This document shows, piece after piece, positions 1 through 64,000 of a DNA stretch of 64,000 nt. Made by a program: the position numbers and the translations under genes. Position 1 is the stretch's first letter. Each line of letters starts with the position of its first letter. This DNA is from Thermoanaerobaculia bacterium (lineage in GTDB: Bacteria; Acidobacteriota; Thermoanaerobaculia; Gp7-AA8), in NCBI GenBank assembly GCA_035546335.1, contig DATKDP010000056.1:120577-184576 (forward strand). The letters are read 5' to 3'. The notes under the pieces are model-generated. The model was not told the DNA's origin. It saw only the letters and a program-made list of their open reading frames with translations, and ran no database searches.

Positions 1-249
1 CTTCTTCCGGTAGTTGTTGATGAACGTGTTCTTCATGATCTTGAAGAGCCACGCCTTGAAGTTCGTACCCTCTTCGAATTTGTCGTAGTATTTGTACGCC
101 TTCAGGTACGTCTCCTGAACCAGGTCCTCGGCGTCCTCCGAGTTCCGCGTCATCCGGTACGCCGTGTTGTAGAGGGAGTCGACGTACGGCATCGCTGCCC
201 GCTCGAAGTCCCATCCCTGCTCGTGCTCGTATGCTTCCGCGCTCTTCAT
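1..249 (-). CDS. ECF (sigma-24/RpoE-like) RNA polymerase sigma factor, 5' part only (gene continues past window start)
   Basis: Minus-strand translation from ATG at 249 reads [83 protein letters not shown], the canonical sigma-70 region 2 of ECF sigma factors. GGAGAG RBS sits 5 nt upstream of the ATG. Confidence 0.85.
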
Positions 250-632
250 GATCTCTCCGGTTAGCCCATCCGCCCCGTACGTGAATCGTTCATAAGTCGT
301 GCCGCCTGGTAGGTTAGATGCGATCACCTCGAAAATAGTTACCAGTAGCAGCAAAATAACTTTTCTGCGGCCCCCAACTTGCTAATCGGCAGCAAGTTAC
401 GGTCTCGACCGGACCGCACAACCGCTCTGCGCGCATCCGCTCCAAATCGACGAGGGTCCAACCGATCGCCTCCTGACCGTCGCCTGTTCGAGACACATTC
501 GTCCTCCATTGGCGACTCACTTCGATCATTCTACGCTTGTCAGGGAAAGTTGGTCTGAGGGAACGCTGGTAAACAAACTGTGAACGAACGGTATTCCTCG
601 CCAGGAGATTGTATCACCGACCCGATCCCAAA

Positions 633-1385
633 TCAATCGTCCTCGCAAAGACGCATGAGCTGCTCGTAGCTCTCGGTCAGCCGGATGAACCGCTCCGCGG
701 CCAACTGCTGCTCTCCAGCCGGCGCCCCGAAGAAACGGTCGGGATGCCAGGCGGCCGCCTGTTTTCGATAGGCGGAGATCACGCGCTGCCTCGTGACGGG
801 AGGCTCCAGCCCGAGCTCGCTCAGCAAGGCCGCAGAGTCGACGACCGGTTTCCGCCGGCAGAAGGTCGCCGCCCCGGCCCTGTCGGCGGAAGCCGGCCTG
901 GCATGCTTCGCGTAGTCGATGTACTCGAAGCGGTAGCGAGCCCGCAACCGCGCCAGCGCATCGGTCTGGAAACCGAGTGCAAAGCTGAGCTCGAGCAGTG
1001 CGTCGTACTGCACGAGAGGAACGGTCGACCCGCTCGCCACCGCCGTTCGCACCGCGGATTCGAGGAGTGCGGTGCTCTCGGCACGGCTGCTCCTTCGGGC
1101 GAATTCGGCGGCCCAGCTTCCCAGATCGATGTTGGTCGTGTACGGTGCGAACGCGTTTCCCACCTCGCGGATCAGCCGCACCGACTGGCTCGGATTCAGC
1201 CCTCCCAAGCGAGCGATCTGGAAGAGAATCGACGCTGCGATCGCCTCGCGGCTCCGATCCGCACCGTCGGGCGCTCCAGCTCGCGCGCGATCCCGTTCGG
1301 CCCTGCTCAATCCAGACGCGATCAGGAGGAATCCCGCGAGCCCCGCCCCGACGATCACCATCACCACGGCAGCCACGAACGCCAT
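633..1385 (-). CDS. djlA: DjlA-like membrane-anchored DnaJ-domain co-chaperone
   Basis: 250 aa. N-terminal TM helix (MAFVAAVVMVIVGAGLAGFLLIASGL). C-terminal J domain with HPD motif (RQRVISAYRKQAAAWHPDRF). TM plus central plus C-terminal J domain matches DjlA architecture. Confidence 0.6.
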   Translation of the reverse strand: MAFVAAVVMVIVGAGLAGFLLIASGLSRAERDRARAGAPDGADRSREAIAASILFQIARLGGLNPSQSVRLIREVGNAFAPYTTNIDLGSWAAEFARRSSRAESTALLESAVRTAVASGSTVPLVQYDALLELSFALGFQTDALARLRARYRFEYIDYAKHARPASADRAGAATFCRRKPVVDSAALLSELGLEPPVTRQRVISAYRKQAAAWHPDRFFGAPAGEQQLAAERFIRLTESYEQLMRLCEDD

Positions 1386-1569
1386 GCCGTAATCATCGCA
1401 TCGGAATCCTCGCAGCGCACTCCAAGGACGTTTCCGACCCCGGAGAGGGCGGGGCTCGGGCTCCTCCGGGCGGCTTGGGTCGCTCTGGCAAGCACCTGGA
1501 CGAAGCGATTTGCGCTTCGTTGCAGTCGTGCGAGCCTGTTGCTCCGGCCGGCGCGCAACTGCTTCGCCC

Positions 1570-2136
1570 TTACGAGCTCAGTATCCGCTGAAGCTCTCCG
1601 ACTCTCTGTTCGAGCTCGGAATCAGGCAGAACCGGCACGGAACCATCGACATCGATCGACTCGTCGACGCTGATCCAGCTTCGGCAGCCGGCATACTCGC
1701 TCCGATTGATCACCTCGACGGGATGCGGAAGACGAAATGCTCGGACGGCAATGACGTGGACGAGCTGATCGGGCCTGAATCGAAAGCGCTCCTCGATCGT
1801 GTCCCGCTCGAAGATCACGAAGGGCTCGACCTGATGAAGGAGCCCCAACTCTCGAACACGAAAAACCGCTGCGACTTCACACCACAGCTCGATCGGCACA
1901 TGTTCCGGATTCTCGTCGGCGCGGTCCGTCCCGAGAAAGTGCCGGACGAACGACGGCTTGAATTGCCGTTCCTTCTGGTGCAGAAACGTCGGAAAGAGAT
2001 AGAAGCGATCCGCCTCGATCCCGAACGTCGGATCGGCAATCCCTCCTTTGCGCAGCAGGACGACCTGGTCGCCGGCCCCGAGCGCCGAGATCACAGACGC
2101 CCATTCCTTGAGCGCAGTGTGATTCGGCAGCTTCAT
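1570..2136 (-). CDS. conserved hypothetical protein (resembles DUF1802 family)
   Basis: Start MKLPNHTALKEWASVISALGAGDQVVLLRKGGIADPTFGIEADRFYLFPTFLHQKE. Its ATG overlaps the queD stop (ATGA on the minus strand at 2133-2136). Family name is from recall, not a search. Confidence 0.55.
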   Translation of the reverse strand: MKLPNHTALKEWASVISALGAGDQVVLLRKGGIADPTFGIEADRFYLFPTFLHQKERQFKPSFVRHFLGTDRADENPEHVPIELWCEVAAVFRVRELGLLHQVEPFVIFERDTIEERFRFRPDQLVHVIAVRAFRLPHPVEVINRSEYAGCRSWISVDESIDVDGSVPVLPDSELEQRVGELQRILSS

Positions 2137-2531
2137 GACGCCGCATCCGAGGTCAGCGTCACCGAGTTGAATCGTCCCTCCCAGATGGTGACGGTCATGA
2201 CGACCGCATTCTCCGGCATGACGGAGGCCGAGAGACGATCGAAGAACCACCGGGCGAGGTTCTCAGCCGAGGGATTGATCTCGTCGAACGGGGTGACCTC
2301 GTTCAGATAGGTGTAGTCGAGCTCCTTCGCCAGGCGCTCGAGATGCCGCCGGGCACTCACGAAATCGACCGCGATGTCGTCGTCGTCCAGCTCCCGAGCC
2401 GCCCCCGACAACTCCGCCTCGACCTTGTACGAATGGCCGTGCAGCGGCTCGGTGACCCCGCGATAGCTGCGAAGATTGTGAGCCGCTTCGAAAAACGCTT
2501 CGACGCGAATCGCGAACCGCGATCTCATCAC
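2133..2531 (-). CDS. queD: 6-carboxy-5,6,7,8-tetrahydropterin synthase (QueD / 6-pyruvoyl-tetrahydropterin synthase family)
   Basis: MRSRFAIRVEAFFEAAHNLRSYRGVTEPLHGHSYKVEAEL...TVTIWE. Matches the QueD/PTPS fold signature (CxxxHGH, E...H). Confidence 0.8.
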   Translation of the reverse strand: MMRSRFAIRVEAFFEAAHNLRSYRGVTEPLHGHSYKVEAELSGAARELDDDDIAVDFVSARRHLERLAKELDYTYLNEVTPFDEINPSAENLARWFFDRLSASVMPENAVVMTVTIWEGRFNSVTLTSDAAS

Positions 2532-2719
2532 TCGCTTCTCCAGAGATGCTCGACCAGCTCTCTGTCGACACCCGCTTCGAGCAGCTCCTCGCGCGTGAAG
2601 TGGGATCGAAGAAGGACTTCGGCACGTTCCGTTCCCCAGCAGCTCGTGAAATCCGAACTGTCGGCGATCAAAGCGAGAAGCTCGATTCGTTTTCGCCGTG
2701 ACTCGTCCATCGATCTCAA
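2528..2719 (-). CDS. small acidic hypothetical protein (about 60 aa), possibly translationally coupled to queD
   Basis: ORF MRSMDESRRKRIELLALIADSSDFTSCWGTERAEVLLRSHFTREELLEAGVDRELVEHLWRSE. Its stop abuts the queD start. No recognisable motif. Confidence 0.25.
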   Translation of the reverse strand: MRSMDESRRKRIELLALIADSSDFTSCWGTERAEVLLRSHFTREELLEAGVDRELVEHLWRSE

Positions 2720-2841
2720 TCCGTGCCACTCCTCCGGTGAGGAGGCATTATCGCGACTTTTCGCTTACCTGTCACCGAGCTCGCGAGCCGGCCCGAGGTC
2801 GTTCGCGAAGAGTCGTGTAGAATTCCGCCTCGCAACGAATA

Positions 2842-3350
2842 TGCCGTTACCGAAGAGCCTTCTCTGCGCCTCCTGCAAACACACCTACCCTGAAGGGTGG
2901 AGACGCTGCCCCTATTGCGGATACGACGCGGCAAGGGCAAAAAAAACGGCGGACGAAGCCAGACGACCGGGCGTCCAAAACAAAGGGGAGGAGCGTCGAG
3001 ATCAAGGCGATTCACGGCGGCGTGCGTCTCAGCCCAACAGGAGCGGGCGCCCAAGACCTCCGGCGGCTGGCACGCAGCAGCCGAAGCAACGACCTCAGCC
3101 TGCTCCCTCGTCACAGCCTCCAGCCGAGCGAGCCGCCGACGGCATGCGCCGGAAGCGGCGCCGGAGGCGGCGCGGAAAACAGAACGCCGCAGAAGGAACG
3201 GCGAGTGCGGAGTCCCCGAGAACACCCGCAGTCAGCACGGAGAAACCGGAAACTCCTCGGAACGGAGTGCCGGCAGCACCTCCGCAGCCGCCGCCTTCGA
3301 CCGATCAACCACGGCGACGACGGCGGCGCCCACGCCGGCGCCGCCCCTAG
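2842..3350 (+). CDS. putative zinc-ribbon protein with long Arg/Pro-rich low-complexity tail
   Basis: MPLPKSLLCASCKHTYPEGWRRCPYCGYD (CxxC-N12-CxxC) followed by a disordered tail ending RRRRRRPRRRRP. Three frames are open across 2850-3500, so the coding call is uncertain. Confidence 0.3.
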
Positions 3351-3354
3351 TCAA

Positions 3355-3440
3355 GCACCCGGACGAAGCTATTGCGCTGCGTTGCGGCATAGCAAGCCCT
3401 CGGCTCTGTCCCTCGCGCAAATGCTTCGTCCCTACGAAGA
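3355..3440 (+). repeat. about 86-bp inverted-repeat dispersed element (MITE/REP-like), copy 1
   Basis: Terminal IRs GCACCCGGACGAAGCTATTGCGCTGCG ... CGCGCAAATGCTTCGTCCCTACGA are near-perfect reverse complements. Four more copies lie at about 49394-49480, 49575-49662, 51860-51937 and 52029-52118. This copy sits between the convergent 3' ends of the Zn-ribbon ORF and the rhomboid-like gene. Confidence 0.8.
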
Positions 3441-3511
3441 GCACGGCAAGGGTGCTCTCGCCTCTCGCCTCTCGTCTCTCGCCTCTCAGGCGCTGGACGC
3501 CCGCTCTGGGT

Positions 3512-4441
3512 CTAGGATGACGAGGCTTCCAGACCCGATCGGTTCGCTTCTCGCTCGTCGTCTTTCGCCTCGGAATTCAGTCGCACGTACCGCACCGAGC
3601 ACTCCGCGAATCCCTCGCATCGAATGCAGTAGCGATCCTCATGCTCCGGCTTGTAGTCGGCGGGAGGACAGATGTTGACGCCGGGCACGATCTCCGGCTG
3701 GATCGTCGTGATGAGCGCATCGATCCGTCCGCGATCGCCACTGACGAGCGCCTCCTTCATGGTTCGGAATCGCTCGAGATTTGCGTCGCCGCCATCCTCC
3801 GCCTCACCGGAGGCCGGTTCGACGGGCTTGAAGGCCGGCCGTGGTCTGGCGATTCGAATGCGCCGGAATCGGAGATAGTAGACGAGGTAGGTGATCGCCG
3901 ATCCTCCGAACGCAGCGATGCCGATCGGACTGCGTCCCAGCACCTGAAGGATCAGATATCCGACTCCGATGTAGGCGAGCCATTTGACCTTCACCGGCAG
4001 AATGAAGAAGAGATAGAACACCTGGTCGGGGACCATGGTCGCAAAGATGAAGAGAAGGGGAAAGCTGATGAAGAAGGAGCCGAGCAGCGGCGTTCCGAGA
4101 ACCAGAGCGACGGCTGCCGATCCGACGACGGACAGCAAAATGAAGAGAACAAAATTCCGCGTCCCATACTCTTCCTCGACCGCACTTCCCATGATGTAGA
4201 GGATGAGCAGATTGAAAAAGAGTGCGATGGGCCCCGACTGCAGGAAGGGATAGGTGAAGAGGCGCCAGAATTCGCCCCCCAGGAACCGGCTTGCTTCGAA
4301 GGCGAAGAGAAACTGATACTTCTGAGCATCCTGGATCTGAAAGAAATAAAAAGCGATCGTCAGGAACAGAAGAATGTAGATCGAATTCAGATTCTCTCGA
4401 TAGCGCATCTCGGATTCCGGGCGAATGGATGGGCTGCGCAT
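3512..4441 (-). CDS. rhomboid-family-like polytopic membrane protein with Cys-rich C-terminal tail (catalytic Ser motif not evident)
   Basis: Multi-TM, low-GC hydrophobic core. TM2-like motif FFNLLILYIMGSAVEEEYGTRNFVLFILLSVVGSAAV resembles rhomboid HxxxN...G..E..G...F. No clear GxSG. C-terminal CIRCEGFAEC. Start chosen at MRSPS; MRYREN at 4408 is the alternative. Confidence 0.5.
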   Translation of the reverse strand: MRSPSIRPESEMRYRENLNSIYILLFLTIAFYFFQIQDAQKYQFLFAFEASRFLGGEFWRLFTYPFLQSGPIALFFNLLILYIMGSAVEEEYGTRNFVLFILLSVVGSAAVALVLGTPLLGSFFISFPLLFIFATMVPDQVFYLFFILPVKVKWLAYIGVGYLILQVLGRSPIGIAAFGGSAITYLVYYLRFRRIRIARPRPAFKPVEPASGEAEDGGDANLERFRTMKEALVSGDRGRIDALITTIQPEIVPGVNICPPADYKPEHEDRYCIRCEGFAECSVRYVRLNSEAKDDEREANRSGLEASSS

Positions 4442-4559
4442 CCCGCTCTCTCGGGAGCGCTTCCAGGGCGCCGCTCGTCTGGGCAACAGATGCGGCGCTC
4501 TCGAAAGTCCCATCGGGAGTGATTCCGGCGCGTGCGCATTGCCCAGCACGTCGTCGGTT

Positions 4560-4660
4560 CGCGCGCGTCACAGGAGCGGGCGCGGGACGCCCGCTCTCCC
4601 CGACGGTCGGCGACATCTTCGCGCGCGTCACAGGGGCGGGCGCGGGACGCCCGCTCTCCC
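4560..4660. repeat. tandem duplication (period about 59 bp) of a GC hairpin motif CGCGCGTCACAGGRGCGGGCGCGGGACGCCCGCTCTCCCC
   Basis: Two near-identical units at 4560-4601 and 4618-4660 (1 mismatch). Each contains a 9-bp stem GAGCGGGCG/CGCCCGCTC with loop cggga. The same hairpin recurs at 49527-49553, 51938-51965, 54258-54290 and, as a variant, at 62991-63029. Confidence 0.85.
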
Positions 4661-4701
4661 CGGGCCGGCGTCGCCGCTCACGACGCAGCGACACCGTCTC
4701 G

Positions 4702-5217
4702 TCAACGGACCTCGAGCGCCTGGACCGCGTGAAACTTCACGCCCTTTCCCGCAGCCACACCGTGCTCGCGGGCAGCACCAGCGCGCAGTTCGAGCACGTA
4801 ACGCGCAGCGGCGCGCGGCGCATAGCTGGGGCACGGGTCTGCGCGACACGGCGGTACGTGCTCCGCGACATCGACGATGGCCAACGTCTCGTCGATCCAG
4901 ATGATGTCGAGGGGGATCATCGTGTTCTTCATCCAGAAGGGATAAATGTCCGTCGCGGGGAAGAGGAACAGCATGCCTCGTCCCTCGGGCACACTTTCGC
5001 GATACATCAATCCCTGTTGCCGCATCGCCTCGTCGGCCGCGATCTCGACCGCGATCGGCGTTCCGTCCGGCAACACCACGGTCGGAACATCCCGGTTCGT
5101 CTGCGGAGGGGCGGGAGCCGCCGGAGGCGGCTCGGTGCCGCGACCCGGCTGGCAGCCGGCGAGCAGCATCGCCGTCACGATCGTGATCGAGGCGCACAGA
5201 GGAGTCATGTCAGTCAC
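4702..5217 (-). CDS. DUF192-family lipoprotein
   Basis: Lipoprotein signal (MLLAGC). MLFLFPATDIYPFWMKNTMIPLDIIWIDETLAIVDV matches the DUF192 core. Its start overlaps the stop of the upstream response-regulator gene. Confidence 0.7.
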   Translation of the reverse strand: MTDMTPLCASITIVTAMLLAGCQPGRGTEPPPAAPAPPQTNRDVPTVVLPDGTPIAVEIAADEAMRQQGLMYRESVPEGRGMLFLFPATDIYPFWMKNTMIPLDIIWIDETLAIVDVAEHVPPCRADPCPSYAPRAAARYVLELRAGAAREHGVAAGKGVKFHAVQALEVR

Positions 5218-6577
5218 GAGCGATCAGGTCATACTTCTTAGCGTAGTAGCGAAAGGAGCGGAAGGACATCTTCAGCAATTCCGCAGCCTGAGTCTGAACG
5301 CCGTTGGACCGCTCGAGAGCCTTGAGCATGAGACTCTTGCCGATATCCTCGAGATGCTTTTCGAGACTGAGTCCGCCCTCGGGCAGATCGAACGAGCTGT
5401 CCGGGATCTCGAAGCCGAGCAGAACAGCTTCGGGAAGGCTCTTGGTCGTCAGCACGTCCGAAGGCTCGAGGGCGATGGTCCGCTCGATGATGTTCTCCAG
5501 CTCTCGCACATTGCCCGGCCAGGGATACTTTTCCAGCGCCCTCATGGCCTCGGCCGAAATGCGTTTCGTCGGCACATCCATCTTCTTGCAGAACTTGGCG
5601 ATGAAATGGTCGGCCAGCAGCGGAATGTCCTCCTTCCTGCGCCGCAGGGAGGGGAGCTCGATGGGGATCACATTGATGCGATAGAACAGATCCTCCCGAA
5701 ACATTCCCTTCTGAATCCCATCGGCAAGGTCGCTGTTCGTGGCGGCGATCACACGCACATCCACCTGCACCTCTTCGTTGCCCCCGACCTTGCGTACTAT
5801 TTGATCCTGCAGTACCCGCAGGAGCTTGATCTGCATCGCCGTCGACATCTCACCGATCTCGTCGAGAAAAATCGTCCCGAGGTGCGCCTCCTGAAACAGT
5901 CCCTTTTTCTCTCGAATCGCACCGGTGAAGGCGCCGCGCTCGTGCCCGAACAGCTCCGACTCGAGAAGCGTCTCCGGAAGAGCCCCACAGTTGATCGACA
6001 CGAACTTCCCACGCCGCCCGGAGTTGTAGTGAATTGCCCGGGCAATCAGCTCTTTCCCCGTTCCCGACTCTCCGGAGATCAGAACGGTCGAGCTCGTCCC
6101 GGCGATTCTGGAAACGATCGAAAAAACCTCCTGCATCTTCCGGCTCTTTCCGATGATGTTCGAGAACGTGAACCGCTCCTCGAGTGCCGTGCGCAGATGA
6201 ATGTTCTCGTCCTCGAGCTCGCGATGCTCCACCGCTTTCCGGACGATGATCTTCAGCTCTTCGATGTCGAACGGTTTGGCGATGTAGTCGAACGCGCCCG
6301 CCTTCAACGCTTCGACCGCCGTCTTCGTCGACGTGTGAGCGGTGATCATGATGACGGCCACCGAGGGGTTCGTGCTCTTCACGCTGCGAAGCAGATCGAT
6401 TCCACTGCCGTCAGGCATCATGAGATCGCAGAGAATCAGTTCGGGCTCGTTTCGCTGGACGATCTCGCGGGCCTCGGCGAGTGAAGACGCACACTCGACG
6501 CGACAGCCATCGTCCTCGAACACGATCTGCAGAAAATCACGGAGTGACGCTTCGTCGTCGACGATCAGAAGATTCAA
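5210..6577 (-). CDS. sigma-54-dependent two-component response regulator (NtrC/Fis family)
   Basis: Receiver domain (LLIVDDE...LILCDLMMPDGSG...ITAHTS). AAA+ sigma-54 interaction domain (ISGESGTGKELIARAIH, GAFTGA, GNVRELEN). C-terminal HTH. TTG start at 6577 proposed (NLLIVDDE); an upstream GTG is possible. Confidence 0.85.
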   Translation of the reverse strand: MNLLIVDDEASLRDFLQIVFEDDGCRVECASSLAEAREIVQRNEPELILCDLMMPDGSGIDLLRSVKSTNPSVAVIMITAHTSTKTAVEALKAGAFDYIAKPFDIEELKIIVRKAVEHRELEDENIHLRTALEERFTFSNIIGKSRKMQEVFSIVSRIAGTSSTVLISGESGTGKELIARAIHYNSGRRGKFVSINCGALPETLLESELFGHERGAFTGAIREKKGLFQEAHLGTIFLDEIGEMSTAMQIKLLRVLQDQIVRKVGGNEEVQVDVRVIAATNSDLADGIQKGMFREDLFYRINVIPIELPSLRRRKEDIPLLADHFIAKFCKKMDVPTKRISAEAMRALEKYPWPGNVRELENIIERTIALEPSDVLTTKSLPEAVLLGFEIPDSSFDLPEGGLSLEKHLEDIGKSLMLKALERSNGVQTQAAELLKMSFRSFRYYAKKYDLIARD

Positions 6578-6655
6578 TGGTCTCGGACCTCGGAAACAAT
6601 TATATTTCACGTTACCATCAACATCGGTCGGGGCGCCTGGTCCTCGATCGGGGAA

Positions 6656-8233
6656 GTGCAAACGAAAATGCGCCTCACGAACAGGAACCGCTGCACCCCA
6701 CACGGGACGGCCTTCCGTCCGGTCGGACCGCGAGGCGTCATCTTTTTTCTGCTGGCCACAGCCATTTCTCTGCCCGCCCGCACCGACGATGACTTCTCTC
6801 TCGTCATCAGCTCCTCGTCGGCCAGAGCAGGCACTGTCACCGACGTTTTCGTCACGCTCGATGGAGATGCGCGCCCTGCCGCTCTCGCCTTCGTTCTCGA
6901 ATATGACGCAGGAATGCTCTTCGCCGACCCCGAGTCGGTCACCCTGCTCGCGGGATCGGAGTTCCGGCTGTCGGTTTTTGCGCTCGCTCCGGGACGGCTG
7001 GGAATCGTTCTCTACGATCCGCGTCCGCCCATCTCGACGCTCCCGGCGGGAGACATCGTGAGGCTTCGTTTCTCGATCCTGCCCGGCGGCGCAGGCTTCG
7101 CTCGCGTCGCAATCGCGGCCGACCCTCCGCCGAACGCTTCAGATTCGTCGGAGCGGCTTCTTCGAGCAGGCCTGCCAGCGAACCGGATCTCGGGGATCAC
7201 CATCACTCCACTGCGACCCGAGCTCCTCGTCTCGCCGCTGCGGCTCGACTTCGGATCCATTCCGACGGAAACATCAGTCACGAAACAGATCGTTCTCGCC
7301 AACATCGGAGAAGCACCCCTCGCCGTCGAGAGGATTCATCTCGACGATGAAGGCGCACCGTTCGTGCTCGGGCCCCTCCCCCCACTGCCGCTCGTTCTGG
7401 GCGCCGGCGAGAGCATGGCGATCGACGTCAGCCTGGCGGCTGAGATCGAGGGAAGTTTCGCTGCGCACCTGGTGATCGAGCATGACGGATCACCTCCCCG
7501 ATCGGTCACGATTCCCATCCTGGCAACGACCACCACAGGTTCCGGTCATGTCCATTCGACGCGCCTGGTGATTCCGGTCGTGACTCGCATGAAAGTCACC
7601 GACAGCTCACTCTGGCGCAGCACGCTGACACTCCACAATGACGGAGCTGCTCCGGCTTCGATTCGGCTCACGTTTCGTCCCGGCACTTCGGATGCGCTTC
7701 TCCGAGAGCTGCTCGTCGAGCCGGGCCACACGCGCGGGCACGATGACCTCCTCTCGGAGCTGTTCGAACTGGAGGGAGGGATCGGTCCGCTTCTGGTCGA
7801 AGCATCGTCGCCCGATGTCGTCGTTCGCAGCGCAGCCGTCCGCGACGATGGCGAGGAAGGGACCATCAGCCAGCAGATACCGACGCTCCAATGGAGCGAG
7901 CTGTTACGAAGTGGGGAGCGGGGCGTCCTCACAGGGCTGGAACGATCGATCTCGAAGGAGACCAGGATCGCGCTGATCAACTTTTCGTCCGCAGCGATCA
8001 CCCTGCGGCTCGATGTTCTTCTCGCGGACGGGACATCCGCGGGTCTCGTCGACTACACCGTGGAGGGAGGGGAGTTTGTCCCCATGGTCGACGTTTTCGA
8101 CAGGCTCGACATCGACGATGCAAAGAACGTCACCGTGGTGGTGACTTCGCGCTCCCCGAACGCGACTTTCTTTGCTTACGCCTCGACGCTCGATCTCAGG
8201 AGCGGCGCTCCGCTGTTTCAGCCGGTCCGGTGA
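6656..8233 (+). CDS. secreted hypothetical protein with cohesin-like and choice-of-anchor-D-like beta-sandwich domains
   Basis: Signal peptide (GVIFFLLATAISLPA). LDFGSIPTETSVTKQIVLANIGEAPLAVERI motif typical of choice-of-anchor D domains. Divergent from the sigma-54 regulator. Confidence 0.55.
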   Translation: MQTKMRLTNRNRCTPHGTAFRPVGPRGVIFFLLATAISLPARTDDDFSLVISSSSARAGTVTDVFVTLDGDARPAALAFVLEYDAGMLFADPESVTLLAGSEFRLSVFALAPGRLGIVLYDPRPPISTLPAGDIVRLRFSILPGGAGFARVAIAADPPPNASDSSERLLRAGLPANRISGITITPLRPELLVSPLRLDFGSIPTETSVTKQIVLANIGEAPLAVERIHLDDEGAPFVLGPLPPLPLVLGAGESMAIDVSLAAEIEGSFAAHLVIEHDGSPPRSVTIPILATTTTGSGHVHSTRLVIPVVTRMKVTDSSLWRSTLTLHNDGAAPASIRLTFRPGTSDALLRELLVEPGHTRGHDDLLSELFELEGGIGPLLVEASSPDVVVRSAAVRDDGEEGTISQQIPTLQWSELLRSGERGVLTGLERSISKETRIALINFSSAAITLRLDVLLADGTSAGLVDYTVEGGEFVPMVDVFDRLDIDDAKNVTVVVTSRSPNATFFAYASTLDLRSGAPLFQPVR

Positions 8234-8264
8234 ACGGATCCGTGCCGGCGGGCGGCCTCCGCCG

Positions 8265-8900
8265 TCATCGAGTCGCCGCGGCGCGGCCGTTTCCGTCCGG
8301 CAATCGCCGTTCGATCGCATCCCAGTCGATGTTCGAGAAGAACGCCTCGATGTACTTCGGCCGGTCGGATGGCGAATAGTCGAGCAGATACGCATGCTCC
8401 CATACATCCATCACCAGGATGGGGGAAAAGCCGGCGACATTGCCGATCTGATGCTCGCCGACCCAGTGATTCGAAAGGGCCTCGTTCGCCGGATTCCGGA
8501 AGCAGATCGCCCAGCCCACCCCCCGCATCGTGCCGACGCTGGCGAAATCGGCCTTCCAGACCTCGTAGGAAGGGAAGCTCGATTCGATCGCCCGCCGGAA
8601 GGACGAGCCTCGATCGGGCTCGCCGCCTCCCTGCCGTTTCATGTTCTCGAAGTAATACTCGTGCAGAACCATCCCGTTGTACTCGAATCCCAGCCGGCGC
8701 GTGAGCTCGGAGTAGGCGGGCATCTCTTCCTGATCGACGTTTCCGTCGCTCACCAGCTCGGCGATGCGCGCGGTGAGGTCGTTGGTTGCTTTCACGTAGC
8801 CTTCGTAGAGCTTGAAGTGCATCTCGAGTGTCTGATCGGAGATTCCCTGCAAACCATCGAGATCGAACGAGCGGGATTTGTAGACGGTCTGAACACCCAT
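8265..8900 (-). CDS. Fe/Mn-family superoxide dismutase
   Basis: MGVQTVYKSRSFDLDGLQGISDQTLEMHFKLYEGYV ... DVWEHAYLLDY (SOD metal-ligand signature). GGAGGTG RBS upstream of the ATG at 8900. The longer 359-aa ORF is an artefactual N-terminal extension. Confidence 0.85.
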   Translation of the reverse strand: MGVQTVYKSRSFDLDGLQGISDQTLEMHFKLYEGYVKATNDLTARIAELVSDGNVDQEEMPAYSELTRRLGFEYNGMVLHEYYFENMKRQGGGEPDRGSSFRRAIESSFPSYEVWKADFASVGTMRGVGWAICFRNPANEALSNHWVGEHQIGNVAGFSPILVMDVWEHAYLLDYSPSDRPKYIEAFFSNIDWDAIERRLPDGNGRAAATR

Positions 8901-8914
8901 GATCACCTCCGGAT

Positions 8915-9718
8915 TCAACGTGATTGCACGGCCACGCCCCCCCTGCTCGATTCGCCGACTGCCGCGGACTGCGGTTCGCCCGCCGGCAGGGTCTGAAGCT
9001 CGATGACGCGGATTGGAATGCGATCGGGAAACTCTTTCTGGAGCAGTTGCAGGCAGACGTTGTACACCGGAATTCCCGATTTGGTCTTCCCTTCGAGGCT
9101 GCCGTGATGCGCATGCCCATGGAATACGGCGGTCGCGCGGTAACGGATCAGGGGCTCCTCGAGACGACTCGATCCGAGAAACGGAACGATCTCCGGCGGC
9201 TCTCCGACGACCGTCCCCTGGATCGGGGAGTAATGCAGCAGGACGACCCGATTCTCGGTGCGCAGCCCGGCGAGGGCACGCTCGAGCTTGAGAGCCTCGT
9301 TGATCGCCTCCTGAACGAAGTTTTTGATCGCCGCTTCTCCCCATGGTGAGAGCGATCGACGACCGAATCCCCCCGCGAATCCCTTGGCGCCCGCGAAACC
9401 GATTCCCCGCACTTCGACCGCGTCGCCGTCGAGAATGGTGACACCGGCGTCGGTCAGAATGCGAACGACCTCCTCCTCCTGGCCCGCTTCATGATCGTGA
9501 TTGCCGAGCACGGCGAGCATCGGAACCTTGACATTCTTCAGATCCTGCGCGAGCAGTCGCGCCTCCTCCGGGAGCCCGTAATCCGTCATGTCGCCGCAAA
9601 GAAGAAGAATGTCCGCATGCTCGCTGACCTGCGTGAAGAGCGGATTCAGCATTCCACCCGAGGTCTTCCGGTAATGCAGGTCGCCGACGGCACCGATCCG
9701 AATCGTATTCGCGGCCAC
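8915..9718 (-). CDS. calcineurin-like metallophosphoesterase
   Basis: GDLHY, LLLCGDMTDYG, GNHDHE, VLLHYSP, GHAHH motifs. GTG start follows 1 nt after the upstream gene's TGA (TGAgGTG). Confidence 0.75.
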   Translation of the reverse strand: MAANTIRIGAVGDLHYRKTSGGMLNPLFTQVSEHADILLLCGDMTDYGLPEEARLLAQDLKNVKVPMLAVLGNHDHEAGQEEEVVRILTDAGVTILDGDAVEVRGIGFAGAKGFAGGFGRRSLSPWGEAAIKNFVQEAINEALKLERALAGLRTENRVVLLHYSPIQGTVVGEPPEIVPFLGSSRLEEPLIRYRATAVFHGHAHHGSLEGKTKSGIPVYNVCLQLLQKEFPDRIPIRVIELQTLPAGEPQSAAVGESSRGGVAVQSR

Positions 9719-9719
9719 C

Positions 9720-10520
9720 TCAGGTCTCTCCCTGGATCATGGCCGTCCAATAGGCAACGTCTTCCGGCGACATCGTCCCGATTGGTTGAAGGCGTGCATC
9801 CTTGTAGCCGCAGCGACCGATGTCCGCGATGTATTGCGCGCGTGAGAGCAGCGTGCCGAAACAGATCTTTTCCCCGGGTGATGGCGCAGGATCGCGCCTC
9901 AGCTCGACCAGCAGCCCGTCCATGACCTCTTCCGGGATGTTGTCCCTCAGGTCGGGATAGATGAATCCGAACAGGATCAGATGCGCAAGGAGAAGGCGAG
10001 GAAACGGCGCAAAGCGAGCGAGCAGCCGATTCCAGTCGAGCGTCCGGCCGCACGCCTTGATCAGGTGCGCCACATCCGCACCATCGAAACGTTCACGCTC
10101 CATGATGAACGCCTTCGACCAGATCATCTCCTCGGGCGGACAGAGCGTGACCGGAATTCCGAGGACTTCGCCCACGACCGCATGCTCGAACCACTGGTCA
10201 TCCACCAGGGCGATGCCGTTGCCGGCGCCATAGATGAGGTCGATGAACTCGTCTCCGGCGTAGGCCTTGCCGAGCCAGTGCGGGAAGAGCATCTTGGTCC
10301 GAAATCCGGCGTCGGCGAGACGCTCGAGGGCAGGCTCGAGATCCTGCTGGCGGAGAAAGATGTCGAAGTCCTTGGTATTGCGCGCGATCCCCGTATACCA
10401 CTCGAAAGCGTAAGCACCGCCGACGAGCAGATCGATCCCCGATTCGCCCAGGGCTCGAATGGCGTTTCGATAGATCTCCCTGGTGCTCTGCTCCAGTCCA
10501 TTGTCGACCAGAAGTCCCAT
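9720..10520 (-). CDS. nucleotidyltransferase-fold protein (Pol-beta superfamily, uncharacterised NTase family)
   Basis: LLVGGAYAFEWYTGIARNTKDFDIF matches the GS-x(n)-DxD minimal NTase motif. First gene of a three-gene minus-strand operon with the phosphoesterase and SOD. Confidence 0.6.
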   Translation of the reverse strand: MGLLVDNGLEQSTREIYRNAIRALGESGIDLLVGGAYAFEWYTGIARNTKDFDIFLRQQDLEPALERLADAGFRTKMLFPHWLGKAYAGDEFIDLIYGAGNGIALVDDQWFEHAVVGEVLGIPVTLCPPEEMIWSKAFIMERERFDGADVAHLIKACGRTLDWNRLLARFAPFPRLLLAHLILFGFIYPDLRDNIPEEVMDGLLVELRRDPAPSPGEKICFGTLLSRAQYIADIGRCGYKDARLQPIGTMSPEDVAYWTAMIQGET

Positions 10521-10731
10521 AGAAGTCCTCTCCGGGGCCCTTGCGCGCCCGCTGCAAAGACCTCTGCGGCGGAGAATCGCTACCCGTCATTTGCACCTTC
10601 CATGCCGCGCTCTCGCGACCGGTTGGGCCGCACCCGTTGCACAGATGACACATGAAGGTGATTGCATCTTCGGCGATCTGACGTTATGAAAGACGGCGCA
10701 GCTCGAAACTCTCGCCGACAGGAGCCAGCCG

Positions 10732-12261
10732 ATGCGATTTTCACCACGACCTGCACTCGCGATCGTCCTCATCTTCGGTTGCGCCGTCCTCGCCCGGGCC
10801 CAGGACCTTCGTTCCTTCGAAAAGAAGGTGACGACGAAGGTGCTCGACAACGGGCTCACCCTGATCGTCGTCGAGCGCCCGGAAGCTCCGGTGTTCTCGT
10901 TTTTCGTACATGTCGACGCCGGCTCTTCGCAGGAAGTTCCCGGGATCACCGGACTCGCGCACATGTTCGAGCACATGGCCTTCAAAGGGACCGACAAGAT
11001 CGGTACGACCGACTGGCCTGCGGAAAAGGTTGCCCTCGAGCGAGTCGAATCGGCCTATGCCGCCTACAGCCGCGAACGGCTGCGGCAAACAGGGCGTGAC
11101 GAAGCGAGGCTCGCCGAGCTGGAAAAGGGGTGGCGCGACGCGATGGCCGCTGCCGATCAGTACGTCATCCCGAGCGAGTTCGAAGAGATCCTCGAGCGGG
11201 AGGGAGGCCGCGACGCAAACGCGTTCACCAGCAACGACGAGACCGCCTATTTCTACTCGATGCCTTCGAACCGCCTCGAGCTGTGGGCTCATCTCGAATC
11301 CGAGCGCTTTCTCACGCCGGTGATGAGAGAGTTCTACAAAGAACGCGACGTGGTCGTCGAGGAGCGGAGAATGCGTGTGGAGAGCGATCCGTTCGGAATC
11401 CTCTTCGAAGAGTTCCTCGCTCAAGCCTTCGCCGCCCACCCTTACGGCTTGCCGGGAACCGGCTGGCCTTCCGACCTCGAATCGTTCTCGGCAACCGACG
11501 CAATGGAGTTCTATCGAACCTATTACGTCCCGGCGAACATGGTCGTTGCAGTCGTCGGCGATGTCCGGGCGGGAGAGGTGATACCGCTTGCCGAGAAATA
11601 CTACGGACGCCTCCCCTCGGGCGCCGAGCCGCCGACGCTCCGCACCGTGGAGCCTCCGCAGAGCGGCGAGCGGACCGTCCTTCTCCGCCTATCCGCGCAG
11701 CCCGTCTATCTCGAGGGATACCACAAACCGAGCACGCTCCATCCGGACGACTCGATCTACGAAGTCATCGGCGACCTGATGTCGACGGGAAGGACCTCGC
11801 GCCTCTACCGCGCCCTCGTGCGCGATCAGCGGATCGCGGCATGGTCCGCCGGCTTCAATGGTCTGCCCGGGGAGAAGTATCCCAATCTCTTCGCCTTCGC
11901 AGCGATTCCGACGCCGGGACACACTCCCGGCGAGCTGCGCCGAGCCATCCATGCCGAGATCGAGCGCCTGAAAAAAGAGGACGTCACTGACGAGGAGCTG
12001 CGGATGGTCAAGACGCGCGCGAAGGCGGCTCTGATCCGCGGTCTCGACAGCAACGCCGGGCTCGCCGCTCAGCTGGCGACAGCACACGCCCGCCATGGCG
12101 ACTGGCGCGAGCTGTTCCGGCAGGTCGACAAGATCGAAAAGGTGACCAAAGCCGACATTCGCCGCGTGGCGAACGAAGTGTTCGTCGAGTCGAACCGCAC
12201 GGTCGGCATCATCGAGACTCGCACGACCGGCACTCCGAGCCAGGAAGGAACGGACGAATGA
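10732..12261 (+). CDS. M16 (pitrilysin/insulinase) family zinc peptidase, active subunit
   Basis: Signal peptide. HMFEHMAFKGT (HxxEH inverted zincin motif). 509 aa. Confidence 0.85.
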   Translation: MRFSPRPALAIVLIFGCAVLARAQDLRSFEKKVTTKVLDNGLTLIVVERPEAPVFSFFVHVDAGSSQEVPGITGLAHMFEHMAFKGTDKIGTTDWPAEKVALERVESAYAAYSRERLRQTGRDEARLAELEKGWRDAMAAADQYVIPSEFEEILEREGGRDANAFTSNDETAYFYSMPSNRLELWAHLESERFLTPVMREFYKERDVVVEERRMRVESDPFGILFEEFLAQAFAAHPYGLPGTGWPSDLESFSATDAMEFYRTYYVPANMVVAVVGDVRAGEVIPLAEKYYGRLPSGAEPPTLRTVEPPQSGERTVLLRLSAQPVYLEGYHKPSTLHPDDSIYEVIGDLMSTGRTSRLYRALVRDQRIAAWSAGFNGLPGEKYPNLFAFAAIPTPGHTPGELRRAIHAEIERLKKEDVTDEELRMVKTRAKAALIRGLDSNAGLAAQLATAHARHGDWRELFRQVDKIEKVTKADIRRVANEVFVESNRTVGIIETRTTGTPSQEGTDE

Positions 12262-13709
12262 GAGAGCTCAGCAGGAGAAAAACCACAGCCGTCGTTCTGC
12301 TGCTGGTCGCCACATTGACCGCTCCTCTCGCAGCGCAGGTCGAGCACTGGGAGGAGATTCGGATCCCGCCGCTGCGAGCGATGAAAATCGAGCAGCCGAA
12401 AAAGATCGTTCTCGGCAACGGAATGACGATCTTCCTGATGGAGGATCGCGAGCTACCGCTCATCCGCGGCAGCGCAATCGTGCGCGGAGGATCACGCGAC
12501 GAGCCCGCCGCCAGAGTGGGTCTCGCCGATGTCTACGGCGAAGTCTGGAGAACGGGCGGGACGAAGTCGAAGACCGGCGATGAGCTCGACGACTTTCTCG
12601 AAGCTCGTGCCGCGCGCGTCGAGACGGGAAGCGGCATCGACTCGACGACGATCGGCTTCGATACATTGAAGTCGGACTTCGGCGAAGTGTGGACCATCTT
12701 CGTCGATCTTCTTCGCAATCCCGCCTTCCGCCCGGAGAAGATCGTACTCGCCCGAAACCAGCTCGAGACGGTGATCGCACGCCGCAACGACGATCCGCTG
12801 GAAATCGCCGGCCGCGAATCGATCAAGCTCGTCTACGGACCAGCATCTCCCTACGCGCGCACGATCGAATACGCGACCGTCGCTGCGATCACTCGCGACG
12901 ACCTCGCCGCGTGGCACCAGCGACACGTGCATCCGAACAACATCATTCTGGGAATCGTGGGCGACTTCGATACCCGATCGATGGAGCGAACGATCCGAGG
13001 CGCGTTCGAACGCTGGCCGAAAGGCCCGTCCATACCTCGCGCGGATGATGCGATCACCCCGGCCGAGCCGGGCATGTACTTCGTCGCCAAAGACGACGTG
13101 ACGCAGAGCAACATACGGATCGTGCACCTCGGTACGACCCGCAACAACCCCGATTACTGGGCACTCGAGGTCATGAACGAGCTGTTCGGAGGAGGGAGCG
13201 CATCGCGCCTCTACGGCAACATTCGCTCGCGCAAGGGACTCGCATACAGCGTCGGCGGCGGGGTGGGAAGCAGCTACGATCGCCCCGGGGCCTTCCGCGT
13301 GGTGATGGGAACCAGAAGCGGCAGCACCGCGGCAGCAATCGACGCACTTCTCGAGGAGATCGACAGGCTTCAGCGTGATCCGATCACGCCGGCAGAGCTG
13401 AAGCGCGCCAAAGAGACGATTCTCAACTCGTACATTTTTCGCTTCGATCGCAGAGAAAAGATCCTCAACCAGCAGATGCTCCTCGCTTTTTACGGCTATC
13501 CTCCCGACTTCATCGAGCGCTATGCAAAAGAGGTGGAGAAGGTGACAGCCGAGGACGTGAGCCGCGTCGCGAAAAAATACATCGATCGCAATCGCGCGGC
13601 GATCCTCGTGGTCGGCCGCGCGGCCGACTTCGATCGTCCCCTCTCGACCCTCGGTCCCGTCCGGACGATCGACATCACCATCCCCGAACGGAATCCATCA
13701 CTCGAGTGA
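12258..13709 (+). CDS. M16 family peptidase, second (likely non-catalytic) subunit
   Basis: Signal peptide. M16 fold with no HxxEH. ATGA start overlap with the upstream M16 gene. Confidence 0.75.
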   Translation: MRELSRRKTTAVVLLLVATLTAPLAAQVEHWEEIRIPPLRAMKIEQPKKIVLGNGMTIFLMEDRELPLIRGSAIVRGGSRDEPAARVGLADVYGEVWRTGGTKSKTGDELDDFLEARAARVETGSGIDSTTIGFDTLKSDFGEVWTIFVDLLRNPAFRPEKIVLARNQLETVIARRNDDPLEIAGRESIKLVYGPASPYARTIEYATVAAITRDDLAAWHQRHVHPNNIILGIVGDFDTRSMERTIRGAFERWPKGPSIPRADDAITPAEPGMYFVAKDDVTQSNIRIVHLGTTRNNPDYWALEVMNELFGGGSASRLYGNIRSRKGLAYSVGGGVGSSYDRPGAFRVVMGTRSGSTAAAIDALLEEIDRLQRDPITPAELKRAKETILNSYIFRFDRREKILNQQMLLAFYGYPPDFIERYAKEVEKVTAEDVSRVAKKYIDRNRAAILVVGRAADFDRPLSTLGPVRTIDITIPERNPSLE

Positions 13710-13859
13710 GCGTAGCGCCGTCTCCTGCTTCTCTCGCTCAGGATGACCGCAAGGCTTGCTGCGCGATGACTCGGAGGATGACTACCCTGCGACGAGATGC
13801 CGGGCGTATGCTGGGCAACTGATTCCACGAGGGCGGAATCGACGAGCTGCGAGCGATCG

Positions 13860-14771
13860 ATGAGCAGAGACCAGGAGCCATGGCCGGACCTGCCGCTCCA
13901 GGCATGGCAGCCGACCTGCGTGACGCTGCATCTCTGGACACAGATCGCCGGCAAGATCCGGCTCGTTCAGAGTCCGTGGGTCAACCATTCATGGCACGTC
14001 ACACTCTACGTGACGGCACGAGGACTCACGACGTCACCGATTCCGTACGGGACACGTACTTTCCAGATCGACTTCGACTTCATCGATCACCGCTTGACCG
14101 TGGAATCGACGGACGGAGGGCGCGGCGGATTCGCACTCGAGCCGCAGTCGGTGGCCGCCTTCTATTCAAGGCTGATGGACGCGATGCACGCTCTCGGCCT
14201 TCACGTGCGGATCGCCCGGAAACCCAACGAGATCGCCGAGGCAATCCCGTTCGATCGCGATGAGACACACGCGGAATACGATCGGGAGTACGCGAACCGC
14301 TTTTGGCGCGCGCTGGTTCAGGCGGACCGGGTCTTCAAGGCGTTTCGCGGACGCTTCATCGGCAAGTGCAGCCCGGTGCATTTCTTCTGGGGTGGTCCCG
14401 ATCTCGCCGTCACGCGCTTCTCCGGCCGGAGGGCTCCTCAGCATCCGGGCGGAGTTCCCAATCTTCCCGACGAGGTGGCACGCGAGGCCTACTCGCATGA
14501 AGTCAGCAGCTGCGGATTCTGGCCCGGCGGAGGAGCCATTCCCTCCGCCGCCTTCTATTCCTACGCCTACCCGGAGCCTCCCGGATTCGCCGACGCCGTC
14601 GTCGAGCCGGCATCCGCTTTCTACAGCTCCGACCTCCGCGAGTTCATTCTGCCGTACGACGCGGTCAGGAAGGCCGAGTCGCCCGATGATGCACTCCTCG
14701 CATTCCTGCTGACGACCTATGAGGCCGCGGCCGACCTCGGTGGGTGGGATCGTTCCGAGCTGGAAGAGTGA
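13860..14771 (+). CDS. conserved hypothetical protein (DUF5996/Ava_C0101-like)
   Basis: MSRDQEPWPDLPLQAWQPTCVTLHLWTQIAGKIRL...HSWHVTLYVTARGLTT motif recalled from that family. The upstream in-frame ATG at 13797 is the alternative start. Confidence 0.5.
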   Translation: MSRDQEPWPDLPLQAWQPTCVTLHLWTQIAGKIRLVQSPWVNHSWHVTLYVTARGLTTSPIPYGTRTFQIDFDFIDHRLTVESTDGGRGGFALEPQSVAAFYSRLMDAMHALGLHVRIARKPNEIAEAIPFDRDETHAEYDREYANRFWRALVQADRVFKAFRGRFIGKCSPVHFFWGGPDLAVTRFSGRRAPQHPGGVPNLPDEVAREAYSHEVSSCGFWPGGGAIPSAAFYSYAYPEPPGFADAVVEPASAFYSSDLREFILPYDAVRKAESPDDALLAFLLTTYEAAADLGGWDRSELEE

Positions 14772-14826
14772 GGGGCGGTTCAGGTCGTCGCGGCCGCCTT
14801 CGCGGGCATGCCTGTAGAATTATGTC

Positions 14827-15597
14827 GTGATGCGAATCAACCCGCTGCTCGCCGCGAGCCTCATACTCGGATGCGCGCTTCAGACGCCGCTGAATAGATA
14901 CGGCCTGCCGGTCATCGACTCGGTCGCGATCTACCAGAGAAGCGTCCGGCTCGATTCTTCGAAGGCGATGATCGATCTCGCGCGGCACGCACCTTCGATC
15001 CGACTCGACATTCGCTACGCGAGCGAGAACAACTTCATGGGGAAGGTCCTCTACCCGGAGGCCCGTGCGTTTCTACGGCTGCCTGCGGCCGACGCCATCC
15101 GGGCGATTCAGCAGGAGCTGTCGGCTGAAGGAATCGGCCTGAAGATCTTCGACGCCTATCGTCCCTATCACGTCACCGAGATGATGTGGGAGCCGTACAA
15201 GGATCCGAATTATGTCGCCGATCCTGCGAAGGGCTCGCGACACAATCGCGGAGCGGCGGTCGACGTCACGCTCGTTCGCCTCGATTCAGGGGAGGAGCTG
15301 GCCATGCCGACCGCCTACGACGACTTCACGCCGCGCGCCGCGCACGCCTTCACCGATCTCCCCGCAGAGGTCCTCGAGAACCGGGCACGCCTCAGAGCCG
15401 TCATGGAGAAGCATGGATTCGAGGCTCTGGAGTCGGAATGGTGGCATTACGACTACACCGGCTGGCGGCGCTTCGAGCTGATGGATCTTCCCTTTTCAGC
15501 GTTCGGTTCACAGCCGGAAACAGGGGCAATTGGGGAGCGGCCTCCCGGCCCGATCGAGGCGGCGTCCCGCCGCCCCTCCCAAACCACGCAGATCTGA
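14827..15597 (+). CDS. D-alanyl-D-alanine dipeptidase (VanX/DdpX, M15D) lipoprotein
   Basis: Lipobox (ASLILGCA). DIRYASENNF, IFDAYRPYHVTEMMW, GSRHNRGAAVDVTL, EWWHYD motifs. About 35-aa C-terminal low-complexity tail. Confidence 0.75.
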   Translation: MMRINPLLAASLILGCALQTPLNRYGLPVIDSVAIYQRSVRLDSSKAMIDLARHAPSIRLDIRYASENNFMGKVLYPEARAFLRLPAADAIRAIQQELSAEGIGLKIFDAYRPYHVTEMMWEPYKDPNYVADPAKGSRHNRGAAVDVTLVRLDSGEELAMPTAYDDFTPRAAHAFTDLPAEVLENRARLRAVMEKHGFEALESEWWHYDYTGWRRFELMDLPFSAFGSQPETGAIGERPPGPIEAASRRPSQTTQI

Positions 15598-15639
15598 CGA
15601 GGCTCGCCTGGCGATGGCGAGGGCGCCCATGAAGTGCAC

Positions 15640-16077
15640 TCAACCGCCGGGACCGTCCGCTGTCAGGAACGCCTCGAGGGCATCCGCTTCGCTGATCGCC
15701 TTCTCGAGCTGATTCTGCAGAAGGTCGCGAATCGACAGCATTCCGAGCATCCGCCCTGCCTCATCGACCACGGGGAGGTGACGGATGTGGCGTCTGAGCA
15801 TCATGTGCAGAGCGTCCTGCGGATCGTCGCCGGCCTTCACGCTGGTCACCGGCGTGGTCATGACCGTTTCGATCGGCGTCGTTCCCGGATCGCGGCTCGC
15901 GAGAACGATCCTCTCCATCAGATCGCGCTCGGTGAAGATGCCGACGAGCTTGTCGCCAGTCACCACACCGACGCCGCCGACGCGGCGGCCGGACATCATC
16001 TCGACCGCTTCCAGCACGCTGCTGTCCGGAGTCGTCACGACCGGCGGACGCCCCGACAGACGGAGAAGAAGATCCAT
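15640..16077 (-). CDS. CBS-domain pair protein
   Basis: Two CBS repeats (VGIFTERDLM...; HIRHLPVVDEAGRMLGMLSIRDLL). Confidence 0.75.
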   Translation of the reverse strand: MDLLLRLSGRPPVVTTPDSSVLEAVEMMSGRRVGGVGVVTGDKLVGIFTERDLMERIVLASRDPGTTPIETVMTTPVTSVKAGDDPQDALHMMLRRHIRHLPVVDEAGRMLGMLSIRDLLQNQLEKAISEADALEAFLTADGPGG

Positions 16078-16175
16078 CGCTCACCTCCTTGCCTGCTTGA
16101 ATCCTGTCTCAATGTAGGGCTCGACCGGGAGCCGGAGCAAGTCCCTTTCGGAACCAGCGAGCACACACAGGTCGA

Positions 16176-17558
16176 TCAGAATCGGAACACGCCCGACAAG
16201 GAGCCGACCTTGAACGAATCGGAGGTTTCGTACGCGGCGTCGAGCTGAAAGTTCGGCCATGCGAGACCGACTCCCACCGAACGGTGATTCTGATCCTTCG
16301 TGCCGGGGAAGAGAATCGCCGAAGCGACGCGTTGCGGCGAGTCGATCGGCCCCCGATATCGCAAACCGTGCGCAGGCTCGCGCCACCAGCCAACACGGAT
16401 CGCGAGCGGAATCCGCGTCGCGAAGAAGTACTCGGCTCCGGCATGAATCTCGGTGACATCCTTCGTCTCGAACGGATCGGTGAGTGCGCGGATCTCTTCG
16501 TTGATGGAGATGAAATTGTCGGAGAGATTCGAGTAGTCGATCTTCACGGCGTCGACGTTGATCGTCAGAACCGGCATAGGGCGCCACGACACGCCGACTC
16601 CCGAGACATCAGGAACGTGGAACGTGGTTTCGGCGAGCTGCGAAAACGTTCCTCCGGCCACCTGTGCGAAGGTGGGGGCATCGAACTCGCCGCCCGTCTT
16701 GTAGACACCGCCGAAGCTCAGACTCGCCGCCGGCGCCCACTTGAATCCGATCGTGTAGGTGATGTCCGTCTCTTCGTCGATCACCAGCTGCCCGTTCTCC
16801 AGCGTTCCGGTGGCCTGCACTGCGATGCTGCTCGGATTGCCCTGAAAATCCTCTCGGAAGGTGAAGGCGGCCTGCTCGAAGGTCTGGTGCTTGGCAGCAA
16901 ATCCGAGCGAGAGCGTTCCCATCTTCCAGGCCAGTGCCGCGCCGTAGGTCTGCAGATCGACGTCGACCGCAGTCACGAACGGGAGAATGCGGAATTCGAG
17001 ACAGGCGGACTGGTCGCCCGGGTTCTGCCCGATGATCTCGAGACAGCGCTCGAGCGAGACCGGAGCTCCGTTTCGTGGCAGATAGAAATTCGGCACCTGC
17101 TGAACCAGACGACCTCGCGAGTCGAACAGCGGAAGAACCGTCGCAGAGTTCGTGTAGCGCACTGCCTGGTGATAGTAAGCCGCAAAGGCGAAATTTCCCG
17201 CCGGAAAGACCACGCTCGCAAAGGCGACCTCCGCCCGGCGGCTGAACTCGGAGAATTCATCGTTGATCACATCGGGGAAAGTGCCTGAAACAGCGACATC
17301 CTGCGCGACCCTGAAGTTACGCCCCTCGAGCGAAACCTCCGCTTTCCGCAGGATCGTCAGCCCGGCGGGATTGGTCTCGGCTGCCGACGCATCATCGGCC
17401 AGGCCCAGAAACGCTCCTCCCATCCCGAGCGAGCGGGCACCCGGATTGCCGAAGTTGAAGTTGATCCCTGCAAGAGCTTCGATGTCGGTGTTCTGCGCAT
17501 ACAGCGCGAACGGTAGAAGAAGGAAAGCGATTGCCGTCAATGTTGCGTTCTTCGCCAT
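16176..17558 (-). CDS. FadL/TodX-family outer-membrane hydrophobic-compound transporter
   Basis: Signal peptide. ARSLGMGGAFLGLADDASAAETNPAGL N-terminal hatch motif. Beta-rich, ends in aromatic residues (FRF). Confidence 0.7.
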   Translation of the reverse strand: MAKNATLTAIAFLLLPFALYAQNTDIEALAGINFNFGNPGARSLGMGGAFLGLADDASAAETNPAGLTILRKAEVSLEGRNFRVAQDVAVSGTFPDVINDEFSEFSRRAEVAFASVVFPAGNFAFAAYYHQAVRYTNSATVLPLFDSRGRLVQQVPNFYLPRNGAPVSLERCLEIIGQNPGDQSACLEFRILPFVTAVDVDLQTYGAALAWKMGTLSLGFAAKHQTFEQAAFTFREDFQGNPSSIAVQATGTLENGQLVIDEETDITYTIGFKWAPAASLSFGGVYKTGGEFDAPTFAQVAGGTFSQLAETTFHVPDVSGVGVSWRPMPVLTINVDAVKIDYSNLSDNFISINEEIRALTDPFETKDVTEIHAGAEYFFATRIPLAIRVGWWREPAHGLRYRGPIDSPQRVASAILFPGTKDQNHRSVGVGLAWPNFQLDAAYETSDSFKVGSLSGVFRF

Positions 17559-17626
17559 GGGTCGAATGCCTCCGACGATTCGCTGACGTTGCCGAGTCCT
17601 GAAAGCTGAGACAGAGCTGAGTCTAG

Positions 17627-17850
17627 GTGGCAGGCTCGGGGAAAGTCAACTCGGGGCTCGAGGCTCGAGGCTCGAGGCTCGAGGCTCGAGGCTCGGGGCT
17701 CGGGGCTCGGGGCTCGGGGCTCGGGGCTCGGGGCTCGGGGCTCGGGGCTCGAGGATTCCCACGACCTGGATTTCGAGCCTCTAGTCTCGAGCCTCTAGTC
17801 TCGAGCCTCTAGTCTCGAGCCTCTAGTCTCGAGCCTCTAGTCTCGAGGTG
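17627..17850. repeat. tandem heptamer array (GGCTCGA)5(GGCTCGG)8 followed by (TCGAGCCTCTAGTC)5, forming a long imperfect palindrome
   Basis: Direct reading of 17660-17752 and 17773-17848. The 14-mer contains TCGAGCC, the reverse complement of GGCTCGA. Short copies also lie at 49318-49340 and 49690-49715. The proS stop codon (TAG) lies inside the 14-mer array. Confidence 0.9.
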
Positions 17851-19554
17851 GGCAGCGACTTCCGCGGTCACCTCGCTGGGCGAGCTCATCCTCTTCTGCC
17901 GTCCGGCGCGGAGGCTCCACTCGACCTGTCCGTTGGCCAGGCTCCTGCTGCCGACGACGATGCGGATGGGAAACCCGATGAGATCGGCGTCCTTGAACTT
18001 CACGCCCGGCCGTTCATCACGATCATCGTAGATCACATCGATTCCGGCGCCGAGAAGCTGGTCGTAGATCTTCGAGGCGACATCGAGCACGGCCTCGTCG
18101 TTTCCGGCGGCGGTGACGACGACCTCGAACGGTGCAATCTGAACTGGCCAGACGATGCCGTCGTCGTCGTGACTCTGTTCGATCGCCGCGGCGACCGTGC
18201 GCCCGATTCCGAGCCCGTAGCAACCCATGACCATCGGCTGCCGTTCCCCGTTCTCGTCGAGAAAGACGCAGTTCATCTTCGACGAGTATTTGGTGCCGAG
18301 CTTGAAGACGTGACCGACCTCGATTCCTCGATGAATTTCCAGAGGAGCCCCGCAGGTGCAGCATGGATCTCCGGCCGCAACGAGCGTGAAATCGGAAAAA
18401 CTCGCGAGATCGATCGCGAAGTCACGTCCCGGTCGCGCTCCGCTGAGGTGCGTATTCTGCTTATTTCCGCCGACGATCCAGTTCGCGAACGATCGAAGGG
18501 ATTCGTCCGCGACGATCCGCAGTCCTTCCTTCGCGCGGACGGGACCGCAGTAGCCGACGGGCCCGCCCGTGACCTGCTGGAATCGTTCGTCGGGAAGCAT
18601 CTCCAGTGTCTGCACTCCGAGAAAGTTCCTGATCTTGATCTCGTTGGCTTCCCGATCGCCGCGAACGAGCACCATCACCGCCCCCTGCTCGGTGTCGAAT
18701 ACGAGCGTCTTCACGAGTCGGGAGGTGGGGATTCCGAGGAATCGGCCGACATCGTCGATCGTCTGCGTGCCGGGTGTCGCGATCTCGGTCAACTCTTCGG
18801 CCGGCTCTTCGCCGGCGGCATCCGGGCCGCGATGAAACGCCGAGACCGCCTTCTCGAGATTAGCGGCATAGCTGCAACCCGGGCAGCGCACGACCGCATC
18901 CTCACCCGACTGAGCGAGGACCATGAACTCGTGCGATGCGGAGCCGCCGATGTTTCCGGTGTCGGCCTCGACGGGCACGTGATCGAGACCGCAGCGCTCG
19001 AAGATGCGGCTGTAGGCGGTGCGCATTTTCTGGTAGGTCTCATCGAGCGAATCGACGCTCGTATGAAAGGAGTAGGCGTCCTTCATGATGAACTCTCGAC
19101 CGCGCATCAATCCGAACCGGGGGCGGATCTCGTCGCGGAATTTCGTCTGGATCTGATAGAGGTTGAGCGGCAGGCTGCGATAGGACGAGATCGCATCACG
19201 GACGGTCTCGGTGATCACTTCCTCGTGCGTGGGGCCGAAGACGAAGTCGCGGTCATGGCGGTCCTTGATTCGAAGCAGCTCTTTGCCGTACACCTGCCAT
19301 CGCCCGGACGCCATCCAGAGCTCGGCTGGCTGAATGGCGGGCATGAGCAGCTCGACCGCGCCCGCGCGGTTCATCTCCTCGCGAACGATCGCTTCGAGCT
19401 TTCGAATCGATCGGAGGCCGAGAGGGAGGTAGGTGTAGATGCCGGCGGCGACTTTGCGGATCATCCCGGCCCGCATCATCAGCTTCTGGCTGATCACATC
19501 GGCATCTGCGGGAACCTCCCGCAGCGTGTTGATGAAATATCGACTCCAGCGCAT
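17809..19554 (-). CDS. proS: prolyl-tRNA synthetase (bacterial type)
   Basis: MRWSRYFINTLREVPADADVISQKLMMRAGMIRK... class II aaRS motifs plus editing domain. The last about 10 codons (ETRGSRLEARD) are encoded by the 14-mer repeat. Confidence 0.9.
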   Translation of the reverse strand: MRWSRYFINTLREVPADADVISQKLMMRAGMIRKVAAGIYTYLPLGLRSIRKLEAIVREEMNRAGAVELLMPAIQPAELWMASGRWQVYGKELLRIKDRHDRDFVFGPTHEEVITETVRDAISSYRSLPLNLYQIQTKFRDEIRPRFGLMRGREFIMKDAYSFHTSVDSLDETYQKMRTAYSRIFERCGLDHVPVEADTGNIGGSASHEFMVLAQSGEDAVVRCPGCSYAANLEKAVSAFHRGPDAAGEEPAEELTEIATPGTQTIDDVGRFLGIPTSRLVKTLVFDTEQGAVMVLVRGDREANEIKIRNFLGVQTLEMLPDERFQQVTGGPVGYCGPVRAKEGLRIVADESLRSFANWIVGGNKQNTHLSGARPGRDFAIDLASFSDFTLVAAGDPCCTCGAPLEIHRGIEVGHVFKLGTKYSSKMNCVFLDENGERQPMVMGCYGLGIGRTVAAAIEQSHDDDGIVWPVQIAPFEVVVTAAGNDEAVLDVASKIYDQLLGAGIDVIYDDRDERPGVKFKDADLIGFPIRIVVGSRSLANGQVEWSLRAGRQKRMSSPSEVTAEVAAHLETRGSRLEARD

Positions 19555-19701
19555 AGTTTCTCGTTTTCCGGAGGATTCGTTTCGAATCCCGCGTCAAAAG
19601 TGGGTCATTCTAACCCTGTGGCGGCGGCCAGTCGAGCCGCGTGAGGTGGTGAACGCCGCGCGCGCGCAAACGGTTCGGATCTTGAAAGGTGATCCAGCGA
19701 A

Positions 19702-20166
19702 ATGAACCCCGAAGCTCCCAATGCCGTCCTGGTCTTCGATCGCACGCCACTCGCCCGTCTCGTCTCCTGCGCCGCGGCCTTCGGAGCGGCGGCTCTCTTC
19801 TTCGACTATCTCTCGCGTGGCAGCGACGATCTTCATTTCGTGCCTCTGATCGCCCTCGGGCTGCTGCTCGTCGGAACGATCCTCTCCGCCCTGCTCCAAT
19901 ACGGCGACCACATCTACGTCGGTTCGACCGGCCTGCTCTACGAGAACCGCTGGCTTCCGTTTCTCCGCCGCGGCCGCTGGATGCGATGGGACGACGTGGT
20001 CGAGGTCCGTGAGATCAGGCGGAAGATCCTCATCCTTCTCTCGCGCGACGGACGCCGTGTGCTCGTCGATGCGATCATCGGATACGCGATCGCCAGGCGA
20101 GAGATTCTGCGACGAACCCCGCATGCGGTCATCTCGGGCACGCTGACCCAAGAAGACCGCCCGTGA
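19702..20166 (+). CDS. hypothetical membrane protein (2 TM)
   Basis: Two hydrophobic helices. Stop overlaps the slt start. Confidence 0.4.
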   Translation: MNPEAPNAVLVFDRTPLARLVSCAAAFGAAALFFDYLSRGSDDLHFVPLIALGLLLVGTILSALLQYGDHIYVGSTGLLYENRWLPFLRRGRWMRWDDVVEVREIRRKILILLSRDGRRVLVDAIIGYAIARREILRRTPHAVISGTLTQEDRP

Positions 20167-22574
20167 GACAGCGAATCATCATCAGCGTAGCGGTGCTTCT
20201 TCTCCTCGTCGCCTTCACCGCGCTCATGATCGCCCTCCAGCGACCGCTCCAACGCCGCGGCCTCCTGCCTCGAACCACTGCGCCGGAGCCGGCACCGATC
20301 GAACCGATTCACCAGCGTCCAGTCGAAGAATGGACCGGGATGATCATCGCGATTCAGGCGTCGGGAAACTGGCAATTACTCGACTCCGAGCTCGACGAGA
20401 TCCGCCAGCGTCGAGCCGGAGAGTACTCGCGATTCGGCCTGGAATATCTGCACGCGCGTGCCCGCCTCGAGATCGGAGAATGGGCCGGTGCAGCGGAGCT
20501 TCTCGAGCCCCTTGCCGCTGGTGGGAGCGAGATGCGCGACCTTGCCCTCCACTACCTGGCTCAGGCCGCAGCCGCTGGCAACGAGCCCGAGCGGGCTGCC
20601 GCTCATCGCGAATCGCTGATCTTCGAATTCCCGGATGCTCTCTACCGCAGCGAGGCCATCGAAGATCAGCTCGCCTGGCTGGAATCATCCGGCGAGATGC
20701 AGCCTCTGCTTCGTTTCGTCGATCGCCTCCGGCCGAGCGCCGAGACCCGACTGCGGCGCGAGCTCGACGCTGCCGCTGCAGCGTCCCTCATGCGAGCACG
20801 GCGGCTCGACGAAGCGATCGCCAGAGGAATGACGATCCTCGAGGGAAGCGTCTCCGACGATGCGGCGGAAAAAGCGTTCCGGCTTCTCGACCGCCCGGAA
20901 GTGCTGTCGCGACTACAGCCCGATCAGATCGCCCTTCTCGGCGAAAGTGCCGCGAGCCACCGCCATTACGATCGCGCTGCGCACCTTCTCCGGAGGGCGC
21001 TTCCCCATCTTCCCGACAGGCAGGACGAGCTGATGTTCGCGATCGGCCGTGCGCAATTCGGCAACGAGCAGTACGGCGAAGCGGAAAAGACATACCTTCG
21101 AGGCGCGGAAACGACCGCGGATGCGCAGGCCCGCGCGACCTTCTACTTCCATGCCTCTCGCACTGCGCAGCTCCTGGGAGACGACGCGCGGGCCGAGCGC
21201 TTCATGACCTCCGCGATCGCCGTTCCGGGCAGCTTTCCCGCAACGAAGGCGGCTCTCAACCAGCGTATTCGAACGCGTGCCGCCGCCGGACGGCTCGCCG
21301 AAGCGCGCAGCGATGTGTCTCTTCTGAAGCGACTCTTTCCGAACGACTACGCGCTGGTCGAAGGGACGAAGGCCTATGCCCTCGCGGCACTCGGCGCGGG
21401 GCGTGGTGACGAGACCATCGCTCTGCTCGATTCGCTTCCGAGCCGCCTCCTCGATCGCTACGATTCTCCGGAGATCGCATACTGGAAGGCTCGGGCGCTC
21501 GAAAAGATGCAACCTGACGAAGCGATGGATCTCTACCTCGAGGTTCTAACGTCACCGGTACCGACGCACTTCGCCTACTTCACCCGCCAGCGGCTCTCTT
21601 CCGGCTCCGCAGCGAAACGGATCCGCCAGGGACTCGAGAAGCGACGAGCGGAGGTCGCACGCCTGGTTCAGGAAGAGTCTTACGATGTCGCGCGAGGCGT
21701 GCAGACCCAGGTGGTTCTCCTATCTCCGGGCGAGAGCATCCAGCGCGAGCTCGCTTTGCTTCGATCGATCTACCTGAAGGTGCCCACGTATGCAGAGATC
21801 CTCGAGCTTCGTCCCGAGCCTCTTCCCGGGCTCGGCGGGGGGAACGAGCTTTCGAGACTCGATCGATTGCTCGCGCTCGGTCTGTTCGACGACGCGATCG
21901 ATCGGGTTCCGGAGCGATATCCGCTGCAACGAGCCGGCTCGGCGCTGACCCAATCGCTGCTGCTTCATTGGGGAGGGGCGGCTCGCGAGTCGATTCACGC
22001 AATCGAGGTTCTGATGCGCTCGGTACCGGAAGACTTCGTCCCGGAGCTTCTGCCGCGTCACGTCCAACAGCTCCTCTACCCTCGCTACTTTCATCGGTAC
22101 ATCCTCGACGATGCGAAGCGTTTCGACGCCGATCCCCGCCTCGTTCTTTCGATCATGCGGGAGGAGTCGCGTTTCGATCCGCGCGCACGATCGGCCGCCG
22201 CAGCGCGAGGACTGCTTCAATTCATCATCACCACGGCGCGGGATGTGGGGCGGCAGATCGGGCTCATCGAGCTGACAGCCGAAGACCTCTACGATCCGCG
22301 CATCGTGATCCAGCTCGGCGCAAAATACGTGGGCGGCCTTCTCGGGGAGCTCGACGCCAATCCCTATCAGGCAGCGGCTGCATACAATGCGGGCCCGAAT
22401 CAGGTTCGCCTCTGGAAGCGCCTGCTCCCTGCCCGCGGCGACGACTGGTTCCTCTCCTCGATCAACTTCGACGAGACGAAGCACTACGTCCGGAAAGTGA
22501 TGAACAGCTACGAGCGCTACGGGCAGATCTACGAGAACGAAGAGGTGGTGGGCGGCTTGCGCATCGAGCCGTGA
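20163..22574 (+). CDS. soluble lytic murein transglycosylase (Slt family) with N-terminal superhelical domain
   Basis: C-terminal SLT domain SIMREESRFDPRARSAAAARGLLQF...YNAGPNQV. N-terminal TM anchor plus TPR-like helical region. Confidence 0.8.
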   Translation: MRQRIIISVAVLLLLVAFTALMIALQRPLQRRGLLPRTTAPEPAPIEPIHQRPVEEWTGMIIAIQASGNWQLLDSELDEIRQRRAGEYSRFGLEYLHARARLEIGEWAGAAELLEPLAAGGSEMRDLALHYLAQAAAAGNEPERAAAHRESLIFEFPDALYRSEAIEDQLAWLESSGEMQPLLRFVDRLRPSAETRLRRELDAAAAASLMRARRLDEAIARGMTILEGSVSDDAAEKAFRLLDRPEVLSRLQPDQIALLGESAASHRHYDRAAHLLRRALPHLPDRQDELMFAIGRAQFGNEQYGEAEKTYLRGAETTADAQARATFYFHASRTAQLLGDDARAERFMTSAIAVPGSFPATKAALNQRIRTRAAAGRLAEARSDVSLLKRLFPNDYALVEGTKAYALAALGAGRGDETIALLDSLPSRLLDRYDSPEIAYWKARALEKMQPDEAMDLYLEVLTSPVPTHFAYFTRQRLSSGSAAKRIRQGLEKRRAEVARLVQEESYDVARGVQTQVVLLSPGESIQRELALLRSIYLKVPTYAEILELRPEPLPGLGGGNELSRLDRLLALGLFDDAIDRVPERYPLQRAGSALTQSLLLHWGGAARESIHAIEVLMRSVPEDFVPELLPRHVQQLLYPRYFHRYILDDAKRFDADPRLVLSIMREESRFDPRARSAAAARGLLQFIITTARDVGRQIGLIELTAEDLYDPRIVIQLGAKYVGGLLGELDANPYQAAAAYNAGPNQVRLWKRLLPARGDDWFLSSINFDETKHYVRKVMNSYERYGQIYENEEVVGGLRIEP

Positions 22575-22633
22575 CGCAGACTTGCATGAAATCGGCAACC
22601 ATGAAATAAGCATCGGAATCAGGAGTGCCGGCG

Positions 22634-23080
22634 ATGGGAACACTGAATGAACGGATCCGCGCGGAGCTGACCGCGGCAATGAAGGCGCGCGACGCACTGA
22701 AGACCTCGACTCTCCGTCTCCTGCAGTCGGCGGTGAAGAACGAACAGATCGCCCGAGGGCGCGAGCTGACCGACGACGAGGTGGAAGCGGTCGTGCGCCG
22801 TGCCGTCAAACAGAGGAACGACTCGATCGAGCAGTATCGCCGCGGCAATCGCGACGATCTGGCGGACAAAGAGGAAGCCGAGCTGCGAATTCTCGAGGGG
22901 TATCTTTCGCAGCAGCTCTCCGACATCGAGATCGAAGCGATGATCAACGACGTGATCGCGATGGTCGGTGCCGACTCGAAAAAAGACCTCGGAAAGGTGA
23001 TGAAGGAAGTGATGGCGCAGGCGAAGGGTCGCATTGACGGCAGGCGCGTGCAGGAGATCGTGAACCGGATCCTTCCGTGA
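22634..23080 (+). CDS. GatB/YqeY-domain protein
   Basis: LTAAMKARD...KTSTLRLLQSAVKNE...EAELRILEGYL typical of YqeY. Confidence 0.7.
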   Translation: MGTLNERIRAELTAAMKARDALKTSTLRLLQSAVKNEQIARGRELTDDEVEAVVRRAVKQRNDSIEQYRRGNRDDLADKEEAELRILEGYLSQQLSDIEIEAMINDVIAMVGADSKKDLGKVMKEVMAQAKGRIDGRRVQEIVNRILP

Positions 23081-23667
23081 GCCAGCCGGCCATGCCCGAT
23101 CTGCCACGACTTCTCGCCGAGACCGGAGCCCTTCTCGAGGGGCATTTCCGTCTCTCTTCCGGTCTCCACAGTCGCGCATACGTCCAGTGCGCACGCCTCC
23201 TCGAGCATCCGGCGAATGCTCGCGCCATCGGTGCGGCTCTCGCCTCGCGAATCGAATCATGGAAACCACAGAGGATCGTGGCGCCAGCGCTCGGAGGTCT
23301 GATCATCGGATACACGGTCGCCGAGGCACTCGACATCCCGATGATCTTCACCGAAAGGAAGGAGGGAGCGATGTCGCTCCGTCGCGGCTTCTCTCTCGGT
23401 CAGCGAGTCCGTGCGGCGATCGTCGAGGATGTCGTCACCACAGGCAAGTCGACGCGTGAAACGGCCGCCGTGATCGAGCAGCTCGGCGGCGAGATCGCGG
23501 GGTTCGCCTCGATCCTCAACCGCAGCGGCCGCGACAATCCCTTCGGCGCACCCTACGAAGCCCTTCTCGCCATGGCCCTGGAAACGTGGGCCGAAACGGA
23601 CTGTCCCCTCTGCCGCGGAGGCCGGCCGATCGACGCCCCGGGCAGCCGTTTCTCCGGTGGAGCATGA
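23077..23667 (+). CDS. pyrE: orotate phosphoribosyltransferase
   Basis: LLEGHFRLSSGLHSRAYVQ ... AIVEDVVTTGKST PRPP-binding motif. Confidence 0.8.
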   Translation: MSQPAMPDLPRLLAETGALLEGHFRLSSGLHSRAYVQCARLLEHPANARAIGAALASRIESWKPQRIVAPALGGLIIGYTVAEALDIPMIFTERKEGAMSLRRGFSLGQRVRAAIVEDVVTTGKSTRETAAVIEQLGGEIAGFASILNRSGRDNPFGAPYEALLAMALETWAETDCPLCRGGRPIDAPGSRFSGGA

Positions 23668-24152
23668 GCAAACGACGCATCACGATCGGCGGGGAAGAGT
23701 ATGAGGTGGCGATCGAGCGCGCCGGTGGCTCGTGGCTCGTCCATCTGAGGGAGCAGACCCTCGAGGTTCGAGCCGTCCGACTCACCGATCACGAAGCGGA
23801 GCTGATCGTCGGCGATCGCCGCATGAACGCCGACTGGTTTGCCGAAGGCGACCGGCTTCATCTGATGGTCGACGGCGAGCGATGGACAGCCGAGATCGAA
23901 TCGGTGCTCGCCCGGCCGAAGGCTCGCCATCGCGAGCACTCCATGACTGCACCGATGCCCGGAATCGTGCTCAAAATTTCGGTCACCCCGGGCGGTGTTG
24001 TATCGAAGGGAGATCCGCTGATCGTTCTGGAGGCGATGAAGATGGAGCATCAGATCACGGCGCCTCATGACGGAGTCGTCGAGTCGCTACACTGTCGCGT
24101 GGGTGATCTCGTCCAGCCGGGAGTGGAGCTGATCACTCTGGAGGAACGATGA
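23664..24152 (+). CDS. biotin-carboxyl-carrier-like protein (biotinyl domain, EAMKME)
   Basis: C-terminal LIVLEAMKMEHQITAPHDGVV biotinyl-lysine motif. ATGA overlaps with pyrE upstream and the HMG-CoA lyase downstream. Confidence 0.65.
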   Translation: MSKRRITIGGEEYEVAIERAGGSWLVHLREQTLEVRAVRLTDHEAELIVGDRRMNADWFAEGDRLHLMVDGERWTAEIESVLARPKARHREHSMTAPMPGIVLKISVTPGGVVSKGDPLIVLEAMKMEHQITAPHDGVVESLHCRVGDLVQPGVELITLEER

Positions 24153-25084
24153 AGATCGATGTCGATCGCGCTCGCATCGTCGAGGTCGGTCCACGCGACG
24201 GGCTTCAGAACGAGAAGGTGACGATTCCTGTCGAAGCGAAGGTGGAGCTCATCACCGCCCTCGCCGATGCCGGACTCCGCACGATCGAAGCGGGCGCATT
24301 CGTCCATCCGAAATGGGTTCCGCAGATGGCCGACAGCGCCGAGGTCTATCGGATGATTCCGAAGGACCCCGGCGTCGACTATCCGGTCCTGGTACCGAAC
24401 GAGCGGGGGCTCGACAGAGCCGTGGAGGCAGGGGCTCGCTCCATCGCCATCTTCACGGCGGCGTCGGAGACCTTCAACAAGCGCAACATCAACATGACGA
24501 TCGAGGAGTCGTTCGAGGCGTTCGCCCCCGTGGCGGCTCGGGCGCACGCGAACGAGATTCGCATCCGCGGCTACGTCTCCTGCTCCCTCGGCTGCCCTTA
24601 CGAAGGAGCGGTCGCCCCCGAAAAGGTCCTCGAAGTGACCGCGCGTCTTCTCGATCTCGGCTGCTACGAGGTGTCCGTCGGCGACACGATCGGGGTTGGA
24701 ACGCCACTCCAGGTTCAGGGCCTTCTGTCACTTCTGCTTCAGGTCGTTCCCGCCACTCGGCTGGCAATGCACTTCCACGATACGCGCGGCACGGCACTGG
24801 CGAACACGCTGGCGGCGCTCGAAATGGGAATCGCCTCGTTCGACTCCTCGGCGGGGGGGCTCGGAGGTTGCCCCTACGCTCCCGGGGCGTCGGGAAATCT
24901 CGCCACCGAAGATCTGCTCTATCTCCTGCACGGAATGGGGATCGAGACGGGAGTCGATCTCGAGGGTGTCGTGCGCGCTTCGATCCTGATCGCACCCTGG
25001 ATCGATCATCCACTGCCCGGGAAGTATCTTCAGGCGTCCAGCAGCGCCGCGTCGCTGGCGGGATCGAAAACTGCCGTACAATGA
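24149..25084 (+). CDS. hydroxymethylglutaryl-CoA lyase
   Basis: VEVGPRDGLQNE, HFHDTRGTALAN, GLGGCPYAPGASGN signature motifs. Confidence 0.85.
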   Translation: MKIDVDRARIVEVGPRDGLQNEKVTIPVEAKVELITALADAGLRTIEAGAFVHPKWVPQMADSAEVYRMIPKDPGVDYPVLVPNERGLDRAVEAGARSIAIFTAASETFNKRNINMTIEESFEAFAPVAARAHANEIRIRGYVSCSLGCPYEGAVAPEKVLEVTARLLDLGCYEVSVGDTIGVGTPLQVQGLLSLLLQVVPATRLAMHFHDTRGTALANTLAALEMGIASFDSSAGGLGGCPYAPGASGNLATEDLLYLLHGMGIETGVDLEGVVRASILIAPWIDHPLPGKYLQASSSAASLAGSKTAVQ

Positions 25085-25170
25085 GGAGAGCATTCGGAAG
25101 ACTCCCCCGAAGATGATGCACCGCGTGGAGGTTCGGTGGCGCGCGACAGGGTGCAGGCAGGAGCCGCAGA

Positions 25171-25635
25171 ATGAGTGACGGCCGCAGCGAATGGGTCGGC
25201 GGCTGGCACACCGTGCGGCACGAAGTCACCTGGCGCGAGCTGGACGCCGCGGGGCACGTCAACAACGCGGTCTATTTCACCTACTTCGAGTGGGGGCGCA
25301 CGAAATACTGGTTCGGCCTCCATGGAAAGCAGGAGGGGCCGTTTTCGATCGGCGACCTCGGGTTCATCGTCGCACGAGCCGAGTGCGATTTCCGCCGGCA
25401 GCTCTCGCTGGGTGAGGCGATCGAGATCCGAACGAGAGTTGGAGAGGTTCGCCGCACCTCCTTCGACTTCCACAATCAGATCGTCAGAAACGACGGTGCG
25501 GTCGCCGCAGTTGGCAGAGTAGTTGTAGTCCGCTACTCGTGGAGCCGCGGCGAGAAGATCGCGGTGGAGGAGACGCTGCGAGAGAGGATTGTTGCATTTC
25601 AGCCCATGGAGAGCGACGAGGGGAGGGAGAGATGA
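25171..25635 (+). CDS. acyl-CoA thioesterase (4HBT/YbgC-like hotdog fold)
   Basis: VRHEVTWRELDAAGHVNNAVYFTYFEWGR hotdog signature. Confidence 0.65.
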   Translation: MSDGRSEWVGGWHTVRHEVTWRELDAAGHVNNAVYFTYFEWGRTKYWFGLHGKQEGPFSIGDLGFIVARAECDFRRQLSLGEAIEIRTRVGEVRRTSFDFHNQIVRNDGAVAAVGRVVVVRYSWSRGEKIAVEETLRERIVAFQPMESDEGRER

Positions 25636-26489
25636 TGCAGCCAGGGAGAGTGTTGACGCATCCGGCGCTTGCTCGAAACCGTTTCCGGGAAATGGCTACG
25701 CTACCCGACGCGGAGCTCGATCTGACGGAGGCATCTCTGATCATCGCCCTGGAAGAGTATCCGGGGCTCGAAGTCGGCGAGTACGTGGAGCGCGTCGGGC
25801 AGTGGAGCGAAGCGATTCGCGAGCGGGTCGATGGCTCGCGCGACATCGAGCGTCTGGTCGACGCGATCAACCGCTTCCTGTTCGACGAAGAGGGATTTCA
25901 CGGCGAATCGGGCGACTACTACGATCCCCGCTACACTTTTCTGAACGAAGTGCTCGATCACCATGCCGGCCTGCCAATGGCCCTTTCGATCGTCTACATC
26001 GAGATCTCACGACGCCTCGGGATCGAAGCCGCCGGAGTGGCTCTTCCAGGTCGCTTTCTGGTCAAGGCGAGCGGAGCGTGGGGAGAGATCCTGATCGATC
26101 CCTCCGAAGGGGGACGGGTGCTCTCGACCGTCGAATGCCAGCAGATCATGGACGAAGTGTTCGGCGGCGGCGTCCGGCTCCGCGAGCATCATCTTCGATC
26201 CTTCTCGCGTCATGAGATTCTGGCGAGAATGCTCGCTCATCTGAAGGCCGTCTTTCTCGCCCGTCACGATCTGGAGCGAGCTCACGCATTCATCGATCGG
26301 CTGCTGATTCTCGACGAGCGCGATCCGTGGGAGACACACGATCGCGGCATGGTGGCAATGCAGCTGCACCGCTACGAGGAGGCGCTGGTCGACCTCGAGC
26401 GCTATCTCGAGATGGCTCCTCACGCCGAGGACGGGTCGAGAATTCGCGAACAGATCGCCTGGCTGCGAGGCTGGCTCGATCGCAACTGA
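25632..26489 (+). CDS. transglutaminase-like/SirB1-family protein with C-terminal TPR-like region
   Basis: GLPMALSIVYIEISRRLGIEAAGVALPGRFLV matches the transglutaminase-like core. ATGATG start overlaps the thioesterase stop. Confidence 0.55.
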   Translation: MMQPGRVLTHPALARNRFREMATLPDAELDLTEASLIIALEEYPGLEVGEYVERVGQWSEAIRERVDGSRDIERLVDAINRFLFDEEGFHGESGDYYDPRYTFLNEVLDHHAGLPMALSIVYIEISRRLGIEAAGVALPGRFLVKASGAWGEILIDPSEGGRVLSTVECQQIMDEVFGGGVRLREHHLRSFSRHEILARMLAHLKAVFLARHDLERAHAFIDRLLILDERDPWETHDRGMVAMQLHRYEEALVDLERYLEMAPHAEDGSRIREQIAWLRGWLDRN

Positions 26490-26599
26490 TCGCGTTCTGG
26501 AATCGCGTCATCGAGCTACAATGAGTCGCCTCCTGCGAGCGGCCTCCGAGCGCTTCTTTTGGTAAACTGAAGATCCATCACTGGCATAGGACGACGGAC

Positions 26600-27286
26600 T
26601 TGATCACCGGCTTCAACACGGACATCCGGCACAACGAGAAGGTGTACCACATTCAGACCGAGGACAAGGGACTTCAGAATCCCTACATCGAGTCTCTGGT
26701 CTACGTGGGTGGGGAAATCCTCGCCAGCAAGAAGACCTCGTATGCCGATCATGTGCGGGACGGAATCGACGAGAAGTGGATCGGTGGATTGATGGAGCAA
26801 CAGCACCGGACGATGATCGCGGCGATCAAGCGGGGCCGCTTCGATCATCCTGCGGACGACACGCAATCGAAGCGCATCGCAACCGGCACGCTGGCCGTCG
26901 ATGTCCCGGCCGGCGCGGGCGAGTCGGAGAAGACGCTCGATCAGGTGATCATCGACTACCTCGCCTCGGAAGCCGAGAGCGAGCACATGGAGCTGTCGAT
27001 CCTCTCGCAGGGCGACTTCGTGAGCGGACAACCGGTCGAGGTCCGCATTGCGACTCGAAAGAGCATCTCTCAGCAACCGATTCCGCAGGCTTCGATCGAG
27101 GTGAAGGTCATCTCCACCGTGGAGCCTCCTCGAGTCATTTTTCGAGGTGAAACGGCCAGCGACGGTTCGGCAGCCATCCGTTGCACGATGCCCATCTACA
27201 ACGAAGGAACCGCGGCCGTAATCATCTCCGCCCAGAGCGCCTTCGGAAACGACGAAGTGAAACAGCTGGTCAAACGAAAGAAATGA
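26600..27286 (+). CDS. hypothetical protein (no recognisable family), translationally coupled to thiS
   Basis: 228 aa, soluble, C-terminal beta-sandwich-like segment. Stop overlaps the thiS ATG (ATGA). Confidence 0.5.
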   Translation: MITGFNTDIRHNEKVYHIQTEDKGLQNPYIESLVYVGGEILASKKTSYADHVRDGIDEKWIGGLMEQQHRTMIAAIKRGRFDHPADDTQSKRIATGTLAVDVPAGAGESEKTLDQVIIDYLASEAESEHMELSILSQGDFVSGQPVEVRIATRKSISQQPIPQASIEVKVISTVEPPRVIFRGETASDGSAAIRCTMPIYNEGTAAVIISAQSAFGNDEVKQLVKRKK

Positions 27287-27504
27287 GCCCCCGCGCCACA
27301 GCGATCGAGATCGAGGTCAACGGCACCCGCAGGGACGTCGCCGCCGGGACCACCCTGCTCGCGCTCGTCGAGTCTCTCGGGCTGAAGAAAGAACTGATCG
27401 CCGTCGAGGTCAATCGCCAGCTCGTTCGTCGGAAGAATCTGGAGTCGCATCGCCTCGTCCCCGGTGACCGGGTGGAGATCCTCGAATTCGTCGGCGGCGG
27501 CTGA
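27286..27504 (+). CDS. thiS: ThiS/MoaD-family sulfur-carrier (ubiquitin-like, C-terminal GG)
   Basis: 72 aa, IEVNG...VPGDRVEILEFVGGG terminus typical of ThiS. No thiF/thiG/moaE partner in the window. Confidence 0.65.
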   Translation, partial: SPRATAIEIEVNGTRRDVAAGTTLLALVESLGLKKELIAVEVNRQLVRRKNLESHRLVPGDRVEILEFVGGG

Positions 27505-27520
27505 GGCGCGCCGGAAGGTG

Positions 27521-28783
27521 GCCGTTCGCTTGCCGGAGCGCCTGTCACGAGACGACGACCTCTCAGCCGATTTCCGGCTGTTGCGAGACATCTACCAGCG
27601 CGCACTCGATCGCTGCACTCCTGAGCGCCTCGTGCTTCGAGCGATCGATCGCGATCCGCTCGACGGCACATTCGATGTCGCAGCCGTCGGAAAATGCGCT
27701 GCGGGACTCCTCGCCGGGGCTGCAGCACGTGTCGAGATCGCCCGCGCGTTTCTCGCTGTCCCCCAGGGCTACCCGATCACCGTGCCCATGGAGGCCGAGA
27801 TCGCGTTCGGCTCGCATCCTCAACTCGACTCCGCGAGCTTCGACGCTGGAGACCGGCTGCAGCGCTTCGTCAGCAGCTCCCTGCATCCGCTGCTCGTGCT
27901 CGTTTCGGGAGGAGCGTCCGCCTCGGTCGAGCTGCCACTGATCCCGTGGTTCTCCGAGGACGACGTCCGTCACGTCAACGCGATTCTGCTTCGCTCCGGC
28001 CTTCCGATCGATCGCATGAATGTCGTCAGAAAACACATCTCTGGCATCAAAGGAGGACGGCTGATCACATCGATCAGCAGCTCCTGCACCACGCTCGTCT
28101 ACTCCGACGTCGCCCCCGGACGGCTCGCGGATGTCGGGTCCGGACCGACACTCCCCGACCCCTCGACCAACGAGGACGCGGCAGCAATTCTCGAGCGCTT
28201 GTCCGATCCACGCTGCCGATCCGCAGCCGTCCTACTCCGAAGCGGCGAGGTTCCCGAGACGCCGAAGGCGCTGCGCGGCGCAGTACGGCTCATCGCCGAC
28301 AACACCGATCTCGTCGCTGCGGCAGCGGATGCCGCCGTCGAGCTCGGGGTGTCCGCCTCGCCGCTGGGTGTCTCGTTGGATGATGACGTCGAGAGCGGCG
28401 CACGGCGGCTTCTCGCATCGATCCGCCTCTCGGACCATCGCGTTCTGCTGGTTGCAGGAGGAGAGCCGACCATCACCGTCCAGGGCGATGGAAAAGGAGG
28501 CCGTTGCAGCGAGCTGGCTCTCCGGTTTCTCCGCGCCGCGGCCGCCGAGCACCTCCGATTTTCGGCTCTCTTCGGATCCTCCGATGGGGTCGACGGCAAC
28601 AGTGGAGCCGCGGGAGTGTACATCGACGATGGGGCGGCCGCGAAGACAGCGGTGGGCGAGATCGACGATGCGATCGCTGCTTCGGACAGCTTCGGACTGG
28701 TGCAGAGAATCGGCGAGCCCATTATGATGCAACCGACTGGCAATAATCTCCGCGATCTGTTCCTGCTGATGGCGCGTGGTTAG
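27521..28783 (+). CDS. glycerate 2-kinase / hydroxypyruvate reductase (MOFRL family)
   Basis: LLVSGGASA...VRKHISGIKGG and VLLVAGGEPTITVQGDGKGGRCSELAL motifs of the DUF4147+MOFRL glycerate kinase. GTG start at 27521 with a GGAAGG RBS is proposed; the long ORF begins at 27464 inside thiS. Confidence 0.65.
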   Translation, partial: AVRLPERLSRDDDLSADFRLLRDIYQRALDRCTPERLVLRAIDRDPLDGTFDVAAVGKCAAGLLAGAAARVEIARAFLAVPQGYPITVPMEAEIAFGSHPQLDSASFDAGDRLQRFVSSSLHPLLVLVSGGASASVELPLIPWFSEDDVRHVNAILLRSGLPIDRMNVVRKHISGIKGGRLITSISSSCTTLVYSDVAPGRLADVGSGPTLPDPSTNEDAAAILERLSDPRCRSAAVLLRSGEVPETPKALRGAVRLIADNTDLVAAAADAAVELGVSASPLGVSLDDDVESGARRLLASIRLSDHRVLLVAGGEPTITVQGDGKGGRCSELALRFLRAAAAEHLRFSALFGSSDGVDGNSGAAGVYIDDGAAAKTAVGEIDDAIAASDSFGLVQRIGEPIMMQPTGNNLRDLFLLMARG

Positions 28784-28833
28784 CAAGCGACAGCCGCTCG
28801 GAAGGCTCTCTCGGAGACGCAGCTGATCATCCG

Positions 28834-31800
28834 ATGGCAGATACTGACAAACCGCCCGTGACGGAAGAGCCTCATCGGTACGAGCGCGAAGGGCTGGAAC
28901 GCCAGAAAGGGCGGCCGATGTGGGGTTGCGTTCGTGCACTCCTCGCCCTCTTCCTGGTGATCGGCGCCATTCTCGGCCTGATCGGTCTCGGGGCTTATCG
29001 ATACCTCGGCAGTGCACGCTTCGCGGAGCTCGTGCGCGCACGGATCGAAGCCAATCTCGAGGCACGCCTGGGACGCGATGTCTTCATCGGCAGAGTCACT
29101 GTCATTCGCACTCCCAATGCGCGCGTGATCCTCGACGACGTCCGCATCGGCAATGCACCAGGAGCGCTTCAGGAGTGGTTTGCCACGGTCCGGCAGGTGG
29201 AGATCGTCGGGGGGATCGACTCGTTCCTCCAACGGCGCGTGCGCCTGGGCCACGTCGACATCCGCGATCCGCACTTCTACTTCGAGGTTTTCCCCGAGGG
29301 TCTGCCGCTGACTCACAACTTCCCCACATGGAAGCCGAGTGGGCCCCGCAGGTTCGAGATCGTGCGCGTCGACGTCTCGAGGCTTTTCGTAACCGGCGGA
29401 CACTTCGACTTTCTCGACCGGCGTCACGATATCCGCGCGGAAGTCACCGGGATTCGATCCGAAGTGATTCCGACGATTCGCGAACAGATCTATCGCGGCA
29501 CCATGGTCAGCCCCGAAGTGATCGTGCGGCTTCAGGATTATCGGCCGTTCTCCCTCTCGCTCGAAGGCAGCTTCCTCTATCGTCCCGGATCGCTCGACAT
29601 TCAGAAGATCGTGATGCGAGGCCGCGGCATGGATGTGGGAATCGACGGGCGCCTTCAGCCGATCACCGAGGGAGCGTACGACCTCGGAATCCGCTCGACG
29701 GTCGACCTGGCGAGGTTGCGGGAGATCTTCGCGATCGAACGGGAGCTGCAGGGAAGTGCCACCCTGGACGCGACGCTGCGCGGCAGGCAGGCGGACTTCA
29801 CTCTCGAGGGTCCGTTCTCCGTTCCGCAACTGGTGGCGGACGCCTACGAGCTCGGCGAGCTGCGTGGAACGCTTCATCTCACCGACGAGCGCTTGTCGGC
29901 GAAGATCGACACCGCACGCTACGGAGGGGGCACACTGTCGGGCAGCTACCGGCTCGCTGAATATCGGGATCCCTACGCGATGGATGTCGACCTCGCCTTC
30001 GATTCGATCTCCCTCGAGAAGCTCTTCGAAGATTGGGGACTCGCCGAGACGGGTCTCCGAGGTGCCGCGACAGGCACCCTGTCGTATGCGTGGGAGAAAG
30101 ATAGAATCCTCGATGGGCGCGGCGAAGGAACGGCGCGCCTGCGACCCGGCGCTGTCGCCTTCGGCAGTGCCCCCTATCCAATGCCTTTCGCTGGATCGGC
30201 GCGATTCGGCCTCACGCGGGGCGTGGTCGATTTCCGGCAGGCGGCCTTCCAGACCGACAAGACGCAGATCGAGCTCGGAGGGACGCTTCGCATCGAAGAC
30301 CTTCGAGCGAACCTTCGTGTCGATGTCACCTCGAGCGATCTGGCCGAGCTGGACAAGATCGCCCTGAACTTCGCTCGCGCGACCGGAACACCCGATCCCG
30401 AGCTTCTCGGCCTCGGCGGAACGGGCACGATACGCGGAAGCGTCGAGGGTCCGCTCGATTCACCTCTCGTCGTCGCGACCGTCGAAGCCCCCACCTTCAT
30501 CTACAACAACATCGAGATCGGCTCGGCCTCGATTGCTCTGCGCTACGACGGTCCGGCCGAGCGGCTGACATTCGAGCGCGCCCGCTTCACGCGAGATGAC
30601 GCCGTGATGCTCATGACCGGGAGCGTGACCTTTCCCTCGAGTGCACCTACGCGCTTCGATCTCGCGTTCGTCGCGACCAACTGGCCGGTCGCTCATGCAA
30701 TCTCGGTCGTCGAGCTCGATCTGGTCGCCAGCGGGCTCGGAACCGGCGAGCTCCATGTCTCGGGAACGCCTGATGCGGGCACGGTTCGTTTCGAGGAGAT
30801 GGTCATCACGCGCGAGCGGGCGGAGCTGCGCCTCAACGGTCTCGTGCGCTGGGCTCCGGGCGAAGGCAATGTCACATTCGATCTCGCGATTGCCGCACGC
30901 TCGTTCCCCGTCGCCGATCTCGTGGCGTTTCTCGACCTCGGAGACATTCCCATCAGTGGCGAGCTGACCGGGACCCTGCGGCTCGAAGGACCTCGCACGG
31001 CTCTCGAAGGGGCGGGCTCGATCACGATCCGGAGCGGAACGATCTACGACGAGCCCCTCGATCTGGCGACGGCCGACATTCTCTTCACGACCGGACTCAT
31101 GCGCGTGACCCATGTCGAGATCCAGGCTCCGGCAGGGACGCTGACCGGCGAGGCCGAATACGAATTCGCCACCGAGCGGTTCAGCTATCTCGTCACCGGC
31201 ACGGAACTCGACATCTCGCGAATCGGCGCTCTCTCCTGGCTGGCGGGTCTGATCGGCGAAGCGGGGCTGCGCATCACATCCAGCGGAGCAGGGACACTGC
31301 AGCAGCCGGAGATCGTGCTCGAGGCTTCGATCGAGGGCCCGCCCCCTGCAGGCCTCGAGATCGGCGACGACGCGGCGCCTCCGACGTTCTATCTGGCGAT
31401 CCGCAATGGAGAGCTGATCGTGCGCGGATCGGCCTGGGGAGCAGTCGAGATCGAGGGGACCGGCACCGTACTGGATGGGCAGCTCGATGGGCTCGTGCAG
31501 CTGAGAATCGCCGACCTGGCGCGCTTTGTCACGGTCTTCGGCGGGATGACGACTGTACCGGTCGCGGGTGAGATCGTCGTCGACCTGCGACTCGGCGGAG
31601 AGCTCGGCGAGTTGACGGCTCTGCGAATCGAAGGGACGGTTCCCACGTTCGACATCGACATCGCGGGCCATCCGTTCGTGGCTGAAGAGCCCATCCGCTT
31701 CACTCTCCACGAAGGACGCGTTGACATCGAGTCGTTCCGACTGGCACGCGACACTTCGGCCTTTTCCATCTCGGGCTTCGTCTCGTTCGTCGAGGATCGC

Positions 31801-33093
31801 CGGATCAACCTGACGATTCGCGGTGCTCTGGAGGCAGCGCTCCTGCAACTGTTCGTGCCGGATACCTCCGCGGCGGGCACGGTGAACATCGCCGCCGGGA
31901 TTACCGGGACAATCGACGAACCGCGCGTGAACGGAACGGCCGAGATTCTCGACGGTCAGGTGCGGATCGCCGGCTTTCCGCAGCTCATCGGCGACATCAT
32001 GGCTTCGATCGTGTTCCATGGCGACCGCCTGGAGATCGATTCGTTCCGTGCGACGCTCGGCGGAGGAGCTCTCGTCGCCGGTGGAGACATCTGGCTCAGC
32101 GGTCTCTCGGTCGAGCGGGTACGAATCAACATGCAGGGGACCGACGTCGCTATCCGTTATTTCGAAGGGCTGTCGATCACCGGCGATCTCGATCTTCGGC
32201 TGACAGGAGATGCGGAACGTGCACTGCTGCAGGGCGACGTTCGCGTCAACCGCGCTCTCTACTTCAGAGACTTCGACTTTACAAGCTCCATTCTGAATCT
32301 CCTCCTGGAACGGCGTGGTCTCGCTCCCGTGGTCGCCGCGAACTGGCAGGAGCGAATCGGGCTCAGCATCAACGTGAGCGCTGCCGAGACTCTCGCCATT
32401 CGCAACAACATCGCCGATGTGACAGGGAGTGCCCAGCTGGAGCTGACCGGCACTCTGGCCAATCCGAACGTTCTCGGCGTGGTGACGATCGACGAAGGGG
32501 GAACCGTCCGGTTCCAGGATGTCGACTATCGCCTGGTGCGCGGCACGATCAATTTTCAGAATCCGTTTCGAATCGATCCGTACTTCGACGTGACCGCCGA
32601 GGCGCGCGTTCAGGAATACGACCTGACGGTGAACCTGACGGGAACGCTCGACCGCATCACCCCGACCGTGACCAGCGATCCGCCGATCAGCGATCTGACC
32701 ATCCTCTCCCTGATCGGACCCTCCTCGATCGGAGCAGACCGCGGCGGCTTTCCCTTCAGCGCACAGTCACTGCAGATGACCGGCACCTCGCTCCTCTACC
32801 AGAGCCTGGCGGGCCTGATCGGGCCGCGCATCCTCCCCTTCGCCGATGCCGTGCGGCTCGAGCTGGAAGGGGTGACCGCGGACCCGACGGTCACGGTCGA
32901 AAAAAGAATCCAGAACGACCTTCGAGTCATCGTCATCTACAACACCCGAACGAACCAGAACCGCGAGATCATCGAATGGCAGGTCACACCCGACTGGATC
33001 CTCGAGCTTTCCCGTGACAGCGAGAAGGAGGACACCTATCTGATCAATGCCGTCGACGCCAGGTTCCGCAGGCGATACGAAGGACGGTGGTGA
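28834..33093 (+). CDS. tamB: translocation and assembly module subunit TamB (AsmA-like, DUF490 C-terminus)
   Basis: 1419 aa. N-terminal signal-anchor, repetitive beta-rich body, C-terminal DUF490-like region. Followed by an Omp85 gene with overlapping start. Confidence 0.75.
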   Translation: MADTDKPPVTEEPHRYEREGLERQKGRPMWGCVRALLALFLVIGAILGLIGLGAYRYLGSARFAELVRARIEANLEARLGRDVFIGRVTVIRTPNARVILDDVRIGNAPGALQEWFATVRQVEIVGGIDSFLQRRVRLGHVDIRDPHFYFEVFPEGLPLTHNFPTWKPSGPRRFEIVRVDVSRLFVTGGHFDFLDRRHDIRAEVTGIRSEVIPTIREQIYRGTMVSPEVIVRLQDYRPFSLSLEGSFLYRPGSLDIQKIVMRGRGMDVGIDGRLQPITEGAYDLGIRSTVDLARLREIFAIERELQGSATLDATLRGRQADFTLEGPFSVPQLVADAYELGELRGTLHLTDERLSAKIDTARYGGGTLSGSYRLAEYRDPYAMDVDLAFDSISLEKLFEDWGLAETGLRGAATGTLSYAWEKDRILDGRGEGTARLRPGAVAFGSAPYPMPFAGSARFGLTRGVVDFRQAAFQTDKTQIELGGTLRIEDLRANLRVDVTSSDLAELDKIALNFARATGTPDPELLGLGGTGTIRGSVEGPLDSPLVVATVEAPTFIYNNIEIGSASIALRYDGPAERLTFERARFTRDDAVMLMTGSVTFPSSAPTRFDLAFVATNWPVAHAISVVELDLVASGLGTGELHVSGTPDAGTVRFEEMVITRERAELRLNGLVRWAPGEGNVTFDLAIAARSFPVADLVAFLDLGDIPISGELTGTLRLEGPRTALEGAGSITIRSGTIYDEPLDLATADILFTTGLMRVTHVEIQAPAGTLTGEAEYEFATERFSYLVTGTELDISRIGALSWLAGLIGEAGLRITSSGAGTLQQPEIVLEASIEGPPPAGLEIGDDAAPPTFYLAIRNGELIVRGSAWGAVEIEGTGTVLDGQLDGLVQLRIADLARFVTVFGGMTTVPVAGEIVVDLRLGGELGELTALRIEGTVPTFDIDIAGHPFVAEEPIRFTLHEGRVDIESFRLARDTSAFSISGFVSFVEDRRINLTIRGALEAALLQLFVPDTSAAGTVNIAAGITGTIDEPRVNGTAEILDGQVRIAGFPQLIGDIMASIVFHGDRLEIDSFRATLGGGALVAGGDIWLSGLSVERVRINMQGTDVAIRYFEGLSITGDLDLRLTGDAERALLQGDVRVNRALYFRDFDFTSSILNLLLERRGLAPVVAANWQERIGLSINVSAAETLAIRNNIADVTGSAQLELTGTLANPNVLGVVTIDEGGTVRFQDVDYRLVRGTINFQNPFRIDPYFDVTAEARVQEYDLTVNLTGTLDRITPTVTSDPPISDLTILSLIGPSSIGADRGGFPFSAQSLQMTGTSLLYQSLAGLIGPRILPFADAVRLELEGVTADPTVTVEKRIQNDLRVIVIYNTRTNQNREIIEWQVTPDWILELSRDSEKEDTYLINAVDARFRRRYEGRW

Positions 33094-35972
33094 TGTCGCC
33101 CGAGCGAGCAACCAGGGCCGGTCTGATCCGCTCCGGCATTGCCGGACTGGCAATCCTGCTGGCCAGCTCGCCTCTCTGCGCGCAGTTCGAGTTTCGAGGG
33201 CTCGTCGTCCGCGACATTGCGATCCGGCCCGATGCCCCCATCGACGAGCCGTTGGTCCGCGAGCTGATCGCGATCCAGCCAGGCGAGCCGCTCTCCATTG
33301 CTGCCGTTCAGTCGACAATCAAGCGCCTCTACGGCACGGGAGACTTCCGTGACATCCGCATCGAGGGCGACACCGCCGGCGATGGAACGGTCGACATCGC
33401 GCTCATTCTCTCGCTCAGCTACCGGATCGCGACGCTCGCGATCGAAGGGGCGGGAGATGACCGCGACCGCGCCAGGCGGGAAGTTCTGATTCGCGTCGGC
33501 GACGTCCTGAGCCTCGATGCGGTCGATCGCAGTGCAGTCGCCATCCAGCAGATGTTCGCGCGGCGAGGTCACCTCGCGGCATCCGTCGATCCCGAAACTC
33601 GGTTCGAGCGCGAGCAGAACCTCGCCGACGTCATCTTTCACGTCACCCCCGGACCGCAGGCGACGATCGCCGCGGTCGAGATCGACGGAGAGACCGCGCC
33701 ATTCACGCGCGAGCAGATCATCGACGCGATGCGCGTGCAACCGGGCGACGCATTCCGTCCCGATCGCGCCCGCCGCGCCGCCGATCGGGTGCGCGCCTTT
33801 CTCTCCCGACGCGACCATCGACGCGCCGACGTCCGCTACCTCGGCGAGACGCATGACCCCGAGACCGACCAGGTCACTCTCCGTTATCGGGTCAATACCG
33901 GTCCCATCGTTCGCGTCGAGGTCACCGGCGTTCCTCGCAGATCCGTCCGCCGTCTCCTTCCCTTCGGTCGCGATGACGAGTACTCGGAGGATCTGATTCA
34001 CCGTTCGGCCTCTCGAATGGTGACCGAGCTCCAGAGTCGAGGCCACTTCCTCGCGGCAGTCGACACGGAAGAAAGGCTCGAAGGGAACGAGTGGATCGTC
34101 GAGTTCCAGGTCCGCCCGGGCCCCGTATACCGTCTTTCCTCGGTCGAATTTCAGGGCAATTCACAGATCTCGGAAGCGCAGCTGCGGGACGTGGTCCAGA
34201 TCCATCGCCGCGGCGGATTCCGGAGCGTGATTGCCGGGCTGTTCCGGCGCCCTACGGGATTGACCCAGGAGATGCTCGCCCAGGATCGGGATGCACTCGA
34301 AGCGTTCTACCGCACGAGGGGATTTACCGAGGTCGAGATTCGCCAACCGGTCGCCGCGCCGTTCCCTGATCAGTCGCTCGTCGTCACCTTTCCGATCCTC
34401 GAGGGTCCGCAGACCGTCTTGACCGAGGTCAGGCTCGAAGGGAATGAGGTAATCAGTACGGCGCGCCTTCCGAATCCGAAACTGACGACCGGCTCTCCGC
34501 TGAATCCGATTCTGTTGACCGGCGACATCATAGCGCTGCAGACGTACTACGCCGTGCGAGGCTACGTCGAAGTTCAGGTCGCCCCGCGCATTACTTTTAC
34601 TTCCGACAAGACCGGCGCGGAGCTGATCTACAGCATCACCGAAGGTCCTCAAGTCAACGTCGACCAGATCATCGTTCGAGGCAACACCTACACCGATCGT
34701 GACGTCATTCTGAAGAAAGTCTCCATCGAGAAAGGCGATCCATTCAGCTACCGGTCGATCTACCAGGCGCAGCGCGATCTGTATCGACTCGGAATCTTCC
34801 AGCGTGTCGATCTCATCCCCGAACAGGCAGGCACGAACGTCGGGCTCCGCAACATCGTCGTCCAGGTCGAAGAGGGAAGAAACCTGACGATCGCCGGATC
34901 GGTCGGCTATTCCACCGATCAGGGAGCACGCGGATCGGTCTCCGTCTTTCACCGGAACCTGTTCGGCTCGGCGCGCTATCTCGGCGTCGAGGCTCGTATC
35001 TCCCAGCGCGAGGATCGCTATGTGCTGACGTACCGGGAGCCATTCATCTTCAACTACGACATTCCGACGCAGCTCACCATCTTCCGCGCCGAGGAGCGCG
35101 CAGGTCGCGTCCGCGATGCCGAGTTCCAGCGTCTCGGTACCTTCATCGAGGCCTCGCGCGTCGTGGGGCTTCGCCAGCGGTGGGCTCTGCGTTACGAGTA
35201 CAAAGTGACTCGCTGCGTTCGAGGGGCGGTCTGCGAAGCGGCAACAGGCGACATTCCCATTCCCGGTCTTCCGCTCGAAGATCAGGAGGTCCAGATCTCC
35301 AGCCTCTCGCCGACCTGGTTCTGGGACAGCCGCGACGACCCGATCAATCCGAGCCGTGGGCTGTTCGCCAGCTCGACACTCGAGTACGCGTTTCCCCTGT
35401 TTCAGGCGGAGACGCAATTCCTGAAGGCAGTCGAGCACGCAACGTGGTATCGACCGCTGAGTGAGCGAACCCTGGTCGCCCTCTCGGTTCGCATTGGCCT
35501 GATCGAGCCACTCGGCAGGAACGAAGTCGAACAGACCGTCCCCATCTCCGAGCGGCTCTATGCCGGCGGCGAGCTGACTCATCGCGCCTTCGAGCTCGAC
35601 TCGCTCGGCATCGAAGGCGAGACCATCGTCTGTCTTCGTCCCTCGGAAGTGGAGAACGGCCCGCCGGAAGTGATTCCCTGCAGCGAGGGAGGACGCCTCA
35701 CTGCACTCGGCGGAAAAGGCATGGTCCTGCTCAACGCCGAATACCGCTTCCCGATCTTCGCCAGCCTCAGCGGAGCGCTCTTCGTCGATGCCGGAAACGT
35801 CTGGCGGACGATCGGCGACATCGACACGGGCGATCTTCGCTACGGTGCAGGCGTCGGAGCCCGCTATCTGACGCCCGTCGGACCGTTGCGAGTCGACATC
35901 GGGTTCAAGCTCGATCGCGAGGCCTTCGAAGATCCATACGCCGTCTTCGTCACGCTGGGGTTCCCGTTCTGA
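33087..35972 (+). CDS. Omp85-family outer-membrane protein assembly factor (BamA/TamA-like, multiple POTRA domains)
   Basis: Signal peptide, POTRA repeats, C-terminal 16-strand barrel ending ...VFVTLGFPF. Confidence 0.85.
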   Translation: MVMSPERATRAGLIRSGIAGLAILLASSPLCAQFEFRGLVVRDIAIRPDAPIDEPLVRELIAIQPGEPLSIAAVQSTIKRLYGTGDFRDIRIEGDTAGDGTVDIALILSLSYRIATLAIEGAGDDRDRARREVLIRVGDVLSLDAVDRSAVAIQQMFARRGHLAASVDPETRFEREQNLADVIFHVTPGPQATIAAVEIDGETAPFTREQIIDAMRVQPGDAFRPDRARRAADRVRAFLSRRDHRRADVRYLGETHDPETDQVTLRYRVNTGPIVRVEVTGVPRRSVRRLLPFGRDDEYSEDLIHRSASRMVTELQSRGHFLAAVDTEERLEGNEWIVEFQVRPGPVYRLSSVEFQGNSQISEAQLRDVVQIHRRGGFRSVIAGLFRRPTGLTQEMLAQDRDALEAFYRTRGFTEVEIRQPVAAPFPDQSLVVTFPILEGPQTVLTEVRLEGNEVISTARLPNPKLTTGSPLNPILLTGDIIALQTYYAVRGYVEVQVAPRITFTSDKTGAELIYSITEGPQVNVDQIIVRGNTYTDRDVILKKVSIEKGDPFSYRSIYQAQRDLYRLGIFQRVDLIPEQAGTNVGLRNIVVQVEEGRNLTIAGSVGYSTDQGARGSVSVFHRNLFGSARYLGVEARISQREDRYVLTYREPFIFNYDIPTQLTIFRAEERAGRVRDAEFQRLGTFIEASRVVGLRQRWALRYEYKVTRCVRGAVCEAATGDIPIPGLPLEDQEVQISSLSPTWFWDSRDDPINPSRGLFASSTLEYAFPLFQAETQFLKAVEHATWYRPLSERTLVALSVRIGLIEPLGRNEVEQTVPISERLYAGGELTHRAFELDSLGIEGETIVCLRPSEVENGPPEVIPCSEGGRLTALGGKGMVLLNAEYRFPIFASLSGALFVDAGNVWRTIGDIDTGDLRYGAGVGARYLTPVGPLRVDIGFKLDREAFEDPYAVFVTLGFPF

Positions 35973-36000
35973 CCGAAGGGGCGGAGGGAGTGCGGTGCAA

Positions 36001-36340
36001 CTCGTGGTGAGCGCGAAGCGCCACCACCGGTCACGGCACGACACGTCATGAAGTCGCGGCACCCCGAAGGGGTGAATGGAACACAGCCGGTGGTGAGCGC
36101 GAAGCGCCACCACCGGAACTGCGACGTTCCGCCGAAAGAACGCGGCACCCCGGAAGGGGTGCCCGGATCCCCTTACCAGAGGAATCGTGAATCGAACTCG
36201 AGTCCATTCGCTTCACCACCGGCTGTGTTCCGGGCACCCCTTCGGGGTGCGGGATGTGACGATGTGTTGTGCCCTGACCGGTGGTGGCGCTTCGCGCTCA
36301 CCACCGGCTGGAATCCCTGCACCCCTTCGGGGTGTCGTTG
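36001..36340. repeat. composite palindromic cluster of two alternating hairpin motifs (H1 CCGGTGGTGAGCGCGAAGCGCCACCACCGG; H2 GCACCCCGAAGGGGTGC)
   Basis: H1 at 36003-36030 and 36086-36115, reverse at 36278-36310. H2 at 36057-36075, 36143-36165, 36233-36255 and 36317-36338. Left-arm units are reverse complements of right-arm units around about 36190. Confidence 0.85.
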
Positions 36341-36381
36341 GCGCGAAATCTGAAGACTTTCGACTCCGAAGGAGCTGGGAC

Positions 36382-36624
36382 ATGGCCAACGAGATCGAAC
36401 AGATGTTGCGCGAGATGTTCGGCGAATCGTGGAACAAGCTGACGAAGTTTCAGTCGGAGCAGGTCGCCAAAATCACGTCCAGAGTCGAGGATCTCGCCCG
36501 AGCTGCTGTCCGGGATGACCTGGCGCGGCTGGCATCCGAGGTCGCGGAGCTCGAGCGCCGCGTGGCCATGCTCGAGGAGGAACGGGTCAAGACGGCAGCG
36601 GAAGGAACCCAGGCGAATTTCTAG
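36382..36624 (+). CDS. small coiled-coil hypothetical protein (80 aa)
   Basis: GGAG RBS. MANEIEQMLREMFGESWNKLTKFQSEQVAKITSRVEDLARAAV... predicted helical. Confidence 0.4.
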   Translation: MANEIEQMLREMFGESWNKLTKFQSEQVAKITSRVEDLARAAVRDDLARLASEVAELERRVAMLEEERVKTAAEGTQANF

Positions 36625-36680
36625 CCCGCATTTCTCACACGTCTTCCTCGGGAGAGCGGTGTTTCGCGACGATGTTGTGA

Positions 36681-38063
36681 TCAGCGCGGCATGGCGGCAA
36701 ACACGAGAGTCTCGAGTACGACATCCACCGGCACTCCACCCGATTTTCTCAGGTAGTCGGCTTCGGCGATCTCCCGAAGGGCGCCGATCAGCTCGTCCTC
36801 GTGAAAGAAGCGCACAGCCTCGAACCGCTTGTGCAACGGAAAGGGATGCGGCTTCTGACGTACCAGCCTGCGACGCACGAGATACTCTCCCAGCGGCTCG
36901 GCGAGTCGATCGCGGAATTGGCTGTACGAGATCGCCTGCCGCGGATCGAGCTTCCGCACGCGGCAGAACGAATGGATCCCGAGAAGCTGACGGATCTCGT
37001 CTGCTAAAGCGAAAAGAAAGCGGCCGTAGTGACCCTCGTTCGTCGTTTTCGGATCATCGCGTCGCGCCTGCGCGATCAGATCGCGCAGCTTCTCCACCGC
37101 TTCGGCCGGCTTTCTGTCCGTGAAAAGAGCACCGAACTCGTAACGCGCACCGCCTGCCACGACAGACACCTGCGCCATGACCAGCTCCCGTGTCACTTCG
37201 GCGCCGGTGCCGGCATAGATCGCCAGTCTCTCCGCTTCGGCGATCGCAGGCCGGAGGTCGGGAACCTCCTTCGAATATTTGTCGCCGAGTGTGCGATCGA
37301 TTCCGAGCGCTCTTCGAAGCGCACTGACCGCTTCAGGCTGGAAGCTGACTCCATACTCCGCGGCAATCTCCTGCACGGCTTCATCCAGTACCGCGGCAAC
37401 GTCCTCACGGCGGAGATTGGCGATGACGACCGCACCGACGCGATCGATCAGTGCCACGCTGGCCGAATCCTTCGGCACTTCTCCCGCACGGAGCAAAAGG
37501 GTCGTGCCCGCGGCACCGCCCCCCCCGATCGCTTCGGCCAGCAGCGCCGCATCGCCTTCGCCTCTCGTTGCCTTCCTGCCGGATGCTCGCGCACTCTGAA
37601 GCATCTCGACCAGATCCTTCTCCGCGGTTCCCAGGCCGATCGCAGCAGCGATCCGACCGTCCGCCGAATCAGCATCGAGACCGACGAGGCCGAGAACATG
37701 AAGCAGCTTCGCCACCGAGGACGAGCGCTTTCGATCGGTCTTCGCGGTACGCCACCCCTCGACCGCCTTTTCGTAGAGCCGCACCAGCTCCTTGTTGGTC
37801 ACGAAGGCGTTCACTTCCGGAACGATGACGAGGCGCCTTCCGCCGAAGAGCGATCCGGTACGAAACGAATCGAGAACCGTCGCGAGATCGCTCGCCTCCC
37901 CCCAGCTCTCGACCTGAACCGCCGCGTCGCAGGCGAGAATGCGATCGCGAATGGCCGTGAATGCTCTCTCGACGGTGTAATCATTGTCACCTCCGACGAG
38001 AATCACCGGCGGGATGGAGCCGCGATCGATTTGCTCGAGCAGGGTAGAGAGAGAGAGAGGCAC
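36681..38063 (-). CDS. holA: DNA polymerase III delta subunit
   Basis: Delta N-terminal fold (ILVGGDNDYTVERAF...). Conserved synteny with nadD/rsfS/rlmH. Unusually long (460 aa) with a Gly/Ala-rich insert. GTG start. Confidence 0.65.
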   Translation of the reverse strand: MPLSLSTLLEQIDRGSIPPVILVGGDNDYTVERAFTAIRDRILACDAAVQVESWGEASDLATVLDSFRTGSLFGGRRLVIVPEVNAFVTNKELVRLYEKAVEGWRTAKTDRKRSSSVAKLLHVLGLVGLDADSADGRIAAAIGLGTAEKDLVEMLQSARASGRKATRGEGDAALLAEAIGGGGAAGTTLLLRAGEVPKDSASVALIDRVGAVVIANLRREDVAAVLDEAVQEIAAEYGVSFQPEAVSALRRALGIDRTLGDKYSKEVPDLRPAIAEAERLAIYAGTGAEVTRELVMAQVSVVAGGARYEFGALFTDRKPAEAVEKLRDLIAQARRDDPKTTNEGHYGRFLFALADEIRQLLGIHSFCRVRKLDPRQAISYSQFRDRLAEPLGEYLVRRRLVRQKPHPFPLHKRFEAVRFFHEDELIGALREIAEADYLRKSGGVPVDVVLETLVFAAMPR

Positions 38064-38084
38064 GGGGGGAGAGTATAGGGGATG

Positions 38085-38280
38085 AGAGTAGAGGGCAGAT
38101 AGCAGAGGGCAGAGGGCAGATAGCAGAGGGCAGATGGCAGATGGCAGATGGCAGATGGCAGAGAGCAGATAGCAGAGAGAGGGCGTGGAAGGCGGTCGGG
38201 AGGGGGAACGCAGACGGCAGATGCGAAGCGCGCATCTTCCGTCTGCTATCTGCTATTTGCTATCTGCTCTATCCGCTCTC
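38085..38280. repeat. tandem octamer array (GGCAGATR/GCAGAGG) plus inverted partner array (CTGCTATCT) forming a large imperfect palindrome with a central 15-bp stem
   Basis: 38091-38180 (GGCAGATG x4 perfect). 38211-38245 hairpin CAGACGGCAGATGCG-aag-CGCATCTTCCGTCTG. 38246-38280 is the reverse-complement array. Confidence 0.9.
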
Positions 38281-38647
38281 AAAGAAGTCCCTGCTCTTCG
38301 AGCTCCTGACAATCGATGCAATGGCGCGTCCAGGGGACCGCTTTCAGCCGCTTTTCATTGATCACCTGGCCGCAGTTGATGCAGATGCCGAACGCGTTTT
38401 CGTCGATTCTCCTCAGCGCTTCGTCGACCAGCACGAGAATCTCGCGCTCGGCGTCAGAGAGTGAGAAGTTCAACTCCTTCGAGTAGGCGCTCGCCGCCTT
38501 GTCCGCCAGATCCTGGATGCCGTCATCCGGCTGAGCATTGCCTGCAGCCATGTCGCGAGCATAGGAATCGTTCAGCTCCGACTGCTTTCTGAGCAGGAGC
38601 TCGCGATACTGTTCGAACTGACTCGCTTTTGTCTTGGTTCTTGCCAT
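38279..38647 (-). CDS. DksA/TraR-family C4 zinc-finger protein
   Basis: CINCGQVINEKRLKAVPWTRHCIDCQ. Confidence 0.8.
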   Translation of the reverse strand: MARTKTKASQFEQYRELLLRKQSELNDSYARDMAAGNAQPDDGIQDLADKAASAYSKELNFSLSDAEREILVLVDEALRRIDENAFGICINCGQVINEKRLKAVPWTRHCIDCQELEEQGLL

Positions 38648-38662
38648 GCGCCCCGGTTCTCC

Positions 38663-39133
38663 TTACTTGTGGTAGCGAATGTTCCGCATCAGCGTACACG
38701 CCCGATAAATCTGCTCGATCAGGACCAGCCTCGCAATCTGATGCGGCAGCGTCATCGCCGAAAGGGAAAGGATCCTGTCGGCACGGCTTCGTATTGCATC
38801 ATCGAGGCCGACATCGCCGCCCATGACGAAGTGGATTCCATCCGGACTCTGCGACGAGATCCTTTCGAGCCACTTCGCGAATTTCAAAGAATCGATCGAC
38901 TCCCCCCGCTCGTCCACGACCACGGTAATGCCGCGCGCTGGGATCGCTGCAATCAGCCTTGCCGAATCGGCGCGTATGATAGCGGCATCCTTCTTTTTCT
39001 GTCTATCTTTTTCGGCTGCAACTTCAATGATCTCGATCGGAAAGAATCGCCCGATCCGCTCCCTGTACCGCTCGATCGCCGCGCCGAGCTGAGCGTCAGC
39101 ATTGGAACCGATCCAAATCAGGCGAAATTTCAT
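38663..39133 (-). CDS. rlmH: 23S rRNA (pseudouridine1915-N3)-methyltransferase
   Basis: SPOUT fold, 156 aa, MKFRLIWIG...GGDVGLD...LSLSAMTLPHQIARLVLIEQIYRA. Confidence 0.85.
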   Translation of the reverse strand: MKFRLIWIGSNADAQLGAAIERYRERIGRFFPIEIIEVAAEKDRQKKKDAAIIRADSARLIAAIPARGITVVVDERGESIDSLKFAKWLERISSQSPDGIHFVMGGDVGLDDAIRSRADRILSLSAMTLPHQIARLVLIEQIYRACTLMRNIRYHK

Positions 39134-39211
39134 CGTCGAGCCGATCCCGAAGCGCCTGAAATCAGGGTACCGATCGTCACGCTTCGACCCCCACGACCGC
39201 CGTTTTCGAGC

Positions 39212-40166
39212 TCAGCCGAGCCCGTAACGCTTTCGCTTCTCCAGCAGCGTCTTTCGGTTGATCCCCAGCAGCTCCGCTGCCCGTGTGTAGTTCCCACGCG
39301 TGCGGCGCATCACCTCCCGAATGTACCTCAGCTCCAGCTCCTCGAGGCTCCAGCGTTCTTCTGCCGCCGCGGAGACCAGCTCCGGTGCGCTGATCAGATC
39401 GAACGGCAGTGAGGCGAGCGAGATCGACGGTCCTGTCTCCAGCAGCACCGCGCGCTGAACGACGTTGCGGAGCTCGCGCAGGTTCCCGGGCCATGAATGG
39501 CTCCGCAGCAGATCGAGAGCATCCTCGGAAAAACCGCTGATCCTCCGCCCTGCCTCGCGGGCCGCCTCACGAAGAAAGAGGCGTGCGAGCTGCGGAATGT
39601 CTGCGCGGCGAGCGCGCAGCGGCGGAATCTCGACCGTGACGACGTTGAGCCGGTAAAAGAGATCCTTCCGCAGCTCACTGCCATCCGCGAGACGGGCAGG
39701 CGGAACGCTCGTCGACGCGATGACGCGGATGTCGACTTCGATCGGCCGGCTCCCGCCGATCCGGCTGATGCTCCGCTCCTGCAGGACGCGAAGTAGCTTC
39801 GCCTGGAGCGGGGAGGGAAGGGCCGTTACCTCATCGATGTAGAGTGTCCCTCCTCCCGCCAGCTCGATCCTCCCGATCTTCCGTCCATAGGCTCCGGTGA
39901 AGGCTCCCTTCTCGTGTCCGAAAAGCTCGCTCTCGAACAGATCGGGCGGGACGGCCGGACAATCGATCCGTACCAGCTGGCACTCGCTTCGCGGGCCGCA
40001 GCGGTGAATCACATCGGCCAGATGATCTTTCCCGCTGCCAGTTTCTCCCACCAGCAGAACGTTCACGTCGTGCGCGGCGATCTTCTCCACCGTCTCGACC
40101 AAAGAGCGCATCGCAGCGCTCCTCGTCGGCAGCAGCTTCCGCAAGACCGCCTGGCTACCTCTCATG
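39212..40166 (-). CDS. sigma-54 activator (AAA+ plus HTH) with no receiver or sensor domain (PspF-like)
   Basis: LLVGETGSGKDHLADVIH, GAFTGA, GNLRELRNVV, C-terminal HTH. Starts directly with the AAA+ domain. Confidence 0.8.
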
Positions 40167-40550
40167 TCTCTGCAGCTTCTCGTCCGGCAGGTACTCCCCG
40201 GTGACGTTGGGTGCGTCACCCCACAGTCTCTCCAGTCCGTAGAAACGCCGGCAATCCTCGGTAAAAATGTGGACGATGAGGTCGCCGTAGTCGAGGAGAA
40301 CCCATCGGCCGGGCGTGATACCTTCCACCAGCAGCGGTTTCACTCCGTCCAGCTCGCGCAACTTCGTTTCGATCTCCTCGGCGATCGCCTGGGTCTGGCG
40401 CTCGGTCGTTCCCGAGCAGATGACGAAGTAGTCACCGATCGACGTGAGCTTGCCGACTGAGAGGACGTCGAGAGCGATTGCCTTCTTGTCGAGCGCGGCC
40501 TCGACGGCGTGTGCCACGCGCTGCTGAGTCCGATCCATCATCATCACCAT
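40155..40550 (-). CDS. rsfS: ribosome silencing factor RsfS (Iojap)
   Basis: DYFVICSGTTERQTQAIAEEIE...WVLLDYGDLIVHIF. Confidence 0.85.
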   Translation of the reverse strand: MVMMMDRTQQRVAHAVEAALDKKAIALDVLSVGKLTSIGDYFVICSGTTERQTQAIAEEIETKLRELDGVKPLLVEGITPGRWVLLDYGDLIVHIFTEDCRRFYGLERLWGDAPNVTGEYLPDEKLQRHER

Positions 40551-40565
40551 CCAACAGACAATCGA

Positions 40566-41201
40566 TCATGCATAAAGACCGAGCCGGCGAATATAGCGTG
40601 CGACTCGGGGATGAACGAGCGTCTCGATGCTCTCCTTCGCTCCAATGCGACGTCGAATCTCGCTCGCCGAGACGGCGATGACCTCGTTCTCGGCGAATAC
40701 GATGGCGCCGGCCCCCTCCCGGCGAGCCGGCGGGAGAACGCGATCGCGGAGCTCGGGCGGCACCAGATCCGGCGAAGGATGGCGAGCGAGAACGACGAAA
40801 TTCGCCAGCTCGAGGATTCGGTCGATCGTTTTCCATCGAAGCAGCGCAGCGAGATTGTCATCGCCGATCACCCATTCGAGCGCCGTTCCGGGATTTTGCC
40901 GGCGGAGCTCCTCGAGTGTGTCGACGGAATACGACACTTCGCCTCGCTCCAGCTCCAGCGGAGACACCTCGATTCTCGGATCGTGCTCCGTGGCGAGCAC
41001 CGCCATGGCAAAGCGGTGATACGAAGAGGCCGCCGGTCGATCGTGCTTGAACGGCTGCCGGAGCGCCGGCAGCACGATGATCCGCGACCACCTCATACGG
41101 GGAAACGCATCGAGAAGCGGCAGCAAGTGACCGTTGTGGAACGGATCGAACGTTCCTCCGCAGATCGCGATCCGATCGAGTCTCGTCTCGTTCGTCATCA
41201 C
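40566..41201 (-). CDS. nadD: nicotinate-nucleotide adenylyltransferase
   Basis: IAICGGTFDPFHNGHL (H/TxGH motif). Confidence 0.85.
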   Translation of the reverse strand: MMTNETRLDRIAICGGTFDPFHNGHLLPLLDAFPRMRWSRIIVLPALRQPFKHDRPAASSYHRFAMAVLATEHDPRIEVSPLELERGEVSYSVDTLEELRRQNPGTALEWVIGDDNLAALLRWKTIDRILELANFVVLARHPSPDLVPPELRDRVLPPARREGAGAIVFAENEVIAVSASEIRRRIGAKESIETLVHPRVARYIRRLGLYA

Positions 41202-41209
41202 CGCCGGCC

Positions 41210-42235
41210 CTACGCGTCGGCAACCGGGATCTCCTCCCCCTGCGAGCGAACGGCATCGACCATCGCCGCGAGCCGGTGTACCAACTGCTGAACGCCGTCC
41301 CCGGCAACCGCCGAAATCTCATGATACTGGAAGCCGTGCTCCAGGGCGTATCTTCGAAGATCATCGGATGCTCCCGGAAATGCCGCGTCGAGCTTCGATC
41401 CGCAGATCAGGCGCGGTTTTCGCGACAGCTCTTCGGAATAGAGAGCGAGCTCACGCGCGATCATCGCGGCATCTTCCGACGTGCCGGCATGCTCGGACAG
41501 ATCGACCAGCTGCACCAGCGCTGCGCACCGCTCGACATGGCGCAGAAAACGATCCCCCAGCCCCTGCCCCTCGTGCGCACCCTCGATCAGTCCCGGGATG
41601 TCGGCGACGACGAGTGTTCGGTCTCCGTCGACATCGACGACTCCGAGATTCGGAACCAGCGTGGTGAAGGGGTAGTCGGCAATCTTCGGCCGGGCTGCGC
41701 TGATCACCGAGATCAGCGTCGACTTCCCGGCGTTCGGCAGGCCGATCAGGCCGATGTCGGCGATCAGCTTCAACTCGATGAACAGCTCGCGCTCCTCCCC
41801 CGCTTCGCCCGTTTGGGCGAACCGGGGCGCCTGCCGCGTCGCAGTCGCAAAATGCTGGTTCCCCAGTCCACCGCGACCACCCTTCACCACCTGAACCGTG
41901 TCGCCGTCTTTCATCAGCTCGGCGACCAGCTCGCCGCTTTGTTTGTCGCGAACGACCGAGCCGATCGGAAGCTCGATCGTGACGTCCGCGCCCGCCGCTC
42001 CGGAACAGTTCGACCCCATGCCGTGCTGCCCGCGCCCCCCTTTCCACTCCCTGCGGAACTGAAGGTGATAGAGCGTGTTGAGCCGCTGCGACGCTCGAAC
42101 GAAAATCGAACCTCCAGCCCCACCATCACCTCCGGAAGGCCCACCTCGCGGAACGAATTTCTCGCGACGGAATGCCACGCATCCATTCCCGCCGTCGCCT
42201 GCCTTGACTCGAATCGAAGCCTGGTCGATGAACAT
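41210..42235 (-). CDS. obg: GTPase Obg/CgtA
   Basis: MFIDQASIRVKAGDGGNGCVAFRREKFVPRGGPSGGDGG..., GLPNAGKST G1 motif. Confidence 0.9.
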   Translation of the reverse strand: MFIDQASIRVKAGDGGNGCVAFRREKFVPRGGPSGGDGGAGGSIFVRASQRLNTLYHLQFRREWKGGRGQHGMGSNCSGAAGADVTIELPIGSVVRDKQSGELVAELMKDGDTVQVVKGGRGGLGNQHFATATRQAPRFAQTGEAGEERELFIELKLIADIGLIGLPNAGKSTLISVISAARPKIADYPFTTLVPNLGVVDVDGDRTLVVADIPGLIEGAHEGQGLGDRFLRHVERCAALVQLVDLSEHAGTSEDAAMIARELALYSEELSRKPRLICGSKLDAAFPGASDDLRRYALEHGFQYHEISAVAGDGVQQLVHRLAAMVDAVRSQGEEIPVADA

Positions 42236-42440
42236 CGATCTCCATCAGTCGCCCTTCCGGGCGGCCGAATCCTCACTCCTTACAAGAAACCTACCCGAAA
42301 AACAAAACCCGGAGCCATCCTGAGCGAAAAGAACGAGCGCTCCGCGCCGGTTGAAGAGGGAATGACATCGCAAACCGTGCAGTGTCATCAGACGCGAGGA
42401 GGCGCGGGTGGGCGTGAGCGAAGGATGACGCGGAGGATGA

Positions 42441-42704
42441 CTACGCGATCTCGGCCGCAACGACGCTGATGAATCGGCCCTGACGGCCCCGGTCGCGGAA
42501 CTGCACCACGCCATCGACCTTCGCGAAGAGCGTGTGATCACGGCCCATGCCGACGTTGACTCCGGGATAGAAACGTGTGCCACGCTGGCGGACGAGAATC
42601 GATCCCCCCGTCACGAACTGACCGGCGAATCGCTTCACCCCGAGCATTTTCGGCTGCGAGTCGCGCCCGTTGCGCGACGAGCCTTGTCCTTTTTTGTGAG
42701 CCAT
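42441..42704 (-). CDS. rpmA: 50S ribosomal protein L27
   Basis: [31 protein letters not shown]. Confidence 0.9.
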
Positions 42705-42717
42705 GGGGCACTCCTCC

Positions 42718-43032
42718 CTAACCCTGAATGCTGTCGACGCGCAGCTCCACCAGATCCTGCCGGTGTCCATGCTTGCGCTTGTACTGCTTCCGGCGCTTCT
42801 TCTTGAAGACGATCACCTTGTCCCCGCGCGTCTCGCGCACGATCGTCGCGCTGACCGAAGCACCCTCGACGAAGGGGGCGCCGACCTTCGGCGAATCGCC
42901 GCCGATCAGAAGCACCTCGCCGAAACGGACGCTGTCGTTCTCCGCCGAGCCGAGAACTTCCCGCTCGACGAAAACCCGGTCGCCCTCGGCGACACGATAC
43001 TGCTTTCCACCCGTACGAATGATCGCGTACAC
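42718..43032 (-). CDS. rplU: 50S ribosomal protein L21
   Basis: GTG start after a [32 protein letters not shown]. Confidence 0.9.
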
Positions 43033-43058
43033 ACGAACCTCCAGAAATCGAGCCCCGC

Positions 43059-43088
43059 GTTGTAGCACACCCCTCCCGTCCGGTCAAT
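43059..43088 (-). promoter_or_regulatory. candidate sigma-70 promoter for the rplU operon (-35 TTGACC, 17-nt spacer, -10 TACAAC)
   Basis: Reverse complement of 43059-43088 reads TTGACCggacgggaggggtgtgcTACAAC. It lies about 27 nt upstream of the rplU GTG. Confidence 0.4.
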
Positions 43089-43137
43089 GCGAAGCAGGCT
43101 CGTTAACCCGCGGCCCAAAGGGTCTATTCCGGTCCCC

Positions 43138-44688
43138 TCAGAGCGGTATATTGCCGTGTTTCTTCGGAGGATTCCGATCGCGCTTGTTGCGCAGCATGGC
43201 AAAGGCGGTGATCAGCTTTCTGCGTGTGAAGCGAGGCTCGATGATCTCGTCGATGTATCCCCGCTCGGCGGCGATGAAGGGATTGGCGAACTTCTCCGTA
43301 TATTCGGCGATCTTTTCCGCACGCGCCGCCGATGGATCCGCCTCACTCTCGATCTCCCGGCGATAGAGGACGTTCACCGCCCCTTCCGCCCCCATGACCG
43401 CGATCTCCGCCGTCGGGTAGGCGAAGTTCACGTCGGCTCGGATGTGCTTCGAGTTCATCACGCAATAGGCTCCGCCGTACGCTTTCCGCGTGATCAGCGT
43501 GACCTTCGGAACCGTGGCTTCCGCCAGGGCATAGAGCAGCTTCGCTCCGTGAACGATGATCCCGCCATGTTCCTGGTCCATCCCCGGAAGGAACCCGGGG
43601 ACGTCCTCGAGCACGAGCAGCGGAATGTTGAAGGCATCACAGAAACGAACGAAGCGCGCTCCCTTGCGCGAAGCATCGATGTCGAGGACGCCGGCGAGGA
43701 ACGACGGCTGATTCGCAACGATACCAATCGGTGCCCCGTCGAGCCGGATGAAGCCGACGACGAGATTGCGGGCGAAATGCTCGTGCACCTCGAGAAAATG
43801 GCCACGATCGGCGATGGTTCGCACCAGATCGCGGATCTCGTAGGGCTGATTCGCACTGTCGGGAACGAACGTGTCGAGTGCCGGATCGATCCGATCGATG
43901 TCGTCCGTCGATGCGATCCGCGGTGGATCGTCGAGATTGTTCGATGGCATGAAGGATAGGAGCTCCCGAATCGTCGCCAGACAGTCTTCGTCCGACTCTG
44001 CGGCGAAGTGCGCGACTCCCGACACCTGGTTGTGCGTCTCGGCTCCGCCCAGCGCCTCCTTGGTCACCTCTTCGTGCGTGACCGTTCGAATCACGTCGGG
44101 TCCGGTCACGAACATGTAGCTCGTCTTCCTGACCATCAGAATGAAGTCGGTGATCGCCGGCGAGTAGACCGCGCCGCCGGCACAGGGCCCCATGATCGCG
44201 GAGATCTGTGGAATCACCCCCGAGGCGAGCGTATTGCGAAGAAAGATGTCGGCGTATCCTCCGAGCGAGACCACGCCTTCCTGAATGCGTGCACCACCCG
44301 AATCGTTGAGACCGACGATCGGCGCTCCATTCTTCAGTGCGAGGTCCATGATCTTGACGATCTTGGCTGCATGCGTCTCGCTGAGTGAGCCGCCGAAGAC
44401 GGTGAAATCCTGCGCGAAGGCGTAGACGAGGCGACCCTCGATCGTCCCGTAGCCGGCGATCACGCCATCACCCGGGATCTTCTGCTGGTCCAATCCGAAG
44501 TCGCGCGAGCGGTGAACCACCAGCTGGTCGAGCTCCTGGAACGAGCCGTCGTCGAACAGCAGGGAGATCCGCTCGCGAGCAGTCAGCTTCCCTTCGGAGT
44601 GCTGCCGTTCGATTCTCGGCTCGCCGCCTCCCAGCTCGGAAGCCCTTCGGCGACGCTCGAGCTCCTCCATCTTCTGCTCGATCGACAA
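43138..44688 (-). CDS. pccB: acyl-CoA carboxylase carboxyltransferase subunit (propionyl-CoA carboxylase beta chain family)
   Basis: [41 protein letters not shown]... with both CT subdomains. Confidence 0.9.
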
Positions 44689-44704
44689 CCCTTTGCTCTC
44701 CCCA

Positions 44705-44968
44705 TCACAACGTGAAATTACGCTCCGCCGCCAGGCGTCGCACTTCGGCGTCGAGCTCTTCGTTCGAGGGCTCGCGCTCCCCGACCGTCCTTGCGAGCCG
44801 CTGCTTCGCCTCCTGCACGATCGCTTCGAGGGCTCGATCGTCCTCGGCGAGGATCTGCATCACGATCTCGATCCCCCGCTCCGCGTCCCCGAACTCGACC
44901 AGACCGCGATCCTCGAGCCGATTCACGATCGCCCGTGCGAGATACTCGATCTGCTTGCTGGTCATCAT
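44705..44968 (-). CDS. small conserved hypothetical protein (DUF507-like), immediately upstream of pccB
   Basis: [26 protein letters not shown]... 87 aa. Family name is from recall. Confidence 0.5.
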
Positions 44969-45152
44969 GCGAGGCCAGCCGGATTCTGGCAGCGCACGGC
45001 TCGAGTGGCAAGAGTTTATCCGGCACCGCTGCTCGGTGGCCCGGCGGGCGGGCCGCGTCCGCTCCCGATGGAATACCGGAATGCAGCCCGCCGTTGAACG
45101 CACGGCTTACGAGCAACGTCCCATCGAGCATGGGAGGAGTGGAGAGCGACCA

Positions 45153-45311
45153 ATGCCTGAACAGAGAATCAAAGACGTGCTGAAAAAGCACAATCTCGAC
45201 GTCGACGACGTTCGCGACCGGAAGACCACGCTGCACCACCTTCGCCACATCGTCCGGACCGAGAACCTCCCGTTCGACGTGTTCCAGACCCTCGTTCGAC
45301 TTCGCCGGTAA
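45153..45311 (+). CDS. possible small ORF (52 aa)
   Basis: GGAGAG RBS. MPEQRIKDVLKKHNLDVDDVRDRKTTLHHLRHIVRTENLPFDVFQTLVRLRR. Confidence 0.25.
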   Translation: MPEQRIKDVLKKHNLDVDDVRDRKTTLHHLRHIVRTENLPFDVFQTLVRLRR

Positions 45312-45396
45312 CGACATCGTGAGGTGGATCTGCGGCCGGATCGCGGGAAGCCTCGCGGTCCGGCTTTTGTTTTTTCACCGACCGGAGGTGACTCAT

Positions 45397-47477
45397 TGGA
45401 TCTGCTGGAAGAGGCCGGGCCGCTGATCGACGAGCGGCGATTCGATCAGATCGAAGCCCTCTGGATGTCGAAGCTCGAAGCGGGCCTGTCACCTGATGTC
45501 GATATCGCTGCGTTCCTCGAGCTGGCAAGGCTGCTCCGCCGCTCCGACGAGCGGACGCGCGCCGATGCGCTGCTCGGTCTCCTCGCCGATTCCCTCCAGG
45601 AGGCGGACGCCTGGCCGCAGCGGCTGAAGCTGCTCAAGGAGCTCGCGCGCCTGGCGAAGAACCCTGCAAACCTCCGGAAGGAGATCGAAGAGGCGGTCGG
45701 CAAGGCCTGGGGCTCACGTCCCAGCTTCCGCCGTGTCGCGGCGCAGGTAGGTCTCGGCCAGCCGGCGGGGAATCCGCTGGAGAAGGCCGAGAAAATCGAG
45801 AGCTGGCTCCTGTTCGATCAAGGCGAGATCTTCTTCATGCCCGGAAGGGGCGCCGGAGTCGTCGTCGAGCTGAATCCGGACCTCGGAATCTGCCGGCTCG
45901 ATTTCGAGAAGGAAAAGCGGGTATCGATCCCGCTCGGAGCGGCTCCGAAGTTTCTCACTCCGCTGCCTCCGGGACATCTCCTTCGCGACAAGATCGAGAA
46001 TCCCGAAGCGCTGCAAAAGAGAGCGGTGAGCGATCCGGCGGGAACCTTCGCGCAACTGCTGCAGAGCTTCGGCAGGGCGATGACCGTCTCGGAAGTGAAA
46101 GACGCGGTGCTCGGCATCGTTCCCGAAACGCGCTGGTCGAGCTGGTGGACGGCTGCCCGAAAAAATCCGCAGATCGTCACCTTCGGCAGCGGCGCTAAAG
46201 CGACCTACGGCTGGAACGACTCCAGCGAGCAGGCCGAGCTGAGCATCCGGAGAGATTTCGCCCAGGCCTCGCCGCGGGCAATGATCGAGATCGCCAGGAA
46301 GCATGGCTCACGAAGTCCGCAGCTCACCCGGCATTTCGCCGCATCCCTCTCGAAGGAAGCCGAACGCCTGGCGCGCTCGGAGCCTTCGCTCGCCTGGGAG
46401 ATCATCGCTCTGATCGAGCGTCTTCCCGTCGAAGTCCCTCCTCCCTTCGATCCGGCCTCGCTCATCGCCGGCTCCGGAGCCGCGCGCATCGTGGCCGGAA
46501 TCTCCGATCGCGCGCTCCGGGAACGTGCCCTCGACGTCATTCAGAACAGCCAGGCCGAGTGGACCAAGATCTTCGGCGAGCTTTTCTTCATGGAGGAGGA
46601 TCCGCGCATTCTGTCGCAGATCGTCTCCCGGCTCGAAAGCGGAGGAGCGGCCGAGATCCGGGACCGGCTCATCGATGAGACTCTCCGTTACCCGCGACGC
46701 CATCCACGAGCGTTCTACTGGTATTGCAAAATGATCAGCGAAGCCGAGCCTCTGCCCGAGCGCGCGAGCTACGCGCTGCTCTGGCAGATGGTCGAGGCGA
46801 CCGGATCCGACGAATTCGGCGCACTGAAGCCGCGATTCCGCGAGCTCTTCGATCGCGGGGGGCTCGGCATCCGAATCATCATGAACAGCGACAATGAAGA
46901 GCAGGCTCGCAAGCTCGTCGAGACGATCGAGCGCTACGGAAGTATCGAAGAGTACCGGCGCGAGACGATGAAAGCGGCGGCTCACATGAAATACCCGCAG
47001 CTGCGCGAGCCGCAGGCCGAGCCGGTGTATGCCACGGCGGAAGCCTTCGCGGCGAAGCGTGAAGAGCTCGAGCACCTCCGCAAGGTCGAGATTCCGGCGA
47101 ACTCGAAGGCGCTGCAAACGGCTCGCGAGATGGGAGACCTGCGCGAGAACTTCGAGTACAAGGCGGCGCGCCAGCGGGCGGAGTATCTCTCGGCGCGCGT
47201 CGGCGAGCTCCAGTCCGAGCTCTCACGCGTTCGCCTGCTCGACCCGAACGAGATCGACACTTCGGTGATCAGAATCGGAACGCGCGCCTCACTCCGCAAC
47301 GGCGACATCCAGCGCGACGTCACGATCCTCGGGCCGTGGGAGTCGGATCCCGAGCATGGCGTCTACTCCAATCAGTCGGAAGTCGCCAGGGCGCTTCTCG
47401 GCAGGAGCGCAGGCGAGATCGTCAGTTTCATGGGAAACGACTATCAGATCGAGTCCATCTCGCGTTGGAAGTCGTGA
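45397..47477 (+). CDS. GreA/GreB-domain fusion protein (about 540-aa unknown N-terminal region plus C-terminal Gre coiled-coil/FKBP-like domain)
   Basis: C-terminus REMGDLRENFEYKAARQRAEYLSARVGELQSELSRVRLLDP...VTILGPWESDPEHGVYSNQSEVARALLGRSAGEIVSF matches the Gre factor signature. TTG start after a GGAGGTG RBS is proposed; the ATG at 45324 is the alternative. Confidence 0.6.
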
Positions 47478-47490
47478 CCGCGGAGCGCAC

Positions 47491-47754
47491 TCACTGATTC
47501 TTGTACCAGTCGGCGTTGATCTGCGTGAAGTGCTGCCACTTCTCCGGCACCAGATCCTCAGGAAAGATCGCCTGAACCGGGCACGCCGGCTCGCAGGCGC
47601 CGCAGTCGATGCAGACTTCCGGATCGATGTAGAGCATCTCCGCGGCGGCGAAGGCATCTTCGTCCTTCCGAGGATGGATGCAGTCGACCGGACAGACGTC
47701 GACGCACGCTGTGTCCTTCGTACCGATACACGGCTCTGCAATCACATAAGTCAT
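47491..47754 (-). CDS. 7Fe ferredoxin (FdxA-type)
   Basis: MTYVIAEPCIGTKDTACVDVCPVDCIH...CIDCGACEPACP. Confidence 0.85.
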   Translation of the reverse strand: MTYVIAEPCIGTKDTACVDVCPVDCIHPRKDEDAFAAAEMLYIDPEVCIDCGACEPACPVQAIFPEDLVPEKWQHFTQINADWYKNQ

Positions 47755-47846
47755 TCCTTTTCCTCCGAGGGCCCGCACTACGCGAGAGGGCTCCTGGCTC
47801 CTATTTTAGCCGGATCATCCACTGATCCGTACTCCTTCGATGCATC

Positions 47847-49271
47847 TCAACCGAGCGGCAACTGCTCGAGCAGCCTTCTGAGGCGCCTCAGCGTCCTCTC
47901 GCGTCCCAGGGCGATCATGACGTCGAAGATCGGCGGAGAGTTGCCGACCCCCATCAGCGCCACCCGCAGCGGATGAATGTACTTCGCCGCCGAGACCCCC
48001 TCCCCCTCCGCGAGCTTACGCAGCGCCGCTTCTGCCGCCGCTTCGTTCCACTCGCCGAGCGCCGAAAACGCCTCGAGAAGAGCGTCCAGCCGTCTCGTCA
48101 CGTCCGCCCCTTTCAGATGCTTCTTCACCGCCTCATCGTCATAAGCGATCGTTTCGTCATCGACGAAATAAGGAGCGATGAGCTCCGCGAGGTCGCGCAG
48201 CGTCCGCCCCCGGGCTTGATTCAGTCGGATCACGCGCAACAGCCGCTCCCCATCATCGATCGCGACGGTGAGAAACGGCTCGAGATGCGGAACGATCTCC
48301 TCGGGCGGCTTGCGGCTCAGATACTGACCGTTCATCCAGACCAGCTTGTCGGCATCGAACACGGCCGGAGCCTTGTGCACATCACGGAGGTCGAACGCCT
48401 CGATCGCCTCCTCGCGCGTGAGAATTTCCCGATCGCCCCCGGGCGACCAGCCGAGAAGCAGCAGGAAATTGAAGAGAGCGTCGGGAAGGATGCCCATCTC
48501 ACGATACTCCTCCGCGGACGTCGCGCCCGTCCGTTTGCTCAACCGCTTCCGATCGCTGCCGAGGATCAGCGGCAGGTGTGCGAACTGCGGCGGCTCTGCG
48601 CCGAATGCGCGGAAGAGAAGAATATGCTTCGGGGTGTTCGACAGATGATCGTCACCGCGGGCAACGATCGTTATGCCCATGTCGATGTCGTCGACCACCA
48701 CGGAGAGGTGATACGTCGGGTGCCCGTCCGATCGCAGAACTACGAAATCGTCGATCGTCTCTCCCTCGAAGTGAACCGGGCCGCGGATCAGATCGTCGAA
48801 ATCGACCGGGCCGGGCGGGACGCGAAAGCGAACGACGAAACGCTCCTCCTCCCGCGACTCTCCCCTGTCGGCTGCACTCCGGCACTTGCCCGAGTAGCGA
48901 TAGGAACGGCCGTCCTTTTCCGCTTCCTCGCGCTCGCGCTCGAGCTCTTCGACCGTGCAATGACAGCGGTAGGCACCGCCGCGCTCGACCAGCTCGATCG
49001 CCCGCTGACGATATCGGTCGATGCGATCGCTCTGGTAGATGGGTCCCTCGTCCCACGCGACACCGAGCCACTCGAGCGAAGCGACGATCTGCTCGGCATG
49101 ATGCTGCCGCGAGCGCTCCGCGTCCGTGTCCTCGATCCGCAGAAGCATCGTGCCGCCGTAACGCCGTGCGTGCAGCAGATTGAAAATCGCCGTCCGCGCA
49201 CCTCCTACATGGAGGTACCCCGTCGGAGAAGGGGCGAATCGAAGCTTCATTCGGTCGTTGATCTCACGCAT
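47847..49271 (-). CDS. gltX: glutamyl-tRNA synthetase
   Basis: KLRFAPSPTGYLHVGGARTAIFN (HIGH), KLSKR (KMSKS). Start taken at MREINDRMKLRF; the longer ORF upstream is a translation of the repeat element. Confidence 0.9.
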   Translation of the reverse strand: MREINDRMKLRFAPSPTGYLHVGGARTAIFNLLHARRYGGTMLLRIEDTDAERSRQHHAEQIVASLEWLGVAWDEGPIYQSDRIDRYRQRAIELVERGGAYRCHCTVEELEREREEAEKDGRSYRYSGKCRSAADRGESREEERFVVRFRVPPGPVDFDDLIRGPVHFEGETIDDFVVLRSDGHPTYHLSVVVDDIDMGITIVARGDDHLSNTPKHILLFRAFGAEPPQFAHLPLILGSDRKRLSKRTGATSAEEYREMGILPDALFNFLLLLGWSPGGDREILTREEAIEAFDLRDVHKAPAVFDADKLVWMNGQYLSRKPPEEIVPHLEPFLTVAIDDGERLLRVIRLNQARGRTLRDLAELIAPYFVDDETIAYDDEAVKKHLKGADVTRRLDALLEAFSALGEWNEAAAEAALRKLAEGEGVSAAKYIHPLRVALMGVGNSPPIFDVMIALGRERTLRRLRRLLEQLPLG

Positions 49272-49299
49272 TCGAGAGCCGGAAAGTCTACCCCACCCG

Positions 49300-49745
49300 G
49301 CCCGGCGTCGAGTAGCGAGGCTCGGGGCTCGAGGCTCGAATGGCAACCGGTCTTTGGCCGCGTCGATGGTTCTCAGGAAACCCCGTCGAATTCTCGTAGG
49401 GGCGAAGCATTTGCGCGCAGGCCGCAGCGACAGGCTCGCGTTACCGGAGCGCAGCGCAATAGCTTCGCCCGGGTGCTTGCGAGAATGTGACATGGCGGTG
49501 GGTCGATTCGCGCCGCCCTGCAACCCGGGGCGGCGCGGGACGCCCGCTCTCCCGCAGAGGTTCGTTCGATCATCGCAAGCACCCGGACGAAGCTATTGCT
49601 CTCCGTTACGGCGTTGCAAGCCCGCCGCTCTGTCCATCGCGCAAATGCTTCGTCCCTACGAGGGCCGCCCGTCGATGTTCCGGAAGCCCCCCTCGAGCCT
49701 CGAGTCTCCAGCCTCCCCCCCGCGCATCTCCGCTACAATCGATGG
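49300..49745. repeat. composite repeat cluster: heptamer fragment, MITE-like copy (reverse), GC hairpin, MITE-like copy (forward), heptamer fragment
   Basis: 49318-49340 GGCTCGGGGCTCGAGGCTCGA. 49394-49480 element copy 2 (reverse). 49527-49553 GGGGCGGCGCGGGACGCCCGCTCTCCC. 49575-49662 element copy 3. 49690-49715 CCTCGAGCCTCGAG. Confidence 0.85.
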
Positions 49746-49746
49746 A

Positions 49747-50151
49747 GTGCAGAGAAGCTGCTCACGGCTGGCCGGGTTCACGCTGGTCGAGATCCTGGTG
49801 GCGCTCGTCATACTCGGCCTGATCGTGACGACGTCGCTGGCCATCTTCTACGATCGCCAGAAACGGCTGCGGGCCGCGGATGAGATGATCATCGCCTGGC
49901 AGATTCTCGCCAACGAGGCGGAGGTCTGGAGGCACCGCCCGTACGACTCTCTCGTGCCCGGCGCATCCTCCGCGTTTCTCTCCGATCCGGAGCTTCTCGC
50001 GCAGCTCCCGGGCGCCAAGGCGTCAGCGGCAATCGAGCACTCCGGGCCGGCATTGAGAAGCATTCACCTGACAATCCACTGGAGCGACAGCGCGAAGAAA
50101 GCCGAGGTCGCAGTACTGCGGAGCGACACGGGAGGAGGAAGCCTGTGGTGA
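49747..50151 (+). CDS. prepilin-type N-terminal cleavage/methylation domain protein (pseudopilin, GspG/H-like)
   Basis: GTG start gives leader MQRSCSRLAG followed by FTLVEILVALVILGLI (class III signal). Confidence 0.6.
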   Translation: MQRSCSRLAGFTLVEILVALVILGLIVTTSLAIFYDRQKRLRAADEMIIAWQILANEAEVWRHRPYDSLVPGASSAFLSDPELLAQLPGAKASAAIEHSGPALRSIHLTIHWSDSAKKAEVAVLRSDTGGGSLW

Positions 50152-50645
50152 GCAGGCGGCGGCCGAGCGGCTTTTCTCTGATGGAGATGGTCGTGGCGAT
50201 CGCGCTGCTCGGAATCTTTCTTCTCGTTCTCGTCGCTCTGGAAAGCGAGATGTTCCGGCTCGAGCGGTCGATCCGGATCAACATGATGTCGCATCCCGAT
50301 CCGACCGCTGTGCTGAGCCGGTTGCGGCGCGACGTCCTCGACTCTCACGGCTATCCGGAGGCGATCGATGGTCACGAGCAGAGCGAATCGACTCTGATCC
50401 TGCTCGGCCTGGCGGAAGATGGAGCGTGGGAGACGATCGCATGGGACTTCAGCGAAGAGGGGGTGGCGCGACGGATCACCTACAGAAGCGGGGAGAAGGT
50501 GGGAGAATGGACCGCCGGAAACGTCCCCGTTTTCACGATCGCGAGCTTCGACATGCCGGATGGCGGGGTCGCGGTGCGCGTTCAGGCCCGCCACGGAGGG
50601 AAGCTTGCAATCGACGGGATTTTCCAGCCGCGCATCCACGGCTGA
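50145..50645 (+). CDS. prepilin-type pseudopilin
   Basis: MVSRRRPSG-FSLMEMVVAIALLGIF. Confidence 0.6.
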   Translation: MVSRRRPSGFSLMEMVVAIALLGIFLLVLVALESEMFRLERSIRINMMSHPDPTAVLSRLRRDVLDSHGYPEAIDGHEQSESTLILLGLAEDGAWETIAWDFSEEGVARRITYRSGEKVGEWTAGNVPVFTIASFDMPDGGVAVRVQARHGGKLAIDGIFQPRIHG

Positions 50646-51024
50646 CCAGCGAGGTTTCGCACTGATCAGCGCGCTGGTTCTGGCGATGCTCTTCTTCGCC
50701 CTCATGACGCTCGTGATGGTCGAGTCGACGTCCGCCTTGCGATCCGCGACGCGATTCCGCGCGCGCGTCCGTGCCGAGATCCTCGCCGAGAACGCCGCCG
50801 AGCTGGCCGCCAGGAACATGGTCAGCGCACCCGGCTCCGACGCAACCCTTCAGAACGATGACGGCACGATGCACGGCAGCTATCGGCGCCTGGCGGAGAA
50901 TCGGTTCGAGATCACCGGGACCGGAGACGCGGCGGGCCCGATGAAAGTCTCCGCGAGAGTCCGCCTCTTCGGAACCGTGGAAGGGAGCACGATTCGACTC
51001 GATCGGACGATCCACGGGCGATGA
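50560..51024 (+). CDS. prepilin-type pseudopilin-like protein (start uncertain)
   Basis: ...QRG-FALISALVLAMLFFAL. The only in-frame ATG upstream of the G-F site is at 50560, giving an 85-nt overlap with the previous gene. The ATG at 50686 would remove the cleavage motif. Confidence 0.4.
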   Translation: MAGSRCAFRPATEGSLQSTGFSSRASTADQRGFALISALVLAMLFFALMTLVMVESTSALRSATRFRARVRAEILAENAAELAARNMVSAPGSDATLQNDDGTMHGSYRRLAENRFEITGTGDAAGPMKVSARVRLFGTVEGSTIRLDRTIHGR

Positions 51025-51863
51025 AGGCGGGAACGCGAGGGTTGATACCGGTCCTGCTGTCGGTGCTGGTCATCGCCGGCTGCATGGACCGCGAGCAGCG
51101 GGCGTTCTCGCTCGGGACGACGACGAGCATCGAGAACTCCGGTCTTCTGGCCCACCTCACCCGCGCATTTCACGAGCACCACGGAATCGCCGTCCGGCCG
51201 ATTGTGGTCGGCTCGGGAAAGGCGCTGCGTCTCGCCGAGCAGGGAACCATCGATCTGGTCCTCTCACACGACCGGCACGGTGAGCAACGTCTCCTCCAGA
51301 GCGGGCGCGTTGCGCTCTACCGGCAGTTCATGCGCAACGATTTCGTGATCGCCGGTCCTGCGGAGAACCCCGCCGGCCTCGAGCAGAGCGACACGCCTTC
51401 CGCGGCGCTGGCGAAGATCGCATCTTCCGGCAATCGATTCGCCTCGAGAGGAGATCAGTCGGGAACTCACATCCGGGAGCTCTCCCTCTGGCGCGAAGCC
51501 GGAATCGACCCCCGACAGCGTTCCTTCTATTACCCGCTGGGACAGTCGATGAGCTCTCTTCTTCGTTCGTCCAGTGAGCTGCGCGCCTACGTTCTGACCG
51601 ATCGCGCCACCTTCGAGCAGGTCCGCAGCGCGATTGCCCTGACGATTCTGATCGAGGACCACCCTTCGCTCGAGAACCTGTACGCCGTGACGCTCATGCA
51701 ACCGACAGCCCGCAATCGGGAGGAGTGGGAGCATGCGCGCCTATTCGCCGAATGGCTGCTTTCCGCCGAGGGGATGGCAGCGATCTCGAGTTTCACGATT
51801 CGAGGCCGGACCGTTTTCGTTCCGATCGAACCAGGCCGCGTCCCGCCGTCAAACTCCCCGTAG
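51021..51863 (+). CDS. tupA: tungstate/molybdate ABC-transporter substrate-binding lipoprotein (TupA/WtpA-like), orphan
   Basis: Lipobox (VIAGC). FSLGTTTSIENSGLL...PIVVGSGKALRLAEQGTIDLVLSHD...NDFVIAGP...FASRGDQSGTH matches TupA. No permease or ATPase genes adjacent. The stop TAG lies inside a repeat-element terminus. Confidence 0.7.
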   Translation: MKAGTRGLIPVLLSVLVIAGCMDREQRAFSLGTTTSIENSGLLAHLTRAFHEHHGIAVRPIVVGSGKALRLAEQGTIDLVLSHDRHGEQRLLQSGRVALYRQFMRNDFVIAGPAENPAGLEQSDTPSAALAKIASSGNRFASRGDQSGTHIRELSLWREAGIDPRQRSFYYPLGQSMSSLLRSSSELRAYVLTDRATFEQVRSAIALTILIEDHPSLENLYAVTLMQPTARNREEWEHARLFAEWLLSAEGMAAISSFTIRGRTVFVPIEPGRVPPSNSP

Positions 51864-52135
51864 GGACTTGTGCGAGGGACAGAGTGGGGAACTTGCGAAA
51901 CCGCAGCGCAGCGCAAATGCTTCGTCCGGGTGCTTGCAGGGAGAGCGGGCGTCCCGCGCCCGCCTCGGGTGGGCGGGTGGCGCGCATTCAGGCGGTTCAT
52001 GCGAGCACGTGCCGAAGCTGCCGTGCTCCTCGTAGGGACGAAGCATTTGCGCGAGGGACGGCGCAGGGGACTTGACAGAGCGCAGCGCAGCGCAATAGCT
52101 TCGTCCGGGTGCACGGGTAGCCCGCAAACGGTCCT
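51860..52135. repeat. composite repeat cluster: MITE-like copy 4 (reverse, small internal deletion), GC hairpin (reverse), MITE-like copy 5 (reverse)
   Basis: 51860-51937; 51938-51965 GGGAGAGCGGGCGTCCCGCGCCCGCCTC; 52029-52118. Confidence 0.85.
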
Positions 52136-52168
52136 GCGCAAGGCGTTCCCGAATCGTGGTGTGACTTC

Positions 52169-54223
52169 ATGACCGGAATGACGATATCGCCTATCGCTGC
52201 CCTCACCGGAAACGCCGTCGGGGCGTTCGTCATCGCGCTGCTGTTTCTCGCGTTCCTCTTCCGTTATCGGGGAGCCTACCTTCGACCGTGGGCCTTCTTC
52301 TGGATCGCAACGACACTTCATCACGCAGCGAGCGCCCTGACCCTGCACCTGCGCGCGTCGAGCCAGTCTGGAGCGGTCCTGGCGGGTTGCGCTGCGGGAG
52401 CATTCGGCTGGGCGGCGCTCGGATGGCTGCTGCTCGGCTGCCACGAGCTCGCCTTCCGGCGGCCGGCGCGACCCCTGCCGCGATCGATCCTGGTTCCCGC
52501 TCTCGCGGCAACGGGCGCGGTCGCAGGCGCACTGCTGCTGCTCATGACGAGCCGCAACGAGCCGTTTCTCTCGCTTTCGACCCAGGGTCCCATCGCCGCC
52601 GTGGTCGCCATCCTGGCCGCACGCTGGTTGTGGCGCGAGGGTGGACGGCGCAACCTTCTCGGATTCAACCTGATGGTGGTCGCCCTGGCGGTCTATGCAG
52701 CCGTTCAGATGCATGCCACCAGCGTCGTGGTGGAGCTGATGACCGGCGGGAGCTCGTGGAGACTCGGACTGCTGGTTCCCTTCCTCGACTTTTACCTTCA
52801 GGCCATGCTTGCGGTCGGGATGGCGTCGTCGATTCTGGAAGACGAGCGCGAGACCGCGCGACTGGCGACGATCGCGATCGAGCGGCTCGCCTATCATGAC
52901 GCCCTGACCGGACTGCCCAACCGTCCTCTCTTCATGGACCGGCTGATCATGGCTACGGCCCTGGCCGAGCGTACGAAACAACAGATCGCCGTCTTCTTTC
53001 TCGACCTCGACCGCTTCAAGGACATCAATGACTCTCTCGGGCACACCGCGGGAGACATGCTGCTCAAAGGGGTGGCCGAGCGGATTCGCGGCTGCGTGCG
53101 CCAGTCGGACACTCTGGCACGCTTCGGAGGCGACGAGTTCACGATTCTCGTTCAGAGGCTCGAGAAGGTGGAGTATGCAGCGAAGGTCGCGCAGAAGATT
53201 CTCGAAGTCATCCGGATCCCTTTTCTGATCGGCGAGCGCGAGCTGTTCGTGACCACGAGCATCGGCATCAGCATCTACCCTCATGACGGACTCGATGCCG
53301 AGACGCTGGTCAAGCATGCCGACATCGCGATGTATCGCGCGAAGGAGCGCGGCCGCGACGACTATGAGCTCTACACCGCGGCGATGAATCAGCACGCGCT
53401 CGAGAGAATCGCCCTGGAGGGAATGCTTCGAAAAGCGATCGGCAGCGACGAGCTCATCCTCCATTACCAGCCGATCATCGACCTCCACACGCATCGATTG
53501 GTGTCGGTCGAAGCGCTCATCCGGTGGAACCACCCCACGCTCGGGCTGATCGCGCCCGCGCATTTCATCTCCGTCGCCGAGCTCTCCGGCCTGATCATTC
53601 CGATCGGCAAATGGGTCCTCAGCGAAGCGTGCCGCCAGGCACGCGCCTGGAAGGGGAAGACGGGAAGGGACATCCGCGTTTCGATCAATCTCTCCGCCAG
53701 GCAGTTCCAGCAGACGGACCTGCTCACGATGGTGCGGACCACCCTCGAACGGACCGGACTCGAGCCGCATCTTCTGGAGATCGAGATCACCGAAAGCAGC
53801 GCCATGTCGAACGCCGATCTGGCGATCCGGACACTACTCGATCTCAAATCGCTCGGCGTGCGGATCGCCATGGATGATTTCGGCACCGGCTACTCCTCGC
53901 TCAGCTATCTCAAACGCTTCCCGATCGACTGTCTGAAGCTCGATCAGTCCTTCGTCCGTGACATCGTCACCGACGAAGGCGACGCGGCGATCATCGGCGC
54001 GGTCGTGGCCATGGCGCACATCCTGGGGATCGAAGTCGTCGCCGAGGGGGTGGAGACGGAGGAGCAGTTTCGACTGCTGGCAGCGAAGTCGTGCGATCGG
54101 ATTCAGGGATTTCTCTTCAGCCATCCCCTCCCGGCCGAACGGCTCGAGCAGCTCCTGCTCGCCGATCCCACCTGGTTTCTTCCCTCGGCTTCAGCCGAGC
54201 GCGTCCGATCGATCGAAACGTGA
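52169..54223 (+). CDS. membrane-anchored diguanylate cyclase/phosphodiesterase (multi-TM sensor plus GGDEF plus EAL)
   Basis: About 8 N-terminal TM helices. ARFGGDEF (intact GGDEF). EALIRW and downstream EAL-domain motifs (DDFGTGYSSLSYL, QGFLF). Confidence 0.85.
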   Translation: MTGMTISPIAALTGNAVGAFVIALLFLAFLFRYRGAYLRPWAFFWIATTLHHAASALTLHLRASSQSGAVLAGCAAGAFGWAALGWLLLGCHELAFRRPARPLPRSILVPALAATGAVAGALLLLMTSRNEPFLSLSTQGPIAAVVAILAARWLWREGGRRNLLGFNLMVVALAVYAAVQMHATSVVVELMTGGSSWRLGLLVPFLDFYLQAMLAVGMASSILEDERETARLATIAIERLAYHDALTGLPNRPLFMDRLIMATALAERTKQQIAVFFLDLDRFKDINDSLGHTAGDMLLKGVAERIRGCVRQSDTLARFGGDEFTILVQRLEKVEYAAKVAQKILEVIRIPFLIGERELFVTTSIGISIYPHDGLDAETLVKHADIAMYRAKERGRDDYELYTAAMNQHALERIALEGMLRKAIGSDELILHYQPIIDLHTHRLVSVEALIRWNHPTLGLIAPAHFISVAELSGLIIPIGKWVLSEACRQARAWKGKTGRDIRVSINLSARQFQQTDLLTMVRTTLERTGLEPHLLEIEITESSAMSNADLAIRTLLDLKSLGVRIAMDDFGTGYSSLSYLKRFPIDCLKLDQSFVRDIVTDEGDAAIIGAVVAMAHILGIEVVAEGVETEEQFRLLAAKSCDRIQGFLFSHPLPAERLEQLLLADPTWFLPSASAERVRSIET

Positions 54224-54257
54224 CGGGAGTCGAGCACGTTGCATCGTCTCGTGTTGT

Positions 54258-54290
54258 GACAGGTGCGGGCGCGAAACGCCCGCTCTCCCC
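54258..54290. terminator. GC hairpin (GCGGGCG-cgaaa-CGCCCGC) between convergent GGDEF-EAL and EF-G genes; probable bidirectional terminator or REP-like element
   Basis: Member of the conserved hairpin family. Lies in the 69-bp gap between stop codons at 54223 and 54293. No U-tract. Confidence 0.4.
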
Positions 54291-54292
54291 TA

Positions 54293-56380
54293 CTAGGCGT
54301 GCTCGGCTTCGTGCGGCTTCTTCGATTCGGCGATGATCTTTTCCTGAAGATTCCTCGGCACTTCCTCGTAATGTGAGAACTCCATGTGGAACGAGCCGCG
54401 ACCCTGCGTGATCGAGCGAAGCGCCGAGCCGTAAGCCAGCATCTCCGCCATCGGCACGTGGGCCTTGATGACCTGCGTGTCGCCTTCGATGTCGATCCCG
54501 TCCATTCTTCCCCGCCGGGAGGTGAGATCTCCCATCAGGTCGCCGATGTACTCGCTGGGGGCATAGACCACGACGTTCATGATCGGCTCGAGAAGAGTGG
54601 GCTTTGCATTGGCCATCGCGTCTTTGAAGGCGAGAGCCCCGGCGATCTTGAAGGCCAGCTCGGACGAGTCGACCGGATGGAACTGGCCGTCGACCAATCG
54701 GATGCGGAAGTCCACCACCGGATAGCCGGCGAGATATCCCTGTATCCGGGCATCCTGAATCCCCTTCTCGACCGCAGGGATGTATTGGCGGGGAATCGAT
54801 CCGCCGAAGATGTCGTCGACGAACTCGAACTCGGCACCGCGCTCGAGCGGCTCCATTCTGATCTTGCAATCGGCGAACTGCCCGTGCCCGCCGGTCTGTT
54901 TCTTGTGGCGCCCATGCGCATCCGTCGCGCGGGTGATGGTCTCGCGATAGGGGACCTTCGGTGGATGGAGGATGACGTCCACGCCGTATTTTTTCTTGAG
55001 CTTTCCGACGGCGACCTCGACGTGCAGCTGCCCCTGTCCCGAGATCAGCATCTCCTTGGTCTGTTCGTCGCGACCGAATCGGATGGCGGGGTCCTCCTCC
55101 ATCACTCGGGCCAGTGCCGTGGAGATTTTGTCCTCGTCGCCTTTGGATTTCGGCTCGAGCGCGAAGGCGATCGCCGATTCGGGGTAGGCGATGTGATCGA
55201 GCTGGACAACGTGATCGCGCGCGCAAATCGTGTCGCCGGTTCGCGTGTCCTTCAGCTTGGCCACCGCTCCGATGTCTCCCGCCCGAAGCTCGGACACGGG
55301 AACCTGCTGCTTGCCCTGCAGCAGCTGCAGCTTGCCGACCCGCTCTTCGTGATCGCGGCTGCTGTTCCAGTACGCCGAGTCCGATTTCACGGTTCCCGAG
55401 AAAACGCGGAATGCCGAAACGCGGCCGGCGAACGGATCCGAGGTGGTCTTGAAGACGAGCGCCGCCGGAAACGCCTCGGCCCGTCGCTCGATCCGCATCT
55501 CCTCGCCGTTCTTTCCTTTGCCGGCAACCTCGCCTTCGACCGGTGAGGGAAGGAGCGTGACGAACGCATCGAGCAGAGCATGACCCCCGATGTTGTGCGA
55601 CGAAGAGTCGAACAGGAGAGGAAAGACGGCCCGCGCCGCGATCTCGCGCCGCAGCCCCTCCACCAGTTCCTCCTGCGAAAGCCCCCCCTCCTCGAAGAAG
55701 CGCTCCATCAGGGTGTCGTCTCCCTCCGCCACTTTCTCGATCAGTTTCTCCCTCCACTCCTCCGCGGTCGCCCTCAGCTCGGCAGGGACCTCGATGTCCT
55801 CGTATTTTCCCGAGCCGTCTGTGTCGTAGCGGAACGCTCTCATCGAGAGGAGATCGACGACGCCGTGAAAATCCTTCTCTTCGCCCATCGGAAGCTGGAT
55901 CGGAACGACGTTCCTGCCGAACTTCCTCTGCAGCGAGTCGATCGTCCTCTGGGCCGATGCGCGTTCACGATCCATCTTGTTGGACACGATGATCGAGGGG
56001 AGCCCCATCTCCTCGGCGAATTTCCAGACTTTCTCGGTCGTGACTTCGACGCCGGTGACCCCGCTGACGACCACGGCGGCAGCATCGGCCACGCGCATGC
56101 CGCTCCTGGCCTCGGTCAGAAAGATGCCGAATCCCGGCGTGTCGATGAGGTTGATCTTCTTTTCCTTCCACTCAGCGAACGCGACCGCAGCCGAGATCGA
56201 GTGTTTTCGCTCGATCTCATCGGCGTCGAAGTCGGTCACCGTGGTACCGTCATCGATGCTGCCAAGGCGCGTAACCGCCCCTGAATTGAACAATAACTGG
56301 GCGACGAGGGTCGTCTTCCCCGTGTCGTTGTGCCCCACCACGGCGATGTTTCGAATCTCGGGTCCCGAATAAACCTTCAT
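54293..56380 (-). CDS. fusA: elongation factor G paralog (standalone, not in str operon)
   Basis: MKVYSGPEIRNIAVVGHNDTGKTTLVAQLL (G1), DTPGF, all five EF-G domains. GAGGAG RBS. Confidence 0.85.
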   Translation of the reverse strand: MKVYSGPEIRNIAVVGHNDTGKTTLVAQLLFNSGAVTRLGSIDDGTTVTDFDADEIERKHSISAAVAFAEWKEKKINLIDTPGFGIFLTEARSGMRVADAAAVVVSGVTGVEVTTEKVWKFAEEMGLPSIIVSNKMDRERASAQRTIDSLQRKFGRNVVPIQLPMGEEKDFHGVVDLLSMRAFRYDTDGSGKYEDIEVPAELRATAEEWREKLIEKVAEGDDTLMERFFEEGGLSQEELVEGLRREIAARAVFPLLFDSSSHNIGGHALLDAFVTLLPSPVEGEVAGKGKNGEEMRIERRAEAFPAALVFKTTSDPFAGRVSAFRVFSGTVKSDSAYWNSSRDHEERVGKLQLLQGKQQVPVSELRAGDIGAVAKLKDTRTGDTICARDHVVQLDHIAYPESAIAFALEPKSKGDEDKISTALARVMEEDPAIRFGRDEQTKEMLISGQGQLHVEVAVGKLKKKYGVDVILHPPKVPYRETITRATDAHGRHKKQTGGHGQFADCKIRMEPLERGAEFEFVDDIFGGSIPRQYIPAVEKGIQDARIQGYLAGYPVVDFRIRLVDGQFHPVDSSELAFKIAGALAFKDAMANAKPTLLEPIMNVVVYAPSEYIGDLMGDLTSRRGRMDGIDIEGDTQVIKAHVPMAEMLAYGSALRSITQGRGSFHMEFSHYEEVPRNLQEKIIAESKKPHEAEHA

Positions 56381-56619
56381 GCGTGTCTCCTCGAAGGGAT
56401 GTAACAATTCACGGTCCGAACGCGAATCATAATTTAAAATGGAGTCAGGTTCCCACGACATCCGGAAGGATCGGATGCACCGAGCGGTTTCCTGAGGACG
56501 AGCAGGGAGTATATCATTGCGCTTCGACATGCCGTGGCGGGCGAGCTCGACGGATGGCATGAGCAGAGGGATACGAGAATGCGACCAGCGATGTGGTTGA
56601 CGGATGGAGGATCTCGACG

Positions 56620-58644
56620 TTGAAGCTCGCCCGATACGAAGTAGTTCGCGAGCTCGGCAAAGGCGCGATGGGAATCGTCTATCTCGCCAAGGATCCGCTC
56701 ATCGGCCGGCTCGTCGCTCTCAAGACCATACGCCCTGCAACCGGCGATGACGACGAGGCGAAGGAATTCCAGGAGCGTTTCGTTCGCGAGGCGCAGGCAG
56801 CCGGGATTCTCAGTCACTCCGCCATCGTCACCGTTCACGACATCGGACAGGATCCCGAATCCGGCGTCTCTTTCATCGCCATGGAGTACATCGAGGGATC
56901 GAACCTGAAGGAGGTCCTCCAGCAGGGGACTCCGTTCGATCATTTCCAGGTCGCCGAGGTCGTCTCTCAGGTGGCTGACGCGATCGACTATGCCCATTCG
57001 AAGGGAATCATTCATCGCGACGTCAAACCGGCGAACATCATTCTCTGCGGCGAAGCGCGCGCGAAGATCACCGATTTCGGCATCGCCAAGATCGCCTCGG
57101 GGGTGAGCAATCTCACGACGACGGGGCAGTTCCTCGGAACGCCGAACTACATGGCGCCGGAACAGATCAAGGGAACGAAAATCGACGGACGAACCGACAT
57201 CTTCTCGCTGGGCATCGTTTTCTACGAAGCTCTGTCACGCCGCAAGCCGTTCGGCGGCGACTCCCTCACTACGATCTCCTACAAGATCGTTCATGAGCCT
57301 TTCCCTCCCCTTCGCGACATCGATCCGTCGATTCCCGAAGGCTTCGAAGAGATCATCGGCCGGTGCCTCGCGAAGGATCCCGCCGATCGCTATCAACGAG
57401 CGCGCGAGCTGGCAAACGACATCCGGGCCATCGTTCGAGGCGAAGCGCTCGAACGGCAGGTCGATTCTTCGGCATTCGAAGAAACGGTGATGAGCCACGA
57501 TGGCGAAAAGATCCCGACGATGGAGATTCCATTCCCCGAGGCGGACTCCGAAGCCACGGCCATCGGCAGTGAAGGAAGGCTGGAATCGAGTGCAACGCGG
57601 GCACGACGCGCCGCAGCCGGTGCGACTGCCGCAACAGCAGCACCGGTAGCTGCCGCTACACCTGCCGCGCGCACGGCTCGCCGCGCCCCCAGCGCCATCG
57701 CACGGCCCGCCGCCGCACAGCTCCGTCAATTGATCACCTCGAAGATCTCCGCTCCGGTCTTCTTCGGGATCATCGCGATCATTCTGATCCCGCTCACCAT
57801 CGGGGTGATCGCGATCAAGCAGGGGGAGGTTCCGGTCCCCGAGGTCGACGAGCAGCGCGCGGCTGTGGTGGCGAGACAGCGTCTGCTCCGGCAGCAGGGA
57901 ACGGCTCACTTGCGCCGAGGCAATGTGGAAGCGGCCTACGCCTCCTTCCAGGAGCTTCACAAGATCGCTCCGAAATCGCCGATGGTGATCAATGTTCTCG
58001 GCAAGCTCGACGAGATCCGCATCCAGGACATGACCCAGCAGCAACGACTCGGTCAGGCGAAGACGATCTTCGACGAAGGGCGTCTGCTCTACGACGAGCG
58101 CAACTACGAAGATGCCATTCCCCTCTTCGAGGAGGCGTTTCATCTCGATCCGAACCTCAACGAAGCGGTCAACTACCTGAAGATGAGCCGCGAACAGCTC
58201 GCAGTCCAGGCCAGAAGCACCGAGCGCGCAGAAACACGAGCGGAGCTCGCGCGGGTCACCGAGCAGGGCAGCCAGAGCTCTGCGCAACCGAACGGGCAGA
58301 CGACTTCACAGCCCGCCAGACAGCAGCCGGCTACACTCGTCACCTCGTTCAAGGGAACGGTCAACGACGGTTACATTCTGGTGAAGGTCAACGGCGAGAC
58401 CATCGTCTACGAGAACCTTTCCGAAGAGCCGAAGGGCTTCCTTCGCCGTCGCGTCCCGCGCGACATCGCCAAGAGGAGCGAGGTCCCCTCCGGGCGCGTC
58501 GAGATCGAAGTGTGGGTCGTCGTCCAGAGACTGGGAATCCAGGAACAGCGCAAGCTGCAGGAGACGCTCCAGCCGGGAAGCGTGCGAAGCCTGATCGTCA
58601 CGCTCGACCCGGGCAGCAAACGGCTCACGCTCACGCTCTCGTAG
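56620..58644 (+). CDS. Hanks-type serine/threonine protein kinase with one TM segment and extracytoplasmic TPR-like/C-terminal domain
   Basis: [66 protein letters not shown] start after GGAGGA is proposed; the long ORF begins at 56593. Confidence 0.8.
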
Positions 58645-58729
58645 CGAGCCCGCCGCTTGTCGCCCGCTGTCGTGCTCGAACCATCTCCGCGGGCTGACCG
58701 ACGCCGCTTTCGAGCATTCGAGGAGGACC

Positions 58730-59242
58730 ATGGACACCGGGGCCATCAACTTCAAGCAGTGGATCGAGGAGTACCGGCATCTTCTCCAACCGCCGGTTGG
58801 AAACAAGAAGGTCTTCGACAGCGACGAGTTGATCGTCATGGTCGTCGGCGGTCCGAACAGTCGCAAGGATTACCACATCGACGAAGGTCCCGAGTTCTTC
58901 TATCAGCTCGAAGGGGAGATGCTCCTCAAGACCATCCAGGATGGAAACGTCGTCGACATCCCGATTCGCAGCGGAGAGATCTTCCTGCTGCCGCCGCGCG
59001 TACCTCACTCGCCGCAACGCTTCCCGAATTCCGTCGGCCTGGTCATCGAGCGCAAGCGCCTCGAGAACGAGCTCGACGGCCTTCAGTGGTATTGCGACAA
59101 CTGTACGAACCTGCTCTATGAGGAGTTTTTTCCGCTGAAGAACATCGAGAAAGACTTTCCTCCGGTGTTCGACCGCTTTTTCGGCAACATCGAGCATCGC
59201 ACCTGCGACCGATGCGGAACGGTGATGCCGCCACCGAAGTGA
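58730..59242 (+). CDS. 3-hydroxyanthranilate 3,4-dioxygenase (cupin) with C-terminal rubredoxin-like Cys4 site
   Basis: [32 protein letters not shown]...[11 protein letters not shown]...WYCDNC...CDRCG. Confidence 0.85.
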
Positions 59243-59265
59243 GCCGCACTGGCTCGATTCTCAAC

Positions 59266-60294
59266 GTGCTCAAGATCGACATCCACACTCACATCCTGCC
59301 GGAGCGGTGGCCCGACCTGGCCGGCAGATACGGCTACGGCGGATTCGTGGCTCTCGAACATCATCGTCCCGGAAAGGCTCGGATGATGATCGACGACACC
59401 TGCTTCCGCGAGATCGGAAGCAACTGCTGGGACCCGGAGGTCCGCCTCGCGGAATGCGACCGTGAAGGAGTCGACGTCCAGGTTCTTTCGACCGTTCCCG
59501 TCATGTTCAGCTACTGGGCGAAGGCGCAGGATGCACTCGATCTCGCGCGGATGCTCAACGATCACATCGCCGGAGTCGTGCACGATCACCCGAAGCGCTT
59601 CGCCGGCCTCGCTACGCTGCCGATGCAGGATGCCGATCTCGCGGTCCGCGAGCTCGAGCGCGCCGTCCGCGAGCTCGGCCTCGCTGGCGTGCAGATCGGC
59701 ACGAACGTCAACGGAACGAATCTCGACGCGCCTGAGCTCTTCCCGGTTTTCGAGGCCGCATCCGATCTGGATGTGGCGATCTTCGTCCACCCCTGGGAAG
59801 TGGTCGGTCGCGAGCGCATGGCGAAGTACTGGCTTCCGTGGCTCGTCGGGATGCCGGCGGAGACCTCGCTGGCGATCTGCTCACTGATCTTCGGCGGAGT
59901 CCTCGAACGGCTTCCCCGGCTGCGCATCGCCTTCGCGCACGGTGGAGGCGCCTTTCCCACGACCATAGGGCGCATTGCACGCGGCTTCGAAGCGCGTCCC
60001 GATCTCTGCGCCGTCGACAACGAGGTCGACCCGCGCGAATATCTCACCAGAATCTACGTCGACTCTCTTTCACACGATCCGCGGATCCTCTGCTACATGG
60101 TCGATGCCATGGGCGCAGACCGAATCGCCCTCGGAACCGACTATCCGTTCCCCCTGGGAGAGCGTCATCCCGGCGAGATCGTCGATTCCTGCGGCTTCGA
60201 TGAACCGACCGTCGCACGTCTGTTTCATGGTACGGCCCTCGAGTGGCTCGGAATGGAGCGGGAGCAGTTCGTCCCCGACGGCGGTTCGAGATGA
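59266..60294 (+). CDS. 2-amino-3-carboxymuconate-6-semialdehyde decarboxylase (amidohydrolase-2 family)
   Basis: [11 protein letters not shown] ... HPW ... FAHGGGAFP ... [13 protein letters not shown] start at 59266 (the ATG at 59212 is the alternative). Confidence 0.8.
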
Positions 60295-61595
60295 CGATCC
60301 GGCCCGACTTCACCCGTGGGATCGACAGGGCGCTCGAGCTCGATCGAGCCGATCCACTCGCCTCGTTTCGAGATGAATTTCACATTCCCGGACGAAGCGA
60401 CGGCAAAGATGAGATCTACCTCGCTGGTAACTCCCTCGGGCTTCAACCGAAACGAACCGCGGCCCACATCGAACAGGAGCTCTCCGACTGGCGCCATCTC
60501 GCGGTCAAGGGACACCTCGAGGCGCGCAGCCCATGGCTTCCCTACCATGAATTCCTGGCCGAGCCGATGGCGGCAATCGTCGGAGGACTGCCGGTGGAAG
60601 TCGTCACGATGAACTCGCTGACGGCGAACCTCCACTTTCTGCTGGTCAGCTTCTACCGGCCGACTGCTTCGCGGCATCGCATCCTGATGGAGGATCGCGC
60701 ATTCCCCTCCGATCATTACGCCGCGACCTCGCAGATCCTTTTTCATGGCTACGATCCCGCCGCATCGCTTCTGCTGGTCAGACCTCGTGAGGGAGAGGAG
60801 GCCATCCGAAGAGACGATCTGCTCGAGCTGATCGAGCGCGAAGGGGAGTCGATCGCGCTGATCCTCCTTCCGGGCGTTCAGTACTACACCGGCCAGGCAT
60901 TCGACATGGAAGCGATCGCCGCAGCAGGGCGGGCGAAAGGATGCGTGATCGGCTTCGATCTTGCCCATGCCGCCGGGAACCTCCTTGTCCGGCTTCACGA
61001 CTGGAATGTCGACTTCGCGTGCTGGTGCACCTACAAGTATCTCAACTCCGGACCGGGCTCGACGGGCGGGGCGTTCGTGCACGAGCGCCACGCGAAGCGA
61101 TTCGACCTGCCGCGGTTCGGGGGGTGGTGGGGGCACGACAAGAGCACGCGATTCCTGATGGGACCTGAGTTCCGCCCGATGGCGGGAGCCGAGGGGTGGC
61201 AGGTGAGCAACCCGCCGATTCTTTCGCTTGCTGCGATTCGCGCGTCGCTGGAGGTGTTCACCGAGGCGGGTGGAATGGAGCCGCTGCGCGAGAAATCGGC
61301 CCGGCTGACCGGGTATCTCGAACAGCTCCTTCGCTCCATGCCCGGCGGTTCGGTGTCGATCCTGACGCCGTCGAATTCAGAGGAGCGTGGATGCCAGTTG
61401 TCGCTGACGGTCGGGCATCCTGAAAGATCGGGAAGGGAGGTGTTCGAGCGTCTGGAGGCGGGAGGGGTTGCCTGTGACTGGCGCGAGCCGAACGTGATTC
61501 GCGTCGCGCCGGCGCCGCTGTACAACAGCTTCACCGATGTCTATCGATTCGCCGACATTCTGGGAAGAGAGCTCGGCCTTCATGACACGCGATGA
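60291..61595 (+). CDS. kynU: kynureninase
   Basis: ATGA overlap with the upstream stop. [13 protein letters not shown]..., PLP-lysine region [13 protein letters not shown]. Confidence 0.85.
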
Positions 61596-62931
61596 TTCGC
61601 GAGACGTGACGCTCATCGGCGCCGGACTGGCCGGCTCCCTTCTCGCGATCTATCTCGCCAGGCGCGGTTTCGAGGTCGCCATCTTCGAGCGTCGCCCCGA
61701 CCTTCGCAGAGTGAACATCGCCGCCGGACGCTCGATCAATCTGGCGCTGGCGAATCGCGGCATCCATGCACTTCGCGAAGTGGGGCTGATGGATCGGATC
61801 GAGCCACTGCTCATTCCGATGGCCGGGCGAATGCTCCACGACGAAGCCGGAAATCTCCAGTTCCTTCCTTACGGCAGCAGGCCGGAAGAAGTGATCTATT
61901 CCGTTTCGCGGGGAGCACTCAACGGAATCATGATGGATGCCGCGGAGGCGGGAGGAGTCACGATTCATTTTCTTCACAATTGTCGTGAGGTCGATTTCGA
62001 GCAGCGCGAGGTGACGGCCATCATCGATGACGGCCGCGCCCGACGATTTCCCTATCGCACGCTGATCGGTACCGACGGGAGCGCCTCCGCTGTTCGCGAC
62101 GCGGTCATGCGTGCGACCGGAGGAGAATCGCGCGAGGAGCCTCTCGAGCACAGCTACAAGGAGCTGTCGATTCCACCCTCTCCGGATGGCGGATTTCGCA
62201 TCGAGCGGAACGCGCTTCACATCTGGCCGCGGGGGGAGTTCATGCTCATCGCCCTCCCGAACATCGACGGCAGCTTCACGGTGACGCTCTTTCTGCCGAA
62301 TGAAGGTCCCGAGAGCTTCGCCTCACTCACCACCGCAGAGGCCGTGCTCTCTTTCTTCGAGCGGCGGTTCGCCGATGCCGTTCCCCTTCTCCCCGATCTG
62401 ACGGAGGCATTCTTCGAAAATCCCACCGGACACCTCAGCACGATACGCTGCTGGCCGTGGCACTATCGCGATCAGGCGGTCCTTCTCGGCGACGCTGCGC
62501 ACGCGATCGTCCCCTTCCACGGTCAGGGAATGAACTGCGCATTCGAGGACTGCAGTGAGCTGAATGCCTGTCTCGATTCGTCCGATGGAACGTGGGAGCC
62601 CGTCTTCGCCGAGCTCGCACGGCGGCGCAAGCCGAACGCCGAAGCGATCGCCGACATGGCACTCGAAAATTACGTCGAGATGCGAAGCTCGGTGCGCGAT
62701 CCGAAGTTTCAACTTTGGAAGGAGGCCGCCTTCCGGCTCGAGGAGCGCCAGCCGGGACGGTTCATTCCGCGCTACTCGATGGTCATGTTTCATTCGATCC
62801 CCTATGCCGAGGCAAAACGACGCGGCGCGATCCAGGACGAGATTCTCGAGGAGCTGACTCGCGAGACGGCGACCGCGGCCGAGGTCGACTACGAGAAGGC
62901 CGATCGCCTGATCGCCTCCCGGCTCGGGTAG
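61582..62931 (+). CDS. kmo: kynurenine 3-monooxygenase (FAD)
   Basis: VTLIGAGLAGSLLAIYLARRGFEVAIFERR (FAD Rossmann), GDAAHAIVPFHGQGMNCAFED. Start overlaps the kynU 3' end by 14 nt. Confidence 0.85.
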   Translation: MTRDDSRDVTLIGAGLAGSLLAIYLARRGFEVAIFERRPDLRRVNIAAGRSINLALANRGIHALREVGLMDRIEPLLIPMAGRMLHDEAGNLQFLPYGSRPEEVIYSVSRGALNGIMMDAAEAGGVTIHFLHNCREVDFEQREVTAIIDDGRARRFPYRTLIGTDGSASAVRDAVMRATGGESREEPLEHSYKELSIPPSPDGGFRIERNALHIWPRGEFMLIALPNIDGSFTVTLFLPNEGPESFASLTTAEAVLSFFERRFADAVPLLPDLTEAFFENPTGHLSTIRCWPWHYRDQAVLLGDAAHAIVPFHGQGMNCAFEDCSELNACLDSSDGTWEPVFAELARRRKPNAEAIADMALENYVEMRSSVRDPKFQLWKEAAFRLEERQPGRFIPRYSMVMFHSIPYAEAKRRGAIQDEILEELTRETATAAEVDYEKADRLIASRLG

Positions 62932-62990
62932 GGACGCTTTCAACCTGCGCTCCTGGGCGCTGGTCTGTCACAGTTGCCGGACTCGCGAGG

Positions 62991-63029
62991 GGCGGCGGGA
63001 CGCCGCCTCGATCGGGCGAGGACGCCCGA
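62991..63029. terminator. pair of short GC hairpins (GGCGGCG-gga-CGCCGCC; TCGGGCG-agga-CGCCCGA) between convergent kmo and DAO genes
   Basis: Lies in the 134-bp gap between the two stop codons. Variant of the conserved hairpin family. Confidence 0.35.
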
Positions 63030-63065
63030 CCCCCTCGGACGCGGGCATCCTCTCCGCGTGACTCT

Positions 63066-64000
63066 CTACGCCTTCGCCAACTCCACCACTTCGGCGGCGC
63101 ATCCCCAGGAGAGGGTGAATCCCGCGCCGCCGTGCCCGTAGTTGTGGATGACCTTGCAGCCGTCGCCCAGCATTTCGGATTCGAGCCGGACTTCCGAGCG
63201 CCCCGGGCGCAGCCCGACCGCCGCTCCGAGGATCTCGGCCCGCTCGAGCCCGGGCTCGAGCTGCATACAGCGGCGGACGATGTCGCGAGAGACCTCCTCG
63301 TCGGGCTCCAGTTCCCAGACATCCCGTTCCGCAGTTCCGCCGAGAATGCAATCGTCCGACCGCGGCACGACGTAGGCGAGGGAGAGGTGGCCGAAATCGT
63401 CGGCGATCGCCCGCCGCAATCCCGGATTCGTCGTCCTGACCACCTGACCCCTGATCGGATGAACGTCGGAATCGCGACTCAGATCTCGCGCTCCCAGGCC
63501 GCTGCAGTTGATGATCAGGCCAGCGGGAGCGGCCACGTCCTGAAGGTCCGCGAGCCCTCCTTCGATCATAGTGATCGTGCCGCCGAGCTCAGCGAACCGT
63601 CGCATCAGGAACGGCAGATACCGAGGCGTCTCGATCAGCGGAACCGTTGCGACGAGCCCATCACGATATCCATGCGGCAGCTCAGCGGCGGCGAGTCGCC
63701 GGAGCCCGATGACGCTCCCCATCCAGTCCGGATCATTCGCCGGCTCGTCGAAGAGCTCGATCATCTCCACCATGGAGATTCCACTGTCCGGTGTCTCCGC
63801 CAGCTCGGCGAAGATCTCGTAAGAGTGTCGCGCCCATCGAGTGACACGATCTGCCGGATAGGCGAGGTACGGAAACCAGATCGCCGCCGCACGGTCGGAG
63901 GTGGTGTTCGGGGGTACCTCTCTGGTGACGATCGAAACATCGAGACCCGCCTCTTGGAGCGCGACGGCCGATGTGAGACCGGAAACACCCGAGCCGATCA
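63066..64000 (-). CDS. D-amino-acid oxidase family FAD oxidoreductase (N-terminus beyond window end)
   Basis: The frame is continuous to the window edge. N-terminal part reads ...IGSGVSGLTSAVALQEAGLDVSIV... (GxGxxG). C-terminus HNYGHGGAGFTLSWGCA is the DAO signature. Confidence 0.8.
   Translation of the reverse strand, partial: IGSGVSGLTSAVALQEAGLDVSIVTREVPPNTTSDRAAAIWFPYLAYPADRVTRWARHSYEIFAELAETPDSGISMVEMIELFDEPANDPDWMGSVIGLRRLAAAELPHGYRDGLVATVPLIETPRYLPFLMRRFAELGGTITMIEGGLADLQDVAAPAGLIINCSGLGARDLSRDSDVHPIRGQVVRTTNPGLRRAIADDFGHLSLAYVVPRSDDCILGGTAERDVWELEPDEEVSRDIVRRCMQLEPGLERAEILGAAVGLRPGRSEVRLESEMLGDGCKVIHNYGHGGAGFTLSWGCAAEVVELAKA

Follow-up and report, generated by a model that had tools for sequence, protein, structure and literature searches.

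Three prepilin-type genes linked to a TupA-like lipoprotein gene beside gltX in a Thermoanaerobaculia bacterium

The window, a 64-kb stretch of DNA from a Thermoanaerobaculia bacterium that was analysed throughout, contains three consecutive prepilin-type genes (here pp1, pp2 and pp3) followed by a gene for a TupA-like lipoprotein. This block lies between gltX and a gene for a membrane GGDEF-EAL protein, and the spacers on both of its sides carry clusters of repeats (Table 1). The start of pp3 is likely the TTG at 50605, within the end of pp2. The gene overlaps suggest that pp1, pp2, pp3 and the binding-protein gene are transcribed together. In a consensus scan of positions 49100-52400 nothing resembling a promoter was found, and sites resembling terminators were no more frequent than expected by chance. 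The GGDEF-EAL protein has approximately 6-7 hydrophobic segments at its N-terminus, joined by loops of 30 aa or fewer (hydropathy scan), and no Pfam domain was found N-terminal of GGDEF.

Table 1. Genes and repeat features of the pilin locus, in window coordinates.
Feature	Position	Strand	Description
gltX (glutamyl-tRNA synthetase)	47847-49250	-	Pfam tRNA-synt_1c 2.2e-99 plus Anticodon_2; upstream of the trio and divergent from it
Left spacer	49251-49746		~500 nt; nested composite palindrome
Left heptamers	49316-49339		Outer, gltX side
Left 90-nt element copy	49393-49482	-	
Left GC hairpin	49521-49553		
Left 90-nt element copy	49573-49662	+	
Left heptamers	49691-49715		Outer, pp1 side
pp1	49747-50151	+	GTG start; 134 aa; leader end AG/FTLVEIL (slash, cleavage point); probable minor pilin of the GspI/PilV/ComGE class
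pp2	50145-50645	+	166 aa; SG/FSLMEMV; start overlaps pp1 stop; probable minor pilin of the GspJ/PilW class
pp3	50605-51024	+	~139 aa; RG/FALISAL, no Glu at +5; pilin-like protein in the GspK/PilX position
TupA-family oxyanion-binding lipoprotein	51021-51863	+	280 aa; ATG overlaps pp3 TGA (ATGA); lipobox VIAGC
Right spacer	51864-52168		305 nt
Right truncated element	51868-51937	-	
Right GC hairpin	51939-51971		
Right element copy	52019-52112	-	
Membrane GGDEF-EAL protein	52169-54223	+	684 aa; EAL 2.3e-76, GGDEF 2.8e-49; downstream of the binding-protein gene

The preliminary description of this DNA had reported three consecutive prepilin-type genes, and this was borne out. Against the Pfam N_methyl model, pp1 scored 28.3 bits and pp2 29.4 bits (cutoff 21.2), and the model was matched by all nine members of the pp2 alignment, in which nothing beyond N_methyl was found in Pfam. 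The class III signal of type IV pilins (a short basic leader, G/F(M), Glu at +5 and a hydrophobic alpha1-N) is present in both proteins. The G/F junction and the hydrophobic helix are present in pp3 and the Glu5 is missing, as in GspK and PilX.

Assignment of the three proteins within the minor pilins was made from profile matches, predicted folds and gene order. Among 18 pp1 orthologues, the ComGE model was matched by 18, XpsI by 17, and GspI and PilV by 12 each. These matches to I-type models covered the N-terminal half only and all fell under the curated cutoffs, with pp1 itself at 29.3 bits for ComGE (cutoff 49) and 20.7 for GspI (44.35). The signal for this class is all the same consistent across the family. 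A J-type globular fold on the alpha1 helix was confirmed for pp2. Its sequence stayed under the curated J-type cutoffs (TIGR01711, PRK08808), with only weak matches to PRK08808 (E 0.041) and PRK10557 (0.0062), and a Foldseek search of the PDB gave no significant match. The GspK model (NF037980) was matched by pp3 over its N-terminal 60 residues only (1.2e-5, 25 bits; cutoff 130) and by 6 of 17 pp3 orthologues, whose gene calls are 136-151 aa long. No Pfam family was found for pp3 or its family members. The AF2 model of pp3 (pLDDT 90.4) consists of a 62-residue helix and a five-stranded sheet, with no GspK-type insertion; Foldseek gave weak EpsI matches only and no significant fold match. Profile searches of the PDB with pp2 and pp3 returned pilin N-termini or noise. 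None of the three proteins therefore reaches a curated cutoff for membership of the GspI, GspJ or GspK sequence families. The genes are in the order I-J-K, and there are three minor pilins in place of the usual four, the GspH/FimU type being absent from the trio. In the reading favoured below, pp1 is probably the I-type, pp2 the J-type and pp3 the K-type core minor (pseudo)pilin, corresponding to the sets GspI/J/K, PilV/W/X and ComGE/F/G.

The rest of a filament machine was not found nearby, as had been stated before. A Pfam search that took in essentially all credible open reading frames of the window detected neither ABC transporter genes (permease or ATPase) nor a secretin, a prepilin peptidase, a platform protein or a pilus ATPase, and the window was found to hold no further GFxxxE-type prepilin. 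The 64 kb thus hold no complete type II secretion or type IV pilus locus, which would comprise an ATPase (GspE/PilB), a platform protein (GspF/PilC), a secretin, a prepilin peptidase and a major pilin. Core minor pilins are known to sit in an operon of their own, apart from the machinery, and PilX likewise has no GspK insertion (PMC7248040). The missing machinery is accordingly normal for core minor-pilin operons.

The fourth gene had been described as encoding a TupA-like tungstate-binding lipoprotein, and the family assignment was upheld. The protein matched Pfam PBP_like_2 (5.6e-22), a TupA model (4e-38) and the PDB sequences 3lr1 (3e-44) and 5my5 (3e-39). It scored 131.3 bits against the NCBIfam TupA equivalog (NF041772), under the cutoff of 400. 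The oxyanion pocket of TupA is defined by TTTS, His59, Arg118, Thr124 and Asp170 (PMC5517513). When the protein was aligned to 3lr1 and 3muq, all of these motifs were intact, namely TTTS, the His (SHD), the Arg and Thr (SRGDQSGTH) and the Asp (LTDRAT), and the ligand residues are also kept in six orthologues. The predicted ligand is tungstate or molybdate. No ABC genes, and so no tupB or tupC, were found in the 64-kb window or on the fetched stretches around homologues in loci L019, L022, L051, L053 and L054.

Related loci were collected by profile search. A pp2 alignment that included the N-terminus returned mostly generic pilin N-termini, with three full orthologues among the matches listed; metagenome loci were found with an alignment stripped of the pilin N-terminus. 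The flanks of related loci (up to 10 kb) were compared by tblastn with the genes that neighbour the trio in the window. The trio was seen in at least approximately 40 loci, and its family comprises approximately 95 clusters at E ≤ 1e-10 among 1.84 billion representatives.

In five independent loci (the window, L021, L051/L052, L053 and L054) pp3 is followed directly by a binding-protein gene. The binding proteins at these loci are approximately 50% identical, and the ATGA stop/start overlap occurs at three of the five junctions. Among the relatives with this junction, pp1 lies on the same contig in L021 and L053 only. The outer neighbours vary. In L051 the binding-protein gene is followed by an orthologue of the GGDEF-EAL gene (56% identity), in L053 and L054 a Peptidase_M15 gene takes that place, and in L021 a 740-aa gene replaces gltX. 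Twenty loci of the other clade have no binding-protein gene downstream of the trio, and neither does L003, where a GGDEF-EAL orthologue (37% identity) stands straight after pp3. The L003 gene was considered as a possible binding protein and rejected; it showed no BLASTP similarity and was identified by tblastn as the GGDEF-EAL orthologue. In the pilin tree a single clade contains all the loci with the binding protein, and in the binding-protein tree the trio-linked proteins form one clade with the unlinked homologues outside. The pairing of pilin and binding protein is thus real, conserved and monophyletic on both trees, and the GGDEF-EAL gene is a conserved downstream neighbour within the sub-clade. 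The tree pattern suggests that the binding-protein gene was gained once, in that sub-clade.

The layout described earlier for the flanks is present in the sequence: heptamers, reverse element, GC hairpin, forward element and heptamers on the left, and element, GC hairpin and element on the right, where the first element copy is truncated. Ten matches to the 17-nt arm of the element were counted in the window; shuffled sequence gave 0.41, and none of 100 shuffles contained as many. Folding of the left spacer gives a single palindrome of approximately 420 nt (-279 kcal/mol, z = -10.4), and the consensus stem of the element has 22 mostly invariant pairs. In total the window holds six element copies, five hairpin copies and the heptamer arrays, distributed over at least six spacers. 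Each of the three repeat types recurs in further intergenic spacers, the elements in at least four of them. The repeats were absent from all 52 related loci that were fetched, except L001, a contig of the same organism; in L051 the spacer equivalent to the right spacer is 210 nt long and does not match them. No Rfam family was assigned to them when the entire window was scanned with gathering thresholds applied. They are multi-copy imperfect palindromes that are confined to spacers and arranged in mosaic clusters, and are classed as genome-specific, dispersed intergenic elements of the REP/BIME type.

The preliminary description had proposed that the 2.1-kb block between the repeat clusters is a cassette, acquired or moved by recombination between them. 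The block does have copies of the 90-nt element and the GC hairpin on either side, and their orientations would allow recombination to delete or invert it. The same elements, however, are found in at least four other spacers of the window and are missing from the related loci. The repeat clusters are not specific to this site and do not mark the boundaries of a mobile unit. Synteny is also shared: gltX adjoins the trio, as its divergent neighbour, in 22 of 27 informative Thermoanaerobaculia-type loci (tblastn), and the order and orientation of gltX, trio with binding protein, and GGDEF-EAL are common to relatives free of the repeats. A result of the kind that the preliminary description had itself named as refuting was obtained: pp3 and the binding-protein gene are contiguous without repeats in L021, L051/L052, L053 and L054. 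The composition of the module is native, with GC, GC3 (0.78-0.81) and codon usage (CAI 0.65-0.68) like those of its neighbours and no break in GC skew, and horizontal acquisition was rejected for want of compositional support. No recombinase domain was found near the module with Pfam. The combination of atypical composition, variable presence, a recombinase and specific boundaries expected of a mobile cassette or genomic island was not found. The cassette is already contradicted by these results and is barely credible.

The locus is more probably a native, vertically inherited operon of a Thermoanaerobaculia (Acidobacteriota) genome, in which three pilus-priming minor pilins are joined by a tungstate-type binding lipoprotein. 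By analogy with GspI/J/K, PilV/W/X and ComGE/F/G, the three proteins would assemble into a staggered complex, by which a type IV filament is primed and capped. Genes for the secretin, platform protein, ATPase, prepilin peptidase and major pilin would have to lie at other sites in the genome, which is the usual situation for minor-pilin operons of the type IVa kind. The TupA-family gene would have been added a single time, behind the last pilin gene of the operon, in one sub-clade, co-inherited from then on, and may be translationally coupled to pp3 through the ATGA overlap. The repeats would have colonised both spacers, and the gltX-pp1 spacer, 40-225 nt in relatives, would have grown to its approximately 500 nt in the window. 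The only mildly unusual feature is then the conserved linkage of pilin and binding-protein genes.

What the binding protein does is the least certain step. Its most likely role, favoured only tentatively, is ordinary oxyanion capture on behalf of a transporter encoded elsewhere. Dependence on the pilin promoter would then be what keeps its gene in place. Such hitch-hiking is made less attractive by the absence of tupBC from the window and from the surroundings of every homologue examined, and by the survival of the junction between pp3 and the binding-protein gene when both outer neighbours changed.

The main alternative to hitch-hiking is a direct functional tie to the filament, by which the lipoprotein would work with the minor-pilin complex and tungstate or molybdate would be captured outside the periplasm. 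It could be a cargo that a pseudopilus of the secretion type expels or displays, as Hxc does with DING/Psp, or a non-pilin partner placed after the K/X-type pilin, in the position of PilY1 in fimU-pilVWXY1. The repeated junction in five independent loci, the congruent trees, its persistence beside changing neighbours and a binding-protein lineage with no ABC genes wherever examined all point this way. So does the lipobox, some type II secretion cargos, such as PulA, being lipoproteins. A PstS-like binding protein that is encoded in the Hxc cluster and exported by Hxc gives a precedent (PMC2225411, PMC2242829). On the other hand, the locus has no linked secretion machinery, the trio occurs in L003 with no binding-protein gene, and a promoterless gene would remain linked for trivial reasons. 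The lack of a GspK insertion in pp3 also makes the trio more type IVa-like than secretion-like. A tie of this kind is rather unlikely.

A further possibility is that the orphan binding protein signals oxyanion availability to the GGDEF-EAL protein, perhaps tuning the filament via c-di-GMP. The GGDEF-EAL gene follows the binding-protein gene in the window and in L051, and in L003 it stands straight after the trio; NspS-MbaA of Vibrio is an established pair of binding protein and GGDEF-EAL protein (PMC5646818, PMC8079147). This idea is very improbable, the place of the GGDEF-EAL gene being taken by Peptidase_M15 in L053 and L054, and its adjacency to the trio in L003 needing no binding protein. 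A pair of the NspS-MbaA type in particular was considered and judged unlikely, the GGDEF-EAL protein having short loops and no periplasmic docking domain. It is also unlikely that, in one sub-clade, a minimal I-J-K tip complex of minor pilins, the translationally coupled TupA-like lipoprotein and the neighbouring multi-pass GGDEF-EAL enzyme act as one unit, in which the filament displays or exports a tungstate/molybdate binder or uses a tip sensor. If they did, trace-metal capture would be tied to filament dynamics and c-di-GMP signalling, and the result would be a pilus- or secretion-coupled acquisition of tungsten or molybdenum with no described counterpart.

If the ordinary reading of a native operon holds, the outcome is mainly a correction: flanking repeat clusters in a repeat-rich genome are no evidence of a cassette, and a pilin trio without its machinery is what core minor-pilin loci normally look like. 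The trio represents a family that is compact, restricted to its lineage and made up of unusually small minor pilins of the I-J-K types, with a K-type member that has no Pfam family, and could serve as a minimal model of a filament-priming complex. The coupled binding protein, with an intact tungstate pocket and a lineage never seen beside an ABC transporter, provides a testable lead that bears on the tungsten/molybdenum supply of these anaerobes and on the question whether Hxc-DING is the only case of a binding protein handled as cargo by type IV filaments. No paper was found in the literature that joins pseudopilins with tungstate- or substrate-binding proteins, and nothing was found on Thermoanaerobaculia pili. 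The earlier statement that a pseudopilin and solute-binding protein pairing is undescribed holds for the linkage itself, but in its general form it overlooks the Hxc-DING/Psp precedent (PMC2225411, PMC2242829). The linkage is real and, as far as found, undescribed, and it may reflect either hitch-hiking or a pilus- or secretion-coupled oxyanion binder.

Four known systems were compared with the locus. REP and BIME elements of enterobacteria and pseudomonads are short imperfect palindromes of spacers that form mosaic clusters in both orientations. The repeats described here are likewise multi-copy in one genome, absent from the orthologous spacers of relatives, and combined from several families. 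They differ in a unit of approximately 87-90 nt, longer than classical REPs, and in being joined with heptamer arrays into the nested palindrome of approximately 420 nt.

Core minor-pilin operons (gspH-I-J-K; fimU-pilVWXY1E of P. aeruginosa; ppdA-ppdB-ygdB-ppdC of E. coli; comGD-G of Firmicutes) also consist of consecutive, overlapping small prepilin-type genes in I-J-K order, with a J-type fold and a last pilin that lacks Glu5. The present trio, like the operons of type IVa systems, lies physically apart from the genes for secretin, platform protein and ATPase (PMC7248040). The present trio has three genes and no H/FimU-type member, and its proteins are unusually small, the K-type having approximately 125 mature residues against the 307 positions of the GspK model. 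It further differs in that no member reaches the curated cutoff of any named family, in its fixed position beside gltX in this lineage, and in the TupA-like lipoprotein gene at its 3' end in one sub-clade.

TupA of TupABC (3lr1, 5my5) shares with the binding protein its fold family, as judged by sequence, and all described ligand residues. The protein of this locus differs in being a lipoprotein that appears co-operonic with pilins, in having no tupB or tupC, and in its 131 bits against the cutoff of 400. The closest precedent is Hxc-DING/Psp of Pseudomonas, in which the gene for a PstS-like phosphate-binding protein lies within the Hxc type II secretion cluster; the protein is exported by Hxc and is proposed to scavenge its anion outside the cell (PMC2225411, PMC2242829). 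In both cases an oxyanion binder of the periplasmic-binding-protein fold is genetically tied to genes of a pseudopilus machine. The Hxc gene, however, is flanked by a whole secretion cluster and its product's export was shown experimentally, whereas the present linkage involves only three minor pilins and has tungstate or molybdate, rather than phosphate, as the predicted ligand.

Four tightly packed genes were found on the plus strand: three consecutive prepilin-type genes (pp1, pp2 and pp3; the trio) and a gene for a TupA-like protein (the binding protein), together referred to as the module and tabulated below. The most likely start codon of pp3 is TTG 50605, with an overlap onto the end of pp2, judging by the sequence and by the lengths called for orthologues (136-151 aa). 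The product of the fourth gene matched PBP_like_2 (Pfam, 5.6e-22) and the TupA model (4e-38). The trio, the TupA-like gene and the two repeat clusters reported in the preliminary description were confirmed, with contents exactly as listed there. The reported absence of machinery and ABC genes was borne out across the 64 kb: with practically every credible ORF annotated against Pfam, none encoded an ABC transporter, secretin, pilus ATPase, platform protein or prepilin peptidase. The window contained no further GFxxxE prepilin.

Coordinates of the module genes, their neighbours and dispersed repeats in the window
Feature	Position	Strand	Remarks
gltX	47847-49250	-	upstream of module
pp1	49747-50151	+	leader end ...AG↓FTLVEIL; passes Pfam N_methyl cutoff
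pp2	50145-50645	+	SG↓FSLMEMV; overlaps pp1 stop; passes Pfam N_methyl cutoff
pp3	ORF end 51024	+	RG↓FALISAL; no Glu at +5
Binding-protein gene	51021-51863	+	280 aa; ATG overlaps pp3 TGA
Membrane GGDEF-EAL gene	52169-54223	+	downstream of module
Further 90-nt element copies	1490-1575; 3352-3448		
GC hairpin GAGCGGGCGCGGGACGCCCGCTC	4558-4662		tandem copies 60 nt apart; flanking genes both on the minus strand
GC hairpin GAGCGGGCGCGGGACGCCCGCTC	54247-54291		one copy, between convergent GGDEF-EAL and EF-G-like genes
CTCGGGG/CTCGAGG heptamer, large inverted array pair	17650-17847		spacer beside proS

At least about 40 trio loci were gathered by looking up homologues and by one scan each of genomes and metagenomes. 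gltX was the divergent neighbour of the trio in 22 of the 27 loci with a visible upstream side, across spacers of 40-225 nt compared with about 500 nt in the window. The binding-protein gene directly followed pp3 in the window and in loci L021, L051/L052, L053 and L054 (the L054 contig starts within the pp3 C-terminus, ...IDRTTHSQ*), and the two genes shared an ATGA overlap in the window, L051 and L053. L051 continued into an orthologue of the GGDEF-EAL gene (56% identity), reproducing the gene order of the window, and L003 carried gltX, the trio and GGDEF/EAL in that order without the binding protein. The binding-protein gene was absent from 20 loci of the other clade with at least 900 nt visible 3′ of pp3. 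Neighbour-joining trees of each pilin grouped the window with L003, L005, L021, L051 and L053; the trio-linked binding proteins formed one clade, with unlinked homologues (e.g. L019, L022) outside it. The simplest history would start from an old divergent gltX-trio arrangement; the binding-protein gene would then have been inserted once, at the base of a sub-clade, and lost once, in L003.

Further observations were made around the trio. In L021 the gene directly upstream on the same strand (170-2392) encodes a 740-aa protein without a Pfam match, a large non-pilin protein in a minor-pilin operon that recalls PilY1-type tip proteins; gltX was not detected in the 2.5 kb of this contig upstream of pp1. 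L032 was the sole locus with gltX 3.7 kb from the trio instead of adjacent, which implies that something was inserted between the two divergent units in this lineage. Two loci of clade A carried a Ser/Thr kinase gene approximately 1.1 kb downstream of the trio (L036:3447-4073 and L039:3449-4222), homologous to the window kinase (56563-58644; 37-40% identity). TamB/Omp85 and MOFRL genes lay close to the trio in L002 and 14-20 kb away in the window. Together, these kinase, TamB/Omp85 and MOFRL positions point to broader regional synteny. The window also contained a kynurenine-pathway cluster (58595-62931: 3-hydroxyanthranilate dioxygenase, Amidohydro_2 enzyme, kynureninase and FAD monooxygenase) and a 717-aa protein (45324-47477) whose last 150 residues hold the sole domains that could be identified, GreA/GreB N- and C-terminal; its long N-terminal part had no Pfam match.

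The left spacer (gltX to pp1) comprised heptamers, a 90-nt element (-), a GC hairpin, a 90-nt element (+) and heptamers, and folded as one nested palindrome of approximately 420 nt (z = -10.4). The right spacer (binding protein to GGDEF-EAL) comprised a truncated element, a hairpin and an element. All three repeat types were present elsewhere in the window, where the element arm occurred 10 times against 0.41 expected. Neither tabulated hairpin site had a T-run after the hairpin, which is therefore not a canonical intrinsic terminator. At 17650-17847, 14.6 copies of CTCGGGG/CTCGAGG were followed by a 21-nt spacer and 5.4 copies of TCGAGCCTCTAGTC, this second array being largely the reverse complement of two first-array units, with substitutions. 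The same heptamer formed the outermost arms of the left-spacer palindrome (49316-49339 and 49691-49715). A second inverted heptamer array pair of another unit was found at 38090-38279 (AGATGGC/AGAGGGC, approximately 12 times; inverted partner 38233-38279), in a stretch of approximately 3 kb (35972-39212) whose scanned ORFs had no Pfam match. A third repeat family at 36004-36337 had arms of 38-68 nt with GCACCCCGAAGGGGTG and CCGGTGGTG, in three to four copies of both orientations, 79-92% complementary.

Every element and both whole spacers were searched by blastn against all 53 fetched loci, and only L001 matched. This 2.3-kb Logan contig is from the same organism, and both its ends break inside repeats, as assemblies do at multi-copy sequence. 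No Rfam match was obtained for the repeats. They are mosaic palindromes of the REP/BIME type, specific to this genome and dispersed among its intergenic spacers, and the module is not defined by them. In GC, GC3 (0.78-0.81) and codon adaptation (0.65-0.68), the four genes matched their neighbours, and no skew break was detected. The earlier reading of a repeat-delimited cassette, acquired or rearranged by recombination, is thus refuted: the repeats are dispersed in the window and absent from the fetched loci of relatives, the composition is native, and the same gene order, including the contiguity of pp3 and the binding-protein gene, is kept in relatives without them, a finding that the preliminary description had itself named as counting against a cassette.

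Along its entire length, the binding protein aligned with TupA-type proteins of known structure (3lr1, 3e-44; 3muq; 5my5, 3e-39). The pocket residues of Desulfovibrio TupA are the TTTS motif, His59, Arg118, Thr124 and Asp170 (PMC5517513). All were kept (TTTS; SHD; SRGDQSGTH for Arg118 and Thr124; LTDRAT), and were conserved in six orthologues, as was a Cys after the hydrophobic leader that marks a predicted lipoprotein. The NCBIfam TupA equivalog cutoff was missed (131 bits against 400). The family of the binding protein has roughly 1,390 members. No tupBC genes were found near the binding protein or near any homologue with visible context. Two more distant homologues (47-50% identity) lay directly beside a fatty-acid hydroxylase-family gene on unrelated contigs (L019:5414-6792 and L022:6001-7546) with no ABC transporter genes nearby, which suggests that TupA-like proteins without a transporter form a broader lineage.

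The explanation is at its weakest on what the binding protein does. This protein could quite possibly capture oxyanions in the ordinary way and feed them to a transporter that is not linked to it, its gene staying with the pilins through dependence on the operon promoter. A genuine functional tie to the filament, with the protein as its cargo or as a partner at its tip, is rather unlikely; this reading is favoured by the persistence of the pp3-binding protein junction while both outer neighbours change, by the family being orphan with respect to ABC genes, and by the Hxc-DING/Psp precedent (PMC2225411, PMC2242829). It is very improbable that the binding protein acts as a sensor together with the GGDEF-EAL protein, in the manner of NspS-MbaA, as the membrane enzyme has only short loops between its 6-7 or so hydrophobic segments. 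The pairing itself is real and conserved. No description of pilins paired with a TupA-type binding protein was found in the literature searched; the statement that pseudopilins and solute-binding proteins are not a described combination holds for this type, but not beyond it, given that precedent.

Orthologues of pp1 matched I-type minor pilin models (ComGE 18/18, XpsI 17/18, GspI 12/18, PilV 12/18), all below curated cutoffs and over the N-terminal half only. The pp2 family proved small: of 1.84 billion representatives, 95 matched at E<=1e-10. pp3 had no Pfam family match; it aligned to positions 1-60 of the GspK model, lacked Glu5, and was modelled as a 62-residue helix with a 5-stranded sheet and no GspK insertion (pLDDT 90.4). 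PilX likewise lacks this insertion (PMC7248040). The three pilins thus make up a canonically ordered I-J-K set whose K member is small and PilX-like. With operon architecture, ancestry and family or fold assignments established, known systems suggest that pp1-pp3 would be processed by a prepilin peptidase and would then form a staggered inner-membrane tip complex starting a type IV filament, with the machinery encoded elsewhere; priming and capping of the filament are the task of the I-J-K complex (PMC7248040). The genes of type IVa pili are divided among several operons, and the core minor pilins are grouped in one of their own (PMC7248040). Given this layout, the absence of machinery genes near the trio is expected, and the trio stands apart from them just as type IVa minor-pilin operons do.

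Follow-up and report, generated by a model that had tools for sequence, protein, structure and literature searches.

Tryptophan catabolism in Burkholderia cenocepacia J2315 reportedly follows the kynurenine/2-aminomuconate pathway, which Colabroy and Begley are said to have worked out in 2005, and a bacterial de novo route from tryptophan to NAD was reportedly described by Kurnasov et al. in 2003. Animals combine the ACMS decarboxylase (ACMSD) with NAD synthesis through the kynurenine pathway. The J2315 pathway is cited in a passage of preprint 10.64898/2026.06.05.730449, and the distribution of the bacterial NAD route from tryptophan is covered in PMC4217691. We analyzed a 64-kb stretch of DNA (hereafter the window) from a metagenome-assembled genome (MAG) of Thermoanaerobaculia (Acidobacteriota) that carries the four enzymes leading from kynurenine to 2-aminomuconate semialdehyde. 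This four-gene set is already known from many bacterial phyla and is not rare; what is new here is a Thermoanaerobaculia example of a documented pathway.

Four coupled kynurenine-pathway genes

Four coupled open reading frames lie on the same strand of the window between positions 58730 and 62931 (+) and encode, in this order, 3-hydroxyanthranilate 3,4-dioxygenase (HAAO), ACMSD (NCBI HVT44036.1), kynureninase and kynurenine 3-monooxygenase (KMO). The features of the locus are:

58720..58727, + strand: Shine-Dalgarno-like GAGGAGGA, 3 nt upstream of HAAO, the first operon gene; read from the sequence
58730..59242, + strand: HAAO/NbaC, 170 aa; NCBIfam, Pfam 3-HAO and PDB matches
59212..60294 (longest open reading frame), + strand: ACMSD; homology-supported start GTG 59266, 342 aa; Pfam and PDB matches
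60291..61595, + strand: kynureninase, 434 aa, of the animal-like type predicted to prefer 3-hydroxykynurenine; TIGR01814 and PDB matches
61582..62931, + strand: KMO, 449 aa; PDB and Pfam FAD_binding_3 matches
62932..63065, no strand: convergent spacer of 134 nt from the KMO stop to the stop of the D-amino-acid oxidase (DAO) gene, with two short G+C-rich hairpins
63066..64000 (runs past the window), - strand: DAO-family flavoprotein, 311 aa, a neighbour outside the kynurenine system; PDB matches and motifs

The first-pass annotation described tightly coupled genes with overlapping starts and stops, and for two junctions this is certain: the ACMSD stop and the kynureninase start share an ATGA, and the end of kynureninase and the beginning of KMO have 14 nt in common. 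The HAAO/ACMSD junction depends on the ACMSD start chosen and overlaps under only two of the three candidates, all of which end at 60294. ATG 59212, the start chosen by NCBI and Logan, gives a 31-nt overlap with HAAO and GTG 59239 a GTGA overlap, whereas GTG 59266, the start most favoured by homologues, leaves a 23-nt gap after HAAO. Neither sigma-70-like promoters nor intrinsic terminators were found between 58300 and 64000, and so the operon structure, and with it the probable co-transcription of the four genes, is read from gene spacing alone. The operon leader folded no better than shuffled sequence, nor did the convergent spacer (z-score -1.17), and the window contained no Rfam or tRNA match. 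As GC3-based gene calling at 62% G+C did not separate real from shadow frames, candidate open reading frames were judged by Pfam scans. Horizontal transfer, judged by composition, was rejected because the G+C content of the cluster equals that of the remaining contig.

Identity and active sites of the encoded enzymes

The family assignments of the four kynurenine enzymes are secure, ACMSD being a predicted ACMS decarboxylase, and the catalytic residues examined in the cluster are all conserved. HAAO exceeded the cut-offs of two NCBIfam equivalogs (NF009763, 257.3 bits against 220; TIGR03037, 241.8 bits against 145.95) and matched Pfam 3-HAO with 222 bits and the PDB structures 2qnk and 1yfu with 174 and 169 bits, respectively. 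Compared with 2qnk, it keeps YHID, the E before FFYQ, and PHSPQR, which we take for the iron-binding His/Glu/His set and the Arg that contacts the substrate; two CxxC pairs are readable at its C-terminus. ACMSD matched Pfam Amidohydro_2 with 151 bits, human ACMSD (2wm1/4ofc) with 466 bits and 59% identity, and Pseudomonas fluorescens ACMSD (2hbv) with 235 bits, whereas the other decarboxylases of the superfamily (LigW, gamma-resorcylate decarboxylase, IDCase) reached at most 99 bits. Its motifs DIHTH, FVHPW, FAHGGG, GTDYPF, F-R-E and G-R-I align with human His6/8, His174, His224, Asp291, Arg47 and Arg235, presumably the Zn ligands (HxH, His and Asp), the catalytic His and two substrate-binding Arg, and the equivalent of human Trp188 is conserved in the alignment as well.

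Kynureninase scored 451.5 bits with TIGR01814 (cut-off 246.4) and 448-454 bits with 3e9k, 2hzp and 7s3v (53% identity to 3e9k), against 172 bits with 1qz9. Its PLP lysine lies in YKYLN, and it keeps the residues that correspond to human His102, Ser332 and Asn333; these residues would favour 3-hydroxykynurenine, which fits a route in which KMO acts first. KMO matched Pfam FAD_binding_3 and, over residues 17-440 with the C-terminal domain included, bacterial KMO structures (5x6p, 5fn0, 6fox) with 392-395 bits, compared with 285-303 bits for mammalian KMO, 206 bits for yeast KMO and only 56 bits for the next family; no NCBIfam equivalog scored above its cut-off, the best being VioC with 186 bits against 760.

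These assignments bear on the 2-nitrobenzoate role that the first-pass annotation had offered. HAAO matches the NCBIfam model anthran_nbaC and ACMSD corresponds to the NbaD activity; both activities are shared with the nba cluster of P. fluorescens KU-7 (NbaC/NbaD, 2hbv), as a cluster for nba-type degradation of 2-nitrobenzoate/3-hydroxyanthranilate would have them. However, 2-nitrobenzoate degradation needs neither KMO nor kynureninase, and the nba cluster has neither and carries nbaE-J; nitroreductase, mutase and nbaE-J-type genes were not found in the window. Furthermore, the window ACMSD is animal-like, being 59-61% identical to the human enzyme and only 42% to that of P. fluorescens. We therefore hold such a role to be most improbable.

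Proposed route and search for the missing genes

We think it fairly probable that the locus is the conserved core of aerobic tryptophan/kynurenine catabolism of the animal and B. cenocepacia type, with the missing genes located elsewhere. The four genes, as one operon, would then provide a four-step route from L-kynurenine to 2-aminomuconate-6-semialdehyde: KMO would hydroxylate kynurenine with NADPH and O2, the animal-type kynureninase would convert 3-hydroxykynurenine to 3-hydroxyanthranilate and alanine, HAAO would open the ring with O2 to yield ACMS, and ACMSD would take the carboxyl group off ACMS ahead of its cyclisation to quinolinate. Some ACMS may leak to quinolinate for NAD. That ACMSD diverts ACMS from quinolinate, as claimed at first pass, is sound both in its biochemical logic and in the gene calls behind it. 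The genes for entry into the route (tryptophan dioxygenase, formamidase) and for exit from it (aminomuconate-semialdehyde dehydrogenase, AMSDH, and 2-aminomuconate deaminase) would lie in other parts of the genome. The O2 requirement of KMO and of HAAO points to an organism that meets oxygen; an Fe/Mn superoxide dismutase domain found in the window by Pfam scan would fit an oxygen-exposed organism.

The sequence covered was the 64-kb window, which includes 58 kb upstream of the operon, and ~1.4 kb beyond the window end. Pfam and tblastn searches gave no Aldedh or RidA match for AMSDH or 2-aminomuconate deaminase in the window or in the ~1.4 kb downstream, and over the same span tryptophan dioxygenase and formamidase were not found (Pfam; tblastn with TDO and KynB queries). 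The absence of kynA, kynB and downstream nbaE/F-type genes from the window, stated in the first-pass annotation, is thus borne out over the whole 64 kb; the search for the dehydrogenase or deaminase that it proposed beyond the window end gave neither in the ~1.4 kb recovered there. No nadA, nadB or nadC was present within 58 kb upstream or ~1.4 kb downstream of the operon, and the window does encode nadD (NaMN adenylyltransferase; TIGR00482, 154 bits).

ACMSD in related kynurenine clusters

We compared the locus with 80 GTDB loci and 80 JGI metagenome loci, which together with L089-L091 make 163 clusters. The same kynurenine core recurs across the 160 related loci in many phyla; no related KMO gene exceeded 62% identity in the GTDB scan or 65% in the JGI scan. 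Fifty-six GTDB loci had HAAO close to KMO, and of these, 42/46 ACMSD-positive versus 1/10 ACMSD-negative clusters encoded in cis both a RidA-type deaminase and an aldehyde dehydrogenase of the AMSDH type (Fisher p ~9e-7, for loci that are not phylogenetically independent). The JGI loci followed the same pattern, and in the pooled sets the two genes were present in 72 of the 85 clusters with ACMSD and in 2 of the 15 without. ACMSD-free clusters (e.g. L033, L042, L057, L081) have the layout HAAO-KynB-KYNU-KMO, the one expected for NAD synthesis, and look NAD-directed. Across the 160 loci, its co-occurrence with AMSDH and deaminase therefore makes ACMSD a good indicator of the catabolic type of bacterial kynurenine cluster. 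This rule, of more practical value than the locus, can be used by annotators (ACMSD with AMSDH and deaminase, catabolic; ACMSD-free, apparently NAD-directed).

The window is a stripped core and one of the few exceptions to this rule. A contiguous HAAO-ACMSD-KYNU-KMO core occurs in seven other loci (L041, L047-L049, L089-L091), six of which carry AMSDH and a RidA-type deaminase directly upstream of it; L091, the closest cluster (64-75% identity per protein), has a deaminase and tryptophan dioxygenase and no AMSDH. With adequate flanking sequence, both downstream genes were absent in cis only from GTDB loci L007 and L079; JGI loci L098, L125 and L151 also lack both, each with less than 1 kb of upstream sequence. 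Other Acidobacteriota loci have the full catabolic set in cis (AMSDH-AMD-HAAO-ACMSD-KMO-KYNU); in some of them, the stretch between ACMSD and KMO weakly matches tryptophan dioxygenase. The degradative role proposed at first pass is upheld as a general rule by the GTDB counts given above; for the locus itself, which is without AMSDH, deaminase, tryptophan dioxygenase and formamidase, it is no more than probable.

One alternative is that de novo NAD synthesis is the main purpose of the cluster: ACMS would turn spontaneously into quinolinate, NadC would convert this to NaMN, and ACMSD would only limit quinolinate, the part it plays in the liver and kidney of mammals. The locus lacks the downstream catabolic genes found together with ACMSD in ~85-90% of other clusters, neither nadA nor nadB lies in the 64 kb, and the nadD gene of the window implies that the host makes NAD through NaMN. 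Yet nadD is universal and uninformative on the source of NaMN, and the window is without nadC. The clusters that look purely NAD-directed are without ACMSD in 9/10 GTDB and 4/5 JGI cases, and most of the ACMS would be lost to a decarboxylase whose translation is coupled to that of HAAO. On balance we find a mainly NAD-directed role rather unlikely.

The pathway might also stop at the semialdehyde and yield picolinate, a metal chelator, or serve to detoxify kynurenine/3-hydroxyanthranilate. Where AMSDH is lacking, 2-aminomuconate semialdehyde turns into picolinate by spontaneous cyclisation; according to a passage of PMC10143591, compounds that HAO, ACMSD and AMSDH use or produce cyclise spontaneously to quinolinic or picolinic acid. 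AMSDH and deaminase are not in cis here, a layout shared with a minority of genomes (L007, L079). However, their absence from 64 kb of a genome of probably several Mb is weak evidence, the operon has no transporter, regulator or metal-related gene attached, and the complete catabolic set stands in cis at other Acidobacteriota loci, and we judge this outcome unlikely. It is similarly improbable that ACMSD has been kept in a genome devoid of AMSDH and deaminase, there to regulate quinolinate/NAD flux as it does in mammals or to serve a dedicated picolinate route; if true, this would be an undescribed bacterial use of the pathway. The catabolic core, completed by genes elsewhere, remains our preferred reading.

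The convergent DAO-family gene

Facing the operon, a gene on the - strand extends from 63066 to beyond 64000, and all of it except the GTG start codon lies inside the window (complete protein, P0121; upstream genes, on L083). As the first-pass annotation had it, this is a real DAO-family gene, with 181 bits to D-aspartate oxidase (6rkf) and 158 bits to D-amino-acid oxidase (DAAO; 2du8). In the 6rkf alignment, the positions of human D-aspartate oxidase Arg216 and Arg237 (numbering derived by us), which presumably bind the acidic side chain, are both Ala; an identity as D-aspartate oxidase was rejected because these acidic-substrate arginines are missing. Its IGSGVSGL, GLRPGR and YGHGGAG correspond to the DAO-family motifs GxGxxG, GxRPxR and YGHGGxG (PMC9844085). 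The DAOs of Rubrobacter xylanophilus, Streptomyces coelicolor and Arthrobacter protophormiae likewise have ~310-325 aa with GxRPxR and YGHGGxG (PMC9844085), and a Rubrobacteraceae homologue (P0216) is 52% identical to the window protein. Characterised bacterial DAOs all belong to one phylum, printed 'Acinetobacteria' and taken here as Actinobacteria (PMC9844085), whereas the host of this DAO is an Acidobacteriota MAG. To call the gene unusual in bacteria was nevertheless an overstatement: 7589/8000 scored database candidates had E<=1e-20, and the named top matches are bacterial.

The first-pass annotation further saw a possible link between this gene and the cluster. A DAO acting with the kynurenine enzymes would turn D-tryptophan or D-kynurenine into keto acids (e.g. 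kynurenate) or feed the pathway; the DAO and KMO stop codons lie 134 nt from each other, and mammalian DAAO oxidises D-kynurenine (PMC12249069). However, the gene is convergent and begins only 20 nt after a PII-like gene, downstream of an SbtA-like transporter gene, which places it in a different transcription unit as the predicted last gene of a separate sbtA-like/PII-like/DAO operon. The 10 kb around KMO in the 80 GTDB loci, the 80 JGI loci and L089-L091 contain no DAO homologue (0/163 clusters), no kynurenine-pathway gene is near any of four DAO homologues of 55-57% identity (0/4), and a literature search for a bacterial DAO-kynurenine link returned only mammalian D-kynurenine work. We accordingly give the link hardly any credence.

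Comparison with known systems

The bacterial NAD route has KMO, kynureninase and HAAO in common with the window, and differs in that the window has ACMSD and is without a formamidase gene between HAAO and kynureninase. The B. cenocepacia pathway shares all four enzymes from kynurenine to the semialdehyde. Compared with that type, in which most related loci join the core to AMSDH and a RidA-type deaminase, the window holds the four-gene core only, without tryptophan dioxygenase, formamidase, AMSDH or deaminase in cis. The mammalian pathway is close at the level of the proteins: identity to the human enzymes is 59% for ACMSD and 53% for kynureninase, the core of HAAO matches 2qnk with 174 bits, and catalytic and specificity residues are identical. 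Unlike the mammalian system, the window has a bacterial operon, its HAAO consists of a single domain and a rubredoxin-like Cys4 tail, and its KMO is nearer to bacterial KMO structures (394 bits versus 285-303).

Organization of the predicted kynurenine operon and identity of its enzymes

The kynurenine genes of the window are four consecutive ORFs on the same strand (58730-62931, +), whose G+C content equals that of the contig:

58730-59242, +, HAAO (3-hydroxyanthranilate 3,4-dioxygenase); ATG at 58730, GAGGAGGA Shine-Dalgarno 3 nt upstream
end 60294, +, ACMSD (decarboxylase of ACMS, the 3-hydroxyanthranilate ring-opening product); possible starts ATG 59212, GTG 59239 and GTG 59266
start 60291, +, kynureninase (KYNU); ATG, ATGA overlap with the ACMSD stop codon
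start 61582, +, KMO (kynurenine 3-monooxygenase); ATG, 14 nt ahead of the kynureninase stop codon

The first-pass annotation described overlapping starts and stops, which holds for the junctions at 60291 and 61582, whereas the HAAO/ACMSD junction hinges on the start codon chosen: ATG 59212, the choice of the NCBI and Logan annotations, gives a 31-nt overlap, GTG 59239 a GTGA overlap with the HAAO stop codon, and GTG 59266 a 23-nt gap and an N-terminus (MLKIDIHTH) that agrees with homologues and human ACMSD. Given that scans of the operon region and window were negative for sigma-70-like promoters, intrinsic terminators, Rfam families and tRNAs, the operon is called from spacing and strand.

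HAAO scored above the cut-off of two NCBIfam equivalogs (257 and 242 bits), its iron ligands and substrate arginine are conserved in alignment with solved HAAOs, and its C-terminus carries the two CxxC pairs typical of bacterial HAAO. ACMSD, 100% identical to NCBI HVT44036.1 ('MAG TPA: Thermoanaerobaculia bacterium'), which is encoded on a contig of 226,849 bp, had no NCBIfam match and only the broad Amidohydro_2 match in Pfam. Among solved structures it scored 466 bits with human ACMSD and 235 bits with Pseudomonas fluorescens ACMSD, other decarboxylases of the superfamily reaching at most 99 bits, and alignment to the human enzyme (59% identity, 334 aligned residues) showed that all metal ligands and both substrate arginines are kept. 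Kynureninase matched TIGR01814 (451 bits) and the human enzyme (448-454 bits, 53% identity) versus 172 bits for the P. fluorescens enzyme. Its residues at the positions of human His102, Ser332 and Asn333, a set that favours 3-hydroxykynurenine, are conserved, as a route via KMO requires. KMO matched solved KMOs over its full length (bacterial 394 bits, mammalian 285-303 bits, yeast 206 bits), the next flavin monooxygenase scoring only 56 bits. All four gene calls, and with them the earlier observation of a kynurenine cluster, are correct.

KMO would convert kynurenine to 3-hydroxykynurenine, kynureninase would convert this to 3-hydroxyanthranilate, HAAO would yield ACMS and ACMSD aminomuconate semialdehyde, at which the unbroken four-enzyme chain would end. 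Most likely the operon is the core of a catabolic route, with the genes for the entry and exit enzymes at other sites of the genome, a reading that we regard as probable. According to PMC10143591, ACMS can cyclise non-enzymatically to quinolinate, and aminomuconate semialdehyde to picolinate.

Gene content of the window

About 55 further candidate ORFs throughout the window were scanned against Pfam, which recovered genes of housekeeping and envelope functions: proS, gltX, obg, rsfS, rlmH, TamB- and BamA-like proteins, M16 peptidases, leucine-catabolism genes, two sigma-54 activators, a GGDEF-EAL protein and an EF-G paralogue. Tryptophan dioxygenase, cyclase-type formamidase, aldehyde dehydrogenase, RidA (RidA-type 2-aminomuconate deaminase) and NadA/B/C were absent from these ORFs, and tblastn of the 64-kb window, using the copies of those proteins in related loci as queries, was negative, confirming that kynA and kynB are not in the window. 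The sole NAD gene was nadD, listed here with its neighbours and with the genes immediately upstream of the operon:

40566-41201, -, nadD (nicotinate-nucleotide adenylyltransferase; TIGR00482, 154 bits), in the usual obg-nadD-rsfS string
41210-42235, obg, flanking nadD
40155-40565, rsfS, flanking nadD
52169-54223, GGDEF-EAL protein, upstream of the operon
54293-56560, EF-G paralogue, strand opposite to the operon
56593-58644, Ser/Thr kinase with TPR repeats, ending 85 nt upstream of HAAO

That the operon supplies NAD, with ACMSD as a valve, is an alternative that we consider unlikely.

Several other features of the window were recorded. A sigma-54 activator (39212-40219) is interposed before rlmH (38663-39133). 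A kinase-TPR gene also lies near the closest related cluster (L091), which is probably a coincidence. At 13797-15597 a DUF5996 protein (479 bits) adjoins a D-Ala-D-Ala dipeptidase (Peptidase_M15), another D-amino-acid-related gene, which is unconnected to the kynurenine finding. The leucine-catabolism genes (23586-25084 and 43138-44688) comprise a biotinyl/BT domain of methylcrotonyl-CoA carboxylase, an HMG-CoA lyase-like gene and a separate carboxyltransferase (662 bits). An ORF at 8265-9344 (-) has a C-terminal domain of the Fe/Mn superoxide dismutase family, which together with the two O2-dependent enzymes of the operon (KMO and HAAO) points to an organism exposed to oxygen.

The D-amino-acid oxidase neighbour

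63066-63998, -, DAO (DAAO-family flavoprotein), convergent with the operon

DAO scored 181 bits with solved D-aspartate oxidase and 158 bits with DAAO. The full length is 311 residues, as given by an identical protein (P0121), and therefore the window end cuts only the GTG start codon. A 1.5-kb Logan contig (L083, 1-1457) continues the window minus strand beyond 64000 and places the DAO start 20 nt downstream of a 97-residue PII/SbtB-like gene, itself preceded by an SbtA-like transporter gene of which the contig has the 3' end (Pfam Sbt_1, 73 bits), indicating that DAO is the last gene of a separate convergent unit. This order sets a D-amino-acid oxidase behind an sbtA-sbtB-like pair, a puzzling combination.

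Members of the family are common among bacterial and metagenomic sequences (of 8000 candidates scored, 7589 matched at E<=1e-20), the named matches among those listed coming from Rhodothermaceae, Thermodesulfobacteriota and Rubrobacteraceae, while characterised bacterial D-amino-acid oxidases are few, just over 10 (PMC9844085). None of 160 related loci had a DAO homologue within 10 kb of KMO, nor did L089-L091, the loci with the ACMSDs most similar to that of the window, and no kynurenine genes lay near four DAO homologues (55-57% identity). The suggested link of DAO to the cluster is not supported, and a DAO-linked D-amino-acid route, for which the adjacency of the two units would speak, is highly improbable. 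Human D-aspartate oxidase binds acidic substrates through two arginines; in DAO alanines align to both, so a preference for neutral D-amino acids may be weakly inferred as the likelier specificity.

ACMSD and the genes of the downstream steps in related clusters

The comparative set comprised 160 loci from GTDB representatives and JGI metagenomes, in which the nearest KMOs were 62% and 65% identical, respectively. ACMSD was carried by 46 of the 56 GTDB loci having HAAO near KMO, and 42 of these 46 had an AMSDH-type (2-aminomuconate-semialdehyde dehydrogenase) aldehyde dehydrogenase, with 2-hydroxymuconic semialdehyde dehydrogenase as best NCBIfam match, and a RidA-family protein in cis, usually as [SDR]-AMSDH-RidA-HAAO-ACMSD-[cyclase-type formamidase]-KYNU-KMO. 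In contrast, 9 of 10 ACMSD-free loci lacked AMSDH and RidA and were ordered HAAO-formamidase-KYNU-KMO (Fisher p ~9e-7 over the 56 loci, indicative only because they share ancestry). JGI contigs followed the same pattern (AMSDH and RidA in 30/39 ACMSD-positive loci), several exceptions being truncated contigs. Since AMSDH and RidA mostly accompany ACMSD and are missing from most ACMSD-free loci, ACMSD is a good marker of the catabolic cluster version.

L089-L091 (ACMSD 72-74% identical to that of the window) share the contiguous overlapping HAAO-ACMSD-KYNU-KMO core, preceded by AMSDH and RidA in L089 and L090 and by tryptophan dioxygenase and RidA in L091. The window belongs to a small minority with ACMSD and without AMSDH and RidA in cis, clearly paralleled in GTDB by L007 and L079 only. 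The degradative role proposed earlier is a plausible interpretation for the window genome. A pathway ending in picolinate, the cyclisation product of aminomuconate semialdehyde, would suit this minority layout; we rate it as rather improbable.

Acidobacteriaceae/Terriglobales-type loci (L050-L082, L126-L170) are nearly complete and differently ordered (AMSDH-RidA-HAAO-ACMSD-KMO-KYNU), and in some of them a region between ACMSD and KMO weakly matches tryptophan dioxygenase (32-33% identity); their ACMSD is NbaD-like (40-44% identity). The ACMSD and kynureninase of animal-like type make up a large clade of bacterial sequences across many phyla; the phylogeny comprised a small neighbour-joining tree. 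An nba-type nitroaromatic route has very little probability for the window, whose ACMSD scored higher with the human enzyme than with that of P. fluorescens. Many of the Acidobacteriaceae/Terriglobales-type loci also carry a convergent alpha/beta-hydrolase (Pfam BD-FAE/Abhydrolase_3), which could be a eukaryote-type formamidase.

Two further genes recur in related clusters. Many of the clusters, of which those listed are examples, have a short-chain dehydrogenase (Pfam adh_short_C2) as the gene just ahead of AMSDH-RidA-HAAO-ACMSD, and in gammaproteobacterial clusters the KMO stop codon is overlapped by a 348-356-aa ORF, which had no confident Pfam/NCBIfam match and is possibly an unrecognised pathway component:

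L089 6782-7591, short-chain dehydrogenase
L016 389-1180, short-chain dehydrogenase
L009, L012, L022, L047-L049, L103, L105, L107, short-chain dehydrogenase
L089 13646-14692, 348-356-aa ORF
L009 11350-12420, 348-356-aa ORF
L090 13652-14707, 348-356-aa ORF

Clusters with the short-chain dehydrogenase had no accompanying 4-oxalocrotonate decarboxylase, hydratase or aldolase genes, and the enzyme is a candidate catalyst of the unassigned step that follows 2-aminomuconate there; a newly reported metazoan 2-aminomuconate reductase offers a comparison (10.64898/2026.06.05.730449). Separately, a 493-aa ACMSD (P0002; L002 10001-11482) contains a near-exact internal repeat of ~150 residues (ACQDLDMAIFVHPW...PGKLINGMPWSE present twice), the result of tandem duplication or else an artefact of assembly.

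Comparison with known pathways

Bacterial kynurenine clusters, both those that carry ACMSD and those that lack it, have been known for two decades, and the window locus adds one more member to this type. In Burkholderia cenocepacia, as described in 10.64898/2026.06.05.730449, the step after AMSDH is performed by a dedicated 2-aminomuconate deaminase, and the ACMSD-bearing clusters agree with this catabolic route of AMSDH followed by 2-aminomuconate deaminase.
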